This document shows positions 1 through 64,000 of a stretch of DNA of 64,000 nt, in pieces (position 1 is the first letter of the stretch; each line of letters begins with the position of its first letter). This stretch comes from Eubacteriales bacterium (GTDB taxonomy: Bacteria; Bacillota; Clostridia; Oscillospirales; CAG-382), in NCBI GenBank assembly GCA_045600125.1, contig JAZRXH010000109.1, positions 3,703 to 67,702 of the forward strand. Reading direction: 5' to 3'. The translations under genes were made by a program, and so were the position numbers. The notes under the pieces are model-generated. The model made no database searches. It saw only the letters and a list, made by a program, of their open reading frames with translations, and was not told the DNA's origin.

Positions 1-1263
1 TGGAGCGACGTGCTCGTCGGCAGCTTTTACGGCTATTATATCCTCATGGCGTCGGAACGGACGCCGCTCAACGGTCATCTGGAATTTGCACGTCTCGCCG
101 GGAGCGGCTGCATTGACTTTCTGTGCGGTCCCTTCCCCTACGGCAAAAACAGAGAGACGGGCGGCGTCCCGCTGATGCGGGGACTTCTCGAAAGCTGCCG
201 GTTGAACGGTATTCTGTGGCTCACCGAAATGGACGACCGTCCCGACGGGCTGGAGGATTTCCCGAGAGGCGGCGACCCGGCTCTTCTCGGCTCGACGCTG
301 GCAAGGCTTCGCCGCTATGTATATCAGAACGCCCTTGCCGGTATGGGGATGTGGTACTACGATCACCGGGTCGTGCCGAGCCTTGTGAAGAAGGGAAAAG
401 AGACCTCCAAGGCGGCGACCATCTACTTTAAGGAGGGCTGGTGGGACACCGAAAAGCTCATGGGGGAGATTGCAGGGCTTGCAGCGGACTGTTCGGAGAT
501 CTACGAAAAGCCCTACCGCCCTGTCTCCGACGTTCTCGTCGTTCTCGGCACCGAGCAGTTCTGCCGGATGACCCGTCCCGCCTTCGATGAATACCCGATT
601 TTTGAGGCGATTGCAAGGAGCGGTGCGGCGTACGACTGCATCTATTTCTCCGACCTTGAAAAAGCGGAGATGTCCCGCTATAAGCTGGTGATATTCTTCA
701 ATACCTACTTCATGTCAAGAGGGGACAGAGAGAAAGTGCTGTCTCTTACCGAAAAGTGCGCCCGTCTGTGGCTGTATGCGCCGGGCTACGTCGATGCAGA
801 AGGACTGTCAACGGAAGGTATCTCCGGACTCTCGGGCATGAAGATCGGCAAATGCCGGCATGAGGACTGTCACAACGTTTTCCTCTCCGGAGCGACAAAG
901 CATTTTTCCGGCGCTTTGGCGAAGGAAGCCCCCTCCTTCTTCATCGGGGAAGAGGACGCTTCCCTCGAGGTGCTTGCAAGATACGGTGACGGCAAGGTCT
1001 CTGCGGCGATAAAAGGAAAGGAACTGTTCTTCGCCTATCCCGCCTTTGACTGCGGCATATTCCGCACCCTTGCCCGCCGCTTCGGCGTACATATCTACAC
1101 CGAGGACGACGGATGCGTCTTTGCCGAGGGCGGCTTTGCGGCGGTGAATTTCCTTTCCCCCGGGAAGAAGACGGTCACGCTGCCGGGCGGCAAGGTCTTC
1201 CGTTTCCGTGAGGAAGACTGCGCCACAGAGCTTATCCGGGACGGACGGATACAGGAAAGATAA
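1..1263 (+). CDS. Hypothetical protein, 5'-truncated at window edge (frame open from base 1; the listed 'M' at 10 is a GTG). Weak resemblance to GH42-type trimerisation/GATase1-like domain
   Basis: Long ORF in frame 1 with no upstream stop. High-GC codon usage consistent with neighbours. Convergent with the downstream gene and ends at a bidirectional terminator. Confidence 0.5.
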   Translation, partial: WSDVLVGSFYGYYILMASERTPLNGHLEFARLAGSGCIDFLCGPFPYGKNRETGGVPLMRGLLESCRLNGILWLTEMDDRPDGLEDFPRGGDPALLGSTLARLRRYVYQNALAGMGMWYYDHRVVPSLVKKGKETSKAATIYFKEGWWDTEKLMGEIAGLAADCSEIYEKPYRPVSDVLVVLGTEQFCRMTRPAFDEYPIFEAIARSGAAYDCIYFSDLEKAEMSRYKLVIFFNTYFMSRGDREKVLSLTEKCARLWLYAPGYVDAEGLSTEGISGLSGMKIGKCRHEDCHNVFLSGATKHFSGALAKEAPSFFIGEEDASLEVLARYGDGKVSAAIKGKELFFAYPAFDCGIFRTLARRFGVHIYTEDDGCVFAEGGFAAVNFLSPGKKTVTLPGGKVFRFREEDCATELIRDGRIQER

Positions 1264-1325
1264 AAAAAGATGAAAAAAAGAGGAGCTGTGCCCGGGAAAG
1301 GACACGGCTCCTTTGTGCTTTGCTT
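1262..1325. terminator. Bidirectional rho-independent terminator between convergent genes
   Basis: A-run, then hairpin GGAGCTGTG..CACGGCTCC (about 9 bp stem, one G-U), then T-rich TTTGTGCTTTGC. Reads as a terminator on both strands. Confidence 0.5.
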
Positions 1326-1332
1326 GAAAATA

Positions 1333-2658
1333 TCACGAAGCGAGCTTTGCACTGAGGTAATTCTGGAGGCTTCCGGCACCCTGCACGTTGTTGATGATGA
1401 GAGCGTCGGTGATGCCGTACTCCGCAATGATGCCTGCCACGGATTTTGTATCCTCCCGGATGTCGATGACGACGATCTCGTCGTAGTAGTCCACCATGAA
1501 GGGCACGAAGGCGTTGCCGTAGGACTCCTTGAACACGATGAGCTTTCTGCCGGTGGCGGCGGTGGTCACGATATCGGTGAAGGGCTGGTCGCCGTTTATG
1601 AAGGCGAAAGAATAGTTGCCGGTCTTCTTGTTGATGACAGTGCCGTCGTAGGTCACGCCGCCCCTCGTGTAGGTCATGGTGCAATCGTGCAGCGGCAGGT
1701 GGAGGACGGTGTAGTCGGGGTTCGTTTTCAGGTGAGCGTCGTGGTTTCCGTAGTTGTAAAGAGAGCCGGTGTAGCCTACGTTTGTCACGGTGCGGTACTC
1801 GGAGAGCTCATGGGGGGTGATGCCGTTTGCAAGGCAGTAGGCACGGGAGGCGTAGTAGGCGCCCAGCTGTGTCCAGTGGTGGTCGGTACGGTAATAAGTA
1901 TATTCGCCCTTATGCTCGGAAAGGATGCTCATGGCGTCGGCTTTCTTCACGCTGTCGTTCATCATGGCGTAGGTGGAAGCGATGTACTGCCGCTGATTCT
2001 CCTCACAGTCGCCGTAGCCCTCGGGGGAATAGAAGGCGCACGCCTTGGGAATGAGCAGGCTCGTCACGTTGAGGCTTGGATACTTCTCGGCGAAGCGGTT
2101 GACGATCCCCGCATAGGATTCACTGCCCGCGGTGTTCAGCTTGAAATACTCGATGCCGTAGTCGCCGCAGATAAGGACGTTGGAGGCGTAGTAGGCTTTT
2201 ATGCTGTTGGTGTAATGCCCGGAGGAAGCGGTCTCGGAAAGGGGCAGATAGCTTGCGTTCACGGTGTCGCCGCAGACCGGGCAGATCATCCTCGTGCCGT
2301 CCTCGGAAAGAGCGAAGCTGTGCTCGTAGTTCTCGGCAAGGACGATCCCGCACTCGGTACACCTCTGGGGGGCAAGACAGCTTGCCGCCTCGCCGGGGGT
2401 ATGGCCGTGCGCCTCTTCCAGAACGGTGCCGCAGACCGAGCAGACGGAGGGCTCGGTGCAGGTGGCGTCTGATGCCTTCACGTGGTCCTTCGCTTCTTCG
2501 ATCACCTTGCGGCAGATCTCGCAGACCTTATCCTCGGTGCAGACCGTCGTATCCGAATAGCACTCGTGCTCCGGCTCCTTTTCGCAGGAAAAGAGAAGGA
2601 GCGAGGAAAGAAAAAGAGAAACGGCAAGGAGAAACGTTTGCATTCTTATGTTTTTCAT
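1333..2658 (-). CDS. DHHW-family lipoprotein (AlgX/AlgJ-like SGNH fold) with a Cys-rich N-terminal repeat region
   Basis: DHHW motif (RTDHHWTQLGAYYAS). Start moved to the internal ATG at 2658 (MKNIRM...) because it is followed by a lipobox signal LLLFSC and preceded by GAAAGGA. Four to five C-x2-CG repeats lie before the catalytic domain. Confidence 0.8.
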   Translation of the reverse strand: MKNIRMQTFLLAVSLFLSSLLLFSCEKEPEHECYSDTTVCTEDKVCEICRKVIEEAKDHVKASDATCTEPSVCSVCGTVLEEAHGHTPGEAASCLAPQRCTECGIVLAENYEHSFALSEDGTRMICPVCGDTVNASYLPLSETASSGHYTNSIKAYYASNVLICGDYGIEYFKLNTAGSESYAGIVNRFAEKYPSLNVTSLLIPKACAFYSPEGYGDCEENQRQYIASTYAMMNDSVKKADAMSILSEHKGEYTYYRTDHHWTQLGAYYASRAYCLANGITPHELSEYRTVTNVGYTGSLYNYGNHDAHLKTNPDYTVLHLPLHDCTMTYTRGGVTYDGTVINKKTGNYSFAFINGDQPFTDIVTTAATGRKLIVFKESYGNAFVPFMVDYYDEIVVIDIREDTKSVAGIIAEYGITDALIINNVQGAGSLQNYLSAKLAS

Positions 2659-2729
2659 TCGGGGGATCCTTTCTGTTGTTTGTCGGTGTGCGCAGGGTGA
2701 AAAGGGCGCACGGAGTTTTCCCGAAGGGC

Positions 2730-3755
2730 TCAGTCCTTCAGAATATCGTTCAGCTCGATGGCGGTATCCACGATCAGTTTTTCCGCTTCGGCGTTCGAGA
2801 AATCCCGAATAAGGCACCCCGCCGCCTTCACGTGTCCGCCGCCGCCGAATTTCTCGCAGATCTCGGCGACGTTGATGTCGTTATTCGAGCGAAGGGACAT
2901 CTTGACCCGGTTGCCGCCGGTCACACTGTCGAAATACTGACGGCCGAAGATGCTCATTTCCACGCCCTCGACCTCCCGGAAGATCTGGGTGATGCCGTCC
3001 ACGTCCTCCTTGAGAGCGCCGACCTCCTCCAGCTCCTCTTCGGTGAGGATGCAGTAGGCGAGCTTCCCGCCGCAGTAGAACACCGTCTTCGGGATGGCAA
3101 GCCCGACGAGACGGAACTGGGCAAGGCTCCGGGTGTCGAACAGATACTTTGAAATTTTCTCGCTGTCGGCTCCGAGGGATTTCAGCCTCGAGGCGTAGAG
3201 AAGGGTTTTAGCGGTGGTGTTTCCGTACTTGAAGCTGCCGCTGTCCGAAGCGATGGCGGCATAAAGCCGGTCGGCGCAGGACTTCGACAAAACGGAAAGC
3301 CCCGCTTCCTCCTTGAGAGCGTCGGCGACGTCAAGAACGATCTCTCCTGCCGCCGAGGCGTCGGTCAGACGGAGGATATAGTCCGCCTTCACCGTGTTGA
3401 TCGCATGGTGGTCGATGCAGAGGTTTATCCTGTCGGCGTATTCGGCGTTTGCTCTTCCGAGAAGCTCGGGAGACGCCACGTCCACCGAAACGATGAAATC
3501 GGGGATAAAGTGTCCGTCCGGCTCTTTTCCAAAGCAGAGCACCTCCTCCGGAAGCCCCTCGCAGATAAAGGCGAGCCGCTTCGGAAGCACATGGACGCAG
3601 GAAAGACGCACGTTCTTCCCCGCCGACAGAAGCATTTCTGCGAGCGCCGCACCCGAGCCGATGCAGTCGCCGTCGGGATTGGAGTGGATGAGTATCAGTA
3701 TATTGCGGTGGGAAAGGAGCAGCTTTGCGCATTCCCTCGGAGTTGCGATTTCCAT
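2730..3755 (-). CDS. nrnA: DHH/DHHA1 phosphoesterase: bifunctional oligoribonuclease / pAp phosphatase NrnA
   Basis: DHH motifs (NPDGDCIGS, IDHHAIN) and the C-terminal GGGH motif of DHHA1. Co-directional with the DHHW gene. Confidence 0.85.
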   Translation of the reverse strand: MEIATPRECAKLLLSHRNILILIHSNPDGDCIGSGAALAEMLLSAGKNVRLSCVHVLPKRLAFICEGLPEEVLCFGKEPDGHFIPDFIVSVDVASPELLGRANAEYADRINLCIDHHAINTVKADYILRLTDASAAGEIVLDVADALKEEAGLSVLSKSCADRLYAAIASDSGSFKYGNTTAKTLLYASRLKSLGADSEKISKYLFDTRSLAQFRLVGLAIPKTVFYCGGKLAYCILTEEELEEVGALKEDVDGITQIFREVEGVEMSIFGRQYFDSVTGGNRVKMSLRSNNDINVAEICEKFGGGGHVKAAGCLIRDFSNAEAEKLIVDTAIELNDILKD

Positions 3756-4001
3756 AAAGCGGTACCGCCTTTCATGAAGATCTATGGTGTATATCGGGAT
3801 TTATCGGCAGAATTTCGCAGAGGAGCAGCCGGACCGGCACGGAGTCGTTCCGACACGCCCGAGACGTTATTTTATCACAAGAAGGCCTCTTCCTTATACA
3901 GAAAAAACACGTCAATTTGTAAAATTTCGGTGTATTTCCGGCATGGCGGAGCTTTTACCGAAAAAAGCGGGATTTTTCCGGCAAAAAAAGAAAAATCCGG
4001 C

Positions 4002-4030
4002 TTGAAAATGTCACGGCGGTGTGGTACAAT
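4002..4030 (+). promoter_or_regulatory. Sigma-A type promoter (TTGAAA-17-TACAAT with TG at -15)
   Basis: TTGAAA at 4002-4007, 17-nt spacer, TACAAT at 4025-4030 preceded by TGg. About 100 nt upstream of the sugar isomerase CDS. Confidence 0.55.
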
Positions 4031-4137
4031 GGTCAAGGATAGGAAGCGGGGAAGGAATGCCGCTTCGTTCTGCCCTTCCCGGAAAGGGGGAGCAAAAACT
4101 CCGTGAAAATGCTATCAACACCAATATGTGAAAGTAT

Positions 4138-4992
4138 ATGAAAGGAAACGTGAAAAAGATGACAGACAGACACACATGGGAGGTCGGCTCCTCCTCCAGC
4201 ACCATCGGCGCCGAGAATCACAACGGCGAAGGCTTTGAGCTTTACCGCAGGGCGGGCATAAAATACGCCGAATTTTCGGTAAACGACGAGAATTGCCGGA
4301 AGCTGGGCTTCTTCGAGGATCCCTGCCGCCTTGTAAAGATCGCAAAGGAGCACGGCGTGGAGTTCTGGTCCTTCCACATTCCCTTCAGCGGCCTTCTCAA
4401 TCCCGCAAACCTCGACCCCGAAAGAAACAAGCTCTCCATGGAGATCCTTGAAAGCTATACCCGTGCCGCTCTGAAGGCGGGCTTCAGGACCCTCGTGCTC
4501 CATCCCTCCAGCGAACCGAACAAGGAAGAGGAGCGGCAGGCGCAGATCGAGCGCAGTACCGAGAACATGGCGTATCTTGCGAAGATTTGTGCAGAAGACG
4601 GCGCCATGCTTGCCATCGAGGATCTGCCGAGAACGTGTCTCGGCAACTGCTCCTTCGATATCCTCACCTTCCTCAACTCCATCCCCGAGGCGGGACTCTG
4701 CTTTGACACGAACCACCTGACCATGCAGCCCAATCTCGACTTCCTCGACGATCTTATCGACAACGGCATGGCAGGCCGCATCCGCACCCTCCACGTCTCG
4801 GACTACGACTTCATCGACGAGCGCCACCGTCTCCCCGGCGACGGCATCAACGACTGGAACGGCATCTTCGACCGGCTCGAAAAGCTGGACTATAACGGTG
4901 TCTTCATGTACGAGGTATCGAGAATGCCCAAAGAGCGGGACGAGGTCTCCCTCTTCGATATCAAAAAGAACTTCGATTCTCTCATAAAGTAA
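4138..4992 (+). CDS. Sugar phosphate isomerase/epimerase (xylose-isomerase-like TIM barrel)
   Basis: AP-endonuclease-2/xylose-isomerase-like TIM-barrel signature (WSFHIPF, LVLHPSSEP, the HLTM and HVSDYD regions). An alternative start is at 4159 (MTDRH). Confidence 0.75.
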   Translation: MKGNVKKMTDRHTWEVGSSSSTIGAENHNGEGFELYRRAGIKYAEFSVNDENCRKLGFFEDPCRLVKIAKEHGVEFWSFHIPFSGLLNPANLDPERNKLSMEILESYTRAALKAGFRTLVLHPSSEPNKEEERQAQIERSTENMAYLAKICAEDGAMLAIEDLPRTCLGNCSFDILTFLNSIPEAGLCFDTNHLTMQPNLDFLDDLIDNGMAGRIRTLHVSDYDFIDERHRLPGDGINDWNGIFDRLEKLDYNGVFMYEVSRMPKERDEVSLFDIKKNFDSLIK

Positions 4993-5114
4993 ATCCATAA
5001 TCACAAAAGGGGGAAACAAAGCGCCTCACTCTTTGCGTTTGGCAAAAGAGTGAGGTTTCTTTGTTATCAAATGTTATCAAAATCAGTTATCCAAAAGAAA
5101 AGCACAGCCGTCCT

Positions 5115-6110
5115 TTATCGGTCTTTTGCTCTTTCTTTTTCCGTTATGCAGAGAGTGACCGTCGACGTGCCGTCTTTTTCCGTGATGCTCTCCGAAACGG
5201 CGTAGCCGGACGCCTCGAGGAGCTTTTCAAGCCTTGTGAGCGAATTGTAAAAAGGTGCCAGTCCCGGGAGGACGCCTCTCAAAAACGGCGTCTGCGAAGA
5301 GCGCTTTTCCCCGGCGCTTTCCGGGGGCTCTGTTTTTTCTGCTTTTTCACACGGCGTATTCTGTGCCGTGCAGGAGGTCCTTTCCGTTCGCAAAAGGCGC
5401 ACGCACGCCTCTGCGTCTTCTTCCGTGGGGAAGTGGATCCCGGACAGCATCCGACAAAGATCGGTGATTTCTTTTTCCGAAAGGCTTTCCCTTACCGCCG
5501 CATCGGCGGCAAGACGGCGGGCAGGCTCCGAAAGCGAAGCCACGGCAAGAAGCCCCTCGCCCCGGATGCCCGCCTCGTACAGCCTTTCGTTTTCGGCTCT
5601 TGAAAGGCGGCAGGGGAGAAGCAGCCTTTCGACCCGTTCTTCTCCCAGTGAAAGATACGCCGCCACGTCGGCGGTGTCCACTCCCTTTTCCGATGAAAGA
5701 TGCCCCATGGCGAAAGCGACGTCGCAAAGCGGCAGCGGCTCCCGCACAAGATTTTCCGCAAGAGCGATGCACGCCGCCCGGTTGTCTCCGACCCGATAGC
5801 AAAGGCAGGGCACAGTGGGCATTCCGACAAGCAGCGCCGCTCGGAGTCTCCGCTCGCCCGCCATCAGCTCGTACCTTCCCTCCCCGGTGATGCGCACGAG
5901 GAGCGGTTCGAGGATGCCGTATTTCCGGATGCTGTCGCCAAGGCGAATCAGCGAGACGTCCTCAAAATGCGTTCTCGGCGTACCTTTTCCCGCCCGGATA
6001 AGATATGGCGGCAAAAGGACAAGAGCGCCCTCCGGTTTTGCTTCTTCCGCCTGCCTTGATGATTTTTCTCTTTCCCGTTCCCGATACCGGTTTGTGTATG
6101 CTTCCCGCAT
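5115..6110 (-). CDS. ParB/Srx N-terminal domain protein (ParB-like CTPase-fold protein, orphan)
   Basis: ParB box motifs (IRLGDSIRKYGILEPLLV; ELMAGERRLRAAL, i.e. GERRxRA). Start set at the internal ATG 6110 (MREAYTNRY) with GGAGG upstream; the longer ORF start lacks an RBS. Confidence 0.7.
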   Translation of the reverse strand: MREAYTNRYREREREKSSRQAEEAKPEGALVLLPPYLIRAGKGTPRTHFEDVSLIRLGDSIRKYGILEPLLVRITGEGRYELMAGERRLRAALLVGMPTVPCLCYRVGDNRAACIALAENLVREPLPLCDVAFAMGHLSSEKGVDTADVAAYLSLGEERVERLLLPCRLSRAENERLYEAGIRGEGLLAVASLSEPARRLAADAAVRESLSEKEITDLCRMLSGIHFPTEEDAEACVRLLRTERTSCTAQNTPCEKAEKTEPPESAGEKRSSQTPFLRGVLPGLAPFYNSLTRLEKLLEASGYAVSESITEKDGTSTVTLCITEKERAKDR

Positions 6111-6227
6111 TTTCCCGCCTCCGTCTTTTTGTATCTTTTCGGATGTTTTGCAAGGTCCGTGCGCAGTGTAACACAAAGCAGTGCGTGAAAACACTCGAAG
6201 TGTGACGCACCGCCCGGAAAAATTCAA

Positions 6228-7076
6228 TTATTTACTTATGGCACGAAGGTTCCGGAGGATCGTTTCTCTCCCTCTCCAGGAATAGGCACGGGAGCGGAAT
6301 TCCTCCTCGCTCATTTTTGAAAGGGCGCTTTCGGTAAGATACGGCAGGCGATTTTCTTTGAAAAAAGCGATCGGCGTGTCGGTCACGTCCTTATTGCAGG
6401 GGCAGACGGTCTGGCAGATATCGCAGCCCCACACGGCGTGAAGATCGGCGATTTCGGCAAGCTCCGCATCGCTCACTTTTTTCTTCTGCGTGAGGGCGGA
6501 GAGGCATTCCGAGCAAAGTCCGGCGTTTTTCGGGCAGGCAGAGGAACAGTTTTCACAATTTTCACACGGAAGATGCTTGAAATTCTCCCCCGGATGTGAT
6601 ATGCTGATAAAAGTATCGGTGACGACGCATCCGATAAAGACGTAGCTTCCGTATTCCGGACTCAGGAGCAGACGGTTTTTACCGACGACGCCGAGTTGTG
6701 CCTTTTCGGCGCATTTTCTCTCATCAAAGGGGGAATTGTCCGCAAAGAAGGCAAAGCGAAGCCCTTCGATGCCGCTGTTTTCGAGCGCTTTTCCGAAGCG
6801 TCCGGAAAGCTCTCTTATGTATCCGTGATAATCCCTCGGAACAGCGTAGAGAGAAACGTTCCGTTTCCCGCCTTCGCCTTTGCAATAGTAGGGAATAAGG
6901 AAAAAGCAGGCGCAGGCGGCATAGTCCGGCATTTTTCGCTCACACGATACCGTACACTCGCCGATGGGAAGGCTTGCATACACGTCGATGTTCTCCGAGA
7001 GGAAAAAGTCCCCGAGAGCCTTTTCGAGAAGTTTTCCCGCTTCCGTTTTTGTTTCCTCTTGTATGCGCTTTTCCAC
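6228..7076 (-). CDS. queG: Epoxyqueuosine reductase QueG (4Fe-4S, cobalamin-dependent)
   Basis: Two CxxCxxCxxxCP ferredoxin motifs (CENCENCSSACP, CDICQTVCPCN) and the QueG N-terminal fold. Start is uncertain: GTG at 7076 with AGGGGG 8 nt upstream is proposed; the ORF is open to 7340. Confidence 0.7.
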   Translation of the reverse strand: MEKRIQEETKTEAGKLLEKALGDFFLSENIDVYASLPIGECTVSCERKMPDYAACACFFLIPYYCKGEGGKRNVSLYAVPRDYHGYIRELSGRFGKALENSGIEGLRFAFFADNSPFDERKCAEKAQLGVVGKNRLLLSPEYGSYVFIGCVVTDTFISISHPGENFKHLPCENCENCSSACPKNAGLCSECLSALTQKKKVSDAELAEIADLHAVWGCDICQTVCPCNKDVTDTPIAFFKENRLPYLTESALSKMSEEEFRSRAYSWRGRETILRNLRAISK

Positions 7077-7228
7077 GCCCGTCACCCCCTGATTTGATTT
7101 TGATTTGATTTTGAAAAGTTGATTTTTTCTATATTCGATTCGCTTTTTTGACGACCTTGAATATGCCCTGCCGTTCCGCCCCCTGCATTTTGAACGGAAC
7201 AGAGGCAAAAAGCAGAAAGGACAAAGCC

Positions 7229-7972
7229 ATGCCGAAATCAGTGACCGAAATTCTTTGCGCCTTCGGAGAGAAAAACGCTCTGGGGCTTTCCGAAAAGGAT
7301 CTTTCGGATTTTGAAGTTCTCTGCGACGACCTTCTCGCATTCAACGCCCACACCAACCTCACCGCCATACGGGACAGAGAGGGCGTGGCGATCAAGCACT
7401 TTGCCGACTCGCTCTCGGCGCTTCTGCCGACCCTGCCGAAGGAGATTTTGCCGGACGGCGCAAGAGTCATCGACGTAGGCTGCGGAGCGGGCTTCCCGGG
7501 ACTTCCGCTGAAGCTCGTGCGGAAGGATCTGGACATCACCTTCCTTGACAGCACGGCAAAAAAACTGAAATTTACCGAGGAGGCGTGCCGGACGCTCGGC
7601 TTTTCTGCGGATATAAAGCCCGTCCGTGCCGAGGATCTGTGCGGCGACAAGGCATACCGGGAACGCTTTGACACGGCGGTATCGAGAGCGGTGGCGGCAT
7701 TGCCGGTGCTCTGCGAGATCAGCCTTCCTTTCGTGAAGACAGGCGGCTATTTTGCGGCGTACAAGGCGACGGGAAGCGAAGAGGAAACCGAAAGTGCGAA
7801 GAAGGCGATCCCGGCGCTCGGCGGAAAGCTCGTCGGCATTTTTGAGACCGAGCTTCCGGAAAACGCCGAGGGAGAGATCCTGCATCACTCCATCGTCCTC
7901 ATAAGGAAGGTAAAGCCTACCCCGCCGCAGCATCCGAGGCGCTATGCGCAGATCGTAAAGAAGCCGCTGTAA
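7229..7972 (+). CDS. rsmG: 16S rRNA (guanine527-N7)-methyltransferase RsmG (GidB)
   Basis: SAM-MTase motif VIDVGCGAGFPGLPL and overall GidB similarity. Start at MPKSV (7229) with GAAAGGA 7 nt upstream. Confidence 0.85.
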   Translation: MPKSVTEILCAFGEKNALGLSEKDLSDFEVLCDDLLAFNAHTNLTAIRDREGVAIKHFADSLSALLPTLPKEILPDGARVIDVGCGAGFPGLPLKLVRKDLDITFLDSTAKKLKFTEEACRTLGFSADIKPVRAEDLCGDKAYRERFDTAVSRAVAALPVLCEISLPFVKTGGYFAAYKATGSEEETESAKKAIPALGGKLVGIFETELPENAEGEILHHSIVLIRKVKPTPPQHPRRYAQIVKKPL

Positions 7973-7993
7973 AGCACCCGTGCTTTTTCGGCG

Positions 7994-8857
7994 TCAGGTC
8001 TTATCCGAAATCACGACGCCTCCGATGATCAGCACCGCACCGACCGCTCCCATGAGGGTAATCTTCGTTCCGGTGATGAAATAGGCGGAGATCATGGTGA
8101 TGAAGGGCTGGGTATAGATGTAGTTCGTCGTGACGACAACGCCCAGCTTCTTTATGGAATAGGTCCACCAGATATAGCAGAGACCGCCGCCGAGCACACC
8201 GAGAAGGGCAAGGGACAGCCACATTCTCGGAGAGGCAAGAGGAGCGAAGGCGGGCATACCGTCCTTCAGGAGCATGGCGGGGATCAGAACGACAAGAGCA
8301 TACAGGATCATGCGCCTTGTGACGATGATACTGTCGGTTTCCCGGAAATTGCGGTCCAGCATGATGGAATAGATTGCCCAGGAGAGGGCGGCGCCGATGG
8401 CGAAAAGATACCCGGTAAGGCGGAAGGAGAATACCACGGTGCCGTTGAAGACCACGAGGATAACGCCGACCATGGCGATGACGAAGCCGATGAAGGTGTA
8501 TTTCGTCAGCTTTTTACCGCCGAAGAGGCTGCTGCCCACCGACGTAAGGACCGGGGCGAAGCTGATGAGGATCGACACGTTGGTGCCGTCGGTATTGGCG
8601 ATGGCAAGGCTTTCGAGAAAATAATAGGAGATCATGCCGAAAAGGCTGAGGAGCATATATTTCGCTTCCCCGGCAAGGCTCTTCGGAAGGGAAAGCTTCG
8701 GTCTTGCCGCATACAGCGTCAGAAGCGCCAGCGTAAAGCGCAGTACCAGTACCTGCAGCTCGGTATAGACCCCGAGAAGCAGCTCGGTGGCGACGTAGGT
8801 CACGCCCCAGATGCAGATGACGACGATCGCCCAGATATGTCCCTTCAGCTTTTCCAT
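7994..8857 (-). CDS. EamA/DMT-superfamily transporter
   Basis: Ten predicted TM helices in a two-fold EamA repeat pattern. Start set at MEKLKGHIW (8857) with GAAAGGA upstream. Confidence 0.75.
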   Translation of the reverse strand: MEKLKGHIWAIVVICIWGVTYVATELLLGVYTELQVLVLRFTLALLTLYAARPKLSLPKSLAGEAKYMLLSLFGMISYYFLESLAIANTDGTNVSILISFAPVLTSVGSSLFGGKKLTKYTFIGFVIAMVGVILVVFNGTVVFSFRLTGYLFAIGAALSWAIYSIMLDRNFRETDSIIVTRRMILYALVVLIPAMLLKDGMPAFAPLASPRMWLSLALLGVLGGGLCYIWWTYSIKKLGVVVTTNYIYTQPFITMISAYFITGTKITLMGAVGAVLIIGGVVISDKT

Positions 8858-9070
8858 TTGCGTTGTCCTTTCAGAATGCAGTTCTTGTATCATTGTCCGG
8901 ATGCCCGGACGGAAAACAGATTCATTCTAAACGACAATTATGTAATAGCAACCACCGCACTGTTAACCTTTTGTGACAAGTCGGCAAAGGAAAGCGGCGC
9001 CATGCAAAGCCGGCAGAGAAAAAAGAAAGAATAAGAAACGAAGAGAGAAGAGAAAGGAAGAACGATAATC

Positions 9071-10060
9071 ATGAGCAAGATCAATATGAAGGGCGGGGCG
9101 CTCCTTGCGCCGCTTCCCGTCGTCCTCGTGACGAGCTGCGGCACCGACCGGGACGGAAAGGAAAAGGTTTGCGGCGTCATGACGGCGGCGTGGACGGGCA
9201 TCGTGAACACGGTACCGCCGAAGACGTATATCGCCGTGCGCAAGAGCCGCTACTCCCACAGCCTCATCGCCTCCTCCGGCGAGTTCGTGCTGAACGTCCC
9301 CTCCTCCGACCTTGTGCGGAAGGTGGACTATTGCGGCATCTACACCGGAGCGAAAGAGGATAAGTTCGGCGCCTGCTCCTTCCACACCGAAAAAGCCGAG
9401 TGCGTCAGCGCTCCCCGAATCGCCGAATGCCCGCTGTGCCTTGAATGCCGGGTGACCGACGTGCGGGAGACGGGAAGCCACGATGTCTTTACGGCGGACA
9501 TCGTGAACGTGGCGATCGACGAAAAGCTGATGGACGAAAAGGGCAAGATCCGTCTTGACAAGGCGCACCTCATGGCGTTTGCCCACGGGGACTATTTCGC
9601 TCTCGGAAAGAAGATCGGCGACTTCGGCTTCTCGGCGCGCAAGAGAAGAACGAGCAGGAGTTTTGACGCTGCCGAAAAAGAAAAAGAGAAAAAGAAGAAG
9701 AAAAACGAGCAGAAAAAGGACGCATCAGAGAAGGACGAGCTCAAGCAAAAATCTTACAAAAAGGATACCGTAAAGAAGGACGAGATCGCTTCCGGCAGAG
9801 ACTTTGCGGCAGACCTTCTTGCCGGCGCCGAGAAAGACGCCGAAAGGATGTTCCTTGAAGAGACCTCCGGCTTTTCCGAAAAGAAGGCTGCCTGGCAAAA
9901 GAACAGGGCAGACTCCGGGAAAAAGTTCACGGGTACTGCCGAAAAGAAATCCTACGGCGAAAAGAAGGCTTCCGGCACCCGCAGGACGGGATACGCCTCC
10001 GGAAAAAGCGGTAAGGGCGCTTACGGCTACGGCGACAGAAAGCCGGGAAAGAAAAAGTAA
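9071..10060 (+). CDS. Flavin reductase-like (FMN-binding split-barrel) protein with about 130-aa Lys/Glu-rich disordered C-terminal tail
   Basis: Flavin_Reduct-like core (LVTSCG..., VMTAAWTG). The tail is low complexity (KEKEKKKKKNEQKKD...GKSGKGAYGYGDRKPGKKK). RBS AAAGGAAG. Confidence 0.7.
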   Translation: MSKINMKGGALLAPLPVVLVTSCGTDRDGKEKVCGVMTAAWTGIVNTVPPKTYIAVRKSRYSHSLIASSGEFVLNVPSSDLVRKVDYCGIYTGAKEDKFGACSFHTEKAECVSAPRIAECPLCLECRVTDVRETGSHDVFTADIVNVAIDEKLMDEKGKIRLDKAHLMAFAHGDYFALGKKIGDFGFSARKRRTSRSFDAAEKEKEKKKKKNEQKKDASEKDELKQKSYKKDTVKKDEIASGRDFAADLLAGAEKDAERMFLEETSGFSEKKAAWQKNRADSGKKFTGTAEKKSYGEKKASGTRRTGYASGKSGKGAYGYGDRKPGKKK

Positions 10061-10088
10061 AACGTAACTTGCAGAAAGGAAAACGATT

Positions 10089-10595
10089 ATGTCCGATATA
10101 AGAATAAGAAAAGCCGTCGAAGGCGACGAGGAGCTGATCCTCGCCTTTATAAAAGAGCTTGCGGAGTACGAGCACATGGCAGACGAGGTGGTGGCGATGC
10201 CGGAGCTTCTCCGTGAGCAGCTGTTTGAGAAAAAATACGCCGAGGTGATCTTCGCCCTCGAGGGAGAAAAGGAAGTGGGCTTTGCTCTGTTCTTCCATAA
10301 TTTCTCCACCTTCCTCGGACGCAACGGCGTTTACCTCGAGGATCTTTTCGTAAAGAAGGAATACCGGGGCAAGGGCTACGGCAAGGGGCTCCTTACGGCG
10401 CTTGCCAAGATCGCCAAGGACTGCGGAAGCGGCAGGCTCGAGTGGTGGTGTCTTGACTGGAACAAGCCCAGCATCGACTTTTATAAATCTCTCGGTGCCG
10501 TCCCCATGTCGGACTGGACGACCTACCGCATCACCGGCAAGACCCTCGACTCGCTTGCCGGCATGGCGCAAGGCGCCTTTTCTGACCGGAAGTAA
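10089..10595 (+). CDS. GNAT family N-acetyltransferase
   Basis: Acetyl-CoA binding motif (KEYRGKGYGKGLL) and GNAT fold length. RBS AAAGGAAAA. Confidence 0.85.
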   Translation: MSDIRIRKAVEGDEELILAFIKELAEYEHMADEVVAMPELLREQLFEKKYAEVIFALEGEKEVGFALFFHNFSTFLGRNGVYLEDLFVKKEYRGKGYGKGLLTALAKIAKDCGSGRLEWWCLDWNKPSIDFYKSLGAVPMSDWTTYRITGKTLDSLAGMAQGAFSDRK

Positions 10596-10609
10596 GGATT
10601 TTCCCGCTC

Positions 10610-10638
10610 TTGACTTTTCAGACAGTATGTGGTATAAT
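10610..10638 (+). promoter_or_regulatory. Sigma-A promoter TTGACT-17-TATAAT (TG extended)
   Basis: TTGACT at 10610-15, 17-nt spacer ending TGg, TATAAT at 10633-38. Precedes the nucleotidyltransferase-kinase operon with a leader of about 140 nt. Confidence 0.6.
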
Positions 10639-10776
10639 CGTTATGGGGGAGAGTGTGCGGATTTGACGATGTCCCTTTGATCTGCACGGATTTCTGCTCC
10701 GTTTCACACTATATTTTACCAAAAACGTATGTCCGATACGATTTTATACGGCTTTGGATTATTGGAGGTCAACGAA

Positions 10777-12714
10777 ATGAAAGATGCGACACTCGTTGTA
10801 ATGGCGGCAGGCATGGGCTCGAGATTCGGCGGGCTGAAGCAGATGGAGCCTGTTACCGGGGACGGCAGAGCCATCCTTGATTATTCTGTCTACGATGCAA
10901 AAAAAGCAGGCTTCAATAAAGTGGTATTCATCATCAAAAAGGAGATCGAAGAGGACTTCAGGGAAATCGTCGGTAAAAGAATCGAAAAGATGATCGACGT
11001 GGAGTACGTTCTCCAAACCATGGAGCACTGTCCGGAGGGAAGAAAAAAGCCCCTCGGCACAGGACACGCCATCTACTGCTGCAAGGATGTGGTCAAGACT
11101 CCCTTCGCAGTCATCAACGCCGACGACTATTACGGCTGCAACGCCTTCCGTGAGATCCGCAAGCAGCTGGACAAGGCGGAAGGTCTCGACACCTGCATGG
11201 TAGGTTACCTTCTTGAAAACACCACCACCGAGAACGGCACGGTGGCAAGAGGCGTCTGCGAAGTAGCGGACGGTCATCTTGTGAACATCACCGAGCGCAC
11301 CAAGATCGCAAACGATCTGCGCTATACCGAGGACGGCGGAAGCACCTGGACACAGCTCCCGAAGGGCACCATCGTTTCGATGAATCTCTGGGGCTTCACG
11401 CCCGCTGTTTTCGGCGAGATCGAGAAGGATTTCAAGGACTTCCTCAAGACGGCGGATCTTAACACCGCCGAGTTCTATATTCCCACCGTCGTCGACAATC
11501 TCATAAAGCGCGGCAAAGCCACCGTCACGGTGCTGAAGAACACCGACAAGTGGTACGGCATGACCTACAAGGAAGACAAGGACGAGGTCACCGCCGCTAT
11601 CTCCGAGCTCGTGAAGGCGGGAGCCTACGAGGGCATCAACGATGCGGACATTCTGATGATGGCAAAGCAGTTCGCCACCGACTCGAAGCCGGTGAGCGCC
11701 GTGCCCTTCGGCGAAGGACACATCAACGGCACTTATCTCGTAATGACCGAAAGCGGCAAAAAGTATACGCTTCAGAAGATCAACACCAACGTCTTCAAAA
11801 AGCCGGTGGAGGTCATGGAGAATATCACCCTCGTCCTTGACTACATAAGAGATATGGCGGCAAAGGAGGGGAAGGATCCCGAAACGAGCTGCCTGCGGGT
11901 CATCTACACAAAGGACGGCAAGAAGCTCATCAACGACGAGCGGGGTGCCTTCCGTATGTATGCCTTCATCGAGGGCGTGACCTATCAGACGGTGGAAAAG
12001 CCGGAGCACTTCTACTGTGCCGCCAAGGCCTTCGGTCATTTCCAGAAGCTCCTTTCGGACTTCCCTGCCGAAAAGCTCTATGAGACCATCGAGAATTTCC
12101 ACAACACCCCGTGGCGCTTCGACAACCTTGAAAAGGCTGTGAAGGAAGACAAGATGGGACGTCTTGCCGAAGTACAGGCAGACGTGGACTTCGCCATGGC
12201 AAGACGGGAGGAGGCGGCGCAGGTGGTGAAAGCCATCGCCGACGGCAGTATGCCTCTCCGTGTTACCCACAACGATACAAAGCTCAATAACGTGCTTCTC
12301 GATGAAAACGGCGAAGCGCTCTGCATCCTCGACCTCGACACGGTCATGCCCGGTTCGATGCTGTACGACTTCGGCGACTCGATCCGCTTCGGTGCGACCC
12401 ATGCTGCCGAGGACGAGCACGATCTTTCCAAGGTGGATGTGGATCTCGAGCTCTTCGAGCAGTACGTCAAGGGCTTCCTCTCGGAGGTGGGCGACACCAT
12501 CGCTCCGAAGGAGAAAGAGCTTCTCGCCTTCTCCGCAAAGCTCCTCACGCTGGAATGCGGCATCCGCTTCCTCGCCGACTATCTGGAGGGCGACACCTAC
12601 TTCAAGATCCACTATCCCGATCAGAACCTCCGCCGTACCCGCACCCAGCTGAAGCTCGTGGCGGATATGGAAAAGAAGATGGACGAGATGAACCGGATCG
12701 TCGCAAAGTACTGA
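10777..12714 (+). CDS. Bifunctional sugar-1-phosphate nucleotidyltransferase (N-terminal, GlmU/RmlA-like NTP_transferase) fused to an APH/ChoK-fold sugar/anomeric kinase (C-terminal); MurU/AmgK- or NahK-like salvage enzyme
   Basis: N-terminal GxGxRF motif (AAGMGSRFGG) and the nucleotidyltransferase fold. C-terminal protein-kinase-like motifs (HNDTKLNNVLLD, ILDLDTV). Start set at MKDATLVV (10777) with GGAGG 8 nt upstream. Confidence 0.75.
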   Translation: MKDATLVVMAAGMGSRFGGLKQMEPVTGDGRAILDYSVYDAKKAGFNKVVFIIKKEIEEDFREIVGKRIEKMIDVEYVLQTMEHCPEGRKKPLGTGHAIYCCKDVVKTPFAVINADDYYGCNAFREIRKQLDKAEGLDTCMVGYLLENTTTENGTVARGVCEVADGHLVNITERTKIANDLRYTEDGGSTWTQLPKGTIVSMNLWGFTPAVFGEIEKDFKDFLKTADLNTAEFYIPTVVDNLIKRGKATVTVLKNTDKWYGMTYKEDKDEVTAAISELVKAGAYEGINDADILMMAKQFATDSKPVSAVPFGEGHINGTYLVMTESGKKYTLQKINTNVFKKPVEVMENITLVLDYIRDMAAKEGKDPETSCLRVIYTKDGKKLINDERGAFRMYAFIEGVTYQTVEKPEHFYCAAKAFGHFQKLLSDFPAEKLYETIENFHNTPWRFDNLEKAVKEDKMGRLAEVQADVDFAMARREEAAQVVKAIADGSMPLRVTHNDTKLNNVLLDENGEALCILDLDTVMPGSMLYDFGDSIRFGATHAAEDEHDLSKVDVDLELFEQYVKGFLSEVGDTIAPKEKELLAFSAKLLTLECGIRFLADYLEGDTYFKIHYPDQNLRRTRTQLKLVADMEKKMDEMNRIVAKY

Positions 12715-12748
12715 TTTTCCCTTTCTTCTCGCTAAATATGAGGTCCAG

Positions 12749-13918
12749 ATGAAAAGTAACAGAATACTCTGCCTGCTGCTGTCGGCGCTCCTTTTTCTCG
12801 GAGCGGGAGCGATTCCGGCATTATGCACCCTTGCCGACGGTGAGGAAGCAGTCGTGCAGACTGCCCCCGAGACAGCCGTACCGGAAGCACCGGCATGGCA
12901 GGAGCCTGCGGCTGCGCCTGTTGCGGAAACGCCTCCGACATACGTCGAGCCCGCTCCCGAACAGCCTGCCGTACTCCCCGTGCTCCCCGAGCCGCCGACC
13001 GAAACGGGCACCGCACCGATGCAGGACGTACCGCCCGCCGATCCGGAGCCGATAGCCGTGACGCCTCCTGCCGAGGTCATTACGGCGGAGCCGGTACAGA
13101 CGCCCGAAGTGCCGCTTTCTCCGGAGGTCCCCGCCTACACGCCGCCGGAAATCCCCGCTTACACGCCGCCGCAGGTTCCCGTACAGCCTCCCGTAATCCC
13201 GCCCGTTTCCACCGGGGGCACCGCTTCTCAAGGAAGCACCTCCCCGAAGCCGCCGGTGTCAAAGCCGAACAAGGACGACGCCTACGACTACGATACGGGA
13301 ATAAAGGTCGAACATGGCAAACTCCTCGACGTGCCCTACATCAATCAGCAGAGGGACTACCCCAACGGCTGTGAGAGCGTATCGGCGGTCATGGCACTGA
13401 AATATGCGGGCGTGGACATTTCGGTGGAAAAATTCATAAAGAACCACCTGCCGACAGAAGACTCTCCTCACTTCGAGGGGGAAACCCTCGTAGCGTGCGA
13501 CCCTCGGAAGGCATACCCCGGAAACCCGAGAGACAACAGCGGCTGGGGCTGCTACCCGGAGGTCATAAAGGCTGCCGTCGACGATATGAAGCTGAAAAAG
13601 CACAAGGCGATCGTTCTGAAAGACGTGGCGCTGTCGACTCTCTGCACGGAATACATCGACAAGGATATTCCGGTCGTTCTCTGGGCGACCATTGACATGC
13701 TGAAGCCATACAGCTTCCGCACGTGGCGCATCGAGGGCACAAACGAAGAGCACACCTACGTGATGCCCTTCCACTGCCTTGTCCTTGTGGGCTACGATGA
13801 GGACTCCTTCTATTTCAACGACCCGTGGCGGGCAAAGCAGGTAAGTTACCCGAAGAACGACGTGGAGCGCGCCTATTCCGGCCTCGGAAGAGAAGCGCTG
13901 GTCATCGTGAAAAAATAA
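12749..13918 (+). CDS. Secreted peptidase C39-like (Peptidase_C39_2/BtrH-like) domain protein with Pro-rich linker
   Basis: Signal peptide, about 150-aa Pro/Thr/Glu-rich low-complexity region, then the C39-like core (YINQQRDYPNGCESVSAVMAL ... HCLVLVGYD). Same operon as the NTase-kinase (34-nt gap). Confidence 0.65.
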   Translation: MKSNRILCLLLSALLFLGAGAIPALCTLADGEEAVVQTAPETAVPEAPAWQEPAAAPVAETPPTYVEPAPEQPAVLPVLPEPPTETGTAPMQDVPPADPEPIAVTPPAEVITAEPVQTPEVPLSPEVPAYTPPEIPAYTPPQVPVQPPVIPPVSTGGTASQGSTSPKPPVSKPNKDDAYDYDTGIKVEHGKLLDVPYINQQRDYPNGCESVSAVMALKYAGVDISVEKFIKNHLPTEDSPHFEGETLVACDPRKAYPGNPRDNSGWGCYPEVIKAAVDDMKLKKHKAIVLKDVALSTLCTEYIDKDIPVVLWATIDMLKPYSFRTWRIEGTNEEHTYVMPFHCLVLVGYDEDSFYFNDPWRAKQVSYPKNDVERAYSGLGREALVIVKK

Positions 13919-14013
13919 CGGTGCAGATATAAGGCAAACGCAAAACGGCGGGGAAATGCGCCGCATGACGTCATTTTTCAAGAAAAGAGCGCCGAAAAAA
14001 GTGAAACGGGCGT

Positions 14014-14042
14014 ATAAAAGTACTTGAAAAAGCGGAAAGTTT
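14014..14042 (+). promoter_or_regulatory. Sigma-A promoter TTGAAA-17-TATCAT upstream of glyQS
   Basis: Hexamers at 14014-19 and 14037-42. Leaves a leader of about 220 nt before glyQS. Confidence 0.55.
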
Positions 14043-14265
14043 GTGGTATCATAGAATATCCGCTTTTCCGGCATCCCCTTTTATCCCCTTTTTTTAAGAA
14101 GGCAAAAAAGACACGTCCGATCCTCCCAAGGCTTACGGAAGGAGCACGGGCGGCAAAAGAAGGACGCCGGGCAAAGAAGATCAAAAACGTATTTTTGAAA
14201 GGAAAACTCCGCCTCTCATTTTTCCGATGGGAAGAGTAGGATTTTCCGGGAAAGGATGAATAAAA

Positions 14266-15657
14266 ATGCAGAACTCCGAAAAGACAATGGACAAGATCGT
14301 CGCCTACTGCAAGGGCAGAGGCTTCGTGTACGCAGGCAGCGAGATCTACGGCGGCCTTGCAAACTCCTGGGACTACGGCCCTCTCGGCGTTGAGCTCAAG
14401 AACAACGTGAAGAAGGCATGGTGGAAGAAGTTCGTTCAGGAATCCAAGTACAACGTCGGTCTTGACGCCGCCATCATCATGAACCCCGAAACGTGGGTAG
14501 CCTCCGGCCATCTCGGCGGCTTCTCCGACCCCCTTATGGACTGCAAGCAGTGTAAGACAAGACACAGAGCAGACAAGCTCATCGAGGACTATGTGGCAAA
14601 GAACGGTCTTTCGGACAATCCTGCCGGCATGAGCGATGCGCAGATGATGGAATACATCAAGGAGCATCATATCGTCTGCCCCGACTGCGGCAGCGGCGAC
14701 TTCACCGACATCCGTAAGTTCAACCTCATGTTCAAGACCTTTCAGGGCGTTACCGAGGATGCGACCTCGACCCTTTACCTCCGTCCCGAGACGGCGCAGG
14801 GTATTTTCGTAAACTTCAAGAACATCCAGAGAACCACCAGAAAGAAGATCCCCTTCGGCGTATGCCAGATCGGTAAGTCCTTCCGTAACGAGATCACCCC
14901 CGGCAACTTCACCTTCCGTACCAGAGAGTTCGAGCAGATGGAGCTTGAGTTCTTCTGCGAGCCCGGCACCGACCTTGACTGGTTCAACTACTGGAGAAGC
15001 TTCTGCAAGACATGGCTTCTTGATCTCGGCATGAAGGAAGAAAACCTCCGTCTGCGCGACCACGATCCCGAGGAGCTTTGCTTCTATTCCAAGGCGACCA
15101 CCGACTTCGAGTTCCTCTTCCCGTTCGGCTGGGGCGAGCTCTGGGGCGTTGCCGACAGAACCGACTATGACCTCACACAGCACACCAAGCATTCCGGCGA
15201 AGCCCTCGAGTACTTCGATCAGGAAGGCGGCAAGAAGTATATCCCCTACGTAGTAGAGCCTTCTCTCGGCGCCGACAGAGTGACCCTTGCGTTCCTCATC
15301 GACGCATACGACGAGGAAGAGCTGGAGGGCGGCGACGTGCGTACCGTTCTTCATCTGCATCCGACCCTTGCTCCCTTCAAGGCGGCTGTGCTTCCTCTTT
15401 CCAAGAAGCTCTCGGAAAAGGCGGGCGAGGTTTATGACGGGCTCCGCAAGTACTTCATGGTAGACTACGACGAAGCCGGCTCCATCGGCAAGCGTTACCG
15501 CCGTGAGGACGAGATCGGCACTCCTCTCTGCATCACCTACGACTTTGACTCCGAGACCGACGGCTGCGTGACCGTCCGTGACAGAGACACCATGGAGCAG
15601 GAGAGGATCAAGATCGAGGATCTGAAGGCGTACATCGAAAAGAAGATCGCATTCTGA
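14266..15657 (+). CDS. glyQS: Glycine--tRNA ligase (alpha2 dimeric class II, GlyQS)
   Basis: Strong similarity over full length (class II motifs; anticodon-binding C-terminal domain). RBS AAAGGA 9 nt upstream. Confidence 0.9.
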
Positions 15658-15685
15658 TTTTATCCGCTCATCCTTTGAAAAGCTT

Positions 15686-15725
15686 CCCGGGCAGCCCCCT
15701 GCGGGTATGTCCGGGATCTTTTTGC
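15686..15725 (+). terminator. Rho-independent terminator after glyQS
   Basis: Nested hairpin CCCGG(GCAGCCCCCTGC)GGGTATGTCCGGG followed by ATCTTTTTGC. Confidence 0.5.
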
Positions 15726-15925
15726 TCTCTGCCCGCTCCGAAGGCTCAGCGGCAGGGAAAAATATCATGTAAATTGTTAATTTTTACGCAAGGCAGTTTC
15801 TTTTTCGGCAAGGATGTGCTATAATACTTTTATTATGGTCAATGTTATCCTGCGGTGTTTGTTTGCATTTCAAAGCATAGCGCAGACCTTTGGCTTTCTG
15901 TATAAGGGAGTGTTCTGAAAAGAAT

Positions 15926-16189
15926 ATGAAACAGTACGAATACGCTCCGAAAGGCACCTGCTCCCGGCTTATGCAGGTAGAGATTGACGACGACGGCATC
16001 ATAAGCAAGGTAAAGATCATCGGCGGCTGCTCCGGCAACACCCAGGGCGTTTCAAGGCTCGTGGAAGGAATGGACGCCAAAAAAGCCATCGGGATCTTAA
16101 AAGGGATCAGGTGCGGCTTCAAGCCGACCTCCTGCCCCGATCAGCTCTCGATCGCTCTCGAAAAGTGCCTTGAAGAGGGCGAAAACTGA
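15926..16189 (+). CDS. TSCPD-domain protein (TIGR03905-like small Cys-rich protein)
   Basis: The TSCPD motif is literal in the sequence (FKPTSCPDQ). N-terminus MKQYEYAPKGTCS is typical of the family. Weak extended -10 (TGcTATAAT, 15817-15825) about 100 nt upstream. Confidence 0.65.
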   Translation: MKQYEYAPKGTCSRLMQVEIDDDGIISKVKIIGGCSGNTQGVSRLVEGMDAKKAIGILKGIRCGFKPTSCPDQLSIALEKCLEEGEN

Positions 16190-16248
16190 GAGCCCCCCCA
16201 AAAAACAGTCAACTATTTTTCCAAATCATAAAAGGTGGTCAAAGCAAA

Positions 16249-17964
16249 ATGTCTTACAAGGAAGAATTTGAAAAGTGGCTCTCCTTCGCCTCTCTTGACG
16301 AGGACATGAAGGCGGAGCTCTCCGGAATAAAGAACGACGAGAACGAGCAGAAGGAGCGCTTCGCTTCTCCCCTCTCCTTCGGCACCGCAGGTCTTCGAGG
16401 GATCATGCGTGCCGGTATAAACGGCATGAACCGCTGCACCGTAGCGCAGGCGACCGCCGGTCTTGCCAGCCTCGTAAAGAAGAACGGCGGCGAAAAGAGA
16501 GGCGTGGTCATCGCCTGCGACACGAGAAACAACTCGATGTTTTTCGCAGAAATCTCTGCCAGAGTCCTCGCCTATTTCGGCATAAAAGTCTATATCTTCG
16601 ATGCGCCGAGACCCACTCCCGAGCTTTCCTTCGCTCTGCGTGAGCTGGGAGCCATCGCCGGCATCAACATCACCGCTTCCCACAACCCCCGTGCCTATAA
16701 CGGCTACAAGGTCTACTGGGAGGACGGCGCTCAGCTCCCCCCCGATCACGCCAAGGTCGTATCGGACGAGATCGCAAAGACAGACATTTTCGGCGACTTC
16801 CTTTGTGACCTTGACAAGGCGAAAAAGAGCGGTCTTGTGACCGTCATCGGAAGCGAGATCGACAACAAATTTATCGACCGCATCCTCGAACAGAGGATAT
16901 CCCCCGATGCCGTAGCAAAGGTCGCCGACTCCTTCAAGGTAGTCTACACCGCCATCCACGGCACCGGTGCGGCGCTTGTACCCAAGGCTCTCGAAAGAGC
17001 GGGCATCAAGCACCTTATCACCGTTCCCGAGCAGATGATCGCCGACGGAAATTTCCCCACGGTCAACGTACCGAACCCCGAGGAAAAGCAGTGCTTCGAC
17101 ATGGCGAGAGTCCTCGCCGAGAAGAACGGCTGTGACCTCATTATCGGCACCGACCCGGATGCGGACAGAGTGGGCGTGCTCGTCAAGCAGAAGAACGGCG
17201 AATACTACTCCTTCAACGGAAATCAGATCGGCGCTCTTCTGTGCGACTACATCATCAAAGAGAGAAAGAAGAACGGCAATCTCCCGGCGAACGCCTGCGT
17301 CATCAAGTCCATCGTATCGACAGAGCTTGCCCGCAGGATCTGCGAGAAGAACGGCGTGGCTCTCGTGGACGTACTGACCGGCTTCAAGTTCATCGGCGAA
17401 AAAATCAAGGAATACGAAAAGACCGGTGAACACACCTTCATCCTCGGCTTCGAGGAAAGCTACGGCTATCTTGCCGGCACCTATGCCCGGGACAAGGATG
17501 CGGTGCTTGCCACGCTCCTCATCACCGAAATGGCGGCGGTCTACTCGCAAAAGGGTATGAACCTCTACGACGCTCTTATGGCGATCTTCGAGGAATACGG
17601 CTTCTACGTGGAGAAGGTAGACAACATCGCCATGACGGGTCTTGACGGTCTCGAAAAGCAGAAGAAGCTGATGAGCGACCTTCGGAGTGCGAAAATCACC
17701 GCTCTCGGCGGCATTCCCCTCGCCTTCTTTGCGGATTACCTCGAGGACAGGAAGGTATGCGGCGATACCGTAAGCTCCACGGGACTTCCGAAGTCGGACG
17801 TTCTCTACTACTCGCTGCAGGACGGCTCCACCGTGGTGGTGCGTCCCTCCGGCACCGAGCCCAAGGTCAAGGTATACTACCTTGTAAACGGCAGGGACAA
17901 GGACGAAAGCGAAAAGAAGCTGTGTGCGATCCGGGACGAATTCACCGGTATCCTCGGGATCTGA
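16249..17964 (+). CDS. pgcA: Phosphoglucomutase / phosphomannomutase family (alpha-D-phosphohexomutase)
   Basis: Active-site loop TASHNP, metal-binding DPDADR, sugar-binding GFEESYG and phosphate-binding loops. RBS AAAAGGTGG. Confidence 0.85.
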   Translation: MSYKEEFEKWLSFASLDEDMKAELSGIKNDENEQKERFASPLSFGTAGLRGIMRAGINGMNRCTVAQATAGLASLVKKNGGEKRGVVIACDTRNNSMFFAEISARVLAYFGIKVYIFDAPRPTPELSFALRELGAIAGINITASHNPRAYNGYKVYWEDGAQLPPDHAKVVSDEIAKTDIFGDFLCDLDKAKKSGLVTVIGSEIDNKFIDRILEQRISPDAVAKVADSFKVVYTAIHGTGAALVPKALERAGIKHLITVPEQMIADGNFPTVNVPNPEEKQCFDMARVLAEKNGCDLIIGTDPDADRVGVLVKQKNGEYYSFNGNQIGALLCDYIIKERKKNGNLPANACVIKSIVSTELARRICEKNGVALVDVLTGFKFIGEKIKEYEKTGEHTFILGFEESYGYLAGTYARDKDAVLATLLITEMAAVYSQKGMNLYDALMAIFEEYGFYVEKVDNIAMTGLDGLEKQKKLMSDLRSAKITALGGIPLAFFADYLEDRKVCGDTVSSTGLPKSDVLYYSLQDGSTVVVRPSGTEPKVKVYYLVNGRDKDESEKKLCAIRDEFTGILGI

Positions 17965-18070
17965 CTCCTTTTTGGCAAAAAGAGCCCTGACATAAAAAAC
18001 AATCTGAAAGGGACTGCGCCGTCCGCACTTCCGAGCCCGGTGCAGACTCAAAAGAAAGGAATGGTCAAAA

Positions 18071-19519
18071 ATGGCTGACAAGAAGAAAATCGACAAAATA
18101 ACCTCCCGTGACGTAGACTTTACCCAGTGGTACACCGACATTGTGAAGAACGCCGACCTTGTGGATTACGCAAGCGTCAAGGGCTGCATGATCATCCGTC
18201 CTTACGGCTGGGCGATCTGGGAGAACATTCAGAAGATCCTGGACGGCATGTTCAAGGAAACGGGACACTGCAACGTGTCCATGCCTCTGTTCATTCCGGA
18301 AAGCCTTCTGCAGAGAGAGAAGGATCACGTAGAGGGCTTCGCCCCCGAGGTCGCATGGGTGACCCACGGCGGCAACGAGCCGCTGCAGGAAAGACTCTGC
18401 GTAAGACCGACCTCCGAGACCCTTTTCTGTGAGCATTACGCCAAGATCATCAAGTCCTACCGGGATCTTCCCAAGCTCTACAACCAGTGGTGCAGCGTGG
18501 TAAGATGGGAAAAGACGACCCGTCCGTTCCTCCGCAGCCGTGAGTTCCACTGGCAGGAAGGTCACACCATGCATGCGACCGCCGAAGAGGCGCAGGCAGA
18601 GACGCTGCAGATGCTGAACATCTATGCGGACTTCTGTGAGAAGTACCTCGCCATCCCGGTCATCAAGGGAAGAAAGACCGACAAGGAAAAGTTTGCGGGC
18701 GCTGAGGCGACCTACACCATCGAAGCGCTGATGCACGACGGCCGTGCGCTGCAGTCGGGTACCTCCCACTATTTCGGAGACGGCTTTGCCAAGGCGTTCG
18801 ACATCCAGTATCTCGACAAGGACAACACGCTGAAGTACTGTCACCAGACCTCCTGGGGGATGTCCACGAGAATTATCGGCGGTATCATCATGACCCACGG
18901 CGACGACAACGGTCTCGTGCTTCCTCCGGCGATCGCACCGACGCAGGTAGTCGTTGTTCCGGTACAGCAGCACAAGGAAGGCGTCCTCGACAAGGCGACC
19001 GAGATCTACGAGCTTCTCAAGAAGCAGCTTCGCACCGAGCTTGACGACCGGGATCAGTCCCCCGGATGGAAGTTCGCCGAGCACGAAATGCGGGGTGTAC
19101 CGGTCCGTCTGGAGCTCGGTCCCCGTGATATCGAAAACGGCGAGTGCGTTCTTGTGCGCCGTGACAACGGAGAAAAGATCACGGCGAAGCTGGACGGCAT
19201 TGCCGACACCGTTGCCGCTCTTCTCGACGACATTACAAAGAGCATGTACGAAGCCGCAAAAGCCCGCCGCAACAGCATGACCTACACAGCAAAGGATATG
19301 GACGAACTGAAGGAGATCGCCGCCACGAAGCCCGGCTTCATCAAGACCAAGTGGTGCGGAAGCCTCGAATGCGAGCTTGCCCTCAAAGAACAGGCTGACG
19401 TCACCAGCCGCTGCATGCCCTTCGACGTGGACGAGGTGGGCGACGCCCTCGATACCGACGTTTGCGTCTGCTGCGGCAAGAAGGCCGACAAGACTATCCT
19501 CTGGGGAAAGGCATATTGA
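18071..19519 (+). CDS. proS: Proline--tRNA ligase (archaeal/eukaryote-like type with C-terminal zinc-binding domain)
   Basis: Class II motifs, ProRS core, and the C-terminal CxxC...CxxC region (CGSLEC...CVCCGK). RBS AAAGGA. Confidence 0.9.
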
Positions 19520-19630
19520 TTCCACCATCCTATTGCGGAGTTTCCCGCCTTTTTACAAAAGGCTGTCAGCTCTTTACCGATTACACCCTCGCCGCCTTTT
19601 GAAAAGGGCGGATGAAAGCTTTCAAACAAG

Positions 19631-19665
19631 GCAAGCTCTATGTGGGCTTGCCTTTGCTTTTTTTC
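19631..19665 (+). terminator. Rho-independent terminator after proS
   Basis: Hairpin GCAAGC-tctatgtgg-GCTTGC followed by CTTTGCTTTTTTTCG. Confidence 0.6.
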
Positions 19666-19767
19666 GGGAAAGAGGAAACGACTGCCGGCTGCTGCGGCAA
19701 AACGCCCCATCCTCAAGTAACAATGTGTCACCAAGGTAAATATACAATTAAGTTTTTACAAAACGCA

Positions 19768-19796
19768 TTGACATAAAAGAATCTGCCTGCTACAAT
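19768..19796 (+). promoter_or_regulatory. Near-consensus sigma-A promoter TTGACA-17-TACAAT
   Basis: TTGACA at 19768-73, exact 17-nt spacer, TACAAT at 19791-96. Drives the sORF/terminator unit described in the findings. Confidence 0.6.
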
Positions 19797-19829
19797 GAAA
19801 ACGGCTTCAAAAGGACGGAGGAGATAACA

Positions 19830-19898
19830 ATGGTTCAGCAGTTATCAAAGGGGCAGGACTCGTGTGGAATGCGGCAGCTGTTATATTCCTCTTTGTGA
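19830..19898 (+). CDS. Candidate small ORF (22 aa, MVQQLSKGQDSCGMRQLLYSSL) with strong RBS
   Basis: AAGGACGGAGGAG lies 8 nt upstream of the ATG. Bracketed by a consensus promoter and a terminator. Coding status unproven. Confidence 0.3.
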   Translation: MVQQLSKGQDSCGMRQLLYSSL

Positions 19899-19937
19899 AA
19901 AGGCTAAATAAACGAATATAAGCTGTCAAAGCATAAC

Positions 19938-19988
19938 GTGTGAGTCAGCCCCTTTGATCGGAAGGGCTTGGTTCGCACGCTTTTTTAT
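19938..19988 (+). terminator. Putative rho-independent terminator
   Basis: Imperfect long hairpin (CGTGTGAGTCAGCCC ... GGGCTTGGTTCGCACGC) followed by TTTTTTAT. Confidence 0.45.
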
Positions 19989-20126
19989 AAAAAAAGACAA
20001 CTTGTAAAAAATAAACGTTACTTCATTGTTTTTGGCTATGCTGGCGAATATGATGAATGGTTTCACGGAAAAACAGATACAGAATTTCGACAGTAAGCTA
20101 AGTAGTAAGGGAGAAATGTATTTGTT

Positions 20127-21041
20127 ATGAAGAAGACCGTACTGTTAATTTTAAGCATTCTGTTTTGTCTCTGTCTTCCTTCCTTTGCATCCGCAGAGTC
20201 CCGAACCGTCGATGTGTCGATACCGACCTTCGCCGTGACGGTGAACGGAGTTGAATACGACAGCCGCTGCAGCGAATACCCGTTTTTTCTGTGCAACGAT
20301 ATTACCTATATGCCAATGACATACGATTTTTCAACATTTATGGGGCTGAAAATTACGTTTGACACGGGTACAAATGCACAATATCATCCGGGAGAAATGA
20401 TCCTGCATATCGGGAACGGCAAAAGGACAGCTTCGGAATTAGGTCAATATCTGAAAGAAGAAGAAAACAAGACTTCTTACAAGGCCGTGATCCCGGATTA
20501 CCATACGTACATTGCATTTGAGGAAAACGAATATGACAACAGCTCTCCGTATCCGATCATAAGCTATAACGGCGTTACGTATCTTCCGCTGACATGGGAC
20601 AACGTGCATACGTTACTTGATTGGGACTATTCTTTCGATCCCGACAAGGGTCTTGTGATAAACAGTACCGAAGCCGTAAGACCCATCGGTCTTGACAAAA
20701 GACTCTTTAACAGAATGGGGACAAGCACAAGCGAGTACGTTTTCGGAAGAAACTGTTACGTGGAATATGACGTATATCTTTATTATTCCGGAAGGATCTT
20801 CCGGGTGACCGCCGATGGCGAAAAGGACTATCACCTGATGGAGCCGCTGAAGGGAAAAATAAACTATTTTAACCGCATGATCAATGAAAACGGCGCAGTT
20901 GTCCAATCGACGATCCCTCCAAAACTAAACGGCAGTGTCCTTGAGATCGTATGTGCGGAAACGGATTTTGACCGTGCGACCGTTCTTGTTACCATAGATC
21001 TGGAAAGCGGAGAAATCTTAAGCACCGAAGTTTTGAAATAA
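20127..21041 (+). CDS. Secreted protein with two copper-amine-oxidase N-terminal-like (stalk) domains; low-GC gene
   Basis: Signal peptide. Two repeats fit the Cu_amine_oxidN1 pattern (VTVNGVEYDS...YPFFLCNDITYMPMTYDF..GLKITFD; ISYNGVTYLPLTWDNVHTLLDWDYSFD). Local GC is about 40% against about 58% for the window. Confidence 0.6.
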   Translation: MKKTVLLILSILFCLCLPSFASAESRTVDVSIPTFAVTVNGVEYDSRCSEYPFFLCNDITYMPMTYDFSTFMGLKITFDTGTNAQYHPGEMILHIGNGKRTASELGQYLKEEENKTSYKAVIPDYHTYIAFEENEYDNSSPYPIISYNGVTYLPLTWDNVHTLLDWDYSFDPDKGLVINSTEAVRPIGLDKRLFNRMGTSTSEYVFGRNCYVEYDVYLYYSGRIFRVTADGEKDYHLMEPLKGKINYFNRMINENGAVVQSTIPPKLNGSVLEIVCAETDFDRATVLVTIDLESGEILSTEVLK

Positions 21042-21116
21042 ATACAAAAGAACCGTGGCAGTCCGGCAGGATCGCCACGGTATTTCCGTCGAATTATGAT
21101 GCGTCGGGTTTCCCCG

Positions 21117-21285
21117 CCTCTGTTGCGGCACTGCTTTCCTGCCGCAGCAGACAGTAGGCAACAACCGTTCAGCCCCCGAAAAACACCGGGGCAGTCCGTA
21201 TGGACTGCCCCGGAGTAAAAGTTTTCGCCCAGTCTTTTTCAAAAGGCTGGCGATGGGGTTTGGGGGTGAACAGCCCCCAAAAAAT
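21117..21285. repeat. Structured intergenic repeat element, copy A (R1 hairpin + GC hairpin + TTTTT/AAAAA palindrome + GGGGG..CCCCC hairpin)
   Basis: CTGTTGCGGCactgctttcctGCCGCAGCAGACAGTA. Then CCGGGGCAGTCC-gtat-GGACTGCCCCGG. Then GTTTTCGCCCAGTCTTTTTCAAAAGGCTGGCGATGGGGTTTGGGGGTGAACAGCCCCC. Homologous to 47697-47835 and 54085-54135. Confidence 0.7.
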
Positions 21286-22655
21286 CAGAAATCTCTCGTT
21301 ACATTTTTCAGCCACTTTTTGCTCTTGTAGCGCCAATACACGAAGGGGAATTTGATGGCCTCGTCGCTGACGAGGATAAAATACACGATGATAACGGGAA
21401 ATTTCAGCACGAAGGCGGCGATGGCGCCGAAGAGGATAGCAATGCACCAGAGACCTCCGCAGTCAAGAACGAGTCCGACCTTTGTGTCGCCGCCCGAGCG
21501 GAAGATGGCCACGATACCGGTACAGTTCAGACTGGAGAACAGGACGTAATACGCCATGACCATAAGCATCCTCGAAAGGTAGATCTCCGAGGTCTCGCCA
21601 AGCACCATAAAGTCAAGCACAAACGGCGATACCGCAAGGATCATGGCGGAGCCGCAAAGCCCGAGAACGAACGACATGACAAGGAAACGCTTTGAGAGGA
21701 TCTCGGCATACTCCTTTTTCCCCTCTCCGATGGTCTTTCCGAGAACGATGGCGGTCGCATTGGCAATACCGAAGGAAATGACCATGGCGAGCTGACGCAC
21801 CACCTGCGCCACGGAATTCGCCGCTACGGCATCCTGACCGAGATGACCGATGATGGCATTGATGACCGATACGCCGCTTCCCCACAGAAGCTCGTTGGCG
21901 GTGACGGGCAGCGCATAGCTGAAAAAGTCGTGAAGAAGGACCTTGCCGGAGCCTCCGAAGAGATACTTCGGACGCAGACGCACCTCCCGGTTCACGAAGA
22001 GGGCGTACACGACGACGATGAAAAATTCCACATATCTTGCAATGGCGGTGGCAACGGCGGCGCCCACAACGCCGAGAGCCGGCGCTCCGAATGTACCGAA
22101 GATAAATACGTAGTTAAAGAATACGTTGGTGACAAGCGAAACGAGGTATACCACCGTGGAGATCTTCACCCGTTCCACACTGCGCATCAGGTTCAGATAC
22201 ACCGCCGTAACGGCAGAGGGAATGTAGGCGGTCGCTACGATACGCATGTACTTTGCGCCCATTTTGATGACGTCCGGCTCGGGACTGTACAGGTGCATGA
22301 TCTGTTCGGGGAAGAACAGTGCCGCAAGGGTAAAGACCACCGAAACGGCAAGTCCCAGACGCATGGCGATGCCGAGTATTTTTTCAATGGTCGGAATGTC
22401 CCGCTTCCCCCAATACTGGGCGGTGAGGACGGCGGCGCCGGAGGTGAGACCGAAGAAGAACAGCGTCATAATGAAGTTCACGTTGCCCGCAAGGGATGCG
22501 GCGGAGATCTCAAGCTCTCCCACCTTGCCGAGCATGACCACGTCCGCCGCCTGCACACCGGTGTTGATGAGGTTCTGGATCGCCATGGGGATGACCAGGG
22601 CAAGGACGTTTTTATAAAAGCTCCGTTTCTCCTCGGCGCTTCCGATTTCGTACAT
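21285..22655 (-). CDS. MATE family multidrug/oligosaccharidyl-lipid efflux transporter
   Basis: Twelve TM helices in the MatE duplication pattern. Start set at the second ATG (MYEIG) with AAAGGA 9 nt upstream. Confidence 0.85.
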   Translation of the reverse strand: MYEIGSAEEKRSFYKNVLALVIPMAIQNLINTGVQAADVVMLGKVGELEISAASLAGNVNFIMTLFFFGLTSGAAVLTAQYWGKRDIPTIEKILGIAMRLGLAVSVVFTLAALFFPEQIMHLYSPEPDVIKMGAKYMRIVATAYIPSAVTAVYLNLMRSVERVKISTVVYLVSLVTNVFFNYVFIFGTFGAPALGVVGAAVATAIARYVEFFIVVVYALFVNREVRLRPKYLFGGSGKVLLHDFFSYALPVTANELLWGSGVSVINAIIGHLGQDAVAANSVAQVVRQLAMVISFGIANATAIVLGKTIGEGKKEYAEILSKRFLVMSFVLGLCGSAMILAVSPFVLDFMVLGETSEIYLSRMLMVMAYYVLFSSLNCTGIVAIFRSGGDTKVGLVLDCGGLWCIAILFGAIAAFVLKFPVIIVYFILVSDEAIKFPFVYWRYKSKKWLKNVTRDF

Positions 22656-22817
22656 TCGTATCATTCCTTTCCGGAAATAGGGTAATAAAAAGTCAAATCT
22701 GCCGAAGCACCTTTCGTCACCGTGCTCCGGCAGACTTTTTGCTTATTTGATTGAAATAGATTTCCCGAAAGAGGGACGGAAAACGGCAGACGGTGAAGGA
22801 CGTGCCGTGTCCGTCTT

Positions 22818-25040
22818 TTATTCGTACCGGTATCTTTCGATGGCGGTGTCCTTTCCGGCGATAAAATCATCATACAGCTGAAGCCATATGGTATTATCGT
22901 CCTCGTTCACACGCAGCACGACACGGTCGGAATAGGCTTTCTTTCCGTGTACGTCCACCATCTCAAAGTCGATATCGTAGCAGGCGTCGGGAAGAGTCGT
23001 ATAGATATTGAAGTCGGTGTATGCCTCGGAATACCGGAATTCGTTCTCCGGGACGTACATGAACCTCCAGTTGTCATTGCTCGTGGGGTCGCTGTTGACG
23101 GCATAGATGGGATTGATGACGTCGCCGTTTTTCAGCACGTGCAGATTCTTATCCGCCATGCCGCTTTCGTCGATGCCTTCCCGGGCGCCGATGATATGCC
23201 AGTCGTATTCGGTCTGCTTTCCGCCGCCGGGGAGGATCGTGACGATCTTCTCGTTCACCGCCTGCAGGTTGCTCGGGCTCCCGTTCAGAAGGATCGGGAT
23301 GCTGTACAGCGTGTAGGTATCGGTATGGCAGACGATCTCGGTATAGACCGCCCGGTTATCGAGGGAAGCCACGTAGCCGCCGAAGCGGGAGGTAAAGCTT
23401 CCGTTTTCCCAGTCGCTGGTCATAAGGTCGCTTTCGCCCCATGCAAGCACGTTCAGCTTTTCATCCTCGTCCACGGTCAGCTGTCTTACACGGAGACGCA
23501 CGTCCCGGACAGAGGAAAGAAGTTCATCGGAAATATGGAGCACCGGGAAGCCGTAGTCGTCGAAGGTGACCGAGGTCTCGGCTTCGATATCAAAGTCCTC
23601 TACGCCCGGGATCCTTGCAAGATCGTCGGCGTTCATGCCGAGATTGGTCACGAACTGCTTGCCGGATTCGCTGAGGTTTCCGGTGATGCCGTAGGCATAG
23701 AAATACTTGAAGGCGTCGCTGGCGCCGACGCCGGTAAAGGCGTTAAAGTTCCTGATATCGGCGTTATAGGAATAGAAGCAGCTGAGACCCGTTGCCTCGG
23801 TACGGTAGGGACCGTTGACCTTATAGACCACGCAGTCGTCCAGTGTATCCAGAAGCTTTTTCGAGTTGTTCGGGAGCATGGTGGCAAGGTTGCGGGCAAG
23901 GTGACCGAGGTCGGTCATGTTCGTATAGCCCTGCTCGGGCGTATTGCCGCCGTAGCTTTCGGTACGGGTCGCCTCTCTGCCGAACGCCGCCATGAAGCCG
24001 GGAGTATCGAGGGCGGCGACAAGCGCCTCTTTCCCGAGAGCGTCGTAAACCTCCACAAGCCCCGGGATCTTCGAGAGGTCTGTCACGGCAAGGGTAATCT
24101 CCTCGTGGGTGCCTCTGCTTTCACAGTCGGCATAATAGGAGTCGCAGATGGCTTTGCCGAGCTCCTCACCGCCGATATCGCTGTTTTCCGAAAGAGCGCC
24201 GAGCCAGCCGGTGTAGTACCAGCCGTTTCCGGGCTCCAGCTCCTCCGAGGCTACGAGGTACTTGCCCATGGTGCGAAGCCTTGACGCCACGTCCACGGTG
24301 GACATCAGGCAGGCGTCGAAGCCGATGATCTCAAAGGGAGGCTCGGCATCCGGGGTGACCGAGGTCCCGAAGGTACTTTCAAAGGCGTTTCCGATTTCGT
24401 CGATCTTGAGGGCGTCGAGGAAGTGGGTCTCATCGAACATGGCGCCGGCAACGCTTCCGCCGCCGTGGTTCCAGAAGAGCATCATTTTCTTTTCGGCGTC
24501 GCAGTTATCCCGGCAGAAGCCGAGGAAGTCCGCCAGAGTCGCTTCATCGCCCATGCTGGCGTCGGGAAGCTCTTCCACAAGGTGCAGTCCCTCCGAGTCG
24601 AGAACGTGCCGCTGGATCACGCCGCTTTTTATGCGGGGATCGTGCCACGTCCGGGCACCGCCGGTCTCGAGGATGATCACCACGTCCTCCGGGATATTCG
24701 CCTTTGCCGCCTCGGCAAGGTCTTCGGCAGCACAGCCGTAAAGACTTTCCAGATTACTGCCGCACATATACCAGTAGATTGCCCACTTCTTGCCGGAGAC
24801 GGGAAGAAGCGACGGATCGGGCTTTATGTCGAGTTTTTCTTCGGCGTCCGCAATTCCGGACTGTCCGGAATCTCCGGCGTCCTCACCGTCCCGTCCGGCG
24901 CCCGTATTCAAAACGGTACCGTTCTCGGTATTGTCGGGAAGAGCGGGATCCTTTCCGCTTTCACAGGAAGAAAAGACGAAAAGGGCGCAGAGAAGAAGGG
25001 GAAGAAGTCGGAATGCGTTCTTTGTTCGTCTGCCGTTCAT
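22818..25040 (-). CDS. Clostripain-family (peptidase C11) cysteine protease, lipoprotein
   Basis: Lipobox LLLCALFVFSSC. Catalytic His region LFWNHGGG and catalytic Cys region IGFDACLM are typical of C11. Long C-terminal beta-rich extension. Confidence 0.8.
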   Translation of the reverse strand: MNGRRTKNAFRLLPLLLCALFVFSSCESGKDPALPDNTENGTVLNTGAGRDGEDAGDSGQSGIADAEEKLDIKPDPSLLPVSGKKWAIYWYMCGSNLESLYGCAAEDLAEAAKANIPEDVVIILETGGARTWHDPRIKSGVIQRHVLDSEGLHLVEELPDASMGDEATLADFLGFCRDNCDAEKKMMLFWNHGGGSVAGAMFDETHFLDALKIDEIGNAFESTFGTSVTPDAEPPFEIIGFDACLMSTVDVASRLRTMGKYLVASEELEPGNGWYYTGWLGALSENSDIGGEELGKAICDSYYADCESRGTHEEITLAVTDLSKIPGLVEVYDALGKEALVAALDTPGFMAAFGREATRTESYGGNTPEQGYTNMTDLGHLARNLATMLPNNSKKLLDTLDDCVVYKVNGPYRTEATGLSCFYSYNADIRNFNAFTGVGASDAFKYFYAYGITGNLSESGKQFVTNLGMNADDLARIPGVEDFDIEAETSVTFDDYGFPVLHISDELLSSVRDVRLRVRQLTVDEDEKLNVLAWGESDLMTSDWENGSFTSRFGGYVASLDNRAVYTEIVCHTDTYTLYSIPILLNGSPSNLQAVNEKIVTILPGGGKQTEYDWHIIGAREGIDESGMADKNLHVLKNGDVINPIYAVNSDPTSNDNWRFMYVPENEFRYSEAYTDFNIYTTLPDACYDIDFEMVDVHGKKAYSDRVVLRVNEDDNTIWLQLYDDFIAGKDTAIERYRYE

Positions 25041-25097
25041 GGTGCGCTTTTCTCCTTTCCGCCATAGGCGTTACAAGCCTTGATCATGCAGGATCTG

Positions 25098-26255
25098 TCA
25101 GCCGAGGAAGGGGTTATCGGCGATCTCGGTCTCTGCCGGGACTTCCGGGACGGGCTCGAGGAATACGGTGTCGGTACCGGCGCTTCCCTCGGGAAGGATA
25201 CCGGAGTACGCCGCAAAATCCGTGCCGAAGAGGCTGCCGCCGAAGGCGTTGGCGAAGTTGTCCGCCGTACCGGTGGCGGCGGGAAGTCCGTCGGAGGGAG
25301 CGGTGCGGGCGTGGGAAGCGGCGATGGCTTCATCGGTGGTATTGAAGTAGTCGTAGCAGAAGCTGCCGGGCTGTGCGCCGAGGGGATCGTCCCAGGTCAC
25401 GTCCATGGCGTAGAATTCGCCGTCCAGCTCCACGATGTTCCATGCGTGGCTGCCGCTGCCGGCTTCGCTGCTGGAAATACCGAGGATATAGGCACAGCGG
25501 ATACCCATCTTCTGCATCATGTACTGGAAGGCTCTCGAGTAACCGGCACAGACGCACTTTCTGTCCACAACAGCGCCGTAGGCGGTCTGCCCGTGAGGCA
25601 TATCGTAGGTATAGTCTACCGTATCAACGAGAAAATCGTGGGCGTACTTGGCACGGGAAACGTCGTCGGGAAGGCTCCACATATCGGCGAGCGCCTTGAC
25701 AAGTGCCGCATCGAACGCCGCCTTGTTTGCCGGGATATCGGCGGCAAGGTCGTTGTAGTCGGGCTTTATCTTCGTGATGCAGCCGTACTGGTTATAGCTG
25801 TATCTTACGCCGCCGTTCCACCAGAAGAAGTCGGGGCTGTCATAGAACACCGCTCTGTACAGATCGCGGAAGGCTTCCTTCGGAACGACCGCCTCCACGG
25901 GGATCTCGGTCTTTCCCTCGGCAATGCCGGCACGGAGCATATCGTAGACTTTCTTATATTCCTCGGGAAGAAGATCACGGTAGAAGTAAGCGTCGCCCCG
26001 GAGAGCCGTGCCGTCCAGTTTTGTCAGCACGTTCTGGAAAATCGGTCCTTCAAAGCGGTGAACCTCCGTTTCCGTGTCCGGCTCCCCCTCTTCCAGAAAC
26101 TCGGTATCGAGTCCGACGCCTCTTTCAAAGCCGCCGACGCTTATGGTACCCTCCGTTTTGCCGCCGTTCCCGGAATGTTCGGTACAGCCGCAAAGTCCGG
26201 CGGCAAGGGACGCCGCCACAAGGAGAGCGATGAGCTTCGTTCTGGTGTTTTTCAT
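25098..26255 (-). CDS. Transglutaminase-like cysteine-protease-fold lipoprotein
   Basis: Lipobox LAAGLCGC after MKNTRTK. Transglutaminase-core Cys/His/Asp (CVCAGYSRAFQYMMQKMG ... SHAWN ... D). Start set at 26255 with AAAGGA upstream. 57-nt gap to the C11 gene. Confidence 0.7.
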   Translation of the reverse strand: MKNTRTKLIALLVAASLAAGLCGCTEHSGNGGKTEGTISVGGFERGVGLDTEFLEEGEPDTETEVHRFEGPIFQNVLTKLDGTALRGDAYFYRDLLPEEYKKVYDMLRAGIAEGKTEIPVEAVVPKEAFRDLYRAVFYDSPDFFWWNGGVRYSYNQYGCITKIKPDYNDLAADIPANKAAFDAALVKALADMWSLPDDVSRAKYAHDFLVDTVDYTYDMPHGQTAYGAVVDRKCVCAGYSRAFQYMMQKMGIRCAYILGISSSEAGSGSHAWNIVELDGEFYAMDVTWDDPLGAQPGSFCYDYFNTTDEAIAASHARTAPSDGLPAATGTADNFANAFGGSLFGTDFAAYSGILPEGSAGTDTVFLEPVPEVPAETEIADNPFLG

Positions 26256-26404
26256 ATTCTTTCTTTCCTTTCTCGGTTCTCTGACCTTTGTCTTTCCGTT
26301 TTCCGTTCCGCTTTTATGCGGAGAAAACGGGGCTTCGGTGCTTTTCATCTGCCGTTCTTTACGGGAAATACCGTTCCGACGGCAAAATACACCTATACAG
26401 ACGT

Positions 26405-26433
26405 ATTATACAAAATAAATGTGCCTTTGTCAA
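26405..26433 (-). promoter_or_regulatory. Consensus sigma-A promoter (TTGACA-17-TATAAT) on minus strand for the transglutaminase-like/C11 operon
   Basis: Minus-strand TTGACA is the complement of 26428-33. Minus-strand TATAAT is the complement of 26405-10. 17-nt spacer. Leaves a 5' UTR of about 150 nt. Confidence 0.6.
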
Positions 26434-26540
26434 CGGCATTTTCGATATGTTTCCATTCTGTTCTAAATATGTTTTACGCTGTGTCAATATCTGACCGCCC
26501 TTTTTCTTTGTCTTCTCTTTCCTCTTCTGCGCCGGGAAGC

Positions 26541-26570
26541 AAAAGAAAAAGCGGCAGGACTTCCCGCCGC
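26541..26570 (-). terminator. Rho-independent terminator after dapA (minus strand)
   Basis: Hairpin GCGGCGGGAAGTCCTGCCGC followed on the minus strand by TTTTTCTTTTGC. Confidence 0.6.
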
Positions 26571-26609
26571 AAAAAGGCAATGCCGCATCTTTTCTTTCAG
26601 AGTCTGAAG

Positions 26610-27491
26610 TCACAGAAGATTTGCCAGTACCCGCCGGAGCTTTCCCTTCGTTTCCGGGGTGCATTCGGTAAGGGGCAGCCGATATTCCTCCCGGCATATT
26701 CCCATAAGGCTTGCGGCGTATTTTACGGGAGCCGGGTTCACCTCCGAGAAGAGCGCCGAATATAGCCCCGCAAGGCGCAGAGTTCCCCTCAGAGCCCCCT
26801 CGGTATCGCCTGAAAAATACGCCGAGCAGACTCTCGATACCTCCCTTGGGAAAAGGTTGGACGCTACCGAAATAACGCCTTTTCCGCCGAGGGACAGGAT
26901 GGGCAGGGTGTCCGCATCGTTCCCCGAGTAGACAGCGAAGTCCTCTCCCGCACAGATCCTCGTGCCGAGCACCTTCTCCATACTGCCGCCCGACTCCTTT
27001 ACGCCCACGACACCCGGAAGAGCCGACAGTTCCCGGTAGAGCTCGGGCGTAAGCTCCACCCCCGTGCGGGACGGCACGTTGTAGACAAGGACCGGAAGGC
27101 CGCACGAAGCGGCGACCTCCTCAAAGTGGCGGACGATCCCGCTCTTTGTTCCCTTGTTATAATAGGGAGTTATGCAGAGGATGCCGTCGGCTCCGTTTGC
27201 GGCGGCGTTTTCCGCAAGGGCACAGACCTTGGCGGTACAGTTTCCTCCGGCGCCGGCGATGATCGGCACCCGCCCTCCGGCGGCAGAGACGGCGGTGCGG
27301 ATGAGCTCGTTCTGTTCGGTCTCGGACAGAGTCGGCACCTCTCCCGTGGTACCGCAGACCACCAGGGCGGAGATGCCGCCTTCTATCTGGATTCTGATGA
27401 GCTTTTCAAAGGCGGCAAGGTCGATTTTCCCGCCGTCAAAGGGGGTTATGAGCGCCGTAGCGGCGCCCGTAAAGAGGGGCTCTTGCTTCAA
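26610..27491 (-). CDS. dapA: 4-hydroxy-tetrahydrodipicolinate synthase DapA
   Basis: DapA/NAL family motifs (GTTGE, the active-site Lys region VVGVKES). The ORF's listed 'M' at 27524 is a TTG with no SD. TTG at 27491 follows GAAGGAAGGA and is preferred, but 27524 cannot be excluded. Confidence 0.8.
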   Translation of the reverse strand: MKQEPLFTGAATALITPFDGGKIDLAAFEKLIRIQIEGGISALVVCGTTGEVPTLSETEQNELIRTAVSAAGGRVPIIAGAGGNCTAKVCALAENAAANGADGILCITPYYNKGTKSGIVRHFEEVAASCGLPVLVYNVPSRTGVELTPELYRELSALPGVVGVKESGGSMEKVLGTRICAGEDFAVYSGNDADTLPILSLGGKGVISVASNLFPREVSRVCSAYFSGDTEGALRGTLRLAGLYSALFSEVNPAPVKYAASLMGICREEYRLPLTECTPETKGKLRRVLANLL

Positions 27492-27849
27492 GATCTTTCT
27501 GTCCTTCCTTCGGCTTGCGAACAAGGCTTGCTTTTCAAATCAAACAGGTAAATAAATCATAAAAAATACAGTCGGTATTGCGTTGCCGCCCTGCGCATGC
27601 GTTTTTTCTCTCCGGTGCATACTATGCGGTACAGACTCTCTTCGTCCCCCTATGCGGAGACGCTTTTCCGCTTTTCCCGTCATTTTGACGAACCGGCTTT
27701 CGACTCTTTTACACACTACTCGGCATTTTGCGGAGCATTCCCCAAAGAAATCTTGCCCTGTTTGGACAATTTGACCTTTTCTATATGCTAAATGCATAAA
27801 TGACGGCAAAAAAATATATGTATTTTATATAAATAATTTGAAAAAGGGC

Positions 27850-27878
27850 TTGACAAGTGACGAAAAAGATTGTAAAAT
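27850..27878 (+). promoter_or_regulatory. Consensus sigma-A promoter TTGACA-17-TAAAAT for prmA-rsmE
   Basis: Hexamers at 27850-55 and 27873-78. It lies inside the 5' extension of ORF 27838..28947, so the true prmA start must be downstream. Confidence 0.6.
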
Positions 27879-27954
27879 AGCAATGTTAAGTTATGAAAAT
27901 GTTTTTTCTGAAGTACCCTTCTGCTATTACGGATATTACGGACGGAAATGTGCT

Positions 27955-28947
27955 ATGTTTTGGACTGAAGCCACGGTATACACCACCAATGAAGGCATCG
28001 AGCCCGTTGCGGGCATCCTCCTCATGAACGACATCACCGGCTATTCGGTGCTGGACGCCAAGGATTTCAACGACTTCCTCGAAAAGCGGGAGATATACTG
28101 GGACTATATAGAGGACGAGCTTTTCGCTCTTCGGGAATGTGAAACGCAAGTGACCTTCTACCTCCCCGACAACAAGCAGGGACGGGAAAGACTTGCCGCC
28201 ATAAGGCAGGATCTCGAAAGGCTGAAGAGCGAGGACGCTGAGGCAAAATTCGGCAGACTCACGGTGGAGATCGGCAAGATCGCCGACGAGGACTGGGAAA
28301 ACAACTGGAAGCAGTATTTCAAGCCCTTCCCCGTCGGGAAGAATATCGTGATCAAGCCCACCTGGGAGCCCTTCGAGAAAAAGGAAGGACAGACGGTCCT
28401 CGAGATCGACCCCGCCTCCTCCTTCGGCTCAGGCTCACACATGACCACAAGGCTCTGCCTTGAAAGCATCGAGGCTCTGGTGGACGAAGGCCACAGCGCC
28501 GGAAAGCTCCTCGATATGGGCTGCGGCAGCGGCATTCTCGGCATCGGCGCTTATCTCCTTGCGGGAAGCGACGTGGTGGCGGTGGACATCGAGGAAAACT
28601 CGGTGCGTATCGCCAGGGAAAATGCGGAGATCAACAAGGTGCCGGAAACGAATTTCCACGCATACGTGGGAAACGTCCTCACCGACAAGGCGCTGTATGA
28701 CAGGGTTTGCGAAAACTCTTATGATATCATCGCCGCCAACATCGTGGCGGACATCATCAAAATGATGGCGCCCATGTTCGCAAAGGTTCTGAAGGAGGAC
28801 GGACGGCTCATCGCCTCCGGCATCATTTCGGAGCGTGCGGACGAGGTGGAAGCGGTGCTGAACCGGTACGGTCTTGTCCGGGAAAGCTTCCATGACAAGG
28901 AAGGCTGGGCGGCGATCGTACTGAAGAAAGACGGCGGTAAAGCGTAA
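27955..28947 (+). CDS. prmA: Ribosomal protein L11 methyltransferase PrmA
   Basis: PrmA-like N-terminus starting MFWTEATVY. SAM-MTase motif LDMGCGSGILGI. Start moved to 27955 because the promoter lies within the longer ORF. Confidence 0.85.
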   Translation: MFWTEATVYTTNEGIEPVAGILLMNDITGYSVLDAKDFNDFLEKREIYWDYIEDELFALRECETQVTFYLPDNKQGRERLAAIRQDLERLKSEDAEAKFGRLTVEIGKIADEDWENNWKQYFKPFPVGKNIVIKPTWEPFEKKEGQTVLEIDPASSFGSGSHMTTRLCLESIEALVDEGHSAGKLLDMGCGSGILGIGAYLLAGSDVVAVDIEENSVRIARENAEINKVPETNFHAYVGNVLTDKALYDRVCENSYDIIAANIVADIIKMMAPMFAKVLKEDGRLIASGIISERADEVEAVLNRYGLVRESFHDKEGWAAIVLKKDGGKA

Positions 28948-29708
28948 TGCCGAGATTCTTTCTGAAGGAGGCGCCGCAGGACGGCTGCCACACGCTCACC
29001 CTCACCGGTGACGATGCCCATCATATCGCCTATTCCCTTCGCATGAAGGTAGGAGACGGCCTTGTGGCGTCGGATTTTTTCGGGAACGAATACAAGTGTA
29101 AAATATCTGCCTTCACCAAAGACAGCGTGACGCTGGACGTCCTCGGCGTGTCGAGGTGCGAAAGTGAACCGAGGCTGAAGGTGCGTATCTTTCAGGCTCT
29201 GCCCAAAGGCGACAAGCTGGAAACGGTGGTGCAGAAGGCCACCGAGATCGGCGCTTCGGCATTCGTGCCGGTGCTGACGAGCCGCTGTATTTCCCGCCCC
29301 GACGAAAAGGGCGGTGCAAAAAAAGTGGAACGCTTATTGAGGATCGCAAAAGAAGCCGCAAAGCAGAGCGGCAGAGGGATCATCCCCACGGTATCCCCCA
29401 TCTGCTCCTTCGAGCAGGCGATCGAGGAAATGAAGAAAGACACCCTCTCGCTTATGTGCTATGAGTGCGAGGATAAAAGGTCGCTCCGCTCGGTGCTCGC
29501 CGAGAATGCGGGGAAACTCACGGGTGAGGGATCTGCTTCGGTGTCGGTGTTCATCGGTCCCGAGGGAGGCATTTCCGAGGCGGAAGCGGAAAAGGCAAGA
29601 GAAGCCGGCATTGTCACGGTGGGACTCGGGAAACGGATCCTCCGCACCGAGACCGCTCCGGTCTTTGCCGTGTCCGCTATCCTCTTCTTCTCGGGGGATA
29701 TGGAGTGA
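28947..29708 (+). CDS. rsmE: 16S rRNA (uracil1498-N3)-methyltransferase RsmE
   Basis: RsmE PUA-like N-terminal domain and SPOUT C-terminal domain (GPEGG motif). Start overlaps the prmA stop (TAATG). Confidence 0.85.
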   Translation: MPRFFLKEAPQDGCHTLTLTGDDAHHIAYSLRMKVGDGLVASDFFGNEYKCKISAFTKDSVTLDVLGVSRCESEPRLKVRIFQALPKGDKLETVVQKATEIGASAFVPVLTSRCISRPDEKGGAKKVERLLRIAKEAAKQSGRGIIPTVSPICSFEQAIEEMKKDTLSLMCYECEDKRSLRSVLAENAGKLTGEGSASVSVFIGPEGGISEAEAEKAREAGIVTVGLGKRILRTETAPVFAVSAILFFSGDME

Positions 29709-29813
29709 CCCTTTCGGCAGGATCCGGGAATAAAGCAAAGCAAAACGAAAGAATATAATCCTGCGCCCGGAAGTAAACGGGTGCAAATCAAGGAAAGGTC
29801 AGGTCATAAGAAC

Positions 29814-30593
29814 ATGGCTCAGAAAGCAAAGAAGCTCAGCACAAAGGAAAAGCAGGACAAACAGCTTCGGGAGGACATATCGTCCTTTAAGTCCTCGGTG
29901 GCGTTCATTCTGTTCTGTATCGTCATCGTGTTTACCACAAGCGTTATCAGAGGTCAGCGGGGCGTAAACGTCAAGGCGGCGCTTCTTTGTCAGAAGTGGT
30001 ATTTCATTCTGCCCTTCGCCGTGCTTCTCGCACTCTGCGGCGTATGGCGGTACCTTTCCTTCAAGAAGAAGAAGGACGAGGGACTTTCCTATTTCAACTC
30101 CTACGACGCTCTCGGCATCGCTTTCTTCCTCTTCGGTTATGTCAATATCCTCGGCGGCCTTGCCTCCGGTACGATCACGGCTCTCATCGGTTACACCGTT
30201 CTCTTTGCGGTATGTACCTTCGTGAAACAGTTCTTCACCCGTGATTTCTTTGCGGCGTCCCTCGTCAATGCAGACATTGCGGCGCTCATCGGCATCGTCG
30301 GAAAGAAGTTCACCTTCTCCACCGGCTTCGGAAAAGCAATCGTCTTCATCCTGATGGCAGCCGCTGCCGCTCTTGCCGTGGTTTCCGCCGTAAAAGCCAT
30401 TCAGAATAAAAAGCTTATGAAAGATGAAGGTCTCACCTACCTTCCCGCCATTATTTCGGCAGTGATCGGGATCGTCCTCGTGCTGCTCGTGAAGCTCATC
30501 CCCGCCTTTACCGTGCTCCTTGCCGAAATCGTTCTGCTGGTGCAGTTCGTGGCGCTCGGCGTTGTTTACACGGTACGTATGCTGAACAGATAA
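29814..30593 (+). CDS. Hypothetical polytopic membrane protein
   Basis: Six to seven predicted TM helices. The ORF's first codon at 29781 is GTG; the ATG at 29814 (MAQKAKK) is taken as start. No family recognised. Confidence 0.5.
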   Translation: MAQKAKKLSTKEKQDKQLREDISSFKSSVAFILFCIVIVFTTSVIRGQRGVNVKAALLCQKWYFILPFAVLLALCGVWRYLSFKKKKDEGLSYFNSYDALGIAFFLFGYVNILGGLASGTITALIGYTVLFAVCTFVKQFFTRDFFAASLVNADIAALIGIVGKKFTFSTGFGKAIVFILMAAAAALAVVSAVKAIQNKKLMKDEGLTYLPAIISAVIGIVLVLLVKLIPAFTVLLAEIVLLVQFVALGVVYTVRMLNR

Positions 30594-30667
30594 AGTCCGT
30601 TCTTTGGGCTTCATAATTAGAAATACAGGTTTTATGCCGCAAAAGCGGCAAGTAGGGAGGGTCAAAA

Positions 30668-31753
30668 ATGTCGAACAGATTATTTCAGGGTATCATCCAT
30701 CAGATGAAGGACAACATCGACCGCATGATCGGTGTCATAGACGAAAACGGCGTGGTCGTTGCCTGCAGTGAGCTTGTGAAGATCGGTGAAGAGCGAAACG
30801 ACGTGGTAGAGGGCGTATCCTTCGCCGCCGACGATTTCGTATCCGGCGGTTTCACCTACAAGGCAATCGGTTCCCACTCCAAGATCGAATACATCATCAT
30901 GGTAGAGGGCGATGACAAGGCGGCTTCGGACATCGCTTCGGTGCTTTCGGTATCGCTTTCCAACATCAAGACGCTGTACGACGAAAAGTACGATAAGTCC
31001 AGCTTCATCAAGAACATAATCCTTGACAACATCCTTCCCAGCGACATTTACATAAAGGCTAAGGAGCTCCACTTCACCAACGACGTGTCCCGTGCCGTCT
31101 TCTTCGTCCGCTTCGCCGACAAGACGGACATCATGCCCTATGACATCCTGCAGAACATGTTCCCCGAAAAGAACAAGGACTTTGTCATCAACGTGGGCGA
31201 GACCGACATCGTTGTCGTCAAGGAGGTAAAGCCCAACTGCGATTCCAAGGAGCTGGAAAAGATTGCCTCCTCCATCGTGGACACCATCGGCAGTGACTTC
31301 TACGTAAAGGTCACCATCGGCATCGGCGCCGTAGCGGAGAACATCCGTGACCTCGCCCGCTCCTTCAAGGAGGCGCAGGTCGCCATCGAGGTCGGCAAGG
31401 TATTCGACACCGAAAAGAACATCATCAACTACGAAAACCTCGGCATCGGCAGACTTATCTATCAGCTCCCCACTACTCTTTGCGAAATGTTCCTGCAGGA
31501 GGTCTTCAAGAAGGGAAGCCTCGAAAGCCTCGACAGAGAAACACTGATGACCATTCAGTGCTTCTTCGAGAACAACCTGAACGTATCCGAGACCTCAAGA
31601 AAGCTGTTCGTACACAGAAACACCCTCGTGTACAGACTGGAAAAGATTCGCAAGCTCACCGGACTCGACCTTCGTGAATTCGAGCACGCCATCACCTTCA
31701 AGGTAGCGCTCATGGTCAAGAAGTACCTCGTTTCGAAGCCCGTCAAGTACTGA
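30668..31753 (+). CDS. PucR/CdaR-family transcriptional regulator (sugar-diacid-regulator-like)
   Basis: C-terminal PucR-type HTH (NLNVSETSRKLFVHRNTLVYRLEKIRKLTGLDLREFE). N-terminal GGDEF-like/diacid sensor region. RBS AGGGAGGG. Confidence 0.75.
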   Translation: MSNRLFQGIIHQMKDNIDRMIGVIDENGVVVACSELVKIGEERNDVVEGVSFAADDFVSGGFTYKAIGSHSKIEYIIMVEGDDKAASDIASVLSVSLSNIKTLYDEKYDKSSFIKNIILDNILPSDIYIKAKELHFTNDVSRAVFFVRFADKTDIMPYDILQNMFPEKNKDFVINVGETDIVVVKEVKPNCDSKELEKIASSIVDTIGSDFYVKVTIGIGAVAENIRDLARSFKEAQVAIEVGKVFDTEKNIINYENLGIGRLIYQLPTTLCEMFLQEVFKKGSLESLDRETLMTIQCFFENNLNVSETSRKLFVHRNTLVYRLEKIRKLTGLDLREFEHAITFKVALMVKKYLVSKPVKY

Positions 31754-31774
31754 TCTTTGCAAAACAAAAATAAA

Positions 31775-31820
31775 CGCAGAACTGCGGCGTACGTCCTTCC
31801 CGGCGTGCGCCGTTTTTCTT
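31775..31820 (+). terminator. Putative rho-independent terminator after the PucR-family gene
   Basis: CGCAGaaCTGCG, then GCGTACGtccttcccggCGTGCGC, followed by CGTTTTTCTT. Confidence 0.45.
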
Positions 31821-32019
31821 CGTCCGTTTTCACAAGCCCGTCACAGAAGGCGGGGAAATTTTATTGAAATTCAACACTTAATTTACAAGTGTCGCTTTTA
31901 TATTTCACGTTTGCATGCTATACTGGTGTACAATAGTTTGATAGGATGCGGGTAGTGTCCGCAGATATCGGAAGAATGACAAAAACCGTAACAGGCAGAA
32001 TTGGAAAGGAGCCGGCAGA

Positions 32020-32955
32020 ATGATCCGATTCGAGAATGTAAATAAAACATACGATAAAGATAAATTTGTTCTGACAAACCTGAATCTCACCATTGATGAC
32101 GGGGAATTTGTATTTGTGATGGGCCGTTCCGGTGCCGGAAAAACCACCCTCACAAAGCTTCTTCTCCGCGAAGAAAAGGTAACATCCGGAAAGCTTTTCG
32201 TCGACAATTACCGACTCGACAAAATTCCCAGCCGCAAGGTTCCGTTCCTGCGGAGAAATATGGGCTTCGTCTTCCAGGATTTCCGCCTTTTCGACAACAA
32301 GACGGTATTCGAGAACGTGGCGTTCGCCATGGAGGTACTCGGTGAATCCAAAAGCGCCATTCGTGAAAAGGTGCCGATCGCACTCGGCATCGTGGGACTT
32401 CTCGGCAAAGAAAACTATATGCCGAAAAAACTGTCCGGCGGTGAAAAGCAGAGACTTTGCGTAGCGAGAGCCATCGTGAACAACCCCAGCGTCATCGTGG
32501 CAGACGAGCCTACGGGAAATCTGGATACGGCTCTTGCAATGGAAATCATGGATCTTCTCGTGCGCATTGCGGGCTTCGGAAAAACCGTTATCGTCGTGAC
32601 CCACGCCAGCGAGCTTGTGCGGAAGTACGATAAGAGGATCATCACCCTTGACAAGGGAAGGGTCGTCGGCGACACGAAATACAACCTCAGCCCCGATGAA
32701 CGTGCCCGTGAAAAAGACGAGGACGAGCGGGACGTGGACGGCGAAATAGAAAACAACGAGCTTCTCGGCGCAGCCTATGCCGAAGGGGAAGCAAAAGAAG
32801 ACGAAAACGCACCGGAGACCGGCGCCGAGCCGGAGACCGAGGGCGCTCCTGAAGAGAACGGCGAACCCGAAAAGGTAACGGCAAGCTACATCAGCTTTGA
32901 CAGCGACGCATCGGACGCTTCTGCAGGAAACAGCAAGGACGAAGAAGACGACTGA
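32020..32955 (+). CDS. ftsE: Cell-division ABC ATPase FtsE with about 85-aa acidic C-terminal extension
   Basis: Walker A GRSGAGKTT, ABC signature LSGGEKQR, Walker B VIVADEPTGNLD. The tail is D/E-rich (DEDERDVDGEIENNE...KDEEDD). Confidence 0.9.
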   Translation: MIRFENVNKTYDKDKFVLTNLNLTIDDGEFVFVMGRSGAGKTTLTKLLLREEKVTSGKLFVDNYRLDKIPSRKVPFLRRNMGFVFQDFRLFDNKTVFENVAFAMEVLGESKSAIREKVPIALGIVGLLGKENYMPKKLSGGEKQRLCVARAIVNNPSVIVADEPTGNLDTALAMEIMDLLVRIAGFGKTVIVVTHASELVRKYDKRIITLDKGRVVGDTKYNLSPDERAREKDEDERDVDGEIENNELLGAAYAEGEAKEDENAPETGAEPETEGAPEENGEPEKVTASYISFDSDASDASAGNSKDEEDD

Positions 32956-33064
32956 AGCGGCACGGAGCAGCGGGAAACGGGCAAACGGGCATCCGGCATC
33001 GGACATCCGAAAATCTGCCGAAGATGCACCGCAGCTCTCTTTTATCGGAAAGGAATATACGGAT

Positions 33065-34006
33065 ATGAAAAGATATAAATTCAGCACCTTTATGAGCGAG
33101 GCTCTTAAAGGCATCGTGAGAAACACCCTTTCGAGCACCGTGTCGATCATCAGCCTTGTGCTGGCGCTGGTGGTGCTCGGAAGCTTCTTCCTTCTCAAGG
33201 TGAACATCGAGAAGAATCTGGAATCTCTCGGTGACTTCCACAAGATCGTGGTGTACCTTGAGCTGGACGCAGACACCGAACAGACAGAGAACGTCCGCAC
33301 CAAGATCAAGGAAATCATGGGCGCCTCCGACGACCTTATCGAGTTCACCTCCAAGGAAGCGGCTCTGGAAACAGAAAAAGCAAAATACGGGGAGGAATAC
33401 GCTTATATATTCGATTCCTACAAGGACGGAGCCAATCCCCTTCCGGATTCCTTCACCGTCACCTATTCCCCCGAAGAGTCGGACATCGACTATCACATCC
33501 AGCTCATCTCGGGGCTCGAAAAGGTCGAGAACGTAACGAACCGGAAGGAGATCGCCGACAAGATCACGAACCTCAAGACGGTCATCGAACGGATCACCTC
33601 CGCCATGTTCATCCTGCTTTTCATCGTGTCGGTATTCGTGGTGGGAAATACGCTGAAGCTTACCCACGAGGCAAGAAAAAACGAGATCCGCATCATGAAG
33701 TACATCGGCGCCACCAACTTCTACATAGAATTTCCTTTTGTGATCGAGGGCTGCATCCTCGGTATCGTCAGCTCGCTCATCGCCTACGGAGGGATCCGGT
33801 ACGGTTACGAGCTGATCTGTGAGAACATCACGAAAAACTACGGCAGCGTCGTACAGCTCATCAGCATGAAGGATCCTGCCTTCCCCAATGTGCAGACGAT
33901 TTCGGGAATGAGCTACGGTCTGTTCTTCCTTCTTGCCTTCCTCGCCATCGGCATCCTCACCGGCTTCCTCGGTACGCTTGCCACAAAGCGGCATCTGAAG
34001 GCATAA
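33065..34006 (+). CDS. ftsX: Cell-division permease-like protein FtsX
   Basis: FtsX topology (N-terminal TM, large extracytoplasmic domain, three C-terminal TMs) and its position after ftsE. Start at MKRYKFSTFM (33065) with AAAGGA upstream; the longer ORF overlaps ftsE. Confidence 0.85.
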   Translation: MKRYKFSTFMSEALKGIVRNTLSSTVSIISLVLALVVLGSFFLLKVNIEKNLESLGDFHKIVVYLELDADTEQTENVRTKIKEIMGASDDLIEFTSKEAALETEKAKYGEEYAYIFDSYKDGANPLPDSFTVTYSPEESDIDYHIQLISGLEKVENVTNRKEIADKITNLKTVIERITSAMFILLFIVSVFVVGNTLKLTHEARKNEIRIMKYIGATNFYIEFPFVIEGCILGIVSSLIAYGGIRYGYELICENITKNYGSVVQLISMKDPAFPNVQTISGMSYGLFFLLAFLAIGILTGFLGTLATKRHLKA

Positions 34007-34138
34007 AACAGTCGGAAAGTTACGGAAAAATACGGAAGTTCGGCATGGCAAAGCGGAGAATCCGCACAGGATCTTTCTGATCTCCGCTGAAAAAAGGACA
34101 TTTTTCAGATAAGGAACGACTATTTGAAAGGAGTCAAA

Positions 34139-35440
34139 ATGATCGGAAATAAAATAAGCCGCAGAAGGTTCTGTGCGTTTCTTCTGACGCTTCTTATGCT
34201 CTTTGGCCTTTCGGGGGCCTTCGGCAGGGATCTCTCGTCTCTGCCTCTCGGCACGGCGTCGGCGGCAGGGATCACCGAAAACAAAAAGAATCTGTCCTCT
34301 CTGCAGGATAAATACAACCGGGCGGTGGGAAACCGCAACGCCGTACAGACCAAGCTGAACGCCAAGCGGGGCGAGATCCGCACCAAGGAGCAGGAAAAGC
34401 GGGATCTCGATGAGGAGATCACGGTGCTTACCGAAGAGTTGATGGCGGCGGAGGCACTTCTGGAGGAATACGGCGTATACATCGACGAAAAGACACAGAG
34501 CCTCGAGGATCTCGAAACAAAGCACACGGAACAGCAGGCGATGCTGGGCGATATGCTGAAAATGAGCTACGAGTACGGCGAGACCTCCTATCTCGACATC
34601 ATTCTCGGAGCCGACAGCATTTCGGACTTCCTTCAGCGCCTTGATTTTCTGGCGTATCACATGAAATACTCCAGCACGCTTCTCCGGGAAATGGACAAGA
34701 CCGAAAAAGAACTCACCGAAGTAACGGCGAACCTCGAAAGTGCCCGGGCGGCGCTTACCGAGATCGCAGCAAGCAAGGAACAGCTGAAGGGTGAGCTGGA
34801 GATAAAGCTGGCAAGAGCCGAGGAGGTCCTTGCAGAGCTTCGTTCCGAAGAAGACGCTTACGAAAAAGAAGCGGCGCAGTACGAAAACGACCGCCTCGCC
34901 CTTGAAAGAGACATAAAGGCGCTGTCCGCCACCATAGCGGCGCAGGAAGCGGAAGAAAAGAGAAGACAGGAAGAGGAGAGGAAAAAGCAGCAGAACAACA
35001 GCTCCTCCGGCTCCTCCGGTTCCTCCAACGTTTCCAGAGGCGGAAAGTTGGGATGGCCGCTGAACGGCTACTCCCTTGCCAACAAGTCCAGCAACTACGG
35101 TTACCGTACCGACCCCATCACCGGTCGGAAGTCCGCCTTCCACAACGGCGTGGATATTGCCGTCCCCTACGGAACGAAGATCCTTGCGGCGGAAGCCGGA
35201 ACGGTGGTACGTTCCTCCTGGTACAGCACCTACGGCAACTGCGTCATCGTTGATCACGGCGGCGGTCTGATGACGCTGTACGCTCACTGCAGCGGCTACA
35301 ACTGCTCGGTAGGCGACAAGGTATCCAGAGGCGAATGCATCGCCTATGTTGGCTCCACCGGCAATTCCACCGGCAACCATCTGCATTTCGTGGTCTTTGT
35401 CAACGGCGTTACGACGAACCCCGTTCCCTACATAAGCTGA
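34139..35440 (+). CDS. Coiled-coil M23 (LytM) family peptidoglycan DD-endopeptidase (EnvC/PcsB-like FtsEX partner)
   Basis: Signal/TM, long coiled-coil region, C-terminal M23 motifs (HNGVDIA, GNHLHF). ATG at 34139 with AAAGGAG; the ORF's listed start at 34124 is TTG. Confidence 0.85.
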   Translation: MIGNKISRRRFCAFLLTLLMLFGLSGAFGRDLSSLPLGTASAAGITENKKNLSSLQDKYNRAVGNRNAVQTKLNAKRGEIRTKEQEKRDLDEEITVLTEELMAAEALLEEYGVYIDEKTQSLEDLETKHTEQQAMLGDMLKMSYEYGETSYLDIILGADSISDFLQRLDFLAYHMKYSSTLLREMDKTEKELTEVTANLESARAALTEIAASKEQLKGELEIKLARAEEVLAELRSEEDAYEKEAAQYENDRLALERDIKALSATIAAQEAEEKRRQEEERKKQQNNSSSGSSGSSNVSRGGKLGWPLNGYSLANKSSNYGYRTDPITGRKSAFHNGVDIAVPYGTKILAAEAGTVVRSSWYSTYGNCVIVDHGGGLMTLYAHCSGYNCSVGDKVSRGECIAYVGSTGNSTGNHLHFVVFVNGVTTNPVPYIS

Positions 35441-35528
35441 CAAGGATAAGACGTCAAAAGATTTGCAGATGCAAAAAGTCCGGCGTTCCGCCAAGGGTTC
35501 CATATTTTCCGGAAAGGAATGATCAGAA

Positions 35529-36869
35529 ATGGGAAAGCGAGTTCCCCTCAGTATAACGATCTTCTTAGTCGCCTGTGCGGCGCTTGTATCGTTTCAGATC
35601 ACGTATAACTACGTAAACAACAAGTACGCCTCGAAGCAGGCTGAAATGGTCAGCGGCAAGGCGGCGTTCGCCAAGATGGACACCATCGACGCCATCGTGC
35701 GCAAGTCCTATGTGGGCGAGATCAACGAAAAGCAGTTGGAGGACGGTATCATCCAGGGCTATCTGTACGGTCTCGGCGACAAGTATGCCACCTATCTCAC
35801 CAAAGACGAGTACATGAGCTACACCTCCAAGCGAAGCGGCAAGATGGTAGGCATCGGCATCAAGGTCATCTACGACAACACGCTGGGCGGCATCTACGTC
35901 ACCAACGTGGTAAAGGACTCCCCTGCTCTGACCGCCGGTCTCTGCGCCGGCGACCTGATCACGGCGGTGGACGGTCTGAGCATTGCCGAAAGAGGCTATT
36001 ACAACACCATTACCTACATCAGCAGCGGCAGTGAGGGGGATGTGGTGACCCTCAAGGTACTGAAGGGTCCCGACTTCTACTCCGAGGCGGAATACGTCAT
36101 CGAGCGTGCCGTGGTCAGTTCCCCCACCGTTACCTCCGAACAGCTTCCGGACAACGTGGGGCTTGTGACGATCACCGAGTTCACCAAGAACACCCCCGCC
36201 GAATTTACGTCAGCGGTCGAAGAGCTGCGGAGGAACGGAAGCACTTCTCTGGTATTCGATCTTCGCAACAACCCCGGCGGTGATCTGGACGGCATCCGTG
36301 GCGTTCTTGACTACCTCCTTCCCGAAGGACCGATCATCCGGATCATTTCCAAGGACGGAAGCGAGCAGGTGCTCTCCTCCGACGCCGCCTGCGTAGAGCT
36401 TCCCATGGCGGTCGTGGTGAACGGCAACACGGCAAGCGCCGCAGAGCTCTTTACGAGCGCTCTCAAGGACTATAAGAAGGCGACGGTCGTCGGTGCCACC
36501 ACCTACGGAAAAGGCACTATGCAGACCATGATGCAGCTGGCAGACGGCAGTGCGCTTTCGGTTTCCACCCAGATGTACAATCCTCCCTACTCCGAGAACT
36601 ACGAGGGCAAGGGCGTCGTTCCCGACCTTGTGGTAGAACTGAGCGCCGAGCAGCTGGCGCAGTATTACATGCTGACTCCCGAAAACGATCCTCAGCTTTC
36701 CAAGGCGATCGGCGTGGTGAAGAGCAAGAGGAATCTTGCGGATGCGGCAGTAGAGGCAAATCAAGCCGAAACAGTCGAAAACACCGAGAACACGGAAAAT
36801 GCGGAAAACGCAGAGACCACCGAAGCAGCAGATGCCGCAGCGGATAATTCCGAACAAGCACAGTCCTGA
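35529..36869 (+). CDS. ctpA: Carboxyl-terminal processing protease (S41 family, CtpA/CtpB-like) with PDZ domain
   Basis: PDZ (GDLITAVDG). S41 catalytic Ser and Lys motifs (GNTASAAELFTSAL; KGTMQ). Low-complexity ENTENTENAENAE tail. Confidence 0.85.
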   Translation: MGKRVPLSITIFLVACAALVSFQITYNYVNNKYASKQAEMVSGKAAFAKMDTIDAIVRKSYVGEINEKQLEDGIIQGYLYGLGDKYATYLTKDEYMSYTSKRSGKMVGIGIKVIYDNTLGGIYVTNVVKDSPALTAGLCAGDLITAVDGLSIAERGYYNTITYISSGSEGDVVTLKVLKGPDFYSEAEYVIERAVVSSPTVTSEQLPDNVGLVTITEFTKNTPAEFTSAVEELRRNGSTSLVFDLRNNPGGDLDGIRGVLDYLLPEGPIIRIISKDGSEQVLSSDAACVELPMAVVVNGNTASAAELFTSALKDYKKATVVGATTYGKGTMQTMMQLADGSALSVSTQMYNPPYSENYEGKGVVPDLVVELSAEQLAQYYMLTPENDPQLSKAIGVVKSKRNLADAAVEANQAETVENTENTENAENAETTEAADAAADNSEQAQS

Positions 36870-36934
36870 TAAGCAATAGCCCCAAAACAAAATAACAGAA
36901 AGGAATGTCTTCGCCTCGTGCGAAGGTCACGGTG

Positions 36935-37351
36935 ATGACCATGAAAACCTTTTTGATTCTTTTAGTTGTTGGTCTGATCCTGATTCTGGTCGGGATCCTC
37001 TGCCTTACAAAAGGCGTAAAGAAAAAGAACCGCTGCTCAGCCTCGGCTCCGGCGGTGATCGTTGAGGTTCAGGTGGACGACGATGAAGCCGGGCGGGAAG
37101 GAACAAGAAAAAAATACACCTACACCCCGGTCTATGAGTTCACGACGCCTCTCGGGTATGTGCGCAAAACCGGCGGCATATACAGCCACTCGAAGAGCCG
37201 CTTCAAGGTAGGGCAGACCACCGAGGTAAAGTACGATCCGGCAAAGCCGGACGATTTCCTCGTGGGCGGCAAGATCAGCGGTCTTGCTTTTGACGTCTCG
37301 CTCATTCTCTTCGGTATTCTGGTGATCGTCCTCGCCTTCACACAGCTATAA
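36935..37351 (+). CDS. DUF3592-family small membrane protein
   Basis: TM helix, beta-rich middle, TM helix architecture, with characteristic YxPxYxF and KVGQTxxVxYDP segments. Start ambiguous (36905, 36935 or 36941). Confidence 0.55.
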   Translation: MTMKTFLILLVVGLILILVGILCLTKGVKKKNRCSASAPAVIVEVQVDDDEAGREGTRKKYTYTPVYEFTTPLGYVRKTGGIYSHSKSRFKVGQTTEVKYDPAKPDDFLVGGKISGLAFDVSLILFGILVIVLAFTQL

Positions 37352-37367
37352 ACGGACAATGACAGCT

Positions 37368-37403
37368 CCCCGCCAAAGGTTCGTCCTTTGGCGGGGATTT
37401 CAT
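37368..37403 (+). terminator. Terminator at left edge of the AT-rich islet
   Basis: CCCCGCCAAAGG-ttcgt-CCTTTGGCGGGG followed by ATTTCAT (weak T tract). Confidence 0.45.
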
Positions 37404-37529
37404 CAAAGACATTTTTCGGTTCATCTGCCAAAACGTTCAGCAGGTGTTTTTTCGCCCTATTTGGAAACAAGCGTAAAACTGCACGGCGAATTCACACCCG
37501 AAGGGTATTTCACAAATCACGCAAGGCAT

Positions 37530-38165
37530 TTATTTTAATGAGGAGCCACAGTATTCACATTCTCCCATATCGCCTATAATAGTATTGTTTGCACCACAGC
37601 AAGGGCAAGCGACAATTTTTTTTGTAACACTGTTTGTGGTTGTATTTACCGTTGCCCCAACCTGCTCTTGAATTTCGGTATTCGGTAAAACAACCTCTCT
37701 TGTACCTTCGTTGATATAAGCATTTTTCAAATATCCTTTACTTATCAGTTTTTGAATATCATTTTTAGCCACATCGTAAGATTTACCAATTGATGAAGCT
37801 ATAACATCAATTTGTCTTTCGTTTTCATTTACAATAACAGATAAATACTTCTTAACATCTTCAGCATCCTTCTTGGTTTTTTTTGAAACTTTCTGTAAGA
37901 CAAATCCGGCGATACCAAAAAACAATATCATACCAATATCATCTGAGCCAAAACCTTCGCTCAAACAAGCAACAAATCCAATTCCGGCAATGCAATATGA
38001 TGCAATGCCAATACCACCTATAAGTTTTCCGGCACCCATAGCTGCTTTCTTGTCAACGGATATGCGCTTTATTATCAAAAATACACCTACTGGCCAAAAA
38101 ATACATAATGCCAAAATTATTATCGGCCATGAATATAACATGCTGATTTCACCTTTTTCATTCAC
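37530..38165 (-). CDS. Membrane protein with C-terminal zinc ribbon (YdjG-like), third gene of islet cassette
   Basis: Two to three TM helices, then a soluble domain ending CPCCGANNTIIGDMGECEYCG. GTG start at 38165 with GGGAGG 9 nt upstream (alternative ATG at 38141). 19-nt gap from the upstream gene. Confidence 0.55.
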   Translation of the reverse strand: MNEKGEISMLYSWPIIILALCIFWPVGVFLIIKRISVDKKAAMGAGKLIGGIGIASYCIAGIGFVACLSEGFGSDDIGMILFFGIAGFVLQKVSKKTKKDAEDVKKYLSVIVNENERQIDVIASSIGKSYDVAKNDIQKLISKGYLKNAYINEGTREVVLPNTEIQEQVGATVNTTTNSVTKKIVACPCCGANNTIIGDMGECEYCGSSLK

Positions 38166-38184
38166 TTTAAATTACCTCCCAAAT

Positions 38185-38859
38185 TTAATAATTTCCTCTT
38201 TTAGTGCTCTTATTTTTTAAAGAACGTAGTTTTATAGCATTTTTTATATCAGATATTTTCTGTGGTATGCTTTCGTCAGCGTTAGCTAATAGCTTTTGCA
38301 ATTCATCAAGTTTATCTAAAATTAGCACCTCATCAGTTGATAGTGCACTATTATCAGAAAACATAAGCATTTCAGATACTTCTTCCAAATCTTTTTTATA
38401 AGCACTTTCCTGATATTCTATTAATAAGCCCTTTGCCTTAGTATATAAAGTATCAACAACCACTTGGCTTTCTGTCAATGGTTTATTTTCTGCTTTTACA
38501 TATCCACTAAAATAAATAACAATTACATCAATAACCAACAAAACACATAATGCCAAAATATTCAATAAGATATATGTTTTTATAAGTAATGGGAAAACAT
38601 TTACAAGTATAATTGACATTACTAAAACAAAACCTAAATGGAAAAGGCTTGTTATAATATTTGCAACAGCAAATATTGACTTTTTAACACTGAGTGCTTT
38701 GATTGTTCCTATACATTCAGCAAATATCAGAAACATCAGTGAAATCCATCTCATCGGGATTGTAAAAATATTGTCAAAGGTCAACAGGTAAAATATTACA
38801 GTTGCCGCTATTGAGGTTGCACCGCAGATTAAAGCGATAGCTTTTGAATTTTTTAACAT
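38185..38859 (-). CDS. Four-TM membrane protein with cytoplasmic helical C-terminal domain (YdjH-like), second gene of cassette
   Basis: ATG at 38859 (MLKNSK) with GGAGGGCGGAG upstream. Overlaps the stop of the SPFH gene (translational coupling). Confidence 0.55.
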   Translation of the reverse strand: MLKNSKAIALICGATSIAATVIFYLLTFDNIFTIPMRWISLMFLIFAECIGTIKALSVKKSIFAVANIITSLFHLGFVLVMSIILVNVFPLLIKTYILLNILALCVLLVIDVIVIYFSGYVKAENKPLTESQVVVDTLYTKAKGLLIEYQESAYKKDLEEVSEMLMFSDNSALSTDEVLILDKLDELQKLLANADESIPQKISDIKNAIKLRSLKNKSTKRGNY

Positions 38860-38872
38860 ATCTCCGCCCTCC

Positions 38873-40171
38873 TTACTCAATCTTTGTTCCGCATTCAGGG
38901 CAGAATTTACTGTTATCTTCTATTTGCTTTCCGCAATTATTGCATTTCTTTATCAAAGGGTGACCGCATTTGGGACAGAATTTACTGTTTCCACTTAGTA
39001 AACTTCCACAGTTTGGGCAAGGTGTAGGAACTTTTGCACCACATACAGAACAAGATGTAGCCCCATCAGGTAAATCTGCTTTGCAGTTACTGCAAGGATT
39101 ATATTTTTTACCACATTCAGGACAGAACTTTGTATCTTCAGTTAAATCTGTGTTGCAAGATGAGCATTTTATTCCTTTTTCGGTTGTTTCTTCTTTTGGT
39201 GTACCTGTAGTGTCAAAACCACAATGATTACAGAATTTTTCGTTTAACCCAATTCGTGCTTTGCACTTCGGGCATTCTTTCGTATCGTTAGTATTCAATG
39301 CTTGCGTTAGCCCACCGAACTGCTGACCGATGGCACCACCGACACCAACACCCATTCCCAAACCAATTCCGGCTCCCATAAAGCCACCTTGCATAGAGTT
39401 GGGATTTGTAGCAGCACCTTCCAATGTATCAAACGAACGTTCCTGCTGATAACTGTATCCAACAATATCCATTTCTGCTCTTTTTGCAAGTGCATTTTTA
39501 AGTTGAACAACGGCTTTATCATCCTCGGGAACATTTATGTCGTTTACAAAGAATGAAACGAGTTTGATTCCGTACTTATCAAAAGTCGGCGAAATTTTTT
39601 CCTGCAAATATGTAGAAATTTCATCGAGATATGCGTTGATTTCCAATACGCTAATATTTTTATGTATTAAATATGACGAAATGACATCTTTTGCCTTTGT
39701 AAGATAAACCCCTCTAAAGAACTTCAAGATTGAGTTTTTATCGAATTGAGGTAATGTTCCAACAAGCTTTAATAAAAACTTTTTTGATTCCTCTATCTGA
39801 ATGCCAAACTGCCCGAAAGCTCTTACGGGGACAAATACCTTATACTTAGGATCTTGAAGCTGAATAGGTGTTGAAGTACCCCATTTTACATCTAATGAAA
39901 AAACTTTATTGATATACCATACTTCGGCAGTAAACGGAGAACGCCCACCGAAAGGAAGGTTTATCAATTTATTTAAAATCGGTATATTGGCAGTATCTAA
40001 GGTGTGTCTGCCTGCACTAAACACATCGCATACTTGTCCGCCCTTAACTAATATAGCTTCTTGTGACTCATTTACGATTAACTGTGTCCAAGTTCCCAAT
40101 TCGTTATTAGGATACTTCCACGCAAACACATCAGGATTACCGTCATATTTTATGACATCAATAATTGCCAT
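38873..40171 (-). CDS. SPFH/Band-7 (Band_7_1, virion-core-protein-like; YdjI-like) domain protein with Gly-rich linker and five tandem C-terminal zinc ribbons
   Basis: N-terminal SPFH domain of about 260 aa (start MAIIDVIKYDGNPDVFAWKYP at 40171; GGGGGA 7 nt upstream). Linker GGFMGAGIGLGMGVGVGG. Five CxxC-x10-14-CxxCG units. Confidence 0.7.
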   Translation of the reverse strand: MAIIDVIKYDGNPDVFAWKYPNNELGTWTQLIVNESQEAILVKGGQVCDVFSAGRHTLDTANIPILNKLINLPFGGRSPFTAEVWYINKVFSLDVKWGTSTPIQLQDPKYKVFVPVRAFGQFGIQIEESKKFLLKLVGTLPQFDKNSILKFFRGVYLTKAKDVISSYLIHKNISVLEINAYLDEISTYLQEKISPTFDKYGIKLVSFFVNDINVPEDDKAVVQLKNALAKRAEMDIVGYSYQQERSFDTLEGAATNPNSMQGGFMGAGIGLGMGVGVGGAIGQQFGGLTQALNTNDTKECPKCKARIGLNEKFCNHCGFDTTGTPKEETTEKGIKCSSCNTDLTEDTKFCPECGKKYNPCSNCKADLPDGATSCSVCGAKVPTPCPNCGSLLSGNSKFCPKCGHPLIKKCNNCGKQIEDNSKFCPECGTKIE

Positions 40172-40213
40172 AACATATTCCCCCTTTGTAAATTTTAATT
40201 TGCTTGCCGAACA

Positions 40214-40236
40214 TTCCACATAATTGCGATTATGTG
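40214..40236. promoter_or_regulatory. Palindromic site CCACATAAT-tgcga-ATTATGTGG (copy 1) in the 5' region of the SPFH cassette
   Basis: The exact reverse-complement copy lies at 40449-40470. Confidence 0.45.
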
Positions 40237-40448
40237 GATAAAGCAGAATAAATGTGTTTAAAATTTGTGATTACAGACACAAAAACAAGACCAATGTTAG
40301 TTGATAAATCTTCATTGGTCAACTTTTGATGTCGTTTTTTGTGCATAACGGAGATTTTTTGTAAATATTACTAAAATCATTGACTTTTATAGTCATATAT
40401 GTTATTATTCATTTAGTATGTAGCAAGTTTGTTTATATAAGTTTTCCA

Positions 40449-40470
40449 CATAATCGCAATTATGTGGCTT
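40449..40470. promoter_or_regulatory. Palindromic site CCACATAAT-cgcaa-ATTATGTGG (copy 2), immediately 3' of the integrase and followed by CTTTTTTATTTT
   Basis: A 9-bp perfect arm palindrome. The T-run that follows on the plus strand gives it terminator-like form. Confidence 0.45.
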
Positions 40471-40477
40471 TTTTATT

Positions 40478-41317
40478 TTAGCACCGCAAAAGTCCGAGCT
40501 TTTGTATTTGTCTACGGTGTACCTCACCCGTGCTCATTGTGTAAATTCTTGTTGTATTTACTGATGAGTGCCCTAAAATATCTGCAAGCCTTACAATGTC
40601 TTTCTGTAAGCTGTAATATGTTCTCGCAAAAAGATGACGAAAACTATGTGGATACACTTTGTCTTTTGAAACTCCGGCGATTTCGCATAACGCTTTTAAC
40701 ATCTTCCATATATGGCTTCTGTCAAGAGGTTTACCATTACGGCTCACGAAAACGGAGCCGTTTTCAATTTTATTTTCTCGGATATATCCCTTTAACATTT
40801 TGCAAAGCTCTTTCGGTAAGATGACAATACGCATTTTTCCTTTGCAGTTAATTACCGCTTGTCCCGTTTTCACGGCAGATGTAGTAATGTAGCGTAATTC
40901 CGAAACCCTTATACCCGTACTTGCTATGGTTTGTATCAGGTAATAAAGCCTTTGATTTTTCTTATCTTTTGCCGCTGTTAAAAGCCGTTCATATTCCGTT
41001 TTTGTCAATTCCTTGTCCTTGCTTGAAAATATCTGCCTTTGTATTTTTAGTGCCTTTATCCGTATATCGTGCCATTCCATAAATGCAAAGAAACTGTTAA
41101 GGGAAGATATTGCCGCATTTACACTTGCAGGAGCATACTTTTCACACAATTCCTTTTTATAATCCAAAGCCAATATCTTTGTTACTTCCTGACCGCACAG
41201 CCAAGCCATAAAGAAGGTTATATCACGGATATATTTTTCTATTGTGTTTTCGCTTTTTTCCTCCTCGATTAAATAATTTTTAAAGCTTTCTATAAGCGCA
41301 TTTGTGATTTTTCTCAT
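40478..41317 (-). CDS. Site-specific tyrosine recombinase (phage-integrase/XerC-D family)
   Basis: SAM-like N-terminal domain plus catalytic domain with R...HxxR...Y signature (HSFRHLFARTYY ... RIYTMSTGE). RBS GGAAAGGAAG. AT-rich codon usage. Confidence 0.85.
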   Translation of the reverse strand: MRKITNALIESFKNYLIEEEKSENTIEKYIRDITFFMAWLCGQEVTKILALDYKKELCEKYAPASVNAAISSLNSFFAFMEWHDIRIKALKIQRQIFSSKDKELTKTEYERLLTAAKDKKNQRLYYLIQTIASTGIRVSELRYITTSAVKTGQAVINCKGKMRIVILPKELCKMLKGYIRENKIENGSVFVSRNGKPLDRSHIWKMLKALCEIAGVSKDKVYPHSFRHLFARTYYSLQKDIVRLADILGHSSVNTTRIYTMSTGEVHRRQIQKLGLLRC

Positions 41318-41483
41318 TCAAATCAACTTCCTTTCCTTTATGTATTCTACCACTTACATAAACAAACTATTTAGAAGCCATCAATGAATTTAAGTATTCA
41401 CACAAATCTCCAGCAACAGTCTATTAAATAAGCGGTATTTTGACAAATGTGTGGATTTCAAGATACAAATTAAGCCCGAATAT

Positions 41484-41523
41484 GCAAGCTGAATTTTGCT
41501 TGTATATTCGGGCTTTTTCTGTT
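41484..41523. repeat. Perfect 16-bp-arm palindrome GCCCGAATATGCAAGC-tgaatttt-GCTTGTATATTCGGGC followed by TTTTTCTG at the right boundary of the islet
   Basis: Direct reading. Terminator-like on the plus strand although no plus-strand gene is upstream. Candidate islet-end structure or recombination site. Confidence 0.45.
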
Positions 41524-41623
41524 ATTAGAGCAATTTTTCTTCTAAATATTTATTTCGCTCGAGGGAGCCCCGCCGACGGAAGTACGCCGCAGGCGGCGGA
41601 AGACGGCGGGGCGGGCGGGTGGG

Positions 41624-41660
41624 CAAAAAGAAAAGGACAGAAGCAGTTCTTCTGTCCTTT
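41624..41660 (-). terminator. Rho-independent terminator after rpsR (minus strand)
   Basis: Hairpin AAAGGACAGAAG-cagt-TCTTCTGTCCTTT, with a T-run on the minus strand (complement of the A-run at 41624-41635). Confidence 0.65.
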
Positions 41661-41679
41661 CGGTGCTCATTTCCAAAAC

Positions 41680-41922
41680 TCAGTCGGAAATATAAGGCAT
41701 AAGAGCGATATGTCTTGCTCTCTTAACGGCTACGGTGAGCTGTCTCTGATGCTTTGCGCAAGTACCGGTGATTCTGCGAGGGAGAATCTTGGCTCTCTCG
41801 GATACGCACTTGCGAAGTCTTGTAACGTCCTTATAGTCGATATGCTCGATCTTGTCTGCGCAGAACTGACAGATCTTCTTCTTCTTGCGAGTCTTGAACT
41901 GCTGCTGCTTCTGAGCGTCCAT
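41680..41922 (-). CDS. rpsR: 30S ribosomal protein S18
   Basis: Conserved core [59 protein letters not shown]. Start at MDAQK (41922) with AGGAG 9 nt upstream. Confidence 0.9.
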
Positions 41923-42019
41923 GGAATACATCTCCTTTCGACAGCCGCCGTGGGCTCCGGGACTATTCCCGTGCCGCATCGGTCGGCATGCTGCTTGATT
42001 TTTGGGGTCCGTTCTTCTG

Positions 42020-42478
42020 TCAGAACGGTAAGTCGTCCTCCGAGCCTACAACCTCGAAATTGCTTTCGATGTTACTGTTGGCTGCGGGTGCCGAACTGCC
42101 GTGGCGAGGCTCCTCGCCGTAGTAAACATCGTCTCTGCGCGCACCGTTTCCGTCGCCCTTTCTGCCTACGAAGCTGACTTCGTCCGCTACGACTTCGGTA
42201 ACGTAACGCTTCTGTCCGTTCTGGTCGGTGTAATTTCTTGTCTGAATTGCACCGCACACGAGGATCGGGCTGCCCTTGGTAAAGTAACGGCTAACGAATT
42301 CAGCCGTTGTCCTCCAGGCAACGATGTTGATGAAATCCGCCTGTACCGGGTCTTCGGGCTTCGCATACCGTCTCTGTACTGCGATGGAGAACGCCGTCAC
42401 GGACACGCCGCTGGGTGTCTTCTTCAGTTCGGGATCGGCTGTAAGGTTGCCCACGAGAATAACTTTGTTAAAAGCCAT
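42020..42478 (-). CDS. ssb: Single-stranded DNA-binding protein
   Basis: OB-fold N-terminus ([18 protein letters not shown]), Gly/Asn-rich linker and acidic C-terminal tail (DDLPF). Confidence 0.9.
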
Positions 42479-42497
42479 TGTCTTTCCCTCCTGCGGA

Positions 42498-42797
42498 TCA
42501 CTTTTCGAGCGCTACAATGATGGAACGGAGAATACCGTCCGTGATATTGTAGACACGGTCAAGTTCAGCGGGGACTGCCTTCTCGGAAGAGAAGTTAACG
42601 AGCACGTAGTAGCCGTCTTCAAAATCCTGAATCGGATATGCGAGCTTCTTCTTGCCCCATTCGTCAACGCTGTCGATGGTACCGCCATTCGTCGTAATGA
42701 TTCCGGTGAACTTGTCAACGAGAGCCTTGGTAGCTTCCTCTGTCAGTTCAGGATTGATTACGAAAATGGTCTCATACTTACCGATGATTTTTTCCAT
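42498..42797 (-). CDS. rpsF: 30S ribosomal protein S6
   Basis: MEKIIGKYETIFVINPELTEE... Start at 42797 with GGAGG upstream. Forms the rpsF-ssb-rpsR operon. Confidence 0.9.
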   Translation of the reverse strand: MEKIIGKYETIFVINPELTEEATKALVDKFTGIITTNGGTIDSVDEWGKKKLAYPIQDFEDGYYVLVNFSSEKAVPAELDRVYNITDGILRSIIVALEK

Positions 42798-43187
42798 TTT
42801 TCCTGCACCTCCTTCCGGCCTATGACCCGGCAACATCGTGCCGAGTAAGAAGTATTATTTTTCCGGGCGCAATACGCACGCCCGGGTAAACATTATACAA
42901 CCGTTCCGTTTATTTGTCAAGAGCGATAACAAAAAATTTACATATTCCGGAAAGTTCCGGAAAGTTCCGCTAAGTCCTTCGGTTTCTTTCTCGCCTTATT
43001 CCCCGACCGCTTTCCGCCTCCCCGTAAAAGAGACAAGGGCGGCTGTTAAAAATCAAAGTTGATTTTTAACAATTTCCTGCATAGTTTTCGCCTTTACTTG
43101 CCGTGTGACCTGTGCTACAATGAAGCGAAAAAAGAGAGCATTTTCAAAGTAAAATGGTTTCTCTTTATCTGAAAGGAATGTTCGACC

Positions 43188-44387
43188 ATGAATAAAGAGC
43201 TCACCGTCGCCATCATCGGCTGCGGAAATTTCGCCCAGTTTTTCGTCCCGCTTTTCAAGGCGCATCCGACGGTGAAAAAAGTCTGCGTCTGCGACCTCAT
43301 CCGGGAAAAAGCCGAGGATTACGCAAAACGCTTCGACGTGGAAATCATCGACAGCTTTGAGGCGGCGCTGTCCAACCCGAATATCAACTGCATCGCCAAC
43401 TTCACCGAGCGTCACCGACACGGGGAGATCGTTCTTGCGGCGCTGTCGGCAGGAAAGCACGTCTATTCCGCCGTTCCCATGGCACCTACCGTTGACGAGT
43501 GCCGGCAGATCGTCGAGCTGGTACGGCGTACGGGACTTACCTATCTGATGGGCGAGACCTGCTACTACTACCCCTGCGCCATGTACTGCCGTGAAATGTA
43601 CAAGAAGGGCGCTTTCGGCGACTTTACCTACGGCGCTTCCCAATATTATCACCACATCGACGCCATCAGCTACGGCAAGCGTCCTATGGAGGGCGGTATG
43701 CCGCCCATGCTCTACCCTACCCACTCCACCTCCATGCTTCTTTCCGCCGTCGCCTCCTTCGCAAAAAAAGTGGTCTGCTTCGGCTACAAGGACAAAACTC
43801 ACGACGGACGTTTTGAAAAGGGCTGCAACTACTGGGACAACGAGTTCTCCAACCAATATTCCATGATGCTTCTGGACAACGGCGGCACGGCGAGGATCAC
43901 CGAGGCACGCTCCTTCGGCTGGAAGAAGCCTTCCTCCTATATTTCCGCTCTCTACGGTACGAAGGCGGGCTATGAGTTCAGTAACGCCCAGCACGTCTTC
44001 GTGGAAAAACTCGCCACGGACGGCGAGGAAAAGGTAAAGCTCATCGACGTCAGCGATTACGTCAACACCGAAGGAATGGTCGCTCACAAGAACGACGCCG
44101 ACTTCAAGGACAGAGTTGCCAACGGAGAATGGCAGTGGGCAGATATCGCCGAGGTACAGCGTTCCGAGTTCGTCCGTCTTCCCGCCGAATACGACTCTCT
44201 GCCCAACGGCCACATGGCGACCCACAAGCTCCTTGTGGACGACTTCTGCACGGCAGCGGCAAAGAAGGAAGTCCCGATCCTCAACGCCTGCGCCGCCGCA
44301 AGGTACACCGTTCCCGGGCTTGTTGCCATCGAATCTGCCAAGGCGGAAGGTGCCGTTCTGGATGTACCGGACTTCGGTACGATGTAA
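43188..44387 (+). CDS. Gfo/Idh/MocA-family NAD(P)-dependent oxidoreductase
   Basis: N-terminal Rossmann motif (VAIIGCGNFAQ) and the Gfo/Idh/MocA C-terminal alpha/beta domain. RBS AAAGGA. Confidence 0.8.
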   Translation: MNKELTVAIIGCGNFAQFFVPLFKAHPTVKKVCVCDLIREKAEDYAKRFDVEIIDSFEAALSNPNINCIANFTERHRHGEIVLAALSAGKHVYSAVPMAPTVDECRQIVELVRRTGLTYLMGETCYYYPCAMYCREMYKKGAFGDFTYGASQYYHHIDAISYGKRPMEGGMPPMLYPTHSTSMLLSAVASFAKKVVCFGYKDKTHDGRFEKGCNYWDNEFSNQYSMMLLDNGGTARITEARSFGWKKPSSYISALYGTKAGYEFSNAQHVFVEKLATDGEEKVKLIDVSDYVNTEGMVAHKNDADFKDRVANGEWQWADIAEVQRSEFVRLPAEYDSLPNGHMATHKLLVDDFCTAAAKKEVPILNACAAARYTVPGLVAIESAKAEGAVLDVPDFGTM

Positions 44388-44433
44388 ACTTCGCCTTCTT
44401 TCACAGGCAGCCATAACCTGCCACACCCGGCGG

Positions 44434-44470
44434 TCCCCACCGAGGATCTTTCCTCGGTGGGATTTTTTTC
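44434..44470 (+). terminator. Rho-independent terminator
   Basis: CCCCACCGAGGA-tctttc-CTCGGTGGG followed by ATTTTTTTCG. Confidence 0.7.
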
Positions 44471-44631
44471 GCCTTCGGGGAGATTCTCACCTTACTTTGC
44501 CATCCTTCTCAGCAAAAGCAAAACGGCAATCAAAGAAAAACGGCGAAAAAAAGAGCCGGCGCCGCAGGCGCCGACCCCCGCCGGGGGAAGTAACGGTCAA
44601 AGCATAAGTCCGCCAGTTCCCCATAGCAATT

Positions 44632-45264
44632 TCATCGTTCGGAAAGCTGTCCCGGAAGCCTGAGCTTTACCTTCGGAACGAAGCCCTTGTCAAATTCTTC
44701 CACGTCGGCAGCGTCGACGTAATATCCCATCGGCGTCCGGTAGATGCCGGTCACACCGTCAAGATACCCCGGGATCAGCTCCCGACAAAGGAAGAAGGAA
44801 GAGTCGGCGCCCTCCGGTAAATCATGGTACCGGATGCCGAACCTTGAAGCGTAGTCGAAACCGCTCTTCCCGTAGAAGCCGATATTGCCCTCGAACAGAA
44901 CGGCGCCGTAGCCGAGCTCCGTTGCTTTTGCCAGCGAGTAGTCCAGCAGCATTTTGCCGTACCCCCGGCGTTTCAGCTCGGGCAGGATCCCGATGGGACC
45001 CATGGTCAAAATCGGTATGGTGCGTCCGTCGTCGGCGTCGATGATCGTCTTCATGAACATGTTCTGACCGATCAGTCTGCCGTTTTGTTCCATAACAAAG
45101 TCAAGCTCCGGGATGAAGGCAGGATCGTCCCGCAGCACGTGAAGCACGTAATGCTCACTGCAGCCGGGGTGATACACGTTCCAAAATGCCTCCCGCACAA
45201 GGTTTTCGTTTTCTCTGTAGTCTTCTTTTCTCTCCAAACGGATGATGGTGTCATTTGTATTCAT
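44632..45264 (-). CDS. GNAT family N-acetyltransferase
   Basis: GNAT motif A region (LKRRGYGKMLL). Start set at MNTNDTII with GGAGG upstream. Confidence 0.75.
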   Translation of the reverse strand: MNTNDTIIRLERKEDYRENENLVREAFWNVYHPGCSEHYVLHVLRDDPAFIPELDFVMEQNGRLIGQNMFMKTIIDADDGRTIPILTMGPIGILPELKRRGYGKMLLDYSLAKATELGYGAVLFEGNIGFYGKSGFDYASRFGIRYHDLPEGADSSFFLCRELIPGYLDGVTGIYRTPMGYYVDAADVEEFDKGFVPKVKLRLPGQLSER

Positions 45265-45447
45265 TATTTTTGTCCTCCTGAAAATTGTTGACTTCAATGC
45301 CGGATTCGGCGGGAGGTTTGTAAGACTGTACGCAAACCTCCCGGTCAGCCTACAATCTCCGTTGTGTCGTACTTTCTCAAACAGTACTCTCCTATAATAA
45401 AAAATTTATAATCAGGCCTTTCGGCGTGATCACCTATATATTCACGG

Positions 45448-45951
45448 TCAAAGGTATTTTATCTTGCCCGTAGCGGCGGTCATGAAGCCGCCGTAAACAT
45501 TGTCCGGGAACTCATCCATGTAGTTGTATGCCTCCAGCGCTTCGGCGGCGTTTTCAAAGAAAAGCCTTGTCATAAAGGTCTGCTTCCCGTTTTCGACCCG
45601 CTCGAAAACAACGGCAGAACCGCCTTCCGCCTTTTCGAGGCTGAGTCTGTAATCAATGCCATGTGCCATGGCAGCATAACTACGCCTTGCACGGTTGATG
45701 TTGGAGCGGCAATGCTTTTTTCTTTCTTCAAAGCACTCCAGTTCTTCCCTTCCCTTTTCCGTCAAAGAAACGTAGCCGCTGACGCATTCCAGCGCCTTAC
45801 TTTCCGCAAGCTCGGTAATAATGCTCCGAAGAAGCATCGGCTCAACGCCGCCCGCCGCCAAAGCGCTTTCGGCAGCACCGATTTCCATTACTTCCTCCAA
45901 CTCGCTGAGAATCAGCATGGAAAGAATCTTTGCCTCGCTGATATCCTGCAT
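45448..45951 (-). CDS. Hypothetical protein
   Basis: ORF with AAAGGGGG RBS about 8 nt before the ATG at 45951 (MQDISEAK). No family recognised from sequence. Confidence 0.5.
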   Translation of the reverse strand: MQDISEAKILSMLILSELEEVMEIGAAESALAAGGVEPMLLRSIITELAESKALECVSGYVSLTEKGREELECFEERKKHCRSNINRARRSYAAMAHGIDYRLSLEKAEGGSAVVFERVENGKQTFMTRLFFENAAEALEAYNYMDEFPDNVYGGFMTAATGKIKYL

Positions 45952-46318
45952 TCGCATCCCCCTTTTATTCTTCAATCGAATGCCGCCGTAGTAATCCGGA
46001 ACGGCAAAATCACATCCGGAAAAACCTTCGCTGCATCCGTTCGCTGTAAGGTTATAAAAACCATATTGCTTTTCCTTTTATCTTCACCGCTTTTATTCTA
46101 TCACATTTTTGCGATTTCGTCAATAGACTTCCGCCCTTTTATCGGATGCTTGTATTATGCGCCGGAAAGACTTCCAATCTGCGGCTTTACGTGACATACT
46201 TGCTCCCGAAGCCGAATATTCTTTTACTGCCGCCCGCAGCAGGCGCTTGTCCCGCACGGACGACCGTTCACGCAGCCGTCTGCCCCGGGTGCTTTGGGAA
46301 GGAAGGGAGTATCGCAAT

Positions 46319-47596
46319 ATGGAAAAATCGGTCTTCGCCGCCGCCCTTGAGAAAAGCCTTGCATTCAATCGAAAAAAGCAAACCCTTGCCATGGCAGGCT
46401 GGTTTGCCCTGTGCCTTTCGGCGCTTTGCTTTTACGGTGTTTCAAAGCTTCCCCTTCAGGAAGCAGAGTTTTCCTCATCCATGGGAAGCATTAAAAGCAT
46501 AGAAAGTAAGGCGCCACCGGGACATGACTCTGTCGGCACCGGCGAAAGACGTTCGGTCGCAGGACTATCCAACGTTTCCGATGCACCGGCACCAAGCACC
46601 TTGTCCGTCCCCAACGATCCGCCTCTTCCCGGAAACACCCCTTCATCGGCGCTGTCGCTTGAAGCCGTCTTCTCCGGCGCCGACATCGCTTACAGCGGCG
46701 ATGTATCGGCAGAAGCGGCATTTCTCATAAACCGGGGGACCTTCGACGTTCTGTACGCCCATAACGCAGACGCCGTTTTGCCCATGGCAAGCACCACCAA
46801 AATTATGACGGCGCTTATCGTACTCGAGAACTGCGACCTTTCGGAAGAAGTGAAAGTCAAAGCAGAGTCCTGCGGCGTCGAGGGCTCCTCCTGCTATCTT
46901 GTCCCGGGCGAGAATATCACGGTGGAAGACCTTCTTTACGGTCTTATGCTTGAATCCGGGAATGACAGCGCCGAAGCGCTGGCACTGCACTGTGCCGGGA
47001 GCATCCCCGCCTTTACGCAGCTTATGAATGACCGTGCTGCCTCTTTGGGGCTTACCCGTACCCATTTTGACAATCCCCATGGGCTTTCCTCCGACAATCA
47101 CAGAACTACCGCACGGGAGCTGGCTCTTATCGCCTGCGAGGCAATGAGGCATCCCGTGTTCCGCACGATCGTTTCCACGACCTCCCACCGGGTGGAAAAA
47201 GACGGCGTTCTCACGCACTACTTTATCAATCACAACAAGCTGCTGCGAAGTTATCCCGGCACGATCGGAGTAAAAACGGGGTACACTCTCGCCTCAGGTC
47301 GATGCCTTGTATCCTGCGCAAAGCACGAGGATGGGGAGTACATAGCGGTGACGCTGAACGACCGTGCCGACTGGCGGGACCATAAGGCGCTCTACGACTA
47401 TGCTTTCTCCTCCTTTGATACGCTGTGCTCCGCCAAAAGCGGGGAGCTCTGTCTGTATTTCGGCGGCAAGCGCTACACCAACGCAGCGGATCTTCGTATC
47501 ATGCTCCCAAAAGACACAAAGCAATACTCTCTTTCCGCCGTCCTCACCGCATCCCCTTCAAACCATTTTGCGGGCGCTGCTTCCCCGCCGCAATAG
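46319..47596 (+). CDS. D-alanyl-D-alanine carboxypeptidase (S11, PBP5/DacF-like)
   Basis: SxxK (ASTTK), SxN (ESGND) and KTG (KTGYT) motifs. N-terminal TM/signal. Start at MEKSVF (46319) with GGAAGGGAG upstream. The last about 10 codons are supplied by a repeat-element copy. Confidence 0.85.
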   Translation: MEKSVFAAALEKSLAFNRKKQTLAMAGWFALCLSALCFYGVSKLPLQEAEFSSSMGSIKSIESKAPPGHDSVGTGERRSVAGLSNVSDAPAPSTLSVPNDPPLPGNTPSSALSLEAVFSGADIAYSGDVSAEAAFLINRGTFDVLYAHNADAVLPMASTTKIMTALIVLENCDLSEEVKVKAESCGVEGSSCYLVPGENITVEDLLYGLMLESGNDSAEALALHCAGSIPAFTQLMNDRAASLGLTRTHFDNPHGLSSDNHRTTARELALIACEAMRHPVFRTIVSTTSHRVEKDGVLTHYFINHNKLLRSYPGTIGVKTGYTLASGRCLVSCAKHEDGEYIAVTLNDRADWRDHKALYDYAFSSFDTLCSAKSGELCLYFGGKRYTNAADLRIMLPKDTKQYSLSAVLTASPSNHFAGAASPPQ

Positions 47597-47625
47597 ACAA
47601 CAGACAGCTTCCGCATGTTTGAGAT
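47567..47625. repeat. R1-type repeat hairpin (partial/variant copy B1) overlapping the 3' end of the carboxypeptidase gene
   Basis: TTGCGGGCGCTGCTTCCCCGCCGCAATAGACAACAGACAG, related to the other R1 hairpins. Confidence 0.55.
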
Positions 47626-47696
47626 ACAGCAAAAAAACACCGATAAAGCGAATTTTGCTTTCACCGAACAGCAGACGTTCACTCTTTTGTGCAATA

Positions 47697-47835
47697 CGCC
47701 ACCGTTGAAGCGCACTGCTTTTCCGCCGCAACAGACAGTATACGATTACTCTTTATTCAAAAATACTCTGTGAAAGTTTTCGCCCCGCCTTTTTCAAAAG
47801 GCGGGCGAGGGTGTGGGGCGAGCAGCCCCACAGCT
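47697..47835. repeat. Structured intergenic repeat element, copy B2 (R1 hairpin + palindrome + GC hairpin)
   Basis: GTTGAAGCGCACTGCTTTTCCGCCGCAACAGACAGTA ... GTTTTCGCCCCGCCTTTTTCAAAAGGCGGGCGAGGGTGTGGGGCGAGCAGCCCCAC. About 80% identical to the 3' module of copy A, with compensatory changes in the terminal hairpin. Confidence 0.7.
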
Positions 47836-47919
47836 TATGACAATGGCACCCCCAAAAGGCACAAAATAACAGAGCCGCCCGTTTCCGAGCGGCTCTTTAT
47901 TATTGAGTACGAAAGGTTA

Positions 47920-50900
47920 TCAGGTAAGATCTACCTTTTTGCCCTTAACGACTACGATGATCTCTGCGTGCTCATACATATCTTCCTTCTTGATTTCGGT
48001 GGAAGCGATGAATGCGTAGAGGTGATCTTCGCCTTCGATTCTGTAGGTCTTGCTCTTGCCGGAGAGGATGGAAGCACTCTTAACGACGAGTTCAATATCC
48101 TTTTCATCGAGGTCGAGGAAGGTAACAACGGTATCGTCGTCAACGATGTAGAACATATCGTCGCCAACAACTTCGAGGAGACCCTCTTCGTCGTCATAGC
48201 TTGCGATTTCTACAAGACCGAAGCCGGTATCCTTAAGTCTGGTGTCGGAATCAGCAACCTTACCGAGCTTGTCAACGGAACCGAACTTGTATTCGTCGTT
48301 GATGGCGCCCTTAGCGGTTACGGGGTAAATACCGAGGTTGTCACAAACAACGTTCTCAGTATCGCTGGATGCTTCGTACTCGAGCTCGGTCTTGCCGGTG
48401 AAGGGATTCATTACATCGTAGTAAACGATTCTTTCATCGCCTTCGGTGGTGATTGCGTGGCTCTTAACGATTCTGTAGTCGTAGGTCTTGCCGGATACGG
48501 TAGGAGCGGAGGTATCTGCTGCTTCTGCGTACATGTAAACAAGATCTTCAACTGCGGTGGAGTGGATATTGTTGCGGAGGATGAACTTGATGTTCTTGAG
48601 CTCGGTGGTGTTGGAGAAGTTGGGAAGATTGTCAATGTCGAAGGTGGTGAACACATCTTCGCCGTCTTCTTCGGTCTTGAGGATGAACTTGGAGCTGTCG
48701 TTGAAGTTAACGAAGGTAGCGGGGCAAACGATGCTGTTGTGCTGGCTTGTGCCCTTCTTTACGAACATGTACTGGGTACCCTTGGACTGGATGAATGCGG
48801 AAGTGGTAGCGCCGTACTCGTCGGTTTCGTTGAAGTAGTAGAGGTTGTCATCCTTGGTGTCCTTCAGAACGGAAGGATCATGGTTCTCGGTCTCGCTGAC
48901 AGGAACGATCCGGAAGGTGAAGTCGCCGGAAATCTTATCCTGAGAATAGGTGAGGAGCTTGTTTACATAGTCGGAGAAGTCATAAGCCTTCGCATCCTTG
49001 TCCCAAGCGGTGTAAGGTCTGTGTGCAATGTCTGCAAGACCCTTGTTGGTCTGAGGCTTAACGGGAACGCTCATGATCTCGCCGTTCATATAAACGTCGA
49101 TGTAGTTGCCGGTGCGCTCAAGCTTACCGTCGTATACTTCTGCAACCTGCACGGTGTATGCATACTTGCCGAGGGTGTTCGGGAAGATGATCGCATAGTC
49201 GGAAGCAACGACCTGCGTCGTAGCGGGCTTTGCGTACATAACAGTGCCGTTGACATAAACGAGGTTGTATTCAAGACCTCTTACGCCGGAGCTGGAGCTG
49301 AAGTACTTGCTGTTGTAAGGACCGGAGGAAGTGGGAACGGAAAGGGTAGCCTTGGTGTTAACACGCTCGATATTCGCAGCCTCGCCAAGACCGTTGCTGC
49401 CGACGAAGTTGATGTACTTAAGGGATGCGCCCCACATACCGCTGCTGGAGCCGTCGAAGTAAACGGTGTTGGAGTCGGAGCCGTTACCGGTGTAGGTCTT
49501 GGTAACGTATTCCCAGTCAGCGATGGCACCAACCTTGATGTAGTTTGCGTCTGCATTGATATAACCGGTAAATACGGAGCCTGCCTTGAGTGTGATGCCG
49601 CCTTCTACGGTAGCGCCTGCGGTATAAATGGTAGGAACACCGTCGGAGTTATAAATCGGGCCGAACTTTTCGCCGAGAGTGGAAGCCTTTCTGTGGCTGT
49701 CGATGCCTTCGCCTTCGTCCGTGTCGATACGGCCTGCGCAGTAAGGCTTGGTCCACATGTAGTCTACAAGACCGTCACCGTCGGAGTCCCAGCAGTCAGC
49801 TTCGTACTGAGCGTAAGTATGGGGGTCAATACCCATGTAGTACTGTACGCCGTAGTCGGAGTAAAGACCCTTGCCTCTGGAGGAAACGTCCTTCAGAAGG
49901 AGTGCTTCGTTGTTAGCGCCGGTGTTGTACCAGCCCCTGATGGAATCCCAGTACTCGTCGCCGCGGCAGAATACGTCAACGTCGGACATGAAGTTGTAGT
50001 CCTGAACGAAGTCTTCGGAATCGGGGTCACGCTGGGTAGCGCCGAGACCGATGAAGGTGATGTCCTTGTCGTCGAGGCTCTTTACGTCAACACCCTTGGT
50101 AAAGGAGTAGGGAGCGTCGAATACATAGTTGGAAACACCGTCAATGAGGACCTCACCGGTGAATCTTCTTGTACGGTTTTCACTGTTGGAGGAAGAAGCA
50201 CTGGTCTGGAAGTTGGTCGCTCTGCTATCCTTGGTTTCCGCTACGAATTTGATCTTGCCGTTCGCATAGTTGGTGCGGGTACCCTTGGAGGTAGCGGCGA
50301 AGATCTTGGGTTCGCCGGAAGCGGAGTCTTCCTTATAGTAGATGCTGAGGTCCATAAGGAAGTAATCGTCAGCCTTGCCTTCAAGACCGAGCTCCGAGAA
50401 AGGATAGTCGCCGAAAAGACCGTCATCTTCGATGTAATCATCGTCGAATACAGCGAGAGAAACGACTTCTTCGCCGTCCTCGTCGTTGTCGGTGGTGGGT
50501 CTGTCAAGACCGTAGTTAGGAGTAGCAACGACTCTCTGAACGGTCTTTTCCATCTTGAAGATCTTTTCAGCCACGTTGTCATACTCGGTGTAAAGCTCCT
50601 GACCGTTCTCGAATACAACGATAGTGCCGTCTTCCAGCTCTTCGGTACCGATGATGGTCTTGTACGCATCGTGTCCGCCTGCCATGTCGGCATAGATGGC
50701 GTTGTAAAGGAGGATGGCTACGTTGCCTCTGGAAAGAGGAGAATCGAACTTGAGGTTGGAGGGAACGTCCTCGTCGAGGCCGATCTCTTCAGCGATGTCG
50801 ATGTAGTCATAGGGATAGTTGAGGTTAACGTCCTTCTCGTAACCGAGAGCACGAACCAGCATTACGTATGCGTCCTGAAGGGTGATCTCGCCCTTGGGGT

Positions 50901-51270
50901 TAAAGGTAGTCTTGGAGGTACCCTTAATGACCTTGTTCTCGCTTGCCCACGAGATCATGAAGTAGAATGTAGGATCGTCAAGGTCTGTGAAGGGAGTGAG
51001 GTTATCGCCGCCCTCGACCGACTTGCCGGCCTTCATCATTCTGTAGATGAACGCAGCCATCTGCTGACGTGTCACCTTTTCGTTGGTTCCGAAAGTCTCG
51101 CTGCTGGTGCCCTTGGTGATGCCTACGCTCGCCAAAAGGTCAACTGCACGGGTCAGAGCCTTGTTGGAAGCCGGTACATCGTTGAATTTTGCGGATGCCG
51201 CAAAGGTTAATGTGCCGAGTGCAAGGACTGCCGATAACACAGCAGAGAGAAATTTCACTGTTTTTCTCAT
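47920..51270 (-). CDS. Large cell-surface protein with three N-terminal SLH domains (S-layer-associated)
   Basis: Signal peptide (start MRKTVKFLSAVLSAVLALGTLTFAASA at 51270; GGAGG 9 nt upstream). Three SLH repeats (FNDVPASNKALTRAVDLLASVGITKG ...). Then about 900 aa of beta-rich sequence. Confidence 0.8.
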   Translation of the reverse strand: MRKTVKFLSAVLSAVLALGTLTFAASAKFNDVPASNKALTRAVDLLASVGITKGTSSETFGTNEKVTRQQMAAFIYRMMKAGKSVEGGDNLTPFTDLDDPTFYFMISWASENKVIKGTSKTTFNPKGEITLQDAYVMLVRALGYEKDVNLNYPYDYIDIAEEIGLDEDVPSNLKFDSPLSRGNVAILLYNAIYADMAGGHDAYKTIIGTEELEDGTIVVFENGQELYTEYDNVAEKIFKMEKTVQRVVATPNYGLDRPTTDNDEDGEEVVSLAVFDDDYIEDDGLFGDYPFSELGLEGKADDYFLMDLSIYYKEDSASGEPKIFAATSKGTRTNYANGKIKFVAETKDSRATNFQTSASSSNSENRTRRFTGEVLIDGVSNYVFDAPYSFTKGVDVKSLDDKDITFIGLGATQRDPDSEDFVQDYNFMSDVDVFCRGDEYWDSIRGWYNTGANNEALLLKDVSSRGKGLYSDYGVQYYMGIDPHTYAQYEADCWDSDGDGLVDYMWTKPYCAGRIDTDEGEGIDSHRKASTLGEKFGPIYNSDGVPTIYTAGATVEGGITLKAGSVFTGYINADANYIKVGAIADWEYVTKTYTGNGSDSNTVYFDGSSSGMWGASLKYINFVGSNGLGEAANIERVNTKATLSVPTSSGPYNSKYFSSSSGVRGLEYNLVYVNGTVMYAKPATTQVVASDYAIIFPNTLGKYAYTVQVAEVYDGKLERTGNYIDVYMNGEIMSVPVKPQTNKGLADIAHRPYTAWDKDAKAYDFSDYVNKLLTYSQDKISGDFTFRIVPVSETENHDPSVLKDTKDDNLYYFNETDEYGATTSAFIQSKGTQYMFVKKGTSQHNSIVCPATFVNFNDSSKFILKTEEDGEDVFTTFDIDNLPNFSNTTELKNIKFILRNNIHSTAVEDLVYMYAEAADTSAPTVSGKTYDYRIVKSHAITTEGDERIVYYDVMNPFTGKTELEYEASSDTENVVCDNLGIYPVTAKGAINDEYKFGSVDKLGKVADSDTRLKDTGFGLVEIASYDDEEGLLEVVGDDMFYIVDDDTVVTFLDLDEKDIELVVKSASILSGKSKTYRIEGEDHLYAFIASTEIKKEDMYEHAEIIVVVKGKKVDLT

Positions 51271-51624
51271 GTTCTTATCCTCCTGAAATTTAGATACGGC
51301 AAATAGAAATCTGCCCACGGTGCTATTATAATATAGTTTTTTTCAATTTGCAAGACTTTTTTTAAGTTGTAACATATTTGTAACAAAGAAAATGCTATTT
51401 CCATTTTTAGGGCTGTTAATATTAACAATTTTACGCTTATCGAACTGAGCAACATGCACAATCGGGAAAAATCTATGAAAATTCAGGGAGAGAAAAGTGT
51501 CGGGAAACTGAAAATTTGTAAACACCGGGACACTTTTCCTTCGGAAAAAGCCCGATTTTGAACGGTCGGCAGAAAGAGCAAAATCCGCTCCGGAAGCTCT
51601 CCGGGGCGGACTGTGTTTACCTGC

Positions 51625-52992
51625 TTATTGATCATCCTGCACGTCGTCCGAGTCTTCCTCCGGCGGCATCGTGTCGGGAACCGTGAAGGGTGCCTTTTCG
51701 GAGCAGCCGGTGATTTTCAGAAGCTCCCACGTCTCGCTTTCCTCCGAGGCAAGCACAAGAGCGGCGTCACCGGAAAAGTCGGTGCCGTCCACATAGGCGA
51801 TGTCCGTGACCTCTTTGCCGCAGGCGTTGATATAGCCGCACTTTCCGTCCTTGCGGACAAGGGCGAGACCGCCGGAGAAGTTATTCGCCTTATCGTAGAT
51901 GCACTCGCAGATCACGCTGCCGTCGACAGCGACAAAGCCCGTCTTGCCGTCCTTCTCCACCCGGATCGTGCCCTGTGACGGGAGGTAGACACGGTCGTAG
52001 ACGCATTCAACCACCTCGGCGCCGTTTTTGTTGACAAAGCCCGCCTTGCCGTCCCGCATCACGGGAGCGACTCCCCCGGAGAACATGAAGTATTCGTCAC
52101 GGTTTCCGTTCGGCATGGCGTCGAAGCCGGTAATAACGACCTCGCCGTTCTTGTCCATATATCCCGTGCGGGTTCCGAGGACGATGCAGGCAAGGTCCTC
52201 GCTGTAATTGTAGAGCTTGTCGCAGCTTACGGCGAACTTCATCTTTCCGGTCTTGTCGATAAAGCCCTTCGAGGTGCCGTCCGAGGCTCTCGCCATGCCG
52301 CAGTGGAAGTCGTCGAAGTATTCATAGTCGCAGAACAGCTTCATCCTGCCGTTTTTGTTGATATAGCCGAGACCTTCCTCGCTCATGACCCGGGCAAGCC
52401 CGTCGCTGAAGGGCACGGCCTCATAGAGACCTTCTATCACGGTGTTCCCTTCGGTATCCACGAAGAGATAGTATTCGCCGTCATAGAGGAGTCCCAGACC
52501 TTCACTGAAGGCGTAGGCATTTTCATAGCCGCAGGGGACGATAAAGTCCTTTTTCTCCAAAGAATAATAGCCCCAGCCGCCGTTCTCCGAGAAGATGGGG
52601 AGAATGCCGTCGGCGATCGTCAGCTTTTTGGCATACTCATAGGGAAGCACGGTGCTGCCCTCCGCATCCGCTATCGCTATGCTGTAATCCTCGTCGAAAA
52701 TCGCAAAAAGTCCTTCGCCGAGCGCTTCGGCATAGAAGCAGTCCACGTTTTTCCCGTCGCCCCCTGCTTCGACCTTCGTCACGAGCCGTCTGTCTTCCGG
52801 AATGCCGCCGTTTTCGTCGGGAGCGTCCGTGCCTTCCGCCGTGTCGGTATTTTCGGTGATCTCCTCACCGCCTTCGTCCTTCGGCATTTTCCCGTTCTTT
52901 TCACATCCCGTAAAGCACCCGGATGCAAGGAGCAGTGCCGCAAGCAGTGCGCAGGTCCTCCCTGTTCTGTTCATCTTTTTCATTCTTTTCAT
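51625..52992 (-). CDS. WG-repeat (KWG/WG_beta_rep) lipoprotein
   Basis: Lipobox LLASGCFTGC. More than six repeats of the form (F/Y)S(E/G)GLAxVxxxGKxGFI(D/N)KxGK. Confidence 0.7.
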   Translation of the reverse strand: MKRMKKMNRTGRTCALLAALLLASGCFTGCEKNGKMPKDEGGEEITENTDTAEGTDAPDENGGIPEDRRLVTKVEAGGDGKNVDCFYAEALGEGLFAIFDEDYSIAIADAEGSTVLPYEYAKKLTIADGILPIFSENGGWGYYSLEKKDFIVPCGYENAYAFSEGLGLLYDGEYYLFVDTEGNTVIEGLYEAVPFSDGLARVMSEEGLGYINKNGRMKLFCDYEYFDDFHCGMARASDGTSKGFIDKTGKMKFAVSCDKLYNYSEDLACIVLGTRTGYMDKNGEVVITGFDAMPNGNRDEYFMFSGGVAPVMRDGKAGFVNKNGAEVVECVYDRVYLPSQGTIRVEKDGKTGFVAVDGSVICECIYDKANNFSGGLALVRKDGKCGYINACGKEVTDIAYVDGTDFSGDAALVLASEESETWELLKITGCSEKAPFTVPDTMPPEEDSDDVQDDQ

Positions 52993-53067
52993 GATATATT
53001 CAGCCTCTCTGTTTTTTATTTTGACGGATACACGCTCGCTTTTCTGCCGCCGTGCGAAAAAGCGGGA

Positions 53068-53772
53068 TCATTCCCCATCGGGTGCTTGAGGCTCGATCTC
53101 GCTGTCGAAGACCGCCTTTGACAGAACGCCCCCGAAAAGCTCCCACGGATATCCCGGCTCGGGAAGCTCCCGGACGTCGATGGACTTCTTCGTCACGGGA
53201 TGCACGAAGCGGATATGCGCCGACGCCAGAGCCATAAGCCCTCTGTTAGCGTGGCTTCCGTACTTTCCGTCCCCAAAGACGGGCATTCCTCTGTGTGAAA
53301 ACTGCGCCCGGATCTGGTGGGTCCTGCCGGTACGGAGGCGCACCCGCACAAGGGACAGAGTACCGTCCTCGGAATCGGCGCTTCCAAGCAGTTCATAGTC
53401 CAGCACCGCCTCTTTTACGCCGCCCCGCATACGGTCGGTAACGTAGCTTTTATTGGCGGCGGCGTCCCGGAACAGAAGGTCCCGGAAGGTACCGCATTTC
53501 TCCTTCGGCACGCCGTGGACGACCGTCAGATATTCCTTGGTAACGCCGCCCTCTGCCATCAGCGCCGACAGCCTGCCGGTGAGCTCCTTCTTTTTGGAAA
53601 AGACCATCAGTCCTTCGGTGGCTCGGTCGAGCCGGTGGACGAGTCCCGCGTAGTCGAGGTCGTTTTCGGCTTTCAGTACGGACAGGACGTTTTCGCCGTG
53701 GCTGTCCTCACTCAGCATCCCCGCAGGCTTCTTCGCCACCAGAAGATGCTTGTCTTTATAGAGTACCTTCAA
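53068..53772 (-). CDS. RluA-family pseudouridine synthase
   Basis: Catalytic motif HRLDRATEGLMVF and the RluA fold. Confidence 0.85.
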   Translation of the reverse strand: MKVLYKDKHLLVAKKPAGMLSEDSHGENVLSVLKAENDLDYAGLVHRLDRATEGLMVFSKKKELTGRLSALMAEGGVTKEYLTVVHGVPKEKCGTFRDLLFRDAAANKSYVTDRMRGGVKEAVLDYELLGSADSEDGTLSLVRVRLRTGRTHQIRAQFSHRGMPVFGDGKYGSHANRGLMALASAHIRFVHPVTKKSIDVRELPEPGYPWELFGGVLSKAVFDSEIEPQAPDGE

Positions 53773-53939
53773 CTTATCAAACCATCTTTTCTCAGTTATT
53801 TCTTATTATTTCCGCATTTGTTCTTCCATATCATACGTCACGGTAACATCATAGCAGATATCTTTGTATATCTCAAGAATAGGAGGTGAATATTTTGTAT
53901 TGCATCAAAACTCCTGCGATGCCCCACTAAAAGATTACT

Positions 53940-54340
53940 ATAGGAGCCCACAGAGGTGCCCCCGCGGGCACCTCGAGACCCCACCTCAGGCAAAATCTGG
54001 AATACCGATGCCCGAGTATCGTCCCGTTTTGCCGCCATATGTGCGAGAGGCAAAACTCACCACTACACCAAAATTGTGAAATTCGCCTCTGTTGCGGCGG
54101 TGCTTTATGCCGCAACAGACAGTAAACAGCGCCTCATTATTCGAAACCCGAAAACAAAACTCCGATGAAGTCGGATCTTGACTTCATCGGAGAAGTAGAG
54201 AGTAATTATTTATGCCGCCCCATGAGTTTGACCGCTTGCATATAAGGCGGTCAAACGGGATAATACTCGGGCATCGGGGATTACGATTTTGTCTGCGGTG
54301 CATTCCCGATTTGCCCGCGGGGGCTCCCCGCTGCCTGCAG
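53940..54340. repeat. MITE-like element: about 110-bp imperfect terminal inverted repeats flanking a core with an R1 hairpin and an 11-bp-stem palindrome
   Basis: The left arm (about 53960-54060) aligns with the reverse complement of the right arm (about 54220-54330). Shared blocks: GCCCCCGCGGGCA, CAAAATC, CCGATGCCCGAGTAT, TCCCGTTT, GCCGCC..ATATG, CAAAACTCA. The core holds CTGTTGCGGCggtgctttatGCCGCAACAGACAGTA (54085-54135) and CCGATGAAGTCggatcttGACTTCATCGG (54160-54190). Confidence 0.6.
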
Positions 54341-54352
54341 GGGCATCCCCGC

Positions 54353-57300
54353 TTAGGGCTTTACGTAGTAGATCTTGTAGCCTTCTTCAGCCACGTTGTT
54401 CTTCAGGAAGTTCTCGGCTGTGCCGGTGAACATGGACTGTGTTGCACCGCCGGCACCGAACTTGAGGAACTTATGACCGTAAGGAAGAACGTAGGTATTG
54501 TTCTTGTAGAGAGGCATCCAGGAAGCCTGGTTTGCACCCATATCTACGGTGAAGTGTTCAGCCATGAAGAAGATGTTATCCTCGATAAGGAAGTTTTCGG
54601 AGCAGTTGTAGTGTTCCCAACCCTTGATCTGAGCGGAACGGGAAGGATCCATGCCCCAGCCTGCGCCGGAGTAAGCAAGGAGGTTGCCCTTGATGAGGAT
54701 GTTCTTCATAAGTCTGGTTACGCCTGCGGAGTCGGGCTTACCCATGAAGTACTCGATGTTGTAGATACACTTTTCGATGACGTTGTTGGTATACTCAACG
54801 TTTGCTTCAACGCAGTCGTTGTTTCCGCCGGAGGAGATCTGGTGAGTGATACCTGCGTCGTAGCACTGGTATACGTAGCAGTTGTCGATGTAGTAACCGT
54901 CGCAGGAACCGTAAACCTCGATACCGTTACCGAATCTGGTCATGGAACCGGACTTGTAGTTCTGTGCGCAGCCGCCGATCCAGCCTACCTCACAGTTGGT
55001 GAAGGTAACGTTCTTGGTACCGCCGAGACCGCCTACACCGTGGTTGCCGGAGAAGAGGATCGCAATATTGTCGTATACGCAGTTGGAAGCGCCGCCGTTG
55101 ATGGTGTGGTTCTTGGTAGCAAGCTCGATGTTGGAGTAGAGCTTACCGGGGTTGCCTTCGTCGCAGCGGGCGTAGGTGGTGGAGGTGAAGCCGGTAAGGT
55201 CGGGAGAATCGCCGCTGATGTTGCCGTATACGGTAACGAAGCTGTGGTTAGCCTTGAAGCAGTTGGGATCGTCCTTCTTGAATGCCTTGCCTTCGATGAG
55301 GAGAACGCCGTCCTTGATGGTGGGAACGATCTTTTCGAAGGTGTCCTTTCTGTCGAGGATGATGTTACCGATATCGTTGGTCTTCTTTGCGTATTCCCAA
55401 ATGTTGGAGGTGCCTGCAACGAGCTTCCAGTTTTCTTCGCCGGCAGCGTCGCCGAGGGTGTTACCGTTGAGGATAGGCTTTGCGCCTTCGCCGTATGCGC
55501 CGTAGGTCACGCCGTTCTTAGCGGAAAGCTGGCTGGTAATTCTGTATTCGCCGCCTCTCTCAAAGAGAACTGCGTCGCCGGACTTGGGTGCGGCAAAGCC
55601 CTTAGCGGCGGTCTTGAATGCGGTTGCGGGAGACTTACCGTCGTTCGCATCGTTACCGTTGGGAGATACATAATACTTGGTGCCCTTTACTTCGGGATAT
55701 GCGTCCTTGGTAGCCTTGATCTCGGCGATTCTGTCAGCGAGAAGCTTTTCAATCTCAGCCTTCTTTGCTTCGCCTGCTTCATAGTCGGGAGTGAAGTCCT
55801 CGGTGATGGCGTCTTCGCCGACTACCATTACCCAGTGCTCCTTGTTGTCGGAGTCAATGTAGCAAACGTGTTCCTTGGATGCGTCGATGATGTCGGCGTA
55901 TGCCCAGTGATCCTTGATATCGGTGAAGGTGGAGCCGAGAACGGAGGAGAAGATGCCCTCTGCGCTGCACTTCTTGCCGTATGCGTTGTTGATGATCTTA
56001 ACGACCTCAGCACGGGTGATGGAATCGTCGGGCTTGAAGGAGTAGGTGCCGTCACCGTTCTTGGAGCCGTTGATAAGGCCGGACTTTGCAGCAGCCATGA
56101 TCACGTTGTACTTGGGGTGAGATTCGTCCACGTCAACGAAGGTCTTGGTGTAAAGCTCTGCATTGAGGAGACCCATGTTGTATACGAGCTCTGCAAATTC
56201 GGCTCTGGTGATGTTCTGATTGGGAAGGAATTCGCCGGTGTAGCCCTTGAGGTAGCCGAGGTATTCGCAGGTGGAAACGTAGTTGTAGAACCAGTCGTTC
56301 TTAGTTACGTCGGAGAATGCGGTCTCATGATGAGCAGGCACTCTGTCGTCGCCGCCGCAGGCAAGTCTTGTCACGATGGTGCAAGCCTCGGCTCTTGACA
56401 TGCTGCCTTCGGGCTTGAAGGTGTTGTCCTCGTAGCCCTTGATGAATGCGGTGTGGTAATCAGCCGAAATGGAGGGATCCTTTGCGGCGATGATGTGAGA
56501 AACGTAAATCTCGTCGTTGGCATCCATGTCGTATGCTCTCGAAACGGTGCCGAGAGGATATACGTGCATCTGGGTGATGACCGGATCGTCTGCCTCCAGA
56601 CGGTTTTCCTGTGCGGGAGTAAGGTCAAATGCGGCTGCCGCCCATCTGTTGGCAACGATGGGATCGAGGGACTTCATGCTGGTAGCCTTGGAGAAGTACT
56701 TGGACTTCATGATGTTGATCTGGGGGTTGCCCTCTACGGGAGCCTGGGAAACGTACTTGTAAACCAGGATCATGGTAGCGTAGTGGTCAACGTTGATCTT
56801 GGCGCCGCCGTAGCTCCAGCCGTCGAGGTTGATACCGGAGTTGGTCTCGGAAGCGGTGTTGGGGATGACCTTGACGGTCTGCTTGCCGTCGTACTCTGCG
56901 TTCTCGGTGAAGGCAGTGTCCTTCTTGTCGCAGATGCCGTTGAAGTAGCTCGGGAAGTCGAGAACGACTACGTCCTCGCCTACGAAGTTGTCCTTCCAGC
57001 TGATGCTGAAGGAAACGTCGGTGTCGGGCATAACGAACTCTTCGCCGCCCTTGTAAAGCTTGGATTCGTCAAAGGTAACGGTCCAGCCCTTGGCTTCCTT
57101 GGTCTCAGCGGAAACGGTGATCTCGGGAACCTTGATGATGTCGCCTTCCTTCGCCTGCATATCGGCAGGAACGCTGCCGGTCATGCCGGGAATGTTGCCT
57201 GCGTTGAAGGTGATGTTATAGAGCTTGTCCTTGTTGGGGTTCTCGGTGGTGAAGGTGAAGCTGCTGATGAGCATGTAGTCGGTGGGCTTCATGGAAGTCG

Positions 57301-57853
57301 CAGCGAGCTTATCGCCGAAGGGATAGAAGTGGAGCTGCTGAAGCATGCCGCCCTTTTCGCCGGTGACCTTGTCCTTCACAGCGGTGCCCATGTTGAAGGC
57401 TGCCGTCGTCCACTTGCCTGCCTCGGCAGTTTCGTAGGACTTCATGCCGGCAGTACCGGTAAGAACGTCGCCGTTCTTCATAAAGTTGATGTAAAGGTTG
57501 AATTCATCGGGGTTCTCGGAAACGTACTTGTACTCAACGAGGATGTACTTGTAGTAGCTGAGGTCGATGCCGAGAGAGCCGATGCTGTAGCCGTCAATGT
57601 TGATGGCGCCTGCTTCGGAGGTGTCTACGATGGGCGCAACCTTGATAACGTCGCCCTTTTCCGGGTCGGTGACCGTTTCAACGGTCGCTCTTTCTTTCTT
57701 GTCCACGTTGCCCTTCTGGATCTTCGAATAAGGGATCACGAGGGGATCGGGATGTTCTGTCACTTCGTCGTCAGCGCTGACGGTGCAGAACGCAGATGCG
57801 GTGGCTGTAAGCAGTGCCGCAAGTGCGAGGGAGAGAATTTTCTTGAAATTCAT
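54353..57853 (-). CDS. Large surface protein: signal peptide, duplicated novel about 230-aa N-domain, three central SLH domains, and a C-terminal right-handed parallel beta-helix (pectate-lyase-like) domain; paralog 1 of 3
   Basis: Signal MNFKKILSLALAALLTATASA. Internal duplication (each copy contains YKYVSE/Q and QLHFYPFG / QMHVYPLG). SLH repeats at about aa 470-650. Beta-helix repeats (NCVYDNIAILFSGNHGVGGLGG ... NNVIEKCIYNIEYF). Confidence 0.8.
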   Translation of the reverse strand: MNFKKILSLALAALLTATASAFCTVSADDEVTEHPDPLVIPYSKIQKGNVDKKERATVETVTDPEKGDVIKVAPIVDTSEAGAINIDGYSIGSLGIDLSYYKYILVEYKYVSENPDEFNLYINFMKNGDVLTGTAGMKSYETAEAGKWTTAAFNMGTAVKDKVTGEKGGMLQQLHFYPFGDKLAATSMKPTDYMLISSFTFTTENPNKDKLYNITFNAGNIPGMTGSVPADMQAKEGDIIKVPEITVSAETKEAKGWTVTFDESKLYKGGEEFVMPDTDVSFSISWKDNFVGEDVVVLDFPSYFNGICDKKDTAFTENAEYDGKQTVKVIPNTASETNSGINLDGWSYGGAKINVDHYATMILVYKYVSQAPVEGNPQINIMKSKYFSKATSMKSLDPIVANRWAAAAFDLTPAQENRLEADDPVITQMHVYPLGTVSRAYDMDANDEIYVSHIIAAKDPSISADYHTAFIKGYEDNTFKPEGSMSRAEACTIVTRLACGGDDRVPAHHETAFSDVTKNDWFYNYVSTCEYLGYLKGYTGEFLPNQNITRAEFAELVYNMGLLNAELYTKTFVDVDESHPKYNVIMAAAKSGLINGSKNGDGTYSFKPDDSITRAEVVKIINNAYGKKCSAEGIFSSVLGSTFTDIKDHWAYADIIDASKEHVCYIDSDNKEHWVMVVGEDAITEDFTPDYEAGEAKKAEIEKLLADRIAEIKATKDAYPEVKGTKYYVSPNGNDANDGKSPATAFKTAAKGFAAPKSGDAVLFERGGEYRITSQLSAKNGVTYGAYGEGAKPILNGNTLGDAAGEENWKLVAGTSNIWEYAKKTNDIGNIILDRKDTFEKIVPTIKDGVLLIEGKAFKKDDPNCFKANHSFVTVYGNISGDSPDLTGFTSTTYARCDEGNPGKLYSNIELATKNHTINGGASNCVYDNIAILFSGNHGVGGLGGTKNVTFTNCEVGWIGGCAQNYKSGSMTRFGNGIEVYGSCDGYYIDNCYVYQCYDAGITHQISSGGNNDCVEANVEYTNNVIEKCIYNIEYFMGKPDSAGVTRLMKNILIKGNLLAYSGAGWGMDPSRSAQIKGWEHYNCSENFLIEDNIFFMAEHFTVDMGANQASWMPLYKNNTYVLPYGHKFLKFGAGGATQSMFTGTAENFLKNNVAEEGYKIYYVKP

Positions 57854-58103
57854 ACTGTACTTGTGCTCCTTTCAAAAGCAAAAATTTGACCCTTTCATAT
57901 TAGCACAAAATTATGTCCTAATCTACAATAATTCGTCACATAAACATAATTTCGTACGATATCACAAATACAGGTGCTTCATTTTGTGCAAAAAGCAATA
58001 AAATCCTGCCGCACACTTTGCTTTTTACTGAGTATACGGCAGGATTTCTTAATAAATATGCGGGATTTGCTTATTTTCGGCTCTTCCCCGTCTGTTTTTT
58101 CGG

Positions 58104-61100
58104 TCAGCCCTCGAGGAAATACAGGTGATATCCGTTTTCCTGCATTTTGTTCCGGACGAAATCCTCGGCACCGTCGCCGTAGTTGTTCGTCCAGGATGCG
58201 AACTTCATGAATTTGTGCCCGTAGGGAAGAATGTAGGTGTTGTTCCTAAAGCCAGGCATCCACTCCTCCCGGCTTGCGCCCATATCCAGCGTATAATACT
58301 CCGCCATAAGGAAGATGTTTCCTTCGATGACAAAGTTTTCGGCACGGTTGTAGTGCTGCCATCCCTTGATCTGGGCGGAACGGTCGGGAGCCATGCCCCA
58401 GCCGGCGCCGGAATAGGCGAGGATGTTGTCCTTTATGAGGATGTTCTTCATGTACCGCAGCGCCGCAGAGGAGTCGGCAGCGCCCATGAAGTACTCGATG
58501 TTGTAGATACACTTTTCAATGACGTTGTTCGTATACTCCACGTTCTGATCCAGTACATCGTTCGTTCCGCCTCTGGAGTACTGGTGGGTAACGCCGGCGT
58601 CATAGCACTGATAAATATAACAGTTATCAATATAATAACCGTTGCAGGAGCCGTATACCTCCACGCCGTTTCCGAAGCGTACCATCGAGCCGTTCTGGAA
58701 ATACTGGGCACTGCCGCCGATCCAGCCGATCTCGCAGTTTTGGAAGCGCACGTTTTTGCTTCCTCCGATGCCGCCGATGCCGTGACAGCCGGCGAACATG
58801 ACGGCGATGTTGTCGAACACGCATCCGGAGCCGGAGCCGACGATCGCCGTGTTCCTTGTGGCAAGCTCGATATCGGAGTAGAGACTGCCGGGGTTGCCTT
58901 CGTCACAGCGGACGTAAAGGGTGCTGTTAAGGCTCGTATAGTCGGTGGAATTTCCGTTCACGCTTCCGTAAACGACAAAGAAGGTGCGGTTCTTTGTAAA
59001 GGAGGTGGCGGGATCAAAGCTCCTGCCGCCCACAAGAAGGACAGAGCCGCCGACGCTGGGAACGATCTTCTCAAAGGTCGAGGTGCGGTTCAGAATGATA
59101 TTGCCTATATCGTTGACGGGTCTTGTGAGCTTCCAGATATTGCTCGTTCCCGGAACGAGCGTCCAGTTGGAAGCACCGCCCACGTTGCCGATAAGGTTTC
59201 CGTTGATGAGCGGCTTTGCGCCCTCTCCGTAGGCTCCGTAGGTCACGCCTGCCTTCGAGGTGAAGGTGGTCCTCCACTCTCCGCCTCTTTCAAGGAGAAG
59301 TGCGTCGCCGCTCTTGACCAGCGAATTGCCTCTTTCAATGGTGGCTACGGCGGTGGCGGGGGATCTTCCGTCGTTCGCATCGCTGCCGCTGGGGGAAACG
59401 TAAATTTTCGTACCGGTGATATCCGAATAGTCGCCGACCGAAGCCCGGATCTCGGCTGCTCTTTCGGCAATGAGGGCGTCCACTTCATTTTTCTTGGCAA
59501 GACCCGCTGCAAAGTCCACCTCGGCTGCTTCCTCCGACAGAGTGCTTCCGCCGTCGAAGATCAGATGCTCGACGCCGTTTTCGTCAAGGTAGACCACGTA
59601 GCTTGCCGAAGCGGCGGCGATATCCGCATACGCCCAGTGCGAAGTGTCCACGTCCTTGTACAGCTTCCCGGCGACGGTTTCCATATCCACATCGGGGGCA
59701 CCCTCGATATTGAAAGCGGCATTGATCATCCGCACCGCTTCGGCACGGGTGATAAGATTTCCTCCCGCAAGACGGGAGCCGTTTCCGCTTTGTCCTGAGA
59801 AAGGCGTATTACAGGAAAGGTTCAGCGCCGTTCTTTCGGATGCGGGAAGCGATCTTCTGTAAATGATCTCACTGAATTCCGATCTTGTGATGGGGCTGTC
59901 CGGCAGGAAGTTTCCGCCGCAGGGAGCGATAAAGCCGTTTCCTTCGCAGTAAGCGATATATTTTGCATACCACGCTCCGGACGATACGTCGGAAAAGTTG
60001 CTCGTTCCGTTTTCCGGTACAGAGGCTTCCCCTCCTGCATCGGCTTTCGCCAGAGCGGCGCACGCTTCGGCACGGGTCATGGTTCCGTTCGGACGGAAGG
60101 TACCGTCCTCGTAGCCGCCGATGTAACCGCTGCGGACGTCGGCACTCTGCACCTTATCCGTTACGGCGATCAGGCGGTCCACGTAAATAATGTCGTCCGC
60201 TCGCATCGTTGAGGGCTTATTTCCCCCAAGCGGATAAACGTGCAGCTGCCGCAGGGTCGGTGCCTGAGCGGCGATCGTTTTTCCGGCGCAGGGGGTGAGG
60301 TCAAAGGAAGCCGCCGTCCAGCGGTTCGCCCGGATGGGGTCGGCGGACGCCATTTCGGTGCCGCCCGTAAAGGACTCGCCCTTCATGACGTTGATCTGCG
60401 GATGCCCCGTTTTGGGCGACGAAGAAATATACTTGTAGGAAAGAATCAGCGACTTATACTGCGTCACGTCGATGTTAGCGCTTCCGTATACCCAGCCGTC
60501 AAGGTTGATGCCGGTATTGACGGAAGAATAAATATTGGGAACGACCTCGACCACCGGGACCCCTTCATAGGTGGTTTTGGAAGCGACGGCGGTATTCTTG
60601 TTATCGCATATGCAGAGGAAATAATCGGGGAAGCGCAGGATCTTGACGTCGGGACTGACAAGGGCATCTCCCCAGCTGACCCGGAGGGAAAGGTCCGATC
60701 CCGGCATCACGATCTGCTCTCCGCTGCGGTATACCCGTGAGCTGCCGGAGACCGTCCAGCCCACAGCGACCCTGCCCTCTGCCGAGACTCCCGGCTCCGG
60801 GAGAGTCAAGACATCTCCTGCGTGCGCCTTGTAATCCTCCGGAAGCGAGCCGGTCCTGCCGGGAATGTTGCCCGCCTCGAAGGTCACGTTATAGAGTCTG
60901 CTCCCTTCGGGGTTCACTCCGGAAAAGGTAAAATTCCCCACAAGCATGTAGTCCGATGCCTCCATGGAACGGGGCGATCTTCCCTGCCCGAAGGGATAGA
61001 AGTGGAGCTGTTCGAGGATACCGGTGCCGGTGACCTTGCCCTGCAGCGCTTCGCTCATATCGAAAACAGCCGTTGCCCATTCGCCTTCGCAGACGTCTTC

Positions 61101-61517
61101 GTTTGATTCAACGCCGACAGCGGCGGAAAGGACGTTGCCGTTCCGCATATAGTTGACGAAGGGTCGGAGGCTCTCGGGATACTCCGAAACATACTTGTAT
61201 TCAACGGTGATATACTTATAATAATTGAGATCGATCCCGTATTTGGTCAGGTAGAAGCCGTCGATCATGACGGCTCCCGATTCGGTCGTATCCACGACGG
61301 GCGAGATCTTTACGACCGTTCCCTTTTCGGGGTCGCTGACCGTTTCGACCGTCGCTTTCTTTTTGCCGTCCACGTTGCCCCTCTGGATCCCGGTATAGGG
61401 GATCACCAACGGCTCGGTGTTTACCGCCGAGACGCTGAAGGAGGCGCAGGAAAGCATCATTGCCAGCGAAAGCGCCGCGCAGACAAATCTCAAACTCTTT
61501 GAGAAAATCGTTTTCAT
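58104..61517 (-). CDS. Paralog 2 of the SLH / parallel-beta-helix surface protein family
   Basis: Same architecture and about 50-60% aa identity to 54353..57853, with near-identical nucleotide blocks in the beta-helix region. Confidence 0.8.
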   Translation of the reverse strand: MKTIFSKSLRFVCAALSLAMMLSCASFSVSAVNTEPLVIPYTGIQRGNVDGKKKATVETVSDPEKGTVVKISPVVDTTESGAVMIDGFYLTKYGIDLNYYKYITVEYKYVSEYPESLRPFVNYMRNGNVLSAAVGVESNEDVCEGEWATAVFDMSEALQGKVTGTGILEQLHFYPFGQGRSPRSMEASDYMLVGNFTFSGVNPEGSRLYNVTFEAGNIPGRTGSLPEDYKAHAGDVLTLPEPGVSAEGRVAVGWTVSGSSRVYRSGEQIVMPGSDLSLRVSWGDALVSPDVKILRFPDYFLCICDNKNTAVASKTTYEGVPVVEVVPNIYSSVNTGINLDGWVYGSANIDVTQYKSLILSYKYISSSPKTGHPQINVMKGESFTGGTEMASADPIRANRWTAASFDLTPCAGKTIAAQAPTLRQLHVYPLGGNKPSTMRADDIIYVDRLIAVTDKVQSADVRSGYIGGYEDGTFRPNGTMTRAEACAALAKADAGGEASVPENGTSNFSDVSSGAWYAKYIAYCEGNGFIAPCGGNFLPDSPITRSEFSEIIYRRSLPASERTALNLSCNTPFSGQSGNGSRLAGGNLITRAEAVRMINAAFNIEGAPDVDMETVAGKLYKDVDTSHWAYADIAAASASYVVYLDENGVEHLIFDGGSTLSEEAAEVDFAAGLAKKNEVDALIAERAAEIRASVGDYSDITGTKIYVSPSGSDANDGRSPATAVATIERGNSLVKSGDALLLERGGEWRTTFTSKAGVTYGAYGEGAKPLINGNLIGNVGGASNWTLVPGTSNIWKLTRPVNDIGNIILNRTSTFEKIVPSVGGSVLLVGGRSFDPATSFTKNRTFFVVYGSVNGNSTDYTSLNSTLYVRCDEGNPGSLYSDIELATRNTAIVGSGSGCVFDNIAVMFAGCHGIGGIGGSKNVRFQNCEIGWIGGSAQYFQNGSMVRFGNGVEVYGSCNGYYIDNCYIYQCYDAGVTHQYSRGGTNDVLDQNVEYTNNVIEKCIYNIEYFMGAADSSAALRYMKNILIKDNILAYSGAGWGMAPDRSAQIKGWQHYNRAENFVIEGNIFLMAEYYTLDMGASREEWMPGFRNNTYILPYGHKFMKFASWTNNYGDGAEDFVRNKMQENGYHLYFLEG

Positions 61518-61571
61518 ATATTCCTCACTTTGACCGAACTTTCACGCCGAAAAGTCTGCTTTTTGCGTGTG

Positions 61572-64000
61572 TTACGGATAAACGTAGTACAGAGAAGCTC
61601 CGTCCTCATGGACGACGTTCTGCAGAACCGAGGCGGCGTTTCCGTCATAGGTATACTGGGTCGCACCGCCGTAGCCGTAGAGCACGAAGCGGCTGCAATA
61701 GGGAATGATATAGGTATTACCCGAAAGCACGGGGATCCAGGCGCTTTGTCTTGCGCCGACCTCCCACGTATTGTATTTTGCCGAAAGGAAGGTATTGTTC
61801 CGGATTATATAGTTTTCGGTACGGTTGTAGTGATCGGCCCAGCCCTTGATCTGCGCCGAGCGGGTCGGGTTCGCCCCCCAGCCGTACCCCGAGTATGCCA
61901 GAAGATTGTCCTCGATGAGCACGTTCTTCATGATTCTTACATACTCGTCGGTATCGGGGTTGCCGAGGAAGTACTCGATGTTGTAGATACACTTTTCGAT
62001 GACGTTGTTCGTGTAGCCGATGTTCTGTTCGATGCAGTTCGACGCTCCGCCGGAGGAAATCTGGTGCGTGATGCCCGCATCGTAGCACTGGTACACGTAG
62101 CAGTTGTCGATATAGTATCCGTTGCAGGCGCCGTAAACCTCGATGCCGTTGCCGTATCTGGTCATGGTTCCGGACTTGTAGTTCTGCGCACAGCCGCCGA
62201 TCCAGCCCACCTCGCAGTTGGTGAAGCGGACATTCGACGTGCCGCCGAGACCTCCCACGCCGTGGTTTCCGGAATAGAGGATACAGAGATTGTCGTAAAG
62301 ACAGTTGCTTGCCGCACCGTTGATGGTGTGGTTCTTTGTGGCAAACTCGACCGAGCTGTAAACGGTACCGGGGTTTCCGGCGTCACAGCGCATATACAGG
62401 TCGGAGTTGACTGTCCTTAAGTCCGCTCCGTCCGTTTCCAGCGTGCCGTATTCCACGATGAAGGAGTTGTCCCGTGCGAAGGAAGACTTTTTGTCAAAGA
62501 CCTTACCGTCTACCTGCATCACACCGCCGGAGATCAGCGGAAGGAGCTTTTCTGCCGTCTTTTCGCCGCCGTTCAGAATGATGTTGCCCACATCGTTTGT
62601 CTTTTTATAGAATTTCCAGATATTCGTCGTTCCCGGCACAAGGCTCCACTTTTCGGCGCCCACGCCGCTTCCGAGAGTATTGCCGTTGAGGATGGGCTTT
62701 GCGCCCGTGCCGTAGGCGGCGTAGGTCACGCCGTCCCGGGCTTTCAGCTCGGAGGTGATCCGGTATTCTCCGCCCCTCTCGAAGAGAAGTGCGTCGCCGT
62801 ACTTTACGGTATTGAAGCCCTTGGCGGCGGTACGGAAGGCAGTCGCCGGGGACTTGCCGTCGTTCGAGTCATTGCCGGTGGGCGAAACGTAGTATATCGT
62901 TCCGGCGGGAGCGGGATAGGAATCGGGGGTACTGCGGATCTCGGCGATACGCCGTGCAAGCTCCGCTTCGGCTGCCGTCTTTGCCGCCTCGCCCGCCGCA
63001 TAGTCCGGCTCGAAGTCGCCGTCGTTTGTCATGACGGCGCCGTCACAGATCGCCCAGTGCTCCTTTCCGAGGGCGTCGTAATACGAAACGTGGGTGGAGG
63101 AAGCGTCCACGATGTCCGCAAACGCCCAGTGATCACGGATATCCTTGTAGGTGAAAAGCTGTGCCGAGCGGAAAATCGCATCGGTACTGCATTCCTTGGA
63201 AAGAGCGTTGTTGATGAGCCGTACTGCTTCGGCACGGGTGATGAGGCTTTCCGGACGGAAGGAATGGGTGCCGTCCGGCTCCGCAAAGCCGTTTATGAGA
63301 CCGCTCGAGGCAGCGGCGGATATGATCTCGTAATACGGATGCGAAGCGTCCACGTCGGTAAATACGTTTGCCTCGCCCGCCTTTCCGGCAAAGGACAGCC
63401 GGTAAATCAGCTCACAGAACTCCGCTCTCGTAATGGCTTTGTCCGGCAAAAAGGCGCCGGAATAGGAAACGAGAAGTCCCTTTCTTTCACAGTAGGCGAT
63501 ATACTTTGCATACCACGCCGTACCTTCCACGTCGGTAAAGGAGTTTTCCGTGCTGTCCGGAACAAGGCTGTCGCCGCCGGCGTCCACTCTTGCGGCAATG
63601 GCGCAGGCTTCGGCTCTCGTGATGCTGCCGCCCGGGTGGAAGGTATTGTCCGGGAAGCCGTTTATGAAGGCGGGGAGATATTCGGCGCTGTCTGCCTTGT
63701 CCTTTAAGAATATGAGGTCGGTTATATAGAATTCATCCTCTGCGGAAAGAGCGGAGGGACGAATCGTGTTTCCGAAGGGATAAACGTGCATCTGGATAAG
63801 GAACGGATCGGCGCCGGGAACGATATTGTTTCTGGCAGAGGACATATCGAAAACGGCAGCACAGAGCTTGCCGCACTGAAGAGGCTCGGCGGCTTTCATG
63901 GAGATCGCCTTTGTCAGATTGTTCCGCTTCATGATGTTGATCTGCGGGATCGCCGTCGTGTTCGGGGAATCCGAAACGTATTTATACAGCATGATAACGG
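61572..64000 (-). CDS. Paralog 3 of the SLH / parallel-beta-helix surface protein family (N-terminal part lies beyond the window end)
   Basis: ORF open to the window edge. C-terminal beta-helix is about 70-80% aa identical to paralogs 1 and 2. SLH repeats are visible. Confidence 0.75.
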   Translation of the reverse strand, partial: VIMLYKYVSDSPNTTAIPQINIMKRNNLTKAISMKAAEPLQCGKLCAAVFDMSSARNNIVPGADPFLIQMHVYPFGNTIRPSALSAEDEFYITDLIFLKDKADSAEYLPAFINGFPDNTFHPGGSITRAEACAIAARVDAGGDSLVPDSTENSFTDVEGTAWYAKYIAYCERKGLLVSYSGAFLPDKAITRAEFCELIYRLSFAGKAGEANVFTDVDASHPYYEIISAAASSGLINGFAEPDGTHSFRPESLITRAEAVRLINNALSKECSTDAIFRSAQLFTYKDIRDHWAFADIVDASSTHVSYYDALGKEHWAICDGAVMTNDGDFEPDYAAGEAAKTAAEAELARRIAEIRSTPDSYPAPAGTIYYVSPTGNDSNDGKSPATAFRTAAKGFNTVKYGDALLFERGGEYRITSELKARDGVTYAAYGTGAKPILNGNTLGSGVGAEKWSLVPGTTNIWKFYKKTNDVGNIILNGGEKTAEKLLPLISGGVMQVDGKVFDKKSSFARDNSFIVEYGTLETDGADLRTVNSDLYMRCDAGNPGTVYSSVEFATKNHTINGAASNCLYDNLCILYSGNHGVGGLGGTSNVRFTNCEVGWIGGCAQNYKSGTMTRYGNGIEVYGACNGYYIDNCYVYQCYDAGITHQISSGGASNCIEQNIGYTNNVIEKCIYNIEYFLGNPDTDEYVRIMKNVLIEDNLLAYSGYGWGANPTRSAQIKGWADHYNRTENYIIRNNTFLSAKYNTWEVGARQSAWIPVLSGNTYIIPYCSRFVLYGYGGATQYTYDGNAASVLQNVVHEDGASLYYVYP

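Follow-up and report, generated by a model that had tools for sequence, protein, structure and literature searches.

We found a single low-GC island within the window (the whole stretch of DNA analysed, 64 kb), spanning about 37,450-41,551 (~4.1 kb). The drop in GC is sharp, with 34.8% in 37531-41551 against 54.2% in the rest of the window, and GC3 is 0.22-0.37 for the four genes of the segment versus 0.59-0.74 for their neighbours, showing that the AT-rich segment is compositionally foreign. All four genes lie on the minus strand and encode a tyrosine recombinase, an SPFH protein, a 224-aa protein and a 203-aa protein (Table 1), and rpsR-ssb-rpsF, recognised from the sequences of their ORFs, adjoin directly on the right. 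An earlier note on this DNA had described an AT-rich islet of ~35% GC beside rpsF-ssb-rpsR, and both the islet and its position are real. The sharp contrast it reported also stands, with flanks at about 54% rather than 58%, and its right edge moves from 41540 to about 41551. No close relatives of the host lineage were found in the collections.

We placed the right-hand junction of the foreign DNA at a gene remnant because a sigma-70-like ORF is truncated there and the alignment to two related loci, L009 and L010, begins at the same point. In related loci this ORF (285 aa) precedes the recombinase gene; it is otherwise absent in the window, and upstream of the remnant the sequence is GC-rich and host-like. 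A strong hairpin between the remnant and the recombinase gene was inherited with the module and probably served as terminator to the upstream ORF now lost.

Table 1. Features of the low-GC segment (window coordinates)
Feature	Position	Strand	Details
Sigma-70-like ORF remnant	41525..41551	-	last 27 nt, KYLEEKLL-stop; L009/L010 alignment begins here
Strong hairpin	41472..41515	-	-29.4 kcal/mol, z = -8.7; kept in L009 and L010
Xer-like tyrosine recombinase, 279 aa	41317..40478	-	Pfam Phage_integrase 6e-31; SAM_1
Recombinase-proximal lox-like site	40446..40467		+ strand CCACATAA-TCGCAA-TTATGTGG
Invertible interior, 208 bp	40238..40445		alignment to related loci in both orientations
Sigma-70 promoter, predicted	40380..40408	+	TTGACT-17-TGtTATTAT; 10/12 matches plus extended -10 TG
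Intrinsic terminator, predicted	40279..40320	-	GACCAATG...CATTGGTC then UUGUUUUUGU; -13 kcal/mol
Cargo-proximal lox-like site	40216..40237		CCACATAA-TTGCGA-TTATGTGG
SPFH protein, 432 aa	40171..38873	-	Band_7_1 2.5e-49; DZR and Zn_Ribbon_1 in 5 stretches
224-aa partner	38859..38185	-	4 N-terminal TM helices; helical C-terminal half, about 100 aa
203-aa partner	38141..37530	-	3 TM helices; winged-helix-like domain (residues about 95-150); C-terminal ribbon

The recombinase matches an XerA/XerD-like NCBIfam model (1e-42, under the equivalog cut-offs) and XerA/XerD structures in the PDB (1e-21 to 1e-24), and has candidate catalytic residues in TGIRVSEL (R), HSFRH, GHSS and RIYT (the tyrosine). An inverton of 252 bp in total begins 10 nt past its stop codon. 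It is bounded by two lox-like sites, inverted and 230 bp apart, that lie between the recombinase and SPFH genes. Each site has an asymmetric core between palindromic arms of ~8-9 nt, and the two cores, TTGCGA and TCGCAA, are exact reverse complements; two exact 22-nt sites in the window compare with 0.02 expected by chance. Since each site is itself palindromic and is predicted to fold as a stable RNA hairpin, part of the site conservation could reflect a terminator role. A T-run (40468-40477) directly follows the proximal site and none follows the cargo-proximal one. These features suggest that the recombinase is most likely the DNA invertase of the adjacent 252-bp switch, not the integrase of an islet.

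The promoter and terminator calls inside the inverton are consensus matches only. The predicted promoter is the best sigma-70 match in the 4.6 kb scanned and lies on the strand opposite the cassette. Because it points away from the SPFH operon, the window switch is in the OFF position. In this orientation the promoter would fire toward the recombinase gene, and transcripts heading that way should end at the hairpin and U-run of the proximal site. The predicted internal terminator would act in the present orientation only, keeping transcripts of the recombinase gene from running on into the cassette, and a comparable hairpin occurs in many related interiors. After inversion, transcription would cross the cargo-proximal site, free of a U-run, into the SPFH gene with a 5' UTR of about 95 nt, giving the ON state. 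The earlier note had overlooked the invertible promoter switch entirely.

We compared the window with 41 further loci, making 42 in all, in which homologous recombinases (53-96% identity) adjoin similar lox-like sites. In most of the 42, the first site lies about 9-25 nt past the recombinase stop and its partner about 185-340 bp beyond. The cores come in 11 different sequences, and each locus pairs a core with its exact reverse complement. An A/T-run accompanies the proximal site in 40 of 41 loci and a T-run the distal site in none of the 41. The promoter points toward the recombinase in 35 of the 42 loci, toward the cargo in two and is unclear in five; where the call is clear (37/42), 22-68 nt separate the outward-facing promoter from the interior's end. 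L009, L010 and L007+L003 have the interior in the same orientation as the window (75-82% identity), and L004 and L008 carry it in the opposite one. In L004 the inverted interior aligns at 79% identity versus a background of 64%, the recombinase flank stays collinear, and the inversion end-points coincide exactly with the sites. Direct comparison of L004 with L009 gave the same picture, with 86% identity in the flank (+/+) and 81% in the inverton (+/-). The loci that exemplify ON and OFF belong to different genomes, and only two of the 42 assembled loci are ON.

The switch module is separable from its cargo. Homology to L009 runs from 41551 to exactly 40215, and the L009 cargo consists of SLH/LRR proteins. 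Other related switches precede SLH/BspA-LRR proteins, Wzy_C, an ABC exporter, an Eco57I/MmeI methylase, HerA, Metallophos+SMC or YpsA-SLOG, and the arrangement of switch plus cassette seen in the window recurs in L010, L059 and L074. The anatomy and modularity of the switch, the covariation of its paired sites and the presence of both orientations among its relatives are directly observed.

The cassette (37530-40173) is likewise a conserved unit separate from the switch. Cassette-only loci are homologous over this interval, and the three-gene unit recurs in at least eight other contexts and occurs elsewhere without any recombinase, bearing out the earlier note's proposal of a three-gene cassette. 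The SPFH/Band_7 domain proposed there for the first protein was recovered by the Pfam search, and its sequence also has the Gly-rich linker, here hydrophobic (GGFMGAGIGLGMGVGVGGAIG), and the five C-terminal zinc ribbons, formed by ten CxxC pairs; no TM helix was predicted in this protein. The second protein has the four TM helices described. It has no Pfam family; the members of its own family are likewise stand-alone and similar in length, and by the positive-inside rule its C-terminal domain would be cytoplasmic. The third was correctly read as a TM protein ending in a zinc ribbon, with an invariant CPCCGANNT...GECEYCG, and the description omitted its winged-helix-like domain, for which the matches are weak. 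AlphaFold single-sequence models of the 224-aa and 203-aa partners were of low confidence (pLDDT 71 and 60, pTM <0.4). The translational coupling described earlier needs correcting: the three genes follow one another closely, at 13 and 43 nt, but do not overlap, and each has its own Shine-Dalgarno sequence.

The label "ydjGHI-like" given to the cassette fits its SPFH subunit and neither partner. The SPFH protein is homologous to Bacillus subtilis YdjI (23% identity over 234 aa, BLASTP E 1e-18) and shares its layout of a soluble SPFH domain, a low-complexity linker and a C-terminal zinc ribbon (PMC8581546). As in the envelope-stress operon pspA-ydjGHI (PMC8581546; bioRxiv 10.1101/2021.02.15.431232), the genes combine an SPFH protein of Pfam Band_7_1 with two integral membrane proteins, of which one bears a zinc ribbon. 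However, profile comparison detected no homology of the partners to YdjG (N-terminal Zn_Ribbon_TF, C-terminal TM) or YdjH (TPM domain), the sole overlap being a 17-column ribbon match of the 203-aa partner. The cassette also differs in carrying five ribbons on its SPFH protein versus one in YdjI and in its control, which would be by DNA inversion rather than by sigma-W. The SPFH gene comes first and neither the window nor the cassette loci yielded a pspA homologue, in agreement with the altered order and missing pspA described earlier.

Invertible promoter switches include E. coli fimS with FimB/FimE, those controlled by RecV in Clostridioides difficile (cwpV, flgB, cmrRST) and those of Bacteroides Tsr-type invertases. 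The window switch resembles such invertons in being short (about 250 bp), promoter-bearing and enclosed by inverted repeats, in adjoining a tyrosine recombinase gene that it cannot itself regulate, in having relatives in both orientations, and in the cargo of related loci, namely the surface proteins, polysaccharide genes and RM that phase variation typically controls. It differs in that its sites are lox-like, the arms being perfectly palindromic and the asymmetric core of 4-6 nt changing from locus to locus, in its predicted built-in one-way terminator and a U-run at the proximal site only, in moving as one unit with very diverse cargo, and in having as its own cargo a putative cytoplasmic-face SPFH scaffold, not a surface structure. 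In Cre/loxP and Xer/dif, each site has two inverted binding arms and, between them, a short asymmetric core that gives it its direction; partner cores must match, and inverted sites yield inversion. The window sites share this arm-core layout and the recombinase is Xer-like by sequence, whereas the arms are only 8-9 nt, the core of 4-6 nt is variable, gene and sites form a dedicated local pair, and nothing points to a role in chromosome dimer resolution as in Xer/dif.

We consider it likely that the locus was acquired horizontally and joins two portable modules, a phase-variation switch and a conserved membrane-scaffold operon. The first (40215-41551) comprises the Xer-like recombinase and the 252-bp inverton, and the recombinase would invert the 208-bp segment with its predicted outward-facing sigma-70 promoter and one-way terminator. 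The second (37530-40173) encodes a soluble YdjI-type SPFH protein and two integral membrane proteins with predicted cytoplasmic domains. In B. subtilis, membrane localisation of YdjI requires the TM proteins YdjG and YdjH (PMC8581546), and the two membrane proteins of the cassette probably tether the SPFH oligomer to the inner membrane face in a similar way; this model rests on analogy, since they lack homology to YdjG and YdjH.

The earlier note had instead seen an "integrase-borne" mobile islet, with the recombinase responsible for inserting all 4.1 kb beside rpsR, or for excising them. The segment does resemble integrase-bounded genomic islands in its foreign composition and in having a tyrosine recombinase gene near one edge, and near-identical modules in other Clostridia MAGs, together with resolvase, MobL or ToxN genes near some related loci, would suit such an element. 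Yet we found no att direct repeats of at least 11 nt flanking the segment junctions, no tRNA gene in the 64-kb window and no other defined target, and the right edge cuts through the sigma-like ORF. The only repeated sites recognisable for the recombinase are internal and bracket the promoter and, because they are inverted, inversion and not excision is expected. In addition, the recombinase-plus-sites unit and the cassette are each found independently, with the former driving unrelated cargo elsewhere, making an integrase role very unlikely. Even less probable is that the paired palindromes are mere terminators or regulatory hairpins, the cassette being constitutively silent or driven from another promoter and the orientation in L004 and L008 reflecting an ancient rearrangement or an assembly error. 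The stable hairpin predicted for each site, the U-run at the proximal site, the single orientation in 35/42 loci and the fact that assemblers can mis-join at inverted repeats are consistent with this, but terminators need neither mutually reverse-complementary cores across 11 core variants nor a constant tyrosine recombinase neighbour. Nor does it account for the lack of a U-run at the distal copy in every locus or for inversion end-points in L004 that fall exactly at the sites. Furthermore, read-verified invertons of about 255 bp beside tyrosine recombinase genes in gut Clostridia ('inverton group 139 / invertase group 35') flip in culture (PMC11892184), and the window switch matches these in span and host class.

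For the role of the cassette, we also considered anti-phage or anti-plasmid defence by abortive infection, a reading that fits the switch model and departs from it only over what the cassette does. The membrane-tethered winged-helix and zinc-ribbon proteins would sense incoming DNA or phage proteins at the membrane, which would then be disrupted or remodelled by the SPFH protein and its Gly-zipper linker, and phase variation would limit the cost of carriage. In Thomasclavelia cocleata the cassette has a type II CRISPR-Cas9 locus on one side and Wadjet JetABCD on the other, the switch family also controls RM methylase, HerA, Metallophos+SMC and SLOG cargo, one switch-plus-cassette copy is on an IMG/VR contig, and the cassette has a patchy distribution and foreign context. 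On the other hand, PADLOC, which the earlier note had suggested running, matched no known defence system at the locus, and we found no nuclease, protease, NTPase or other effector domain in the cassette proteins. Several cassette copies sit among housekeeping genes, one copy lies beside a PadR-HAAS-DUF4097 operon, no close copies were found on plasmids or phages, and a literature search found no link of SPFH/Band_7_1 to a defence system. We regard a dedicated defence function as rather unlikely.

Under the two-module explanation, the scaffold would alter envelope properties, for example how well the cell tolerates stress or how susceptible it is to phage or incoming DNA, and its stochastic ON/OFF control suggests a trait that is costly or useful only at times. 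The switch is of a known kind, an inverton, while its cargo is new: a conserved, uncharacterised SPFH/zinc-ribbon operon that would be placed under phase-variable control.

Two 22-nt lox-like sites, each made of palindromic arms around an asymmetric core, lie in the 306 bp that separate the stop of the recombinase gene from the start of the SPFH gene (40171). Since the cores are reverse complements of one another, the two sites face in opposite directions; their pattern matched the window twice, with 0.02 matches expected by chance. Between them lies a predicted sigma-70 promoter that is directed away from the cassette in the present orientation (OFF, with the promoter facing the recombinase; ON denotes a promoter facing the cargo). 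A phase-variable operon, with this invertible promoter ahead of the SPFH cassette, is in our judgement a likely explanation of the locus. The earlier note, which described an integrase-borne islet with a ydjGHI-like cassette, overlooked the invertible promoter.

Switch, cassette and associated features of the AT-rich segment, in window coordinates
Feature	Position	Strand	Sequence or match	Remark
Low-GC segment	37531-41551			one sharp island
Three-gene cassette	37530-40173	-		unit delimited by blastn
Switch module	40215-41551			unit delimited by blastn
Distal lox-like site	40216-40237		CCACATAA-TTGCGA-TTATGTGG	22 nt
Proximal lox-like site	40446-40467		CCACATAA-TCGCAA-TTATGTGG	22 nt
Hairpin then U-run inside interior	40279-40320	-		predicted terminator
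Predicted sigma-70 promoter	40380-40408	+	TTGACT-17-TGtTATTAT	best match of the 4.6 kb scanned
Tyrosine recombinase	stop at 40478	-	Pfam Phage_integrase 6e-31	279 aa
Remnant of sigma-70-like ORF	41525-41551	-		last 27 nt of a 285-aa ORF
Gut-1 RNA match (RF01706)	37444-37540	-	29.5 bits, gathering score 50	full-length, sub-threshold

The minus-strand hairpin and U-run in the interior would block read-through from the recombinase gene. A plus-strand T-run directly follows the proximal site, where hairpin plus U-run would terminate promoter output as the segment now lies; the distal site lacks such a run. While the switch is OFF, the promoter is predicted to fire antisense toward the recombinase gene, with a possible feedback on switching rates. 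The recombinase is XerA/XerD-like by NCBIfam (1e-42) and matches XerA/XerD structures in the PDB (1e-21 to 1e-24); its NCBIfam score falls under the equivalog cut-offs, indicating a protein other than XerC/D. Its translation shows candidate catalytic motifs (TGIRVSEL, HSFRH, GHSS and RIYT). The proximal site lies 10 nt from the end of the recombinase gene, and this pairing of gene and site is kept in more than 40 loci.

An exact 22-mer search of species-representative genomes returned nine stretches in Clostridia MAGs, several of them with inverted pairs about 231 bp apart and adjoining recombinase homologues, and a metagenome scan with the recombinase as query yielded 51 further loci. Counting the window, 42 loci carry the site C[CA]ACATAAT-N4-ATTATGT[GT]G downstream of the recombinase stop, mostly within about 9–25 nt, with a partner site about 185–340 bp further downstream. 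Eleven different cores occur among these 42 loci, and the partner cores are exact reverse complements in every one. Tyrosine recombinases require the crossover regions of partner sites to match, and the covariation of the cores is what this requirement predicts; a role of the sites as terminators does not by itself account for it.

Comparison of related genomes also recovered both orientations of the interior. With the recombinase gene as reference, the switch loci L009, L010 and L007+L003 have an interior collinear with that of the window (75–82% identity), and L004 has it inverted (79% vs 64% background). When L004 is compared with L009, the recombinase flanks align in parallel (86%) and the stretches from site to site align in reverse (81%), with the end-points of the inversion falling at the sites. 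A predicted outward-facing promoter lies 22–68 nt from one interior end in the 37 of 42 loci that gave a clear call. The assembled orientation is strongly biased: the promoter points toward the recombinase in 35/42 loci (the window, L009, L010 and 32 others) and toward the cargo in 2/42 (L004 and L008), with 5/42 ambiguous. An A/T-run accompanies the proximal site in 40 of 41 loci and the distal site in 0 of 41, and cargo genes share the recombinase's strand and begin 5–115 nt past the distal site. At the sequence level the locus shows every feature of an inverton, namely inverted repeats, an interior promoter, a nearby recombinase and both orientations, the last of these between related genomes only.

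Several switch loci depart from the simple two-site layout. Three or four lox-like sites in nested same-core pairs occur in some of them (L031, 4819-5177; L063, 488-857), which could in principle give more than two DNA states. In L001 (6679-7521), the interior bounded by the same sites is much longer (799 bp) and holds several GC-rich hairpins; downstream lies a gene for a Wzy_C protein. The public assembly of L010 has an 81-aa 'gene' called across the inverton (4063-4308), most likely by mis-annotation of the switch region.

Invertons are well known and have been widely catalogued (PMC11602134, PMC11892184). Judged by its published description, 'inverton group 139' is probably of the same family as the window switch: it is Clostridia-dominated, lies beside tyrosine 'invertase group 35' and spans about 255 bp, and its flipping was verified by reads in Clostridium sp. 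D5 and Intestinimonas (PMC11892184). SPFH, flotillin and Band 7 are not mentioned in either survey (PMC11602134 and PMC11892184), and a literature search on the site motif returned no relevant paper. The switch type was already known; its site grammar is defined here, and its cargo is a newly recognised, uncharacterised SPFH cassette.

By blastn, the switch and the cassette are two independent units. The switch module is 89% identical to L009, and the homology stops exactly at the distal site, beyond which L009 encodes SLH and BspA-LRR/SLH surface proteins. Cargo across the switch family includes Wzy_C (12 ORFs in 10 loci), YpsA-SLOG, an ABC exporter, an Eco57I/MmeI methylase, HerA/DUF87 and Metallophos+SMC, as well as an amidohydrolase with DUF3089, a metallo-beta-lactamase and HTH regulators. 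Three other loci, L010, L059 and L074 (the last an IMG/VR contig), pair the switch with this same cassette, and each is OFF. In L033-35 (e.g. L034, 5175-8560), the same type of switch precedes a different ZnR/ZnR/Band_7_1-GYF SPFH operon, consisting of HTH_26, two N-terminal zinc-ribbon proteins and a Band_7_1 protein with C-terminal GYF_2, a gene order nearer to that of ydjG..ydjI.

The three-gene cassette proposed in the earlier note is a conserved unit, which also occurs in loci lacking the recombinase; homology to these runs from the SPFH start to the third-gene stop at 70–75% nucleotide identity. Among the recombinase-less copies, L012 lies among ordinary genes and L019-22 near YARHG, Big_2, Mor and kinase genes. 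In Thomasclavelia cocleata (L013-L018), the cassette (7001-9666) is flanked by a type II CRISPR-Cas9 locus and Wadjet JetABCD. The L079 copy has a divergent Xre regulator and metabolic-gene surroundings, and the Parvimonas copy (L080, 5566-11682) adjoins a V-ATPase operon and a PadR-HAAS-DUF4097 operon, a gene set that we take to be associated with envelope stress (PSP-type). Also adjacent to the L080 cassette is a 265-aa protein with a weak Apolipoprotein-family match. No close copies of the cassette were found on plasmids or phages, which yielded just distant Band_7_1 proteins (<41% identity); the plasmid surroundings seen in Butyrivibrio were uninformative. An IMG/VR contig classed as viral (L075, 8001-12000) carries two SPFH/zinc-ribbon paralogues separated by about 1.4 kb and two small ORFs; the paralogues show 65% and 40% identity to the window SPFH protein.

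Composition bears out the foreign origin claimed for the segment in the earlier note. Its GC content is 34.8% vs 54.2% in the rest of the window, and its four genes, all on the minus strand, have GC3 of 0.22–0.37 vs 0.59–0.74 for the neighbouring S41 peptidase, DUF3592, ssb and rpsF genes. The reading as an integrase islet did not hold up. We found no direct repeats of ≥11 nt common to both junction regions, as att repeats of an integrase island would be, and no tRNA gene in the window, and the recombinase is not placed so as to excise the segment. A single 10-mer shared between the junction regions was taken as chance, both copies lying within conserved coding or module sequence. The right junction keeps just the remnant of the sigma-70-like ORF; in eight related loci (e.g. 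L009, 284-1141; L010, 980-2976), the recombinase is immediately preceded by this ORF and a DUF6076 gene. The sigma-70-like ORF may represent a third part of the switch element. The remnant, together with the lack of junction repeats and of a tRNA gene, indicates that horizontal transfer brought in the segment as a truncated part of some larger element. A mobile element regularly linked upstream of the recombinase was considered and rejected, since contexts are heterogeneous across the switch loci.

The host belongs to an unsampled Clostridia lineage. Its proteins are singletons in protein collections, no exact-match records were found for the recombinase, SPFH and SSB proteins, and the nearest relative shows 66–68% protein identity, with the S41 peptidase only 56–68% identical to its closest relatives. 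The nearest long relative contig loses synteny downstream of the S41 peptidase gene, before the rpsR site. The Rfam search returned nothing beyond the sub-threshold Gut-1 match, which starts within the terminal 11 nt of the third cassette gene, extending about 85 nt past its stop codon. Since homology between the cassette and other loci ends at 37530, this match falls outside the conserved unit.

The three cassette genes form an operon. Of the translational coupling claimed earlier, the tight spacing stands (gaps of 13 and 43 nt) and overlap coupling does not, each gene having its own Shine-Dalgarno. The SPFH N-domain and five zinc ribbons were likewise recovered: the 432-aa protein matches Band_7_1 (2.5e-49), followed by a Gly-rich hydrophobic linker and five stretches matching DZR/Zn_Ribbon_1, and it has 6,591 database matches at E ≤ 1e-10. 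The second protein (224 aa) has four TM helices and a helical C-terminal half. Its family numbers at least 150 cluster representatives at 50% identity, mostly full-length stand-alone proteins of about 210–240 aa with some shorter fragments. The third (203 aa) combines three TM helices with a winged-helix-like domain and ends in an invariant ribbon. Family alignments show both partner families to be well conserved within themselves; neither has a Pfam family, PDB and Pfam profile searches gave nothing significant, and single-sequence AlphaFold models were of low confidence. Only the winged-helix-like part resembled PDB entries, weakly and at the level of fold: winged helices of MarR, CggR and PCI (E ≥0.08). 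By the positive-inside rule, the helical domain, the winged helix and all ribbons would be cytoplasmic.

The likeness to the Bacillus subtilis pspA-ydjGHI operon (L081) proposed earlier extends to the SPFH protein and stops there. By Pfam, that operon encodes pspA, ydjG (Zn_Ribbon_TF), ydjH (TPM domain) and ydjI (Band_7_1 + Zn_ribbon_3). YdjI consists of a soluble SPFH domain, a low-complexity linker and a C-terminal zinc finger (PMC8581546). The window SPFH protein has this architecture, is 23% identical to YdjI over 234 aa (E 1e-18) and carries ribbons that match the YdjI ribbon. Its two partners are not homologues of YdjG and YdjH, as judged by profile comparison (hhalign) and tblastn: the 4-TM protein aligns to the YdjH type with an hhalign probability of 0.6% and without a TPM match, and the third protein aligns to the YdjG type only through a 17-column ribbon match (32%). 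Moreover, the third protein has its TM part first and its ribbon last, whereas YdjG has an N-terminal Zn_Ribbon_TF and a C-terminal TM part. The absence of pspA, as the earlier note had it, was confirmed: tblastn detected no homologue across the 64-kb window and the cassette loci. In B. subtilis, YdjI reaches the membrane only with the membrane proteins YdjG and YdjH, and there recruits PspA (PMC8581546; bioRxiv 10.1101/2021.02.15.431232). By analogy, the simplest model would have two dedicated anchors holding a YdjI-like SPFH oligomer against the inner face of the membrane.

What such an assembly does can be read in two ways. A scaffold for envelope or membrane homeostasis appears somewhat more likely than a dedicated defence or immunity system. 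The Cas9/Wadjet neighbourhood in T. cocleata and the defence-type cargo beneath sister switches favour defence; against it, several copies sit in housekeeping contexts (L012, L079), the L080 copy adjoins the PadR-HAAS-DUF4097 operon, and the cassette proteins carry no effector domain. The PADLOC check suggested in the earlier note gave no match to a known system: in PADLOC-DB v2 the SPFH and 4-TM proteins had no match, and the third protein had only a weak CasR winged-helix match (E 2e-4). Literature searches found no relevant paper on SPFH proteins in anti-phage defence, and none on Band_7_1 (PF13421), which is barely mentioned.

A specific form of the defence reading, which we regard as unlikely, is that the cassette is an undescribed immunity or exclusion system. 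Here the membrane-bound winged-helix/ribbon protein would act as a sensor and, with its 4-TM partner, recruit a multi-zinc-ribbon SPFH cage whose glycine-zipper linker would remodel or permeabilise the membrane on entry of foreign DNA or phage; being costly, the system would have been put repeatedly under a portable lox-like invertase switch by gut Clostridia. Under either function, envelope scaffold or defence, only a subpopulation would express the cassette.

These results shift the reading of the locus from a mobile islet with an integrase to a stochastically switched operon. For annotation purposes, a small Xer-like "integrase" encoded next to short inverted repeats in a gut Clostridia genome is probably an invertase. 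The switch is a compact portable module, comprising a recombinase, two lox-like sites with covarying cores, a predicted promoter that points outward, a predicted terminator acting in one direction and a U-run on one side only, and its more than 40 natural variants provide material for tests of core specificity and for genetic switches in Clostridia. Phase variation has mostly been linked to surface structures and restriction systems; a YdjI-type SPFH scaffold is now placed among phase-variable traits. Strains locked ON and locked OFF would differ in the cassette alone, offering a handle on this SPFH family.

What the first reader, a model, noticed from the sequence alone, without database searches (positions are those of the whole stretch)
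54353..64000. Tandem array of three paralogous SLH-middle / beta-helix-C-terminal surface proteins with near-identical nucleotide blocks (recombination substrate, likely surface variation)
Three consecutive minus-strand genes of about 3.4 kb share an unusual architecture. The order is a signal peptide, two copies of an unrecognised domain of about 230 aa, three SLH domains in the middle of the protein rather than at a terminus, and a parallel beta-helix. Long stretches of the beta-helix coding region are almost identical at DNA level. For example GAAGTACTCGATGTTGTAGATACACTTTTCGATGACGTTGTT occurs at about 54758, 58487 and 61968, while the N-terminal regions have diverged. This pattern suggests gene conversion, with diversification of the exposed N-domains, and possibly a polysaccharide-lyase-like or adhesin activity anchored via SLH.
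Basis: seen in the sequence. Interest (0 to 1): 0.6.

Follow-up and report, generated by a model that had tools for sequence, protein, structure and literature searches.

The report
Tandem SLH-anchored beta-helix surface protein paralogs
Three neighbouring genes encode old, well-diverged copies of a cell-wall-anchored surface protein that probably binds and cleaves a polysaccharide; they belong to a large uncharacterised family in uncultured gut Clostridia, and nothing shows that they recombine to vary the cell surface.

Summary
The three tandem minus-strand paralogs are real: A at 54353-57853, B at 58104-61517, and C from 61572 to the window end (N-terminus cut off). It runs signal peptide, sugar-binding-module-like beta-sandwich, small Flg_new-like domain, second beta-sandwich, three SLH repeats, linker helix, then a right-handed parallel beta-helix. 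The claim of "near-identical nucleotide blocks" is not supported. The longest shared exact block is 42 nt, at the conserved motif NNVIEKCIYNIEYF. Elsewhere DNA identity is 46-85%, and synonymous divergence (dS) is about 0.9-2.4 in every segment. These are old duplicates, not recently homogenised copies.

The same holds in related genomes. Paralogs within one genome never exceed about 87% identity, while orthologues in two sister genomes are 88-99% identical over long alignments (1.6-4.7 kb), mostly most of the gene. That argues against concerted evolution or cassette shuffling.

The beta-helix has no Pfam match. Its fold is closest to the glycoside hydrolases GH141, GH120 and GH136 and to the PL9/PL6 lyases. 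It belongs to a large family, with at least 39 genes in one buffalo-gut genome.

Most likely these are surface-anchored glycan-binding and glycan-cleaving proteins that diversified by duplication. Enzymatic activity is inferred, not shown.

The parts
54353..57853 (-). Gene A, 1166 aa, complete paralog. It appears to have its own promoter region and terminator.
   Evidence: ORF list, translation, identical to database protein P0001.
58104..61517 (-). Gene B, 1137 aa, complete paralog. It starts 54 nt after the stop codon of C, preceded by a GAGGAA ribosome-binding site, so it is probably co-transcribed with C.
   Evidence: Identical to P0002, which lies on the same 67.7-kb NCBI contig as P0001.
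61572..64000 (-). Gene C, partial paralog. 808 aa are visible: the end of the second beta-sandwich, three SLH repeats and the beta-helix. About 360 N-terminal residues lie beyond the window.
57773..57853 (-). Sec-type signal peptide of A (MNFKKILSLALAALLTATASAFCTVSA). B has an equivalent one.
   Evidence: Read from the translations. No predictor was run.
57245..57748 (-). Domain X1 of A (aa 36-203), a beta-sandwich resembling carbohydrate-binding modules (CBMs).
56996..57232 (-). Small beta domain of A (aa 208-286), weakly like the Listeria-Bacteroides repeat (Flg_new).
   Evidence: Pfam PF09479, E 0.087, below threshold. Some family members match Flg_new at E down to 7e-5.
56468..56980 (-). 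Domain X2 of A (aa 292-462), an internal duplicate of X1.
   Evidence: tblastn X1 versus X2: 30% identity, E 3e-19. Same fold in the model.
55874..56449 (-). Three SLH repeats of A (aa 469-660), the cell-wall anchor. The equivalent regions are about 59529-60128 in B and about 63039-63671 in C.
   Evidence: Pfam PF00395, E 7e-32 with 3 stretches in A, 2 in B and 3 in C. tblastn coordinates.
55715..55783 (-). Long alpha-helix (aa about 691-713) linking the SLH anchor to the beta-helix.
   Evidence: DSSP on the model shows a helix at residues 6-28 of the C-terminal segment.
54356..55690 (-). Beta-helix domain of A (aa 722-1166), from an uncharacterised family and the likely catalytic module. Equivalent regions are 58107-59528 in B and 61575-63017 in C.
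54746..54787 (-). The 42-nt block shared by all three genes. It encodes NNVIEKCIYNIEYF, which includes the invariant Glu (E1034 of A). The copies are at 58488-58529 (1 mismatch) and 61968-62009.
   Evidence: The probability of a run this long under codon shuffling is 0.001-0.015 per pair.
54160..54192 (-). Intrinsic terminator after gene A.
   Evidence: 13-bp stem followed by a T-run.
57990..58047 (-). Hairpin with a T-run after gene B (AAATCCTGCCG...CGGCAGGATTT TATTGCTTTTT), a likely terminator. An AT-rich promoter-like site for A follows at 57910-57939.
   Evidence: Read in the sequence. The loop is too long for the scan's rule.

Best explanation
A, B and C are old tandem duplicates of one modular surface protein, arranged as two transcription units: C-B, then A. 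Each protein is exported by a Sec signal peptide. A central triplet of SLH repeats holds it non-covalently on the cell wall. SLH triplets are known to bind pyruvylated secondary cell-wall polymer.

Two arms project from this anchor. The N-terminal arm carries two beta-sandwich domains that resemble carbohydrate-binding modules, with a small Flg_new-like domain between them. The C-terminal arm is a linker helix followed by a right-handed parallel beta-helix.

I infer that the beta-helix is a glycan-cleaving enzyme, either a glycoside hydrolase or a polysaccharide lyase. Its active groove would be lined by carboxylates and arginines conserved across the family, on successive coils: E270, R288, D314, Q320, E349 and R387 in C-domain numbering. 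The beta-sandwiches would target the substrate.

The array is a small part of a lineage-specific multigene family in uncultured gut Clostridia. In that family duplication and divergence, not ongoing recombination, produce a repertoire of related surface proteins, probably for different dietary or host glycans.

Shown here: the gene structure, the domain folds, the age of the duplicates, the size of the family, and the lack of homogenisation. Inferred: cell-wall binding, sugar binding, catalysis and substrate.
For: Gene and domain structure.

Folds:
- The beta-helix model has pLDDT 92.
- Foldseek's top hits are all glycoside hydrolases: GH120 XylC, GH141 and GH136.
- A profile search of PDB sequences hits GH136 lacto-N-biosidases at E 1e-13 to 2e-15 and a PL9 lyase at 1e-5.

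Conservation pointing to an active site: E270, R288, D314, Q320, E349 and R387 are at least 90% conserved even among 38 distant representatives.

Partner domains in relatives include SLH (18 of 38), dockerin (2) and esterase (2), which fits polysaccharide breakdown. AraC-type regulators are the only recurrent neighbours, 10 of 121.

Old duplicates:
- dS is 0.93-2.41 in all segments.
- Codon identity at identical residues is 0.55, against 0.45-0.51 expected.
- The beta-helix core has lower dN (0.15-0.32) at similar dS.

Family:
- 334 relatives were found in species-representative genomes. All of the 77 loci fetched are from uncultured gut Clostridia.
- 127 C-domain copies lie in 78 loci, often in tandem arrays of 2-5.
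- At least 39 ORFs are present in one genome.
- The architecture X-Flg-X-SLH-Cdom recurs in 44 ORFs.
- There are 1608 cluster representatives at E<=1e-30.

No concerted evolution: within-genome pairs are at most 87% identical, while orthologous pairs are 88-99% identical over long alignments.
Against: - No enzymatic activity or substrate is shown.
- The half of the beta-helix that carries the conserved residues has no sequence relative among solved structures.
- The sequence similarity to GH136 and PL9 is confined to the N-terminal cap of the helix.
- I could not superpose the model on known active sites.
- No sugar transporter or catabolic operon is consistently adjacent.
- The 42-nt three-way identity and the mosaic signal show that some exchange between copies may have occurred.
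Confidence: 0.6

Rival explanations
1. The proteins are non-catalytic adhesins or glycan-binding proteins. The beta-helix and the beta-sandwiches would only bind ligands such as plant fibre, mucus or other cells, and the family expansion would diversify adhesion.
Against: The strongest conservation is on charged and polar residues in the central coils (E270, R288, D314, Q320, E349, R387), kept across very distant members. Binding surfaces usually vary more among paralogs. The best fold matches are enzymes. Dockerin and esterase fusions occur in relatives.
Confidence: 0.2
2. One reading: the array is a recombination substrate in which gene conversion homogenises the beta-helix region and reshuffles the exposed N-domains to vary the surface.
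For: One 42-nt block is identical in all three copies, more than codon shuffling predicts (P 0.001-0.015 per pair). The same motif differs at 3-14 positions in other genomes. A 3SEQ-like test finds a significant mosaic pattern: A resembles C in alignment columns 601-700 and 951-1000, and resembles B in columns 851-900 and 1051-1150.
Against: dS is 0.93 or more in every segment. No identical tract exceeds 42 nt. Nucleotide identity is 46-85%. Higher C-terminal identity is explained by lower dN at the same dS. In related genomes paralogs stay at or below 87% identity, while one-to-one orthologues are 88-99% identical over long alignments, including a tandem pair. No invertase, recombinase or repeat system flanks the array.
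Confidence: 0.05
3. The proteins act on the bacterium's own envelope, for example trimming capsule, exopolysaccharide or secondary cell-wall polymer, or they are S-layer-associated structural proteins. They would not serve nutrient acquisition.
For: They carry an SLH anchor. The neighbours are envelope-related: another SLH protein, a WG-repeat lipoprotein and an S11 D-Ala-D-Ala carboxypeptidase. No sugar-uptake genes are linked.
Against: Dozens of diverged copies per genome are hard to explain by housekeeping envelope work. CBM-like modules, dockerin and esterase partners and AraC neighbours fit substrate-induced polysaccharide degradation better.
Confidence: 0.12
4. The genes are of phage origin, as tailspike or depolymerase-like genes in a prophage remnant.
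Against: PHROGs match only the SLH segment, not the beta-helix. The integrase island is 13 kb away and differs in GC content. The family carries signal peptides and SLH anchors and is scattered over many chromosomal loci.
Confidence: 0.03

Closest known systems
SLH-anchored modular carbohydrate-active enzymes of Gram-positive bacteria, for example Ruminiclostridium cellulolyticum Cel5I (GH5-CBM17-CBM28-SLH, PMC4976890), Paenibacillus ChiW (PMC5132251) and the Paenibacillus JDR-2 surface xylanase system (PMC4765114)
   Same: A secreted multi-module protein held on the cell wall by three SLH repeats and combined with beta-sandwich sugar-binding modules. The best fold match of the N-domain is CBM28, a module that Cel5I also carries.
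   Different: In those enzymes the SLH triplet is terminal and the catalytic module belongs to a defined CAZy family. Here the SLH triplet is central, with an arm on each side, and this arrangement is conserved in 44 relatives. Neither the beta-sandwich nor the beta-helix matches any Pfam family.
GH141 (Bacteroides thetaiotaomicron BT_1002, PDB 5mqp)
GH136 lacto-N-biosidases (LnbX, ErLnb136, TnX; PDB 5gqc, 6kqs, 7v6m)
   Same: These are the only solved structures found by sequence, E 2e-15 to 1e-13. They give the highest identity in structural alignment, 21-23%, and Foldseek E values near 1e-7.
   Different: Most of the match lies in the N-terminal cap of the helix: profile positions 28-114 for two of the three chains, and up to 258 of 476 for 7v6m. 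The region holding GH136's catalytic Asp pair, D568 and D575 in ErLnb136 (PMC7335108), is not aligned. GH136 needs a helical GH136-I/LnbY partner domain (PMC7335108); here only a single helix precedes the beta-helix.
PL9 and PL6 polysaccharide lyases (Pel9A 1ru4, rhamnogalacturonan lyase 5olq, PL6 alginate lyases)
   Different: The sequence match covers only about 45 cap residues. Whether a Ca-binding acidic cluster and a Lys/Arg base are arranged as in these lyases was not tested.

Membership tests
SLH-domain cell-wall-anchored proteins (Pfam PF00395) | Three tandem SLH repeats scoring above the Pfam gathering threshold | tested here: met
   A scores 109.6 bits with 3 stretches, C 103.1 bits with 3, and B 80.4 bits with 2. 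The cut-off is 20.8 bits.
SLH-domain cell-wall-anchored proteins (Pfam PF00395) | A conserved TRAE-type motif in each repeat, which established knowledge links to binding of pyruvylated cell-wall polymer | tested here: met
   Read in the translations. A has SRAE, TRAE, TRAE. B has TRAE, TRSE, TRAE. C has TRAE, TRAE, TRAE. Binding itself cannot be tested here.
Pectate-lyase-like right-handed parallel beta-helix superfamily | A right-handed three-stranded beta-helix fold | tested here: met
Pectate-lyase-like right-handed parallel beta-helix superfamily | A match to the generic Pfam Beta_helix model (PF13229) or to DUF1565 | tested here: not met
   None of the three window proteins matches at E<=10. 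14 of 38 distant relatives do match PF13229, weakly.
GH136 lacto-N-biosidase | Sequence homology across the catalytic beta-helix | tested here: not met
   The profile hit is mostly in the cap, positions 28-114 and at most 258 of 476. The profile of the conserved half finds no PDB relative.
GH136 lacto-N-biosidase | A catalytic Asp pair seven residues apart (D568 and D575 in ErLnb136, PMC7335108) | tested here: inconclusive
   No invariant D-x6-D is present in the family alignment. No residue-level structural superposition was available.
GH136 lacto-N-biosidase | An obligatory helical GH136-I/LnbY partner domain or gene | tested here: not met
   Only one 23-residue helix precedes the beta-helix. 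No recurrent partner gene is found nearby.
GH141 / GH120 beta-helix glycosidases | Sequence membership in the CAZy family | not testable with these tools
Known carbohydrate-binding module families (CBM28, CBM27, CBM22, CBM11) | Sequence match to a CBM family, and ligand-binding residues | tested here: not met
Contingency or antigenic-variation gene arrays maintained by gene conversion | Long near-identical DNA tracts between copies and evidence of recent exchange | tested here: not met
   The longest identical tract is 42 nt. dS is 0.93 or more. Orthologues are stable across sister genomes.

The most novel reading that the evidence does not exclude
The C-terminal beta-helix would define a new, so far unclassified family of glycan-cleaving enzymes. 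It would have its own catalytic apparatus built around the invariant YDAG and NIEYF motifs. It would be displayed in an unusual two-armed arrangement: binding modules, then a central SLH anchor, then the catalytic helix. It would be amplified to dozens of diverged copies per genome in an uncultured lineage of gut Clostridia found in herbivores and in people on high-fibre diets. That would make it a Gram-positive, SLH-based counterpart of the large glycan-degrading repertoires of Bacteroidota.
Probability: 0.3. Interest if true: 0.6.

Novelty: new variant of a known kind. Interest (0 to 1): 0.38.

Why it matters
The headline idea of a recombining, surface-varying gene array does not hold, so the locus should not be reported as a variation system.

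What remains is useful to people who study gut polysaccharide breakdown. It is a large, unnamed beta-helix family with 1608 cluster representatives at E<=1e-30 and at least 39 genes in one genome. It has a conserved putative active site, no Pfam model and no close solved structure. It is carried by uncultured Clostridia from ruminant, Hadza and Nepali guts. Expressing a few members could reveal a new enzyme family and the substrates this lineage lives on.

Tried and rejected
- Exact look-up of A and B on their source contig found nothing, so the missing N-terminus of C and any further copies beyond 64000 could not be seen.
- Cluster look-up gave no names or accessions.
- Pfam at E<=10 on the isolated domains gave only a sub-threshold Flg_new hit. 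NCBIfam matched only the SLH part. PHROGs matched only the SLH part.
- A PDB profile search with the conserved half of the beta-helix found nothing meaningful, so catalytic residues could not be mapped onto a known enzyme.
- The AlphaFold-database fold library was not available.
- The literature searches found no paper on this family.
- The neighbour-gene survey found no conserved operon, only AraC regulators in 10 of 121. Synteny with the window's neighbours is weak.
- I considered that the 42-nt block might be a nucleotide-level functional element conserved across genomes. I rejected this because homologous motifs in other genomes differ at 3-14 positions.
- I considered an assembly duplication. 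I rejected this because the copies share only 53-58% protein identity.

Full report
**1. What is there**

The end of the window holds three consecutive minus-strand ORFs.
- A lies at 54353-57853 and encodes 1166 aa.
- B lies at 58104-61517 and encodes 1137 aa.
- C runs from 61572 to beyond position 64000. 808 aa are visible, and about 360 N-terminal residues are missing.

Shuffled sequence gives no match. A and B are identical to two database proteins on one 67.7-kb NCBI contig. The contig itself could not be fetched.

C's stop codon and B's start codon are 54 nt apart, with a ribosome-binding site and no terminator between them. A hairpin with a T-run and an AT-rich promoter-like stretch separate B from A. 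A strong terminator follows A. The likely transcription units are therefore C-B and A.

**2. Domain anatomy**

Pfam recognises only the SLH repeats: three in A and C, two in B. By eye, all nine repeats keep a TRAE-type motif.

The N-terminal 440 aa contain two homologous domains of about 175 aa. X1 and X2 are 30% identical, E 3e-19. Between them lies an 85-aa segment with a sub-threshold Flg_new match.

The C-terminal 481 aa model has pLDDT 92 and pTM 0.92. It shows a long helix followed by a right-handed parallel beta-helix.
- Foldseek puts GH120, GH141 and GH136 on top.
- By sequence, a family profile reaches only GH136 lacto-N-biosidases (E 1e-13 to 2e-15) and a PL9 lyase (E 1e-5). These matches lie mostly in the N-terminal cap of the helix.
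- A profile of the conserved second half finds no solved relative.

**3. Are there near-identical DNA blocks?**

No. The evidence is as follows.
- Codon-aligned comparison gives 46-85% nucleotide identity in 150-nt windows.
- The longest exact matches are 42, 35 and 30 nt, all at one place.
- dS is 0.93-2.41 in every segment.
- At identical residues the same codon is used 55% of the time, against 45-51% expected from codon usage.
- The beta-helix core is more similar because dN is lower there (0.15-0.32, against 0.40-0.63 in the N-terminal domains) at similar dS. That is purifying selection.
- The most diverged segment is B's SLH region, with 38% aa identity to A.

The 42-nt block encodes NNVIEKCIYNIEYF, the most conserved motif of the family, and includes an invariant Glu. 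Its three-way identity is longer than codon-shuffled controls give, P 0.001-0.015 per pair. It is not a universal nucleotide constraint, because the same motif in other genomes differs at 3-14 positions. A very short conversion tract or chance with strongly preferred codons are both possible.

A 3SEQ-like test finds significant mosaicism among the three genes. This is compatible with ancient exchange, but also with region-specific rate shifts such as B's fast-evolving SLH segment.

**4. The wider family**

Only about 18 full-length relatives appear in the word-indexed protein search. The scan of species-representative genomes, however, finds 334 coding relatives. All of the 77 loci fetched come from uncultured Clostridia, labelled Oscillospiraceae, Eubacteriales or Lachnospiraceae. 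Their sources are buffalo, yak, roe deer, and Hadza and Nepali human guts.
- The fetched loci hold 127 C-domain copies, often in tandem arrays of 2-5.
- One buffalo-caecum genome has at least 39 such ORFs.
- The architecture X-Flg-X-SLH-Cdom recurs in 44 ORFs. Variants have one to four X domains, no anchor, or several beta-helices. The central position of the SLH triplet is therefore a conserved family trait.
- The beta-helix profile finds 1608 cluster representatives at E<=1e-30 and 5712 at E<=1e-10 among 1.84 billion.
- Partner domains in 38 diverse members are SLH (18), generic Beta_helix (14), dockerin (2), esterase (2) and a few others.
- Sources name these proteins only "right-handed parallel beta-helix repeat-containing protein" or "S-layer homology domain-containing protein".
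- Across these distant members E270, R288, D314, Q320, E349 and R387 (C-domain numbering) stay at least 90% conserved. Carboxylates on successive coils are what beta-helix hydrolases and lyases use, so this is my main reason to favour catalysis. It is an inference.
- Neighbouring genes show no conserved operon. AraC-type regulators are the only recurrent neighbours, 10 of 121.

**5. Direct test of the variation model in relatives**

Within any one genome, paralog pairs reach at most 87% nucleotide identity over about 440 nt, and at most 80% over more than 1 kb. Two sister genomes from Hadza samples share one-to-one orthologues at 88-99% identity over alignments of 1.6-4.7 kb, mostly most of the gene. 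This includes a tandem pair whose two members are only 79% identical to each other. Paralogs therefore evolve as independent, stable lines. There is no concerted evolution and no cassette shuffling.

**6. Verdict**

The array, the architecture and the 42-mer are real. The "long near-identical stretches" are not.

An SLH-anchored beta-helix protein, possibly polysaccharide-active, is well supported. Gene conversion, a recombination substrate and surface variation are not.

The best explanation is a set of old tandem duplicates within a large lineage-specific family of surface-anchored glycan-binding and glycan-cleaving proteins. Confidence is 0.6 for the whole statement. It is higher for the structural and evolutionary parts and lower for catalysis.

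The closest known systems are SLH-anchored modular enzymes such as Cel5I (PMC4976890) and ChiW (PMC5132251). At the fold level the closest are GH141, GH120, GH136 and PL9. Membership in any of those enzyme families is not established. For GH136, two of three defining features tested were not met (PMC7335108).

Novelty is a new variant of a known kind. Interest is moderate to low for the original claim. It is somewhat higher for the uncharacterised, massively expanded beta-helix family.

Noticed in passing
window 47920-51318 (-): Another large secreted protein of about 1117 aa. It has SLH repeats at the N-terminus (Pfam E 6e-13) and no other recognisable domain. It is unrelated to the A/B/C family.
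   Followed up: partly
window 51625-52992 (-): A 455-aa protein made of WG-containing beta repeats (PF14903, E 1e-44). Its N-terminus looks like a lipoprotein signal (LLASGC). It sits between the two sets of SLH genes.
   Followed up: no
window about 38000-42000: A low-GC island (35-39% against about 53% elsewhere). It carries a tyrosine integrase (40481-41317) and an SPFH/Band-7 protein with multiple zinc ribbons (38876-40219). It is probably an integrated mobile element.
   Followed up: no
window 21141, 47725, 54109 (+): The short motif GCCGCAACAGACAGTA occurs three times, where 0.01 is expected. Two copies lie in the 3' intergenic regions just after SLH-protein genes, within a 43-nt repeat that is 77% identical and next to a hairpin. 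It could be a small intergenic repeat element.
   Followed up: partly
loci L065, L066, L073, L052, L009: Some relatives carry three to five beta-helix domains in one ORF, for example Cdom x4-SLH-Cdom in 1871 aa. Others form runs of stand-alone beta-helix genes of about 500 aa placed head to tail.
   Followed up: partly
loci of CAKSCN versus CAKSUT (for example L036/L040, L028/L035): Orthologous family genes in two Hadza-gut genomes range from 88% to 99% nucleotide identity. This is a wide spread for one genome pair. It may reflect unequal rates among family members or exchange between strains.
   Followed up: no
window 53900-54350: The 450-nt spacer between gene A and the RluA-type pseudouridine synthase gene (53068-53772) contains several GC-rich palindromes besides the terminator. 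No gene is evident there.
   Followed up: no
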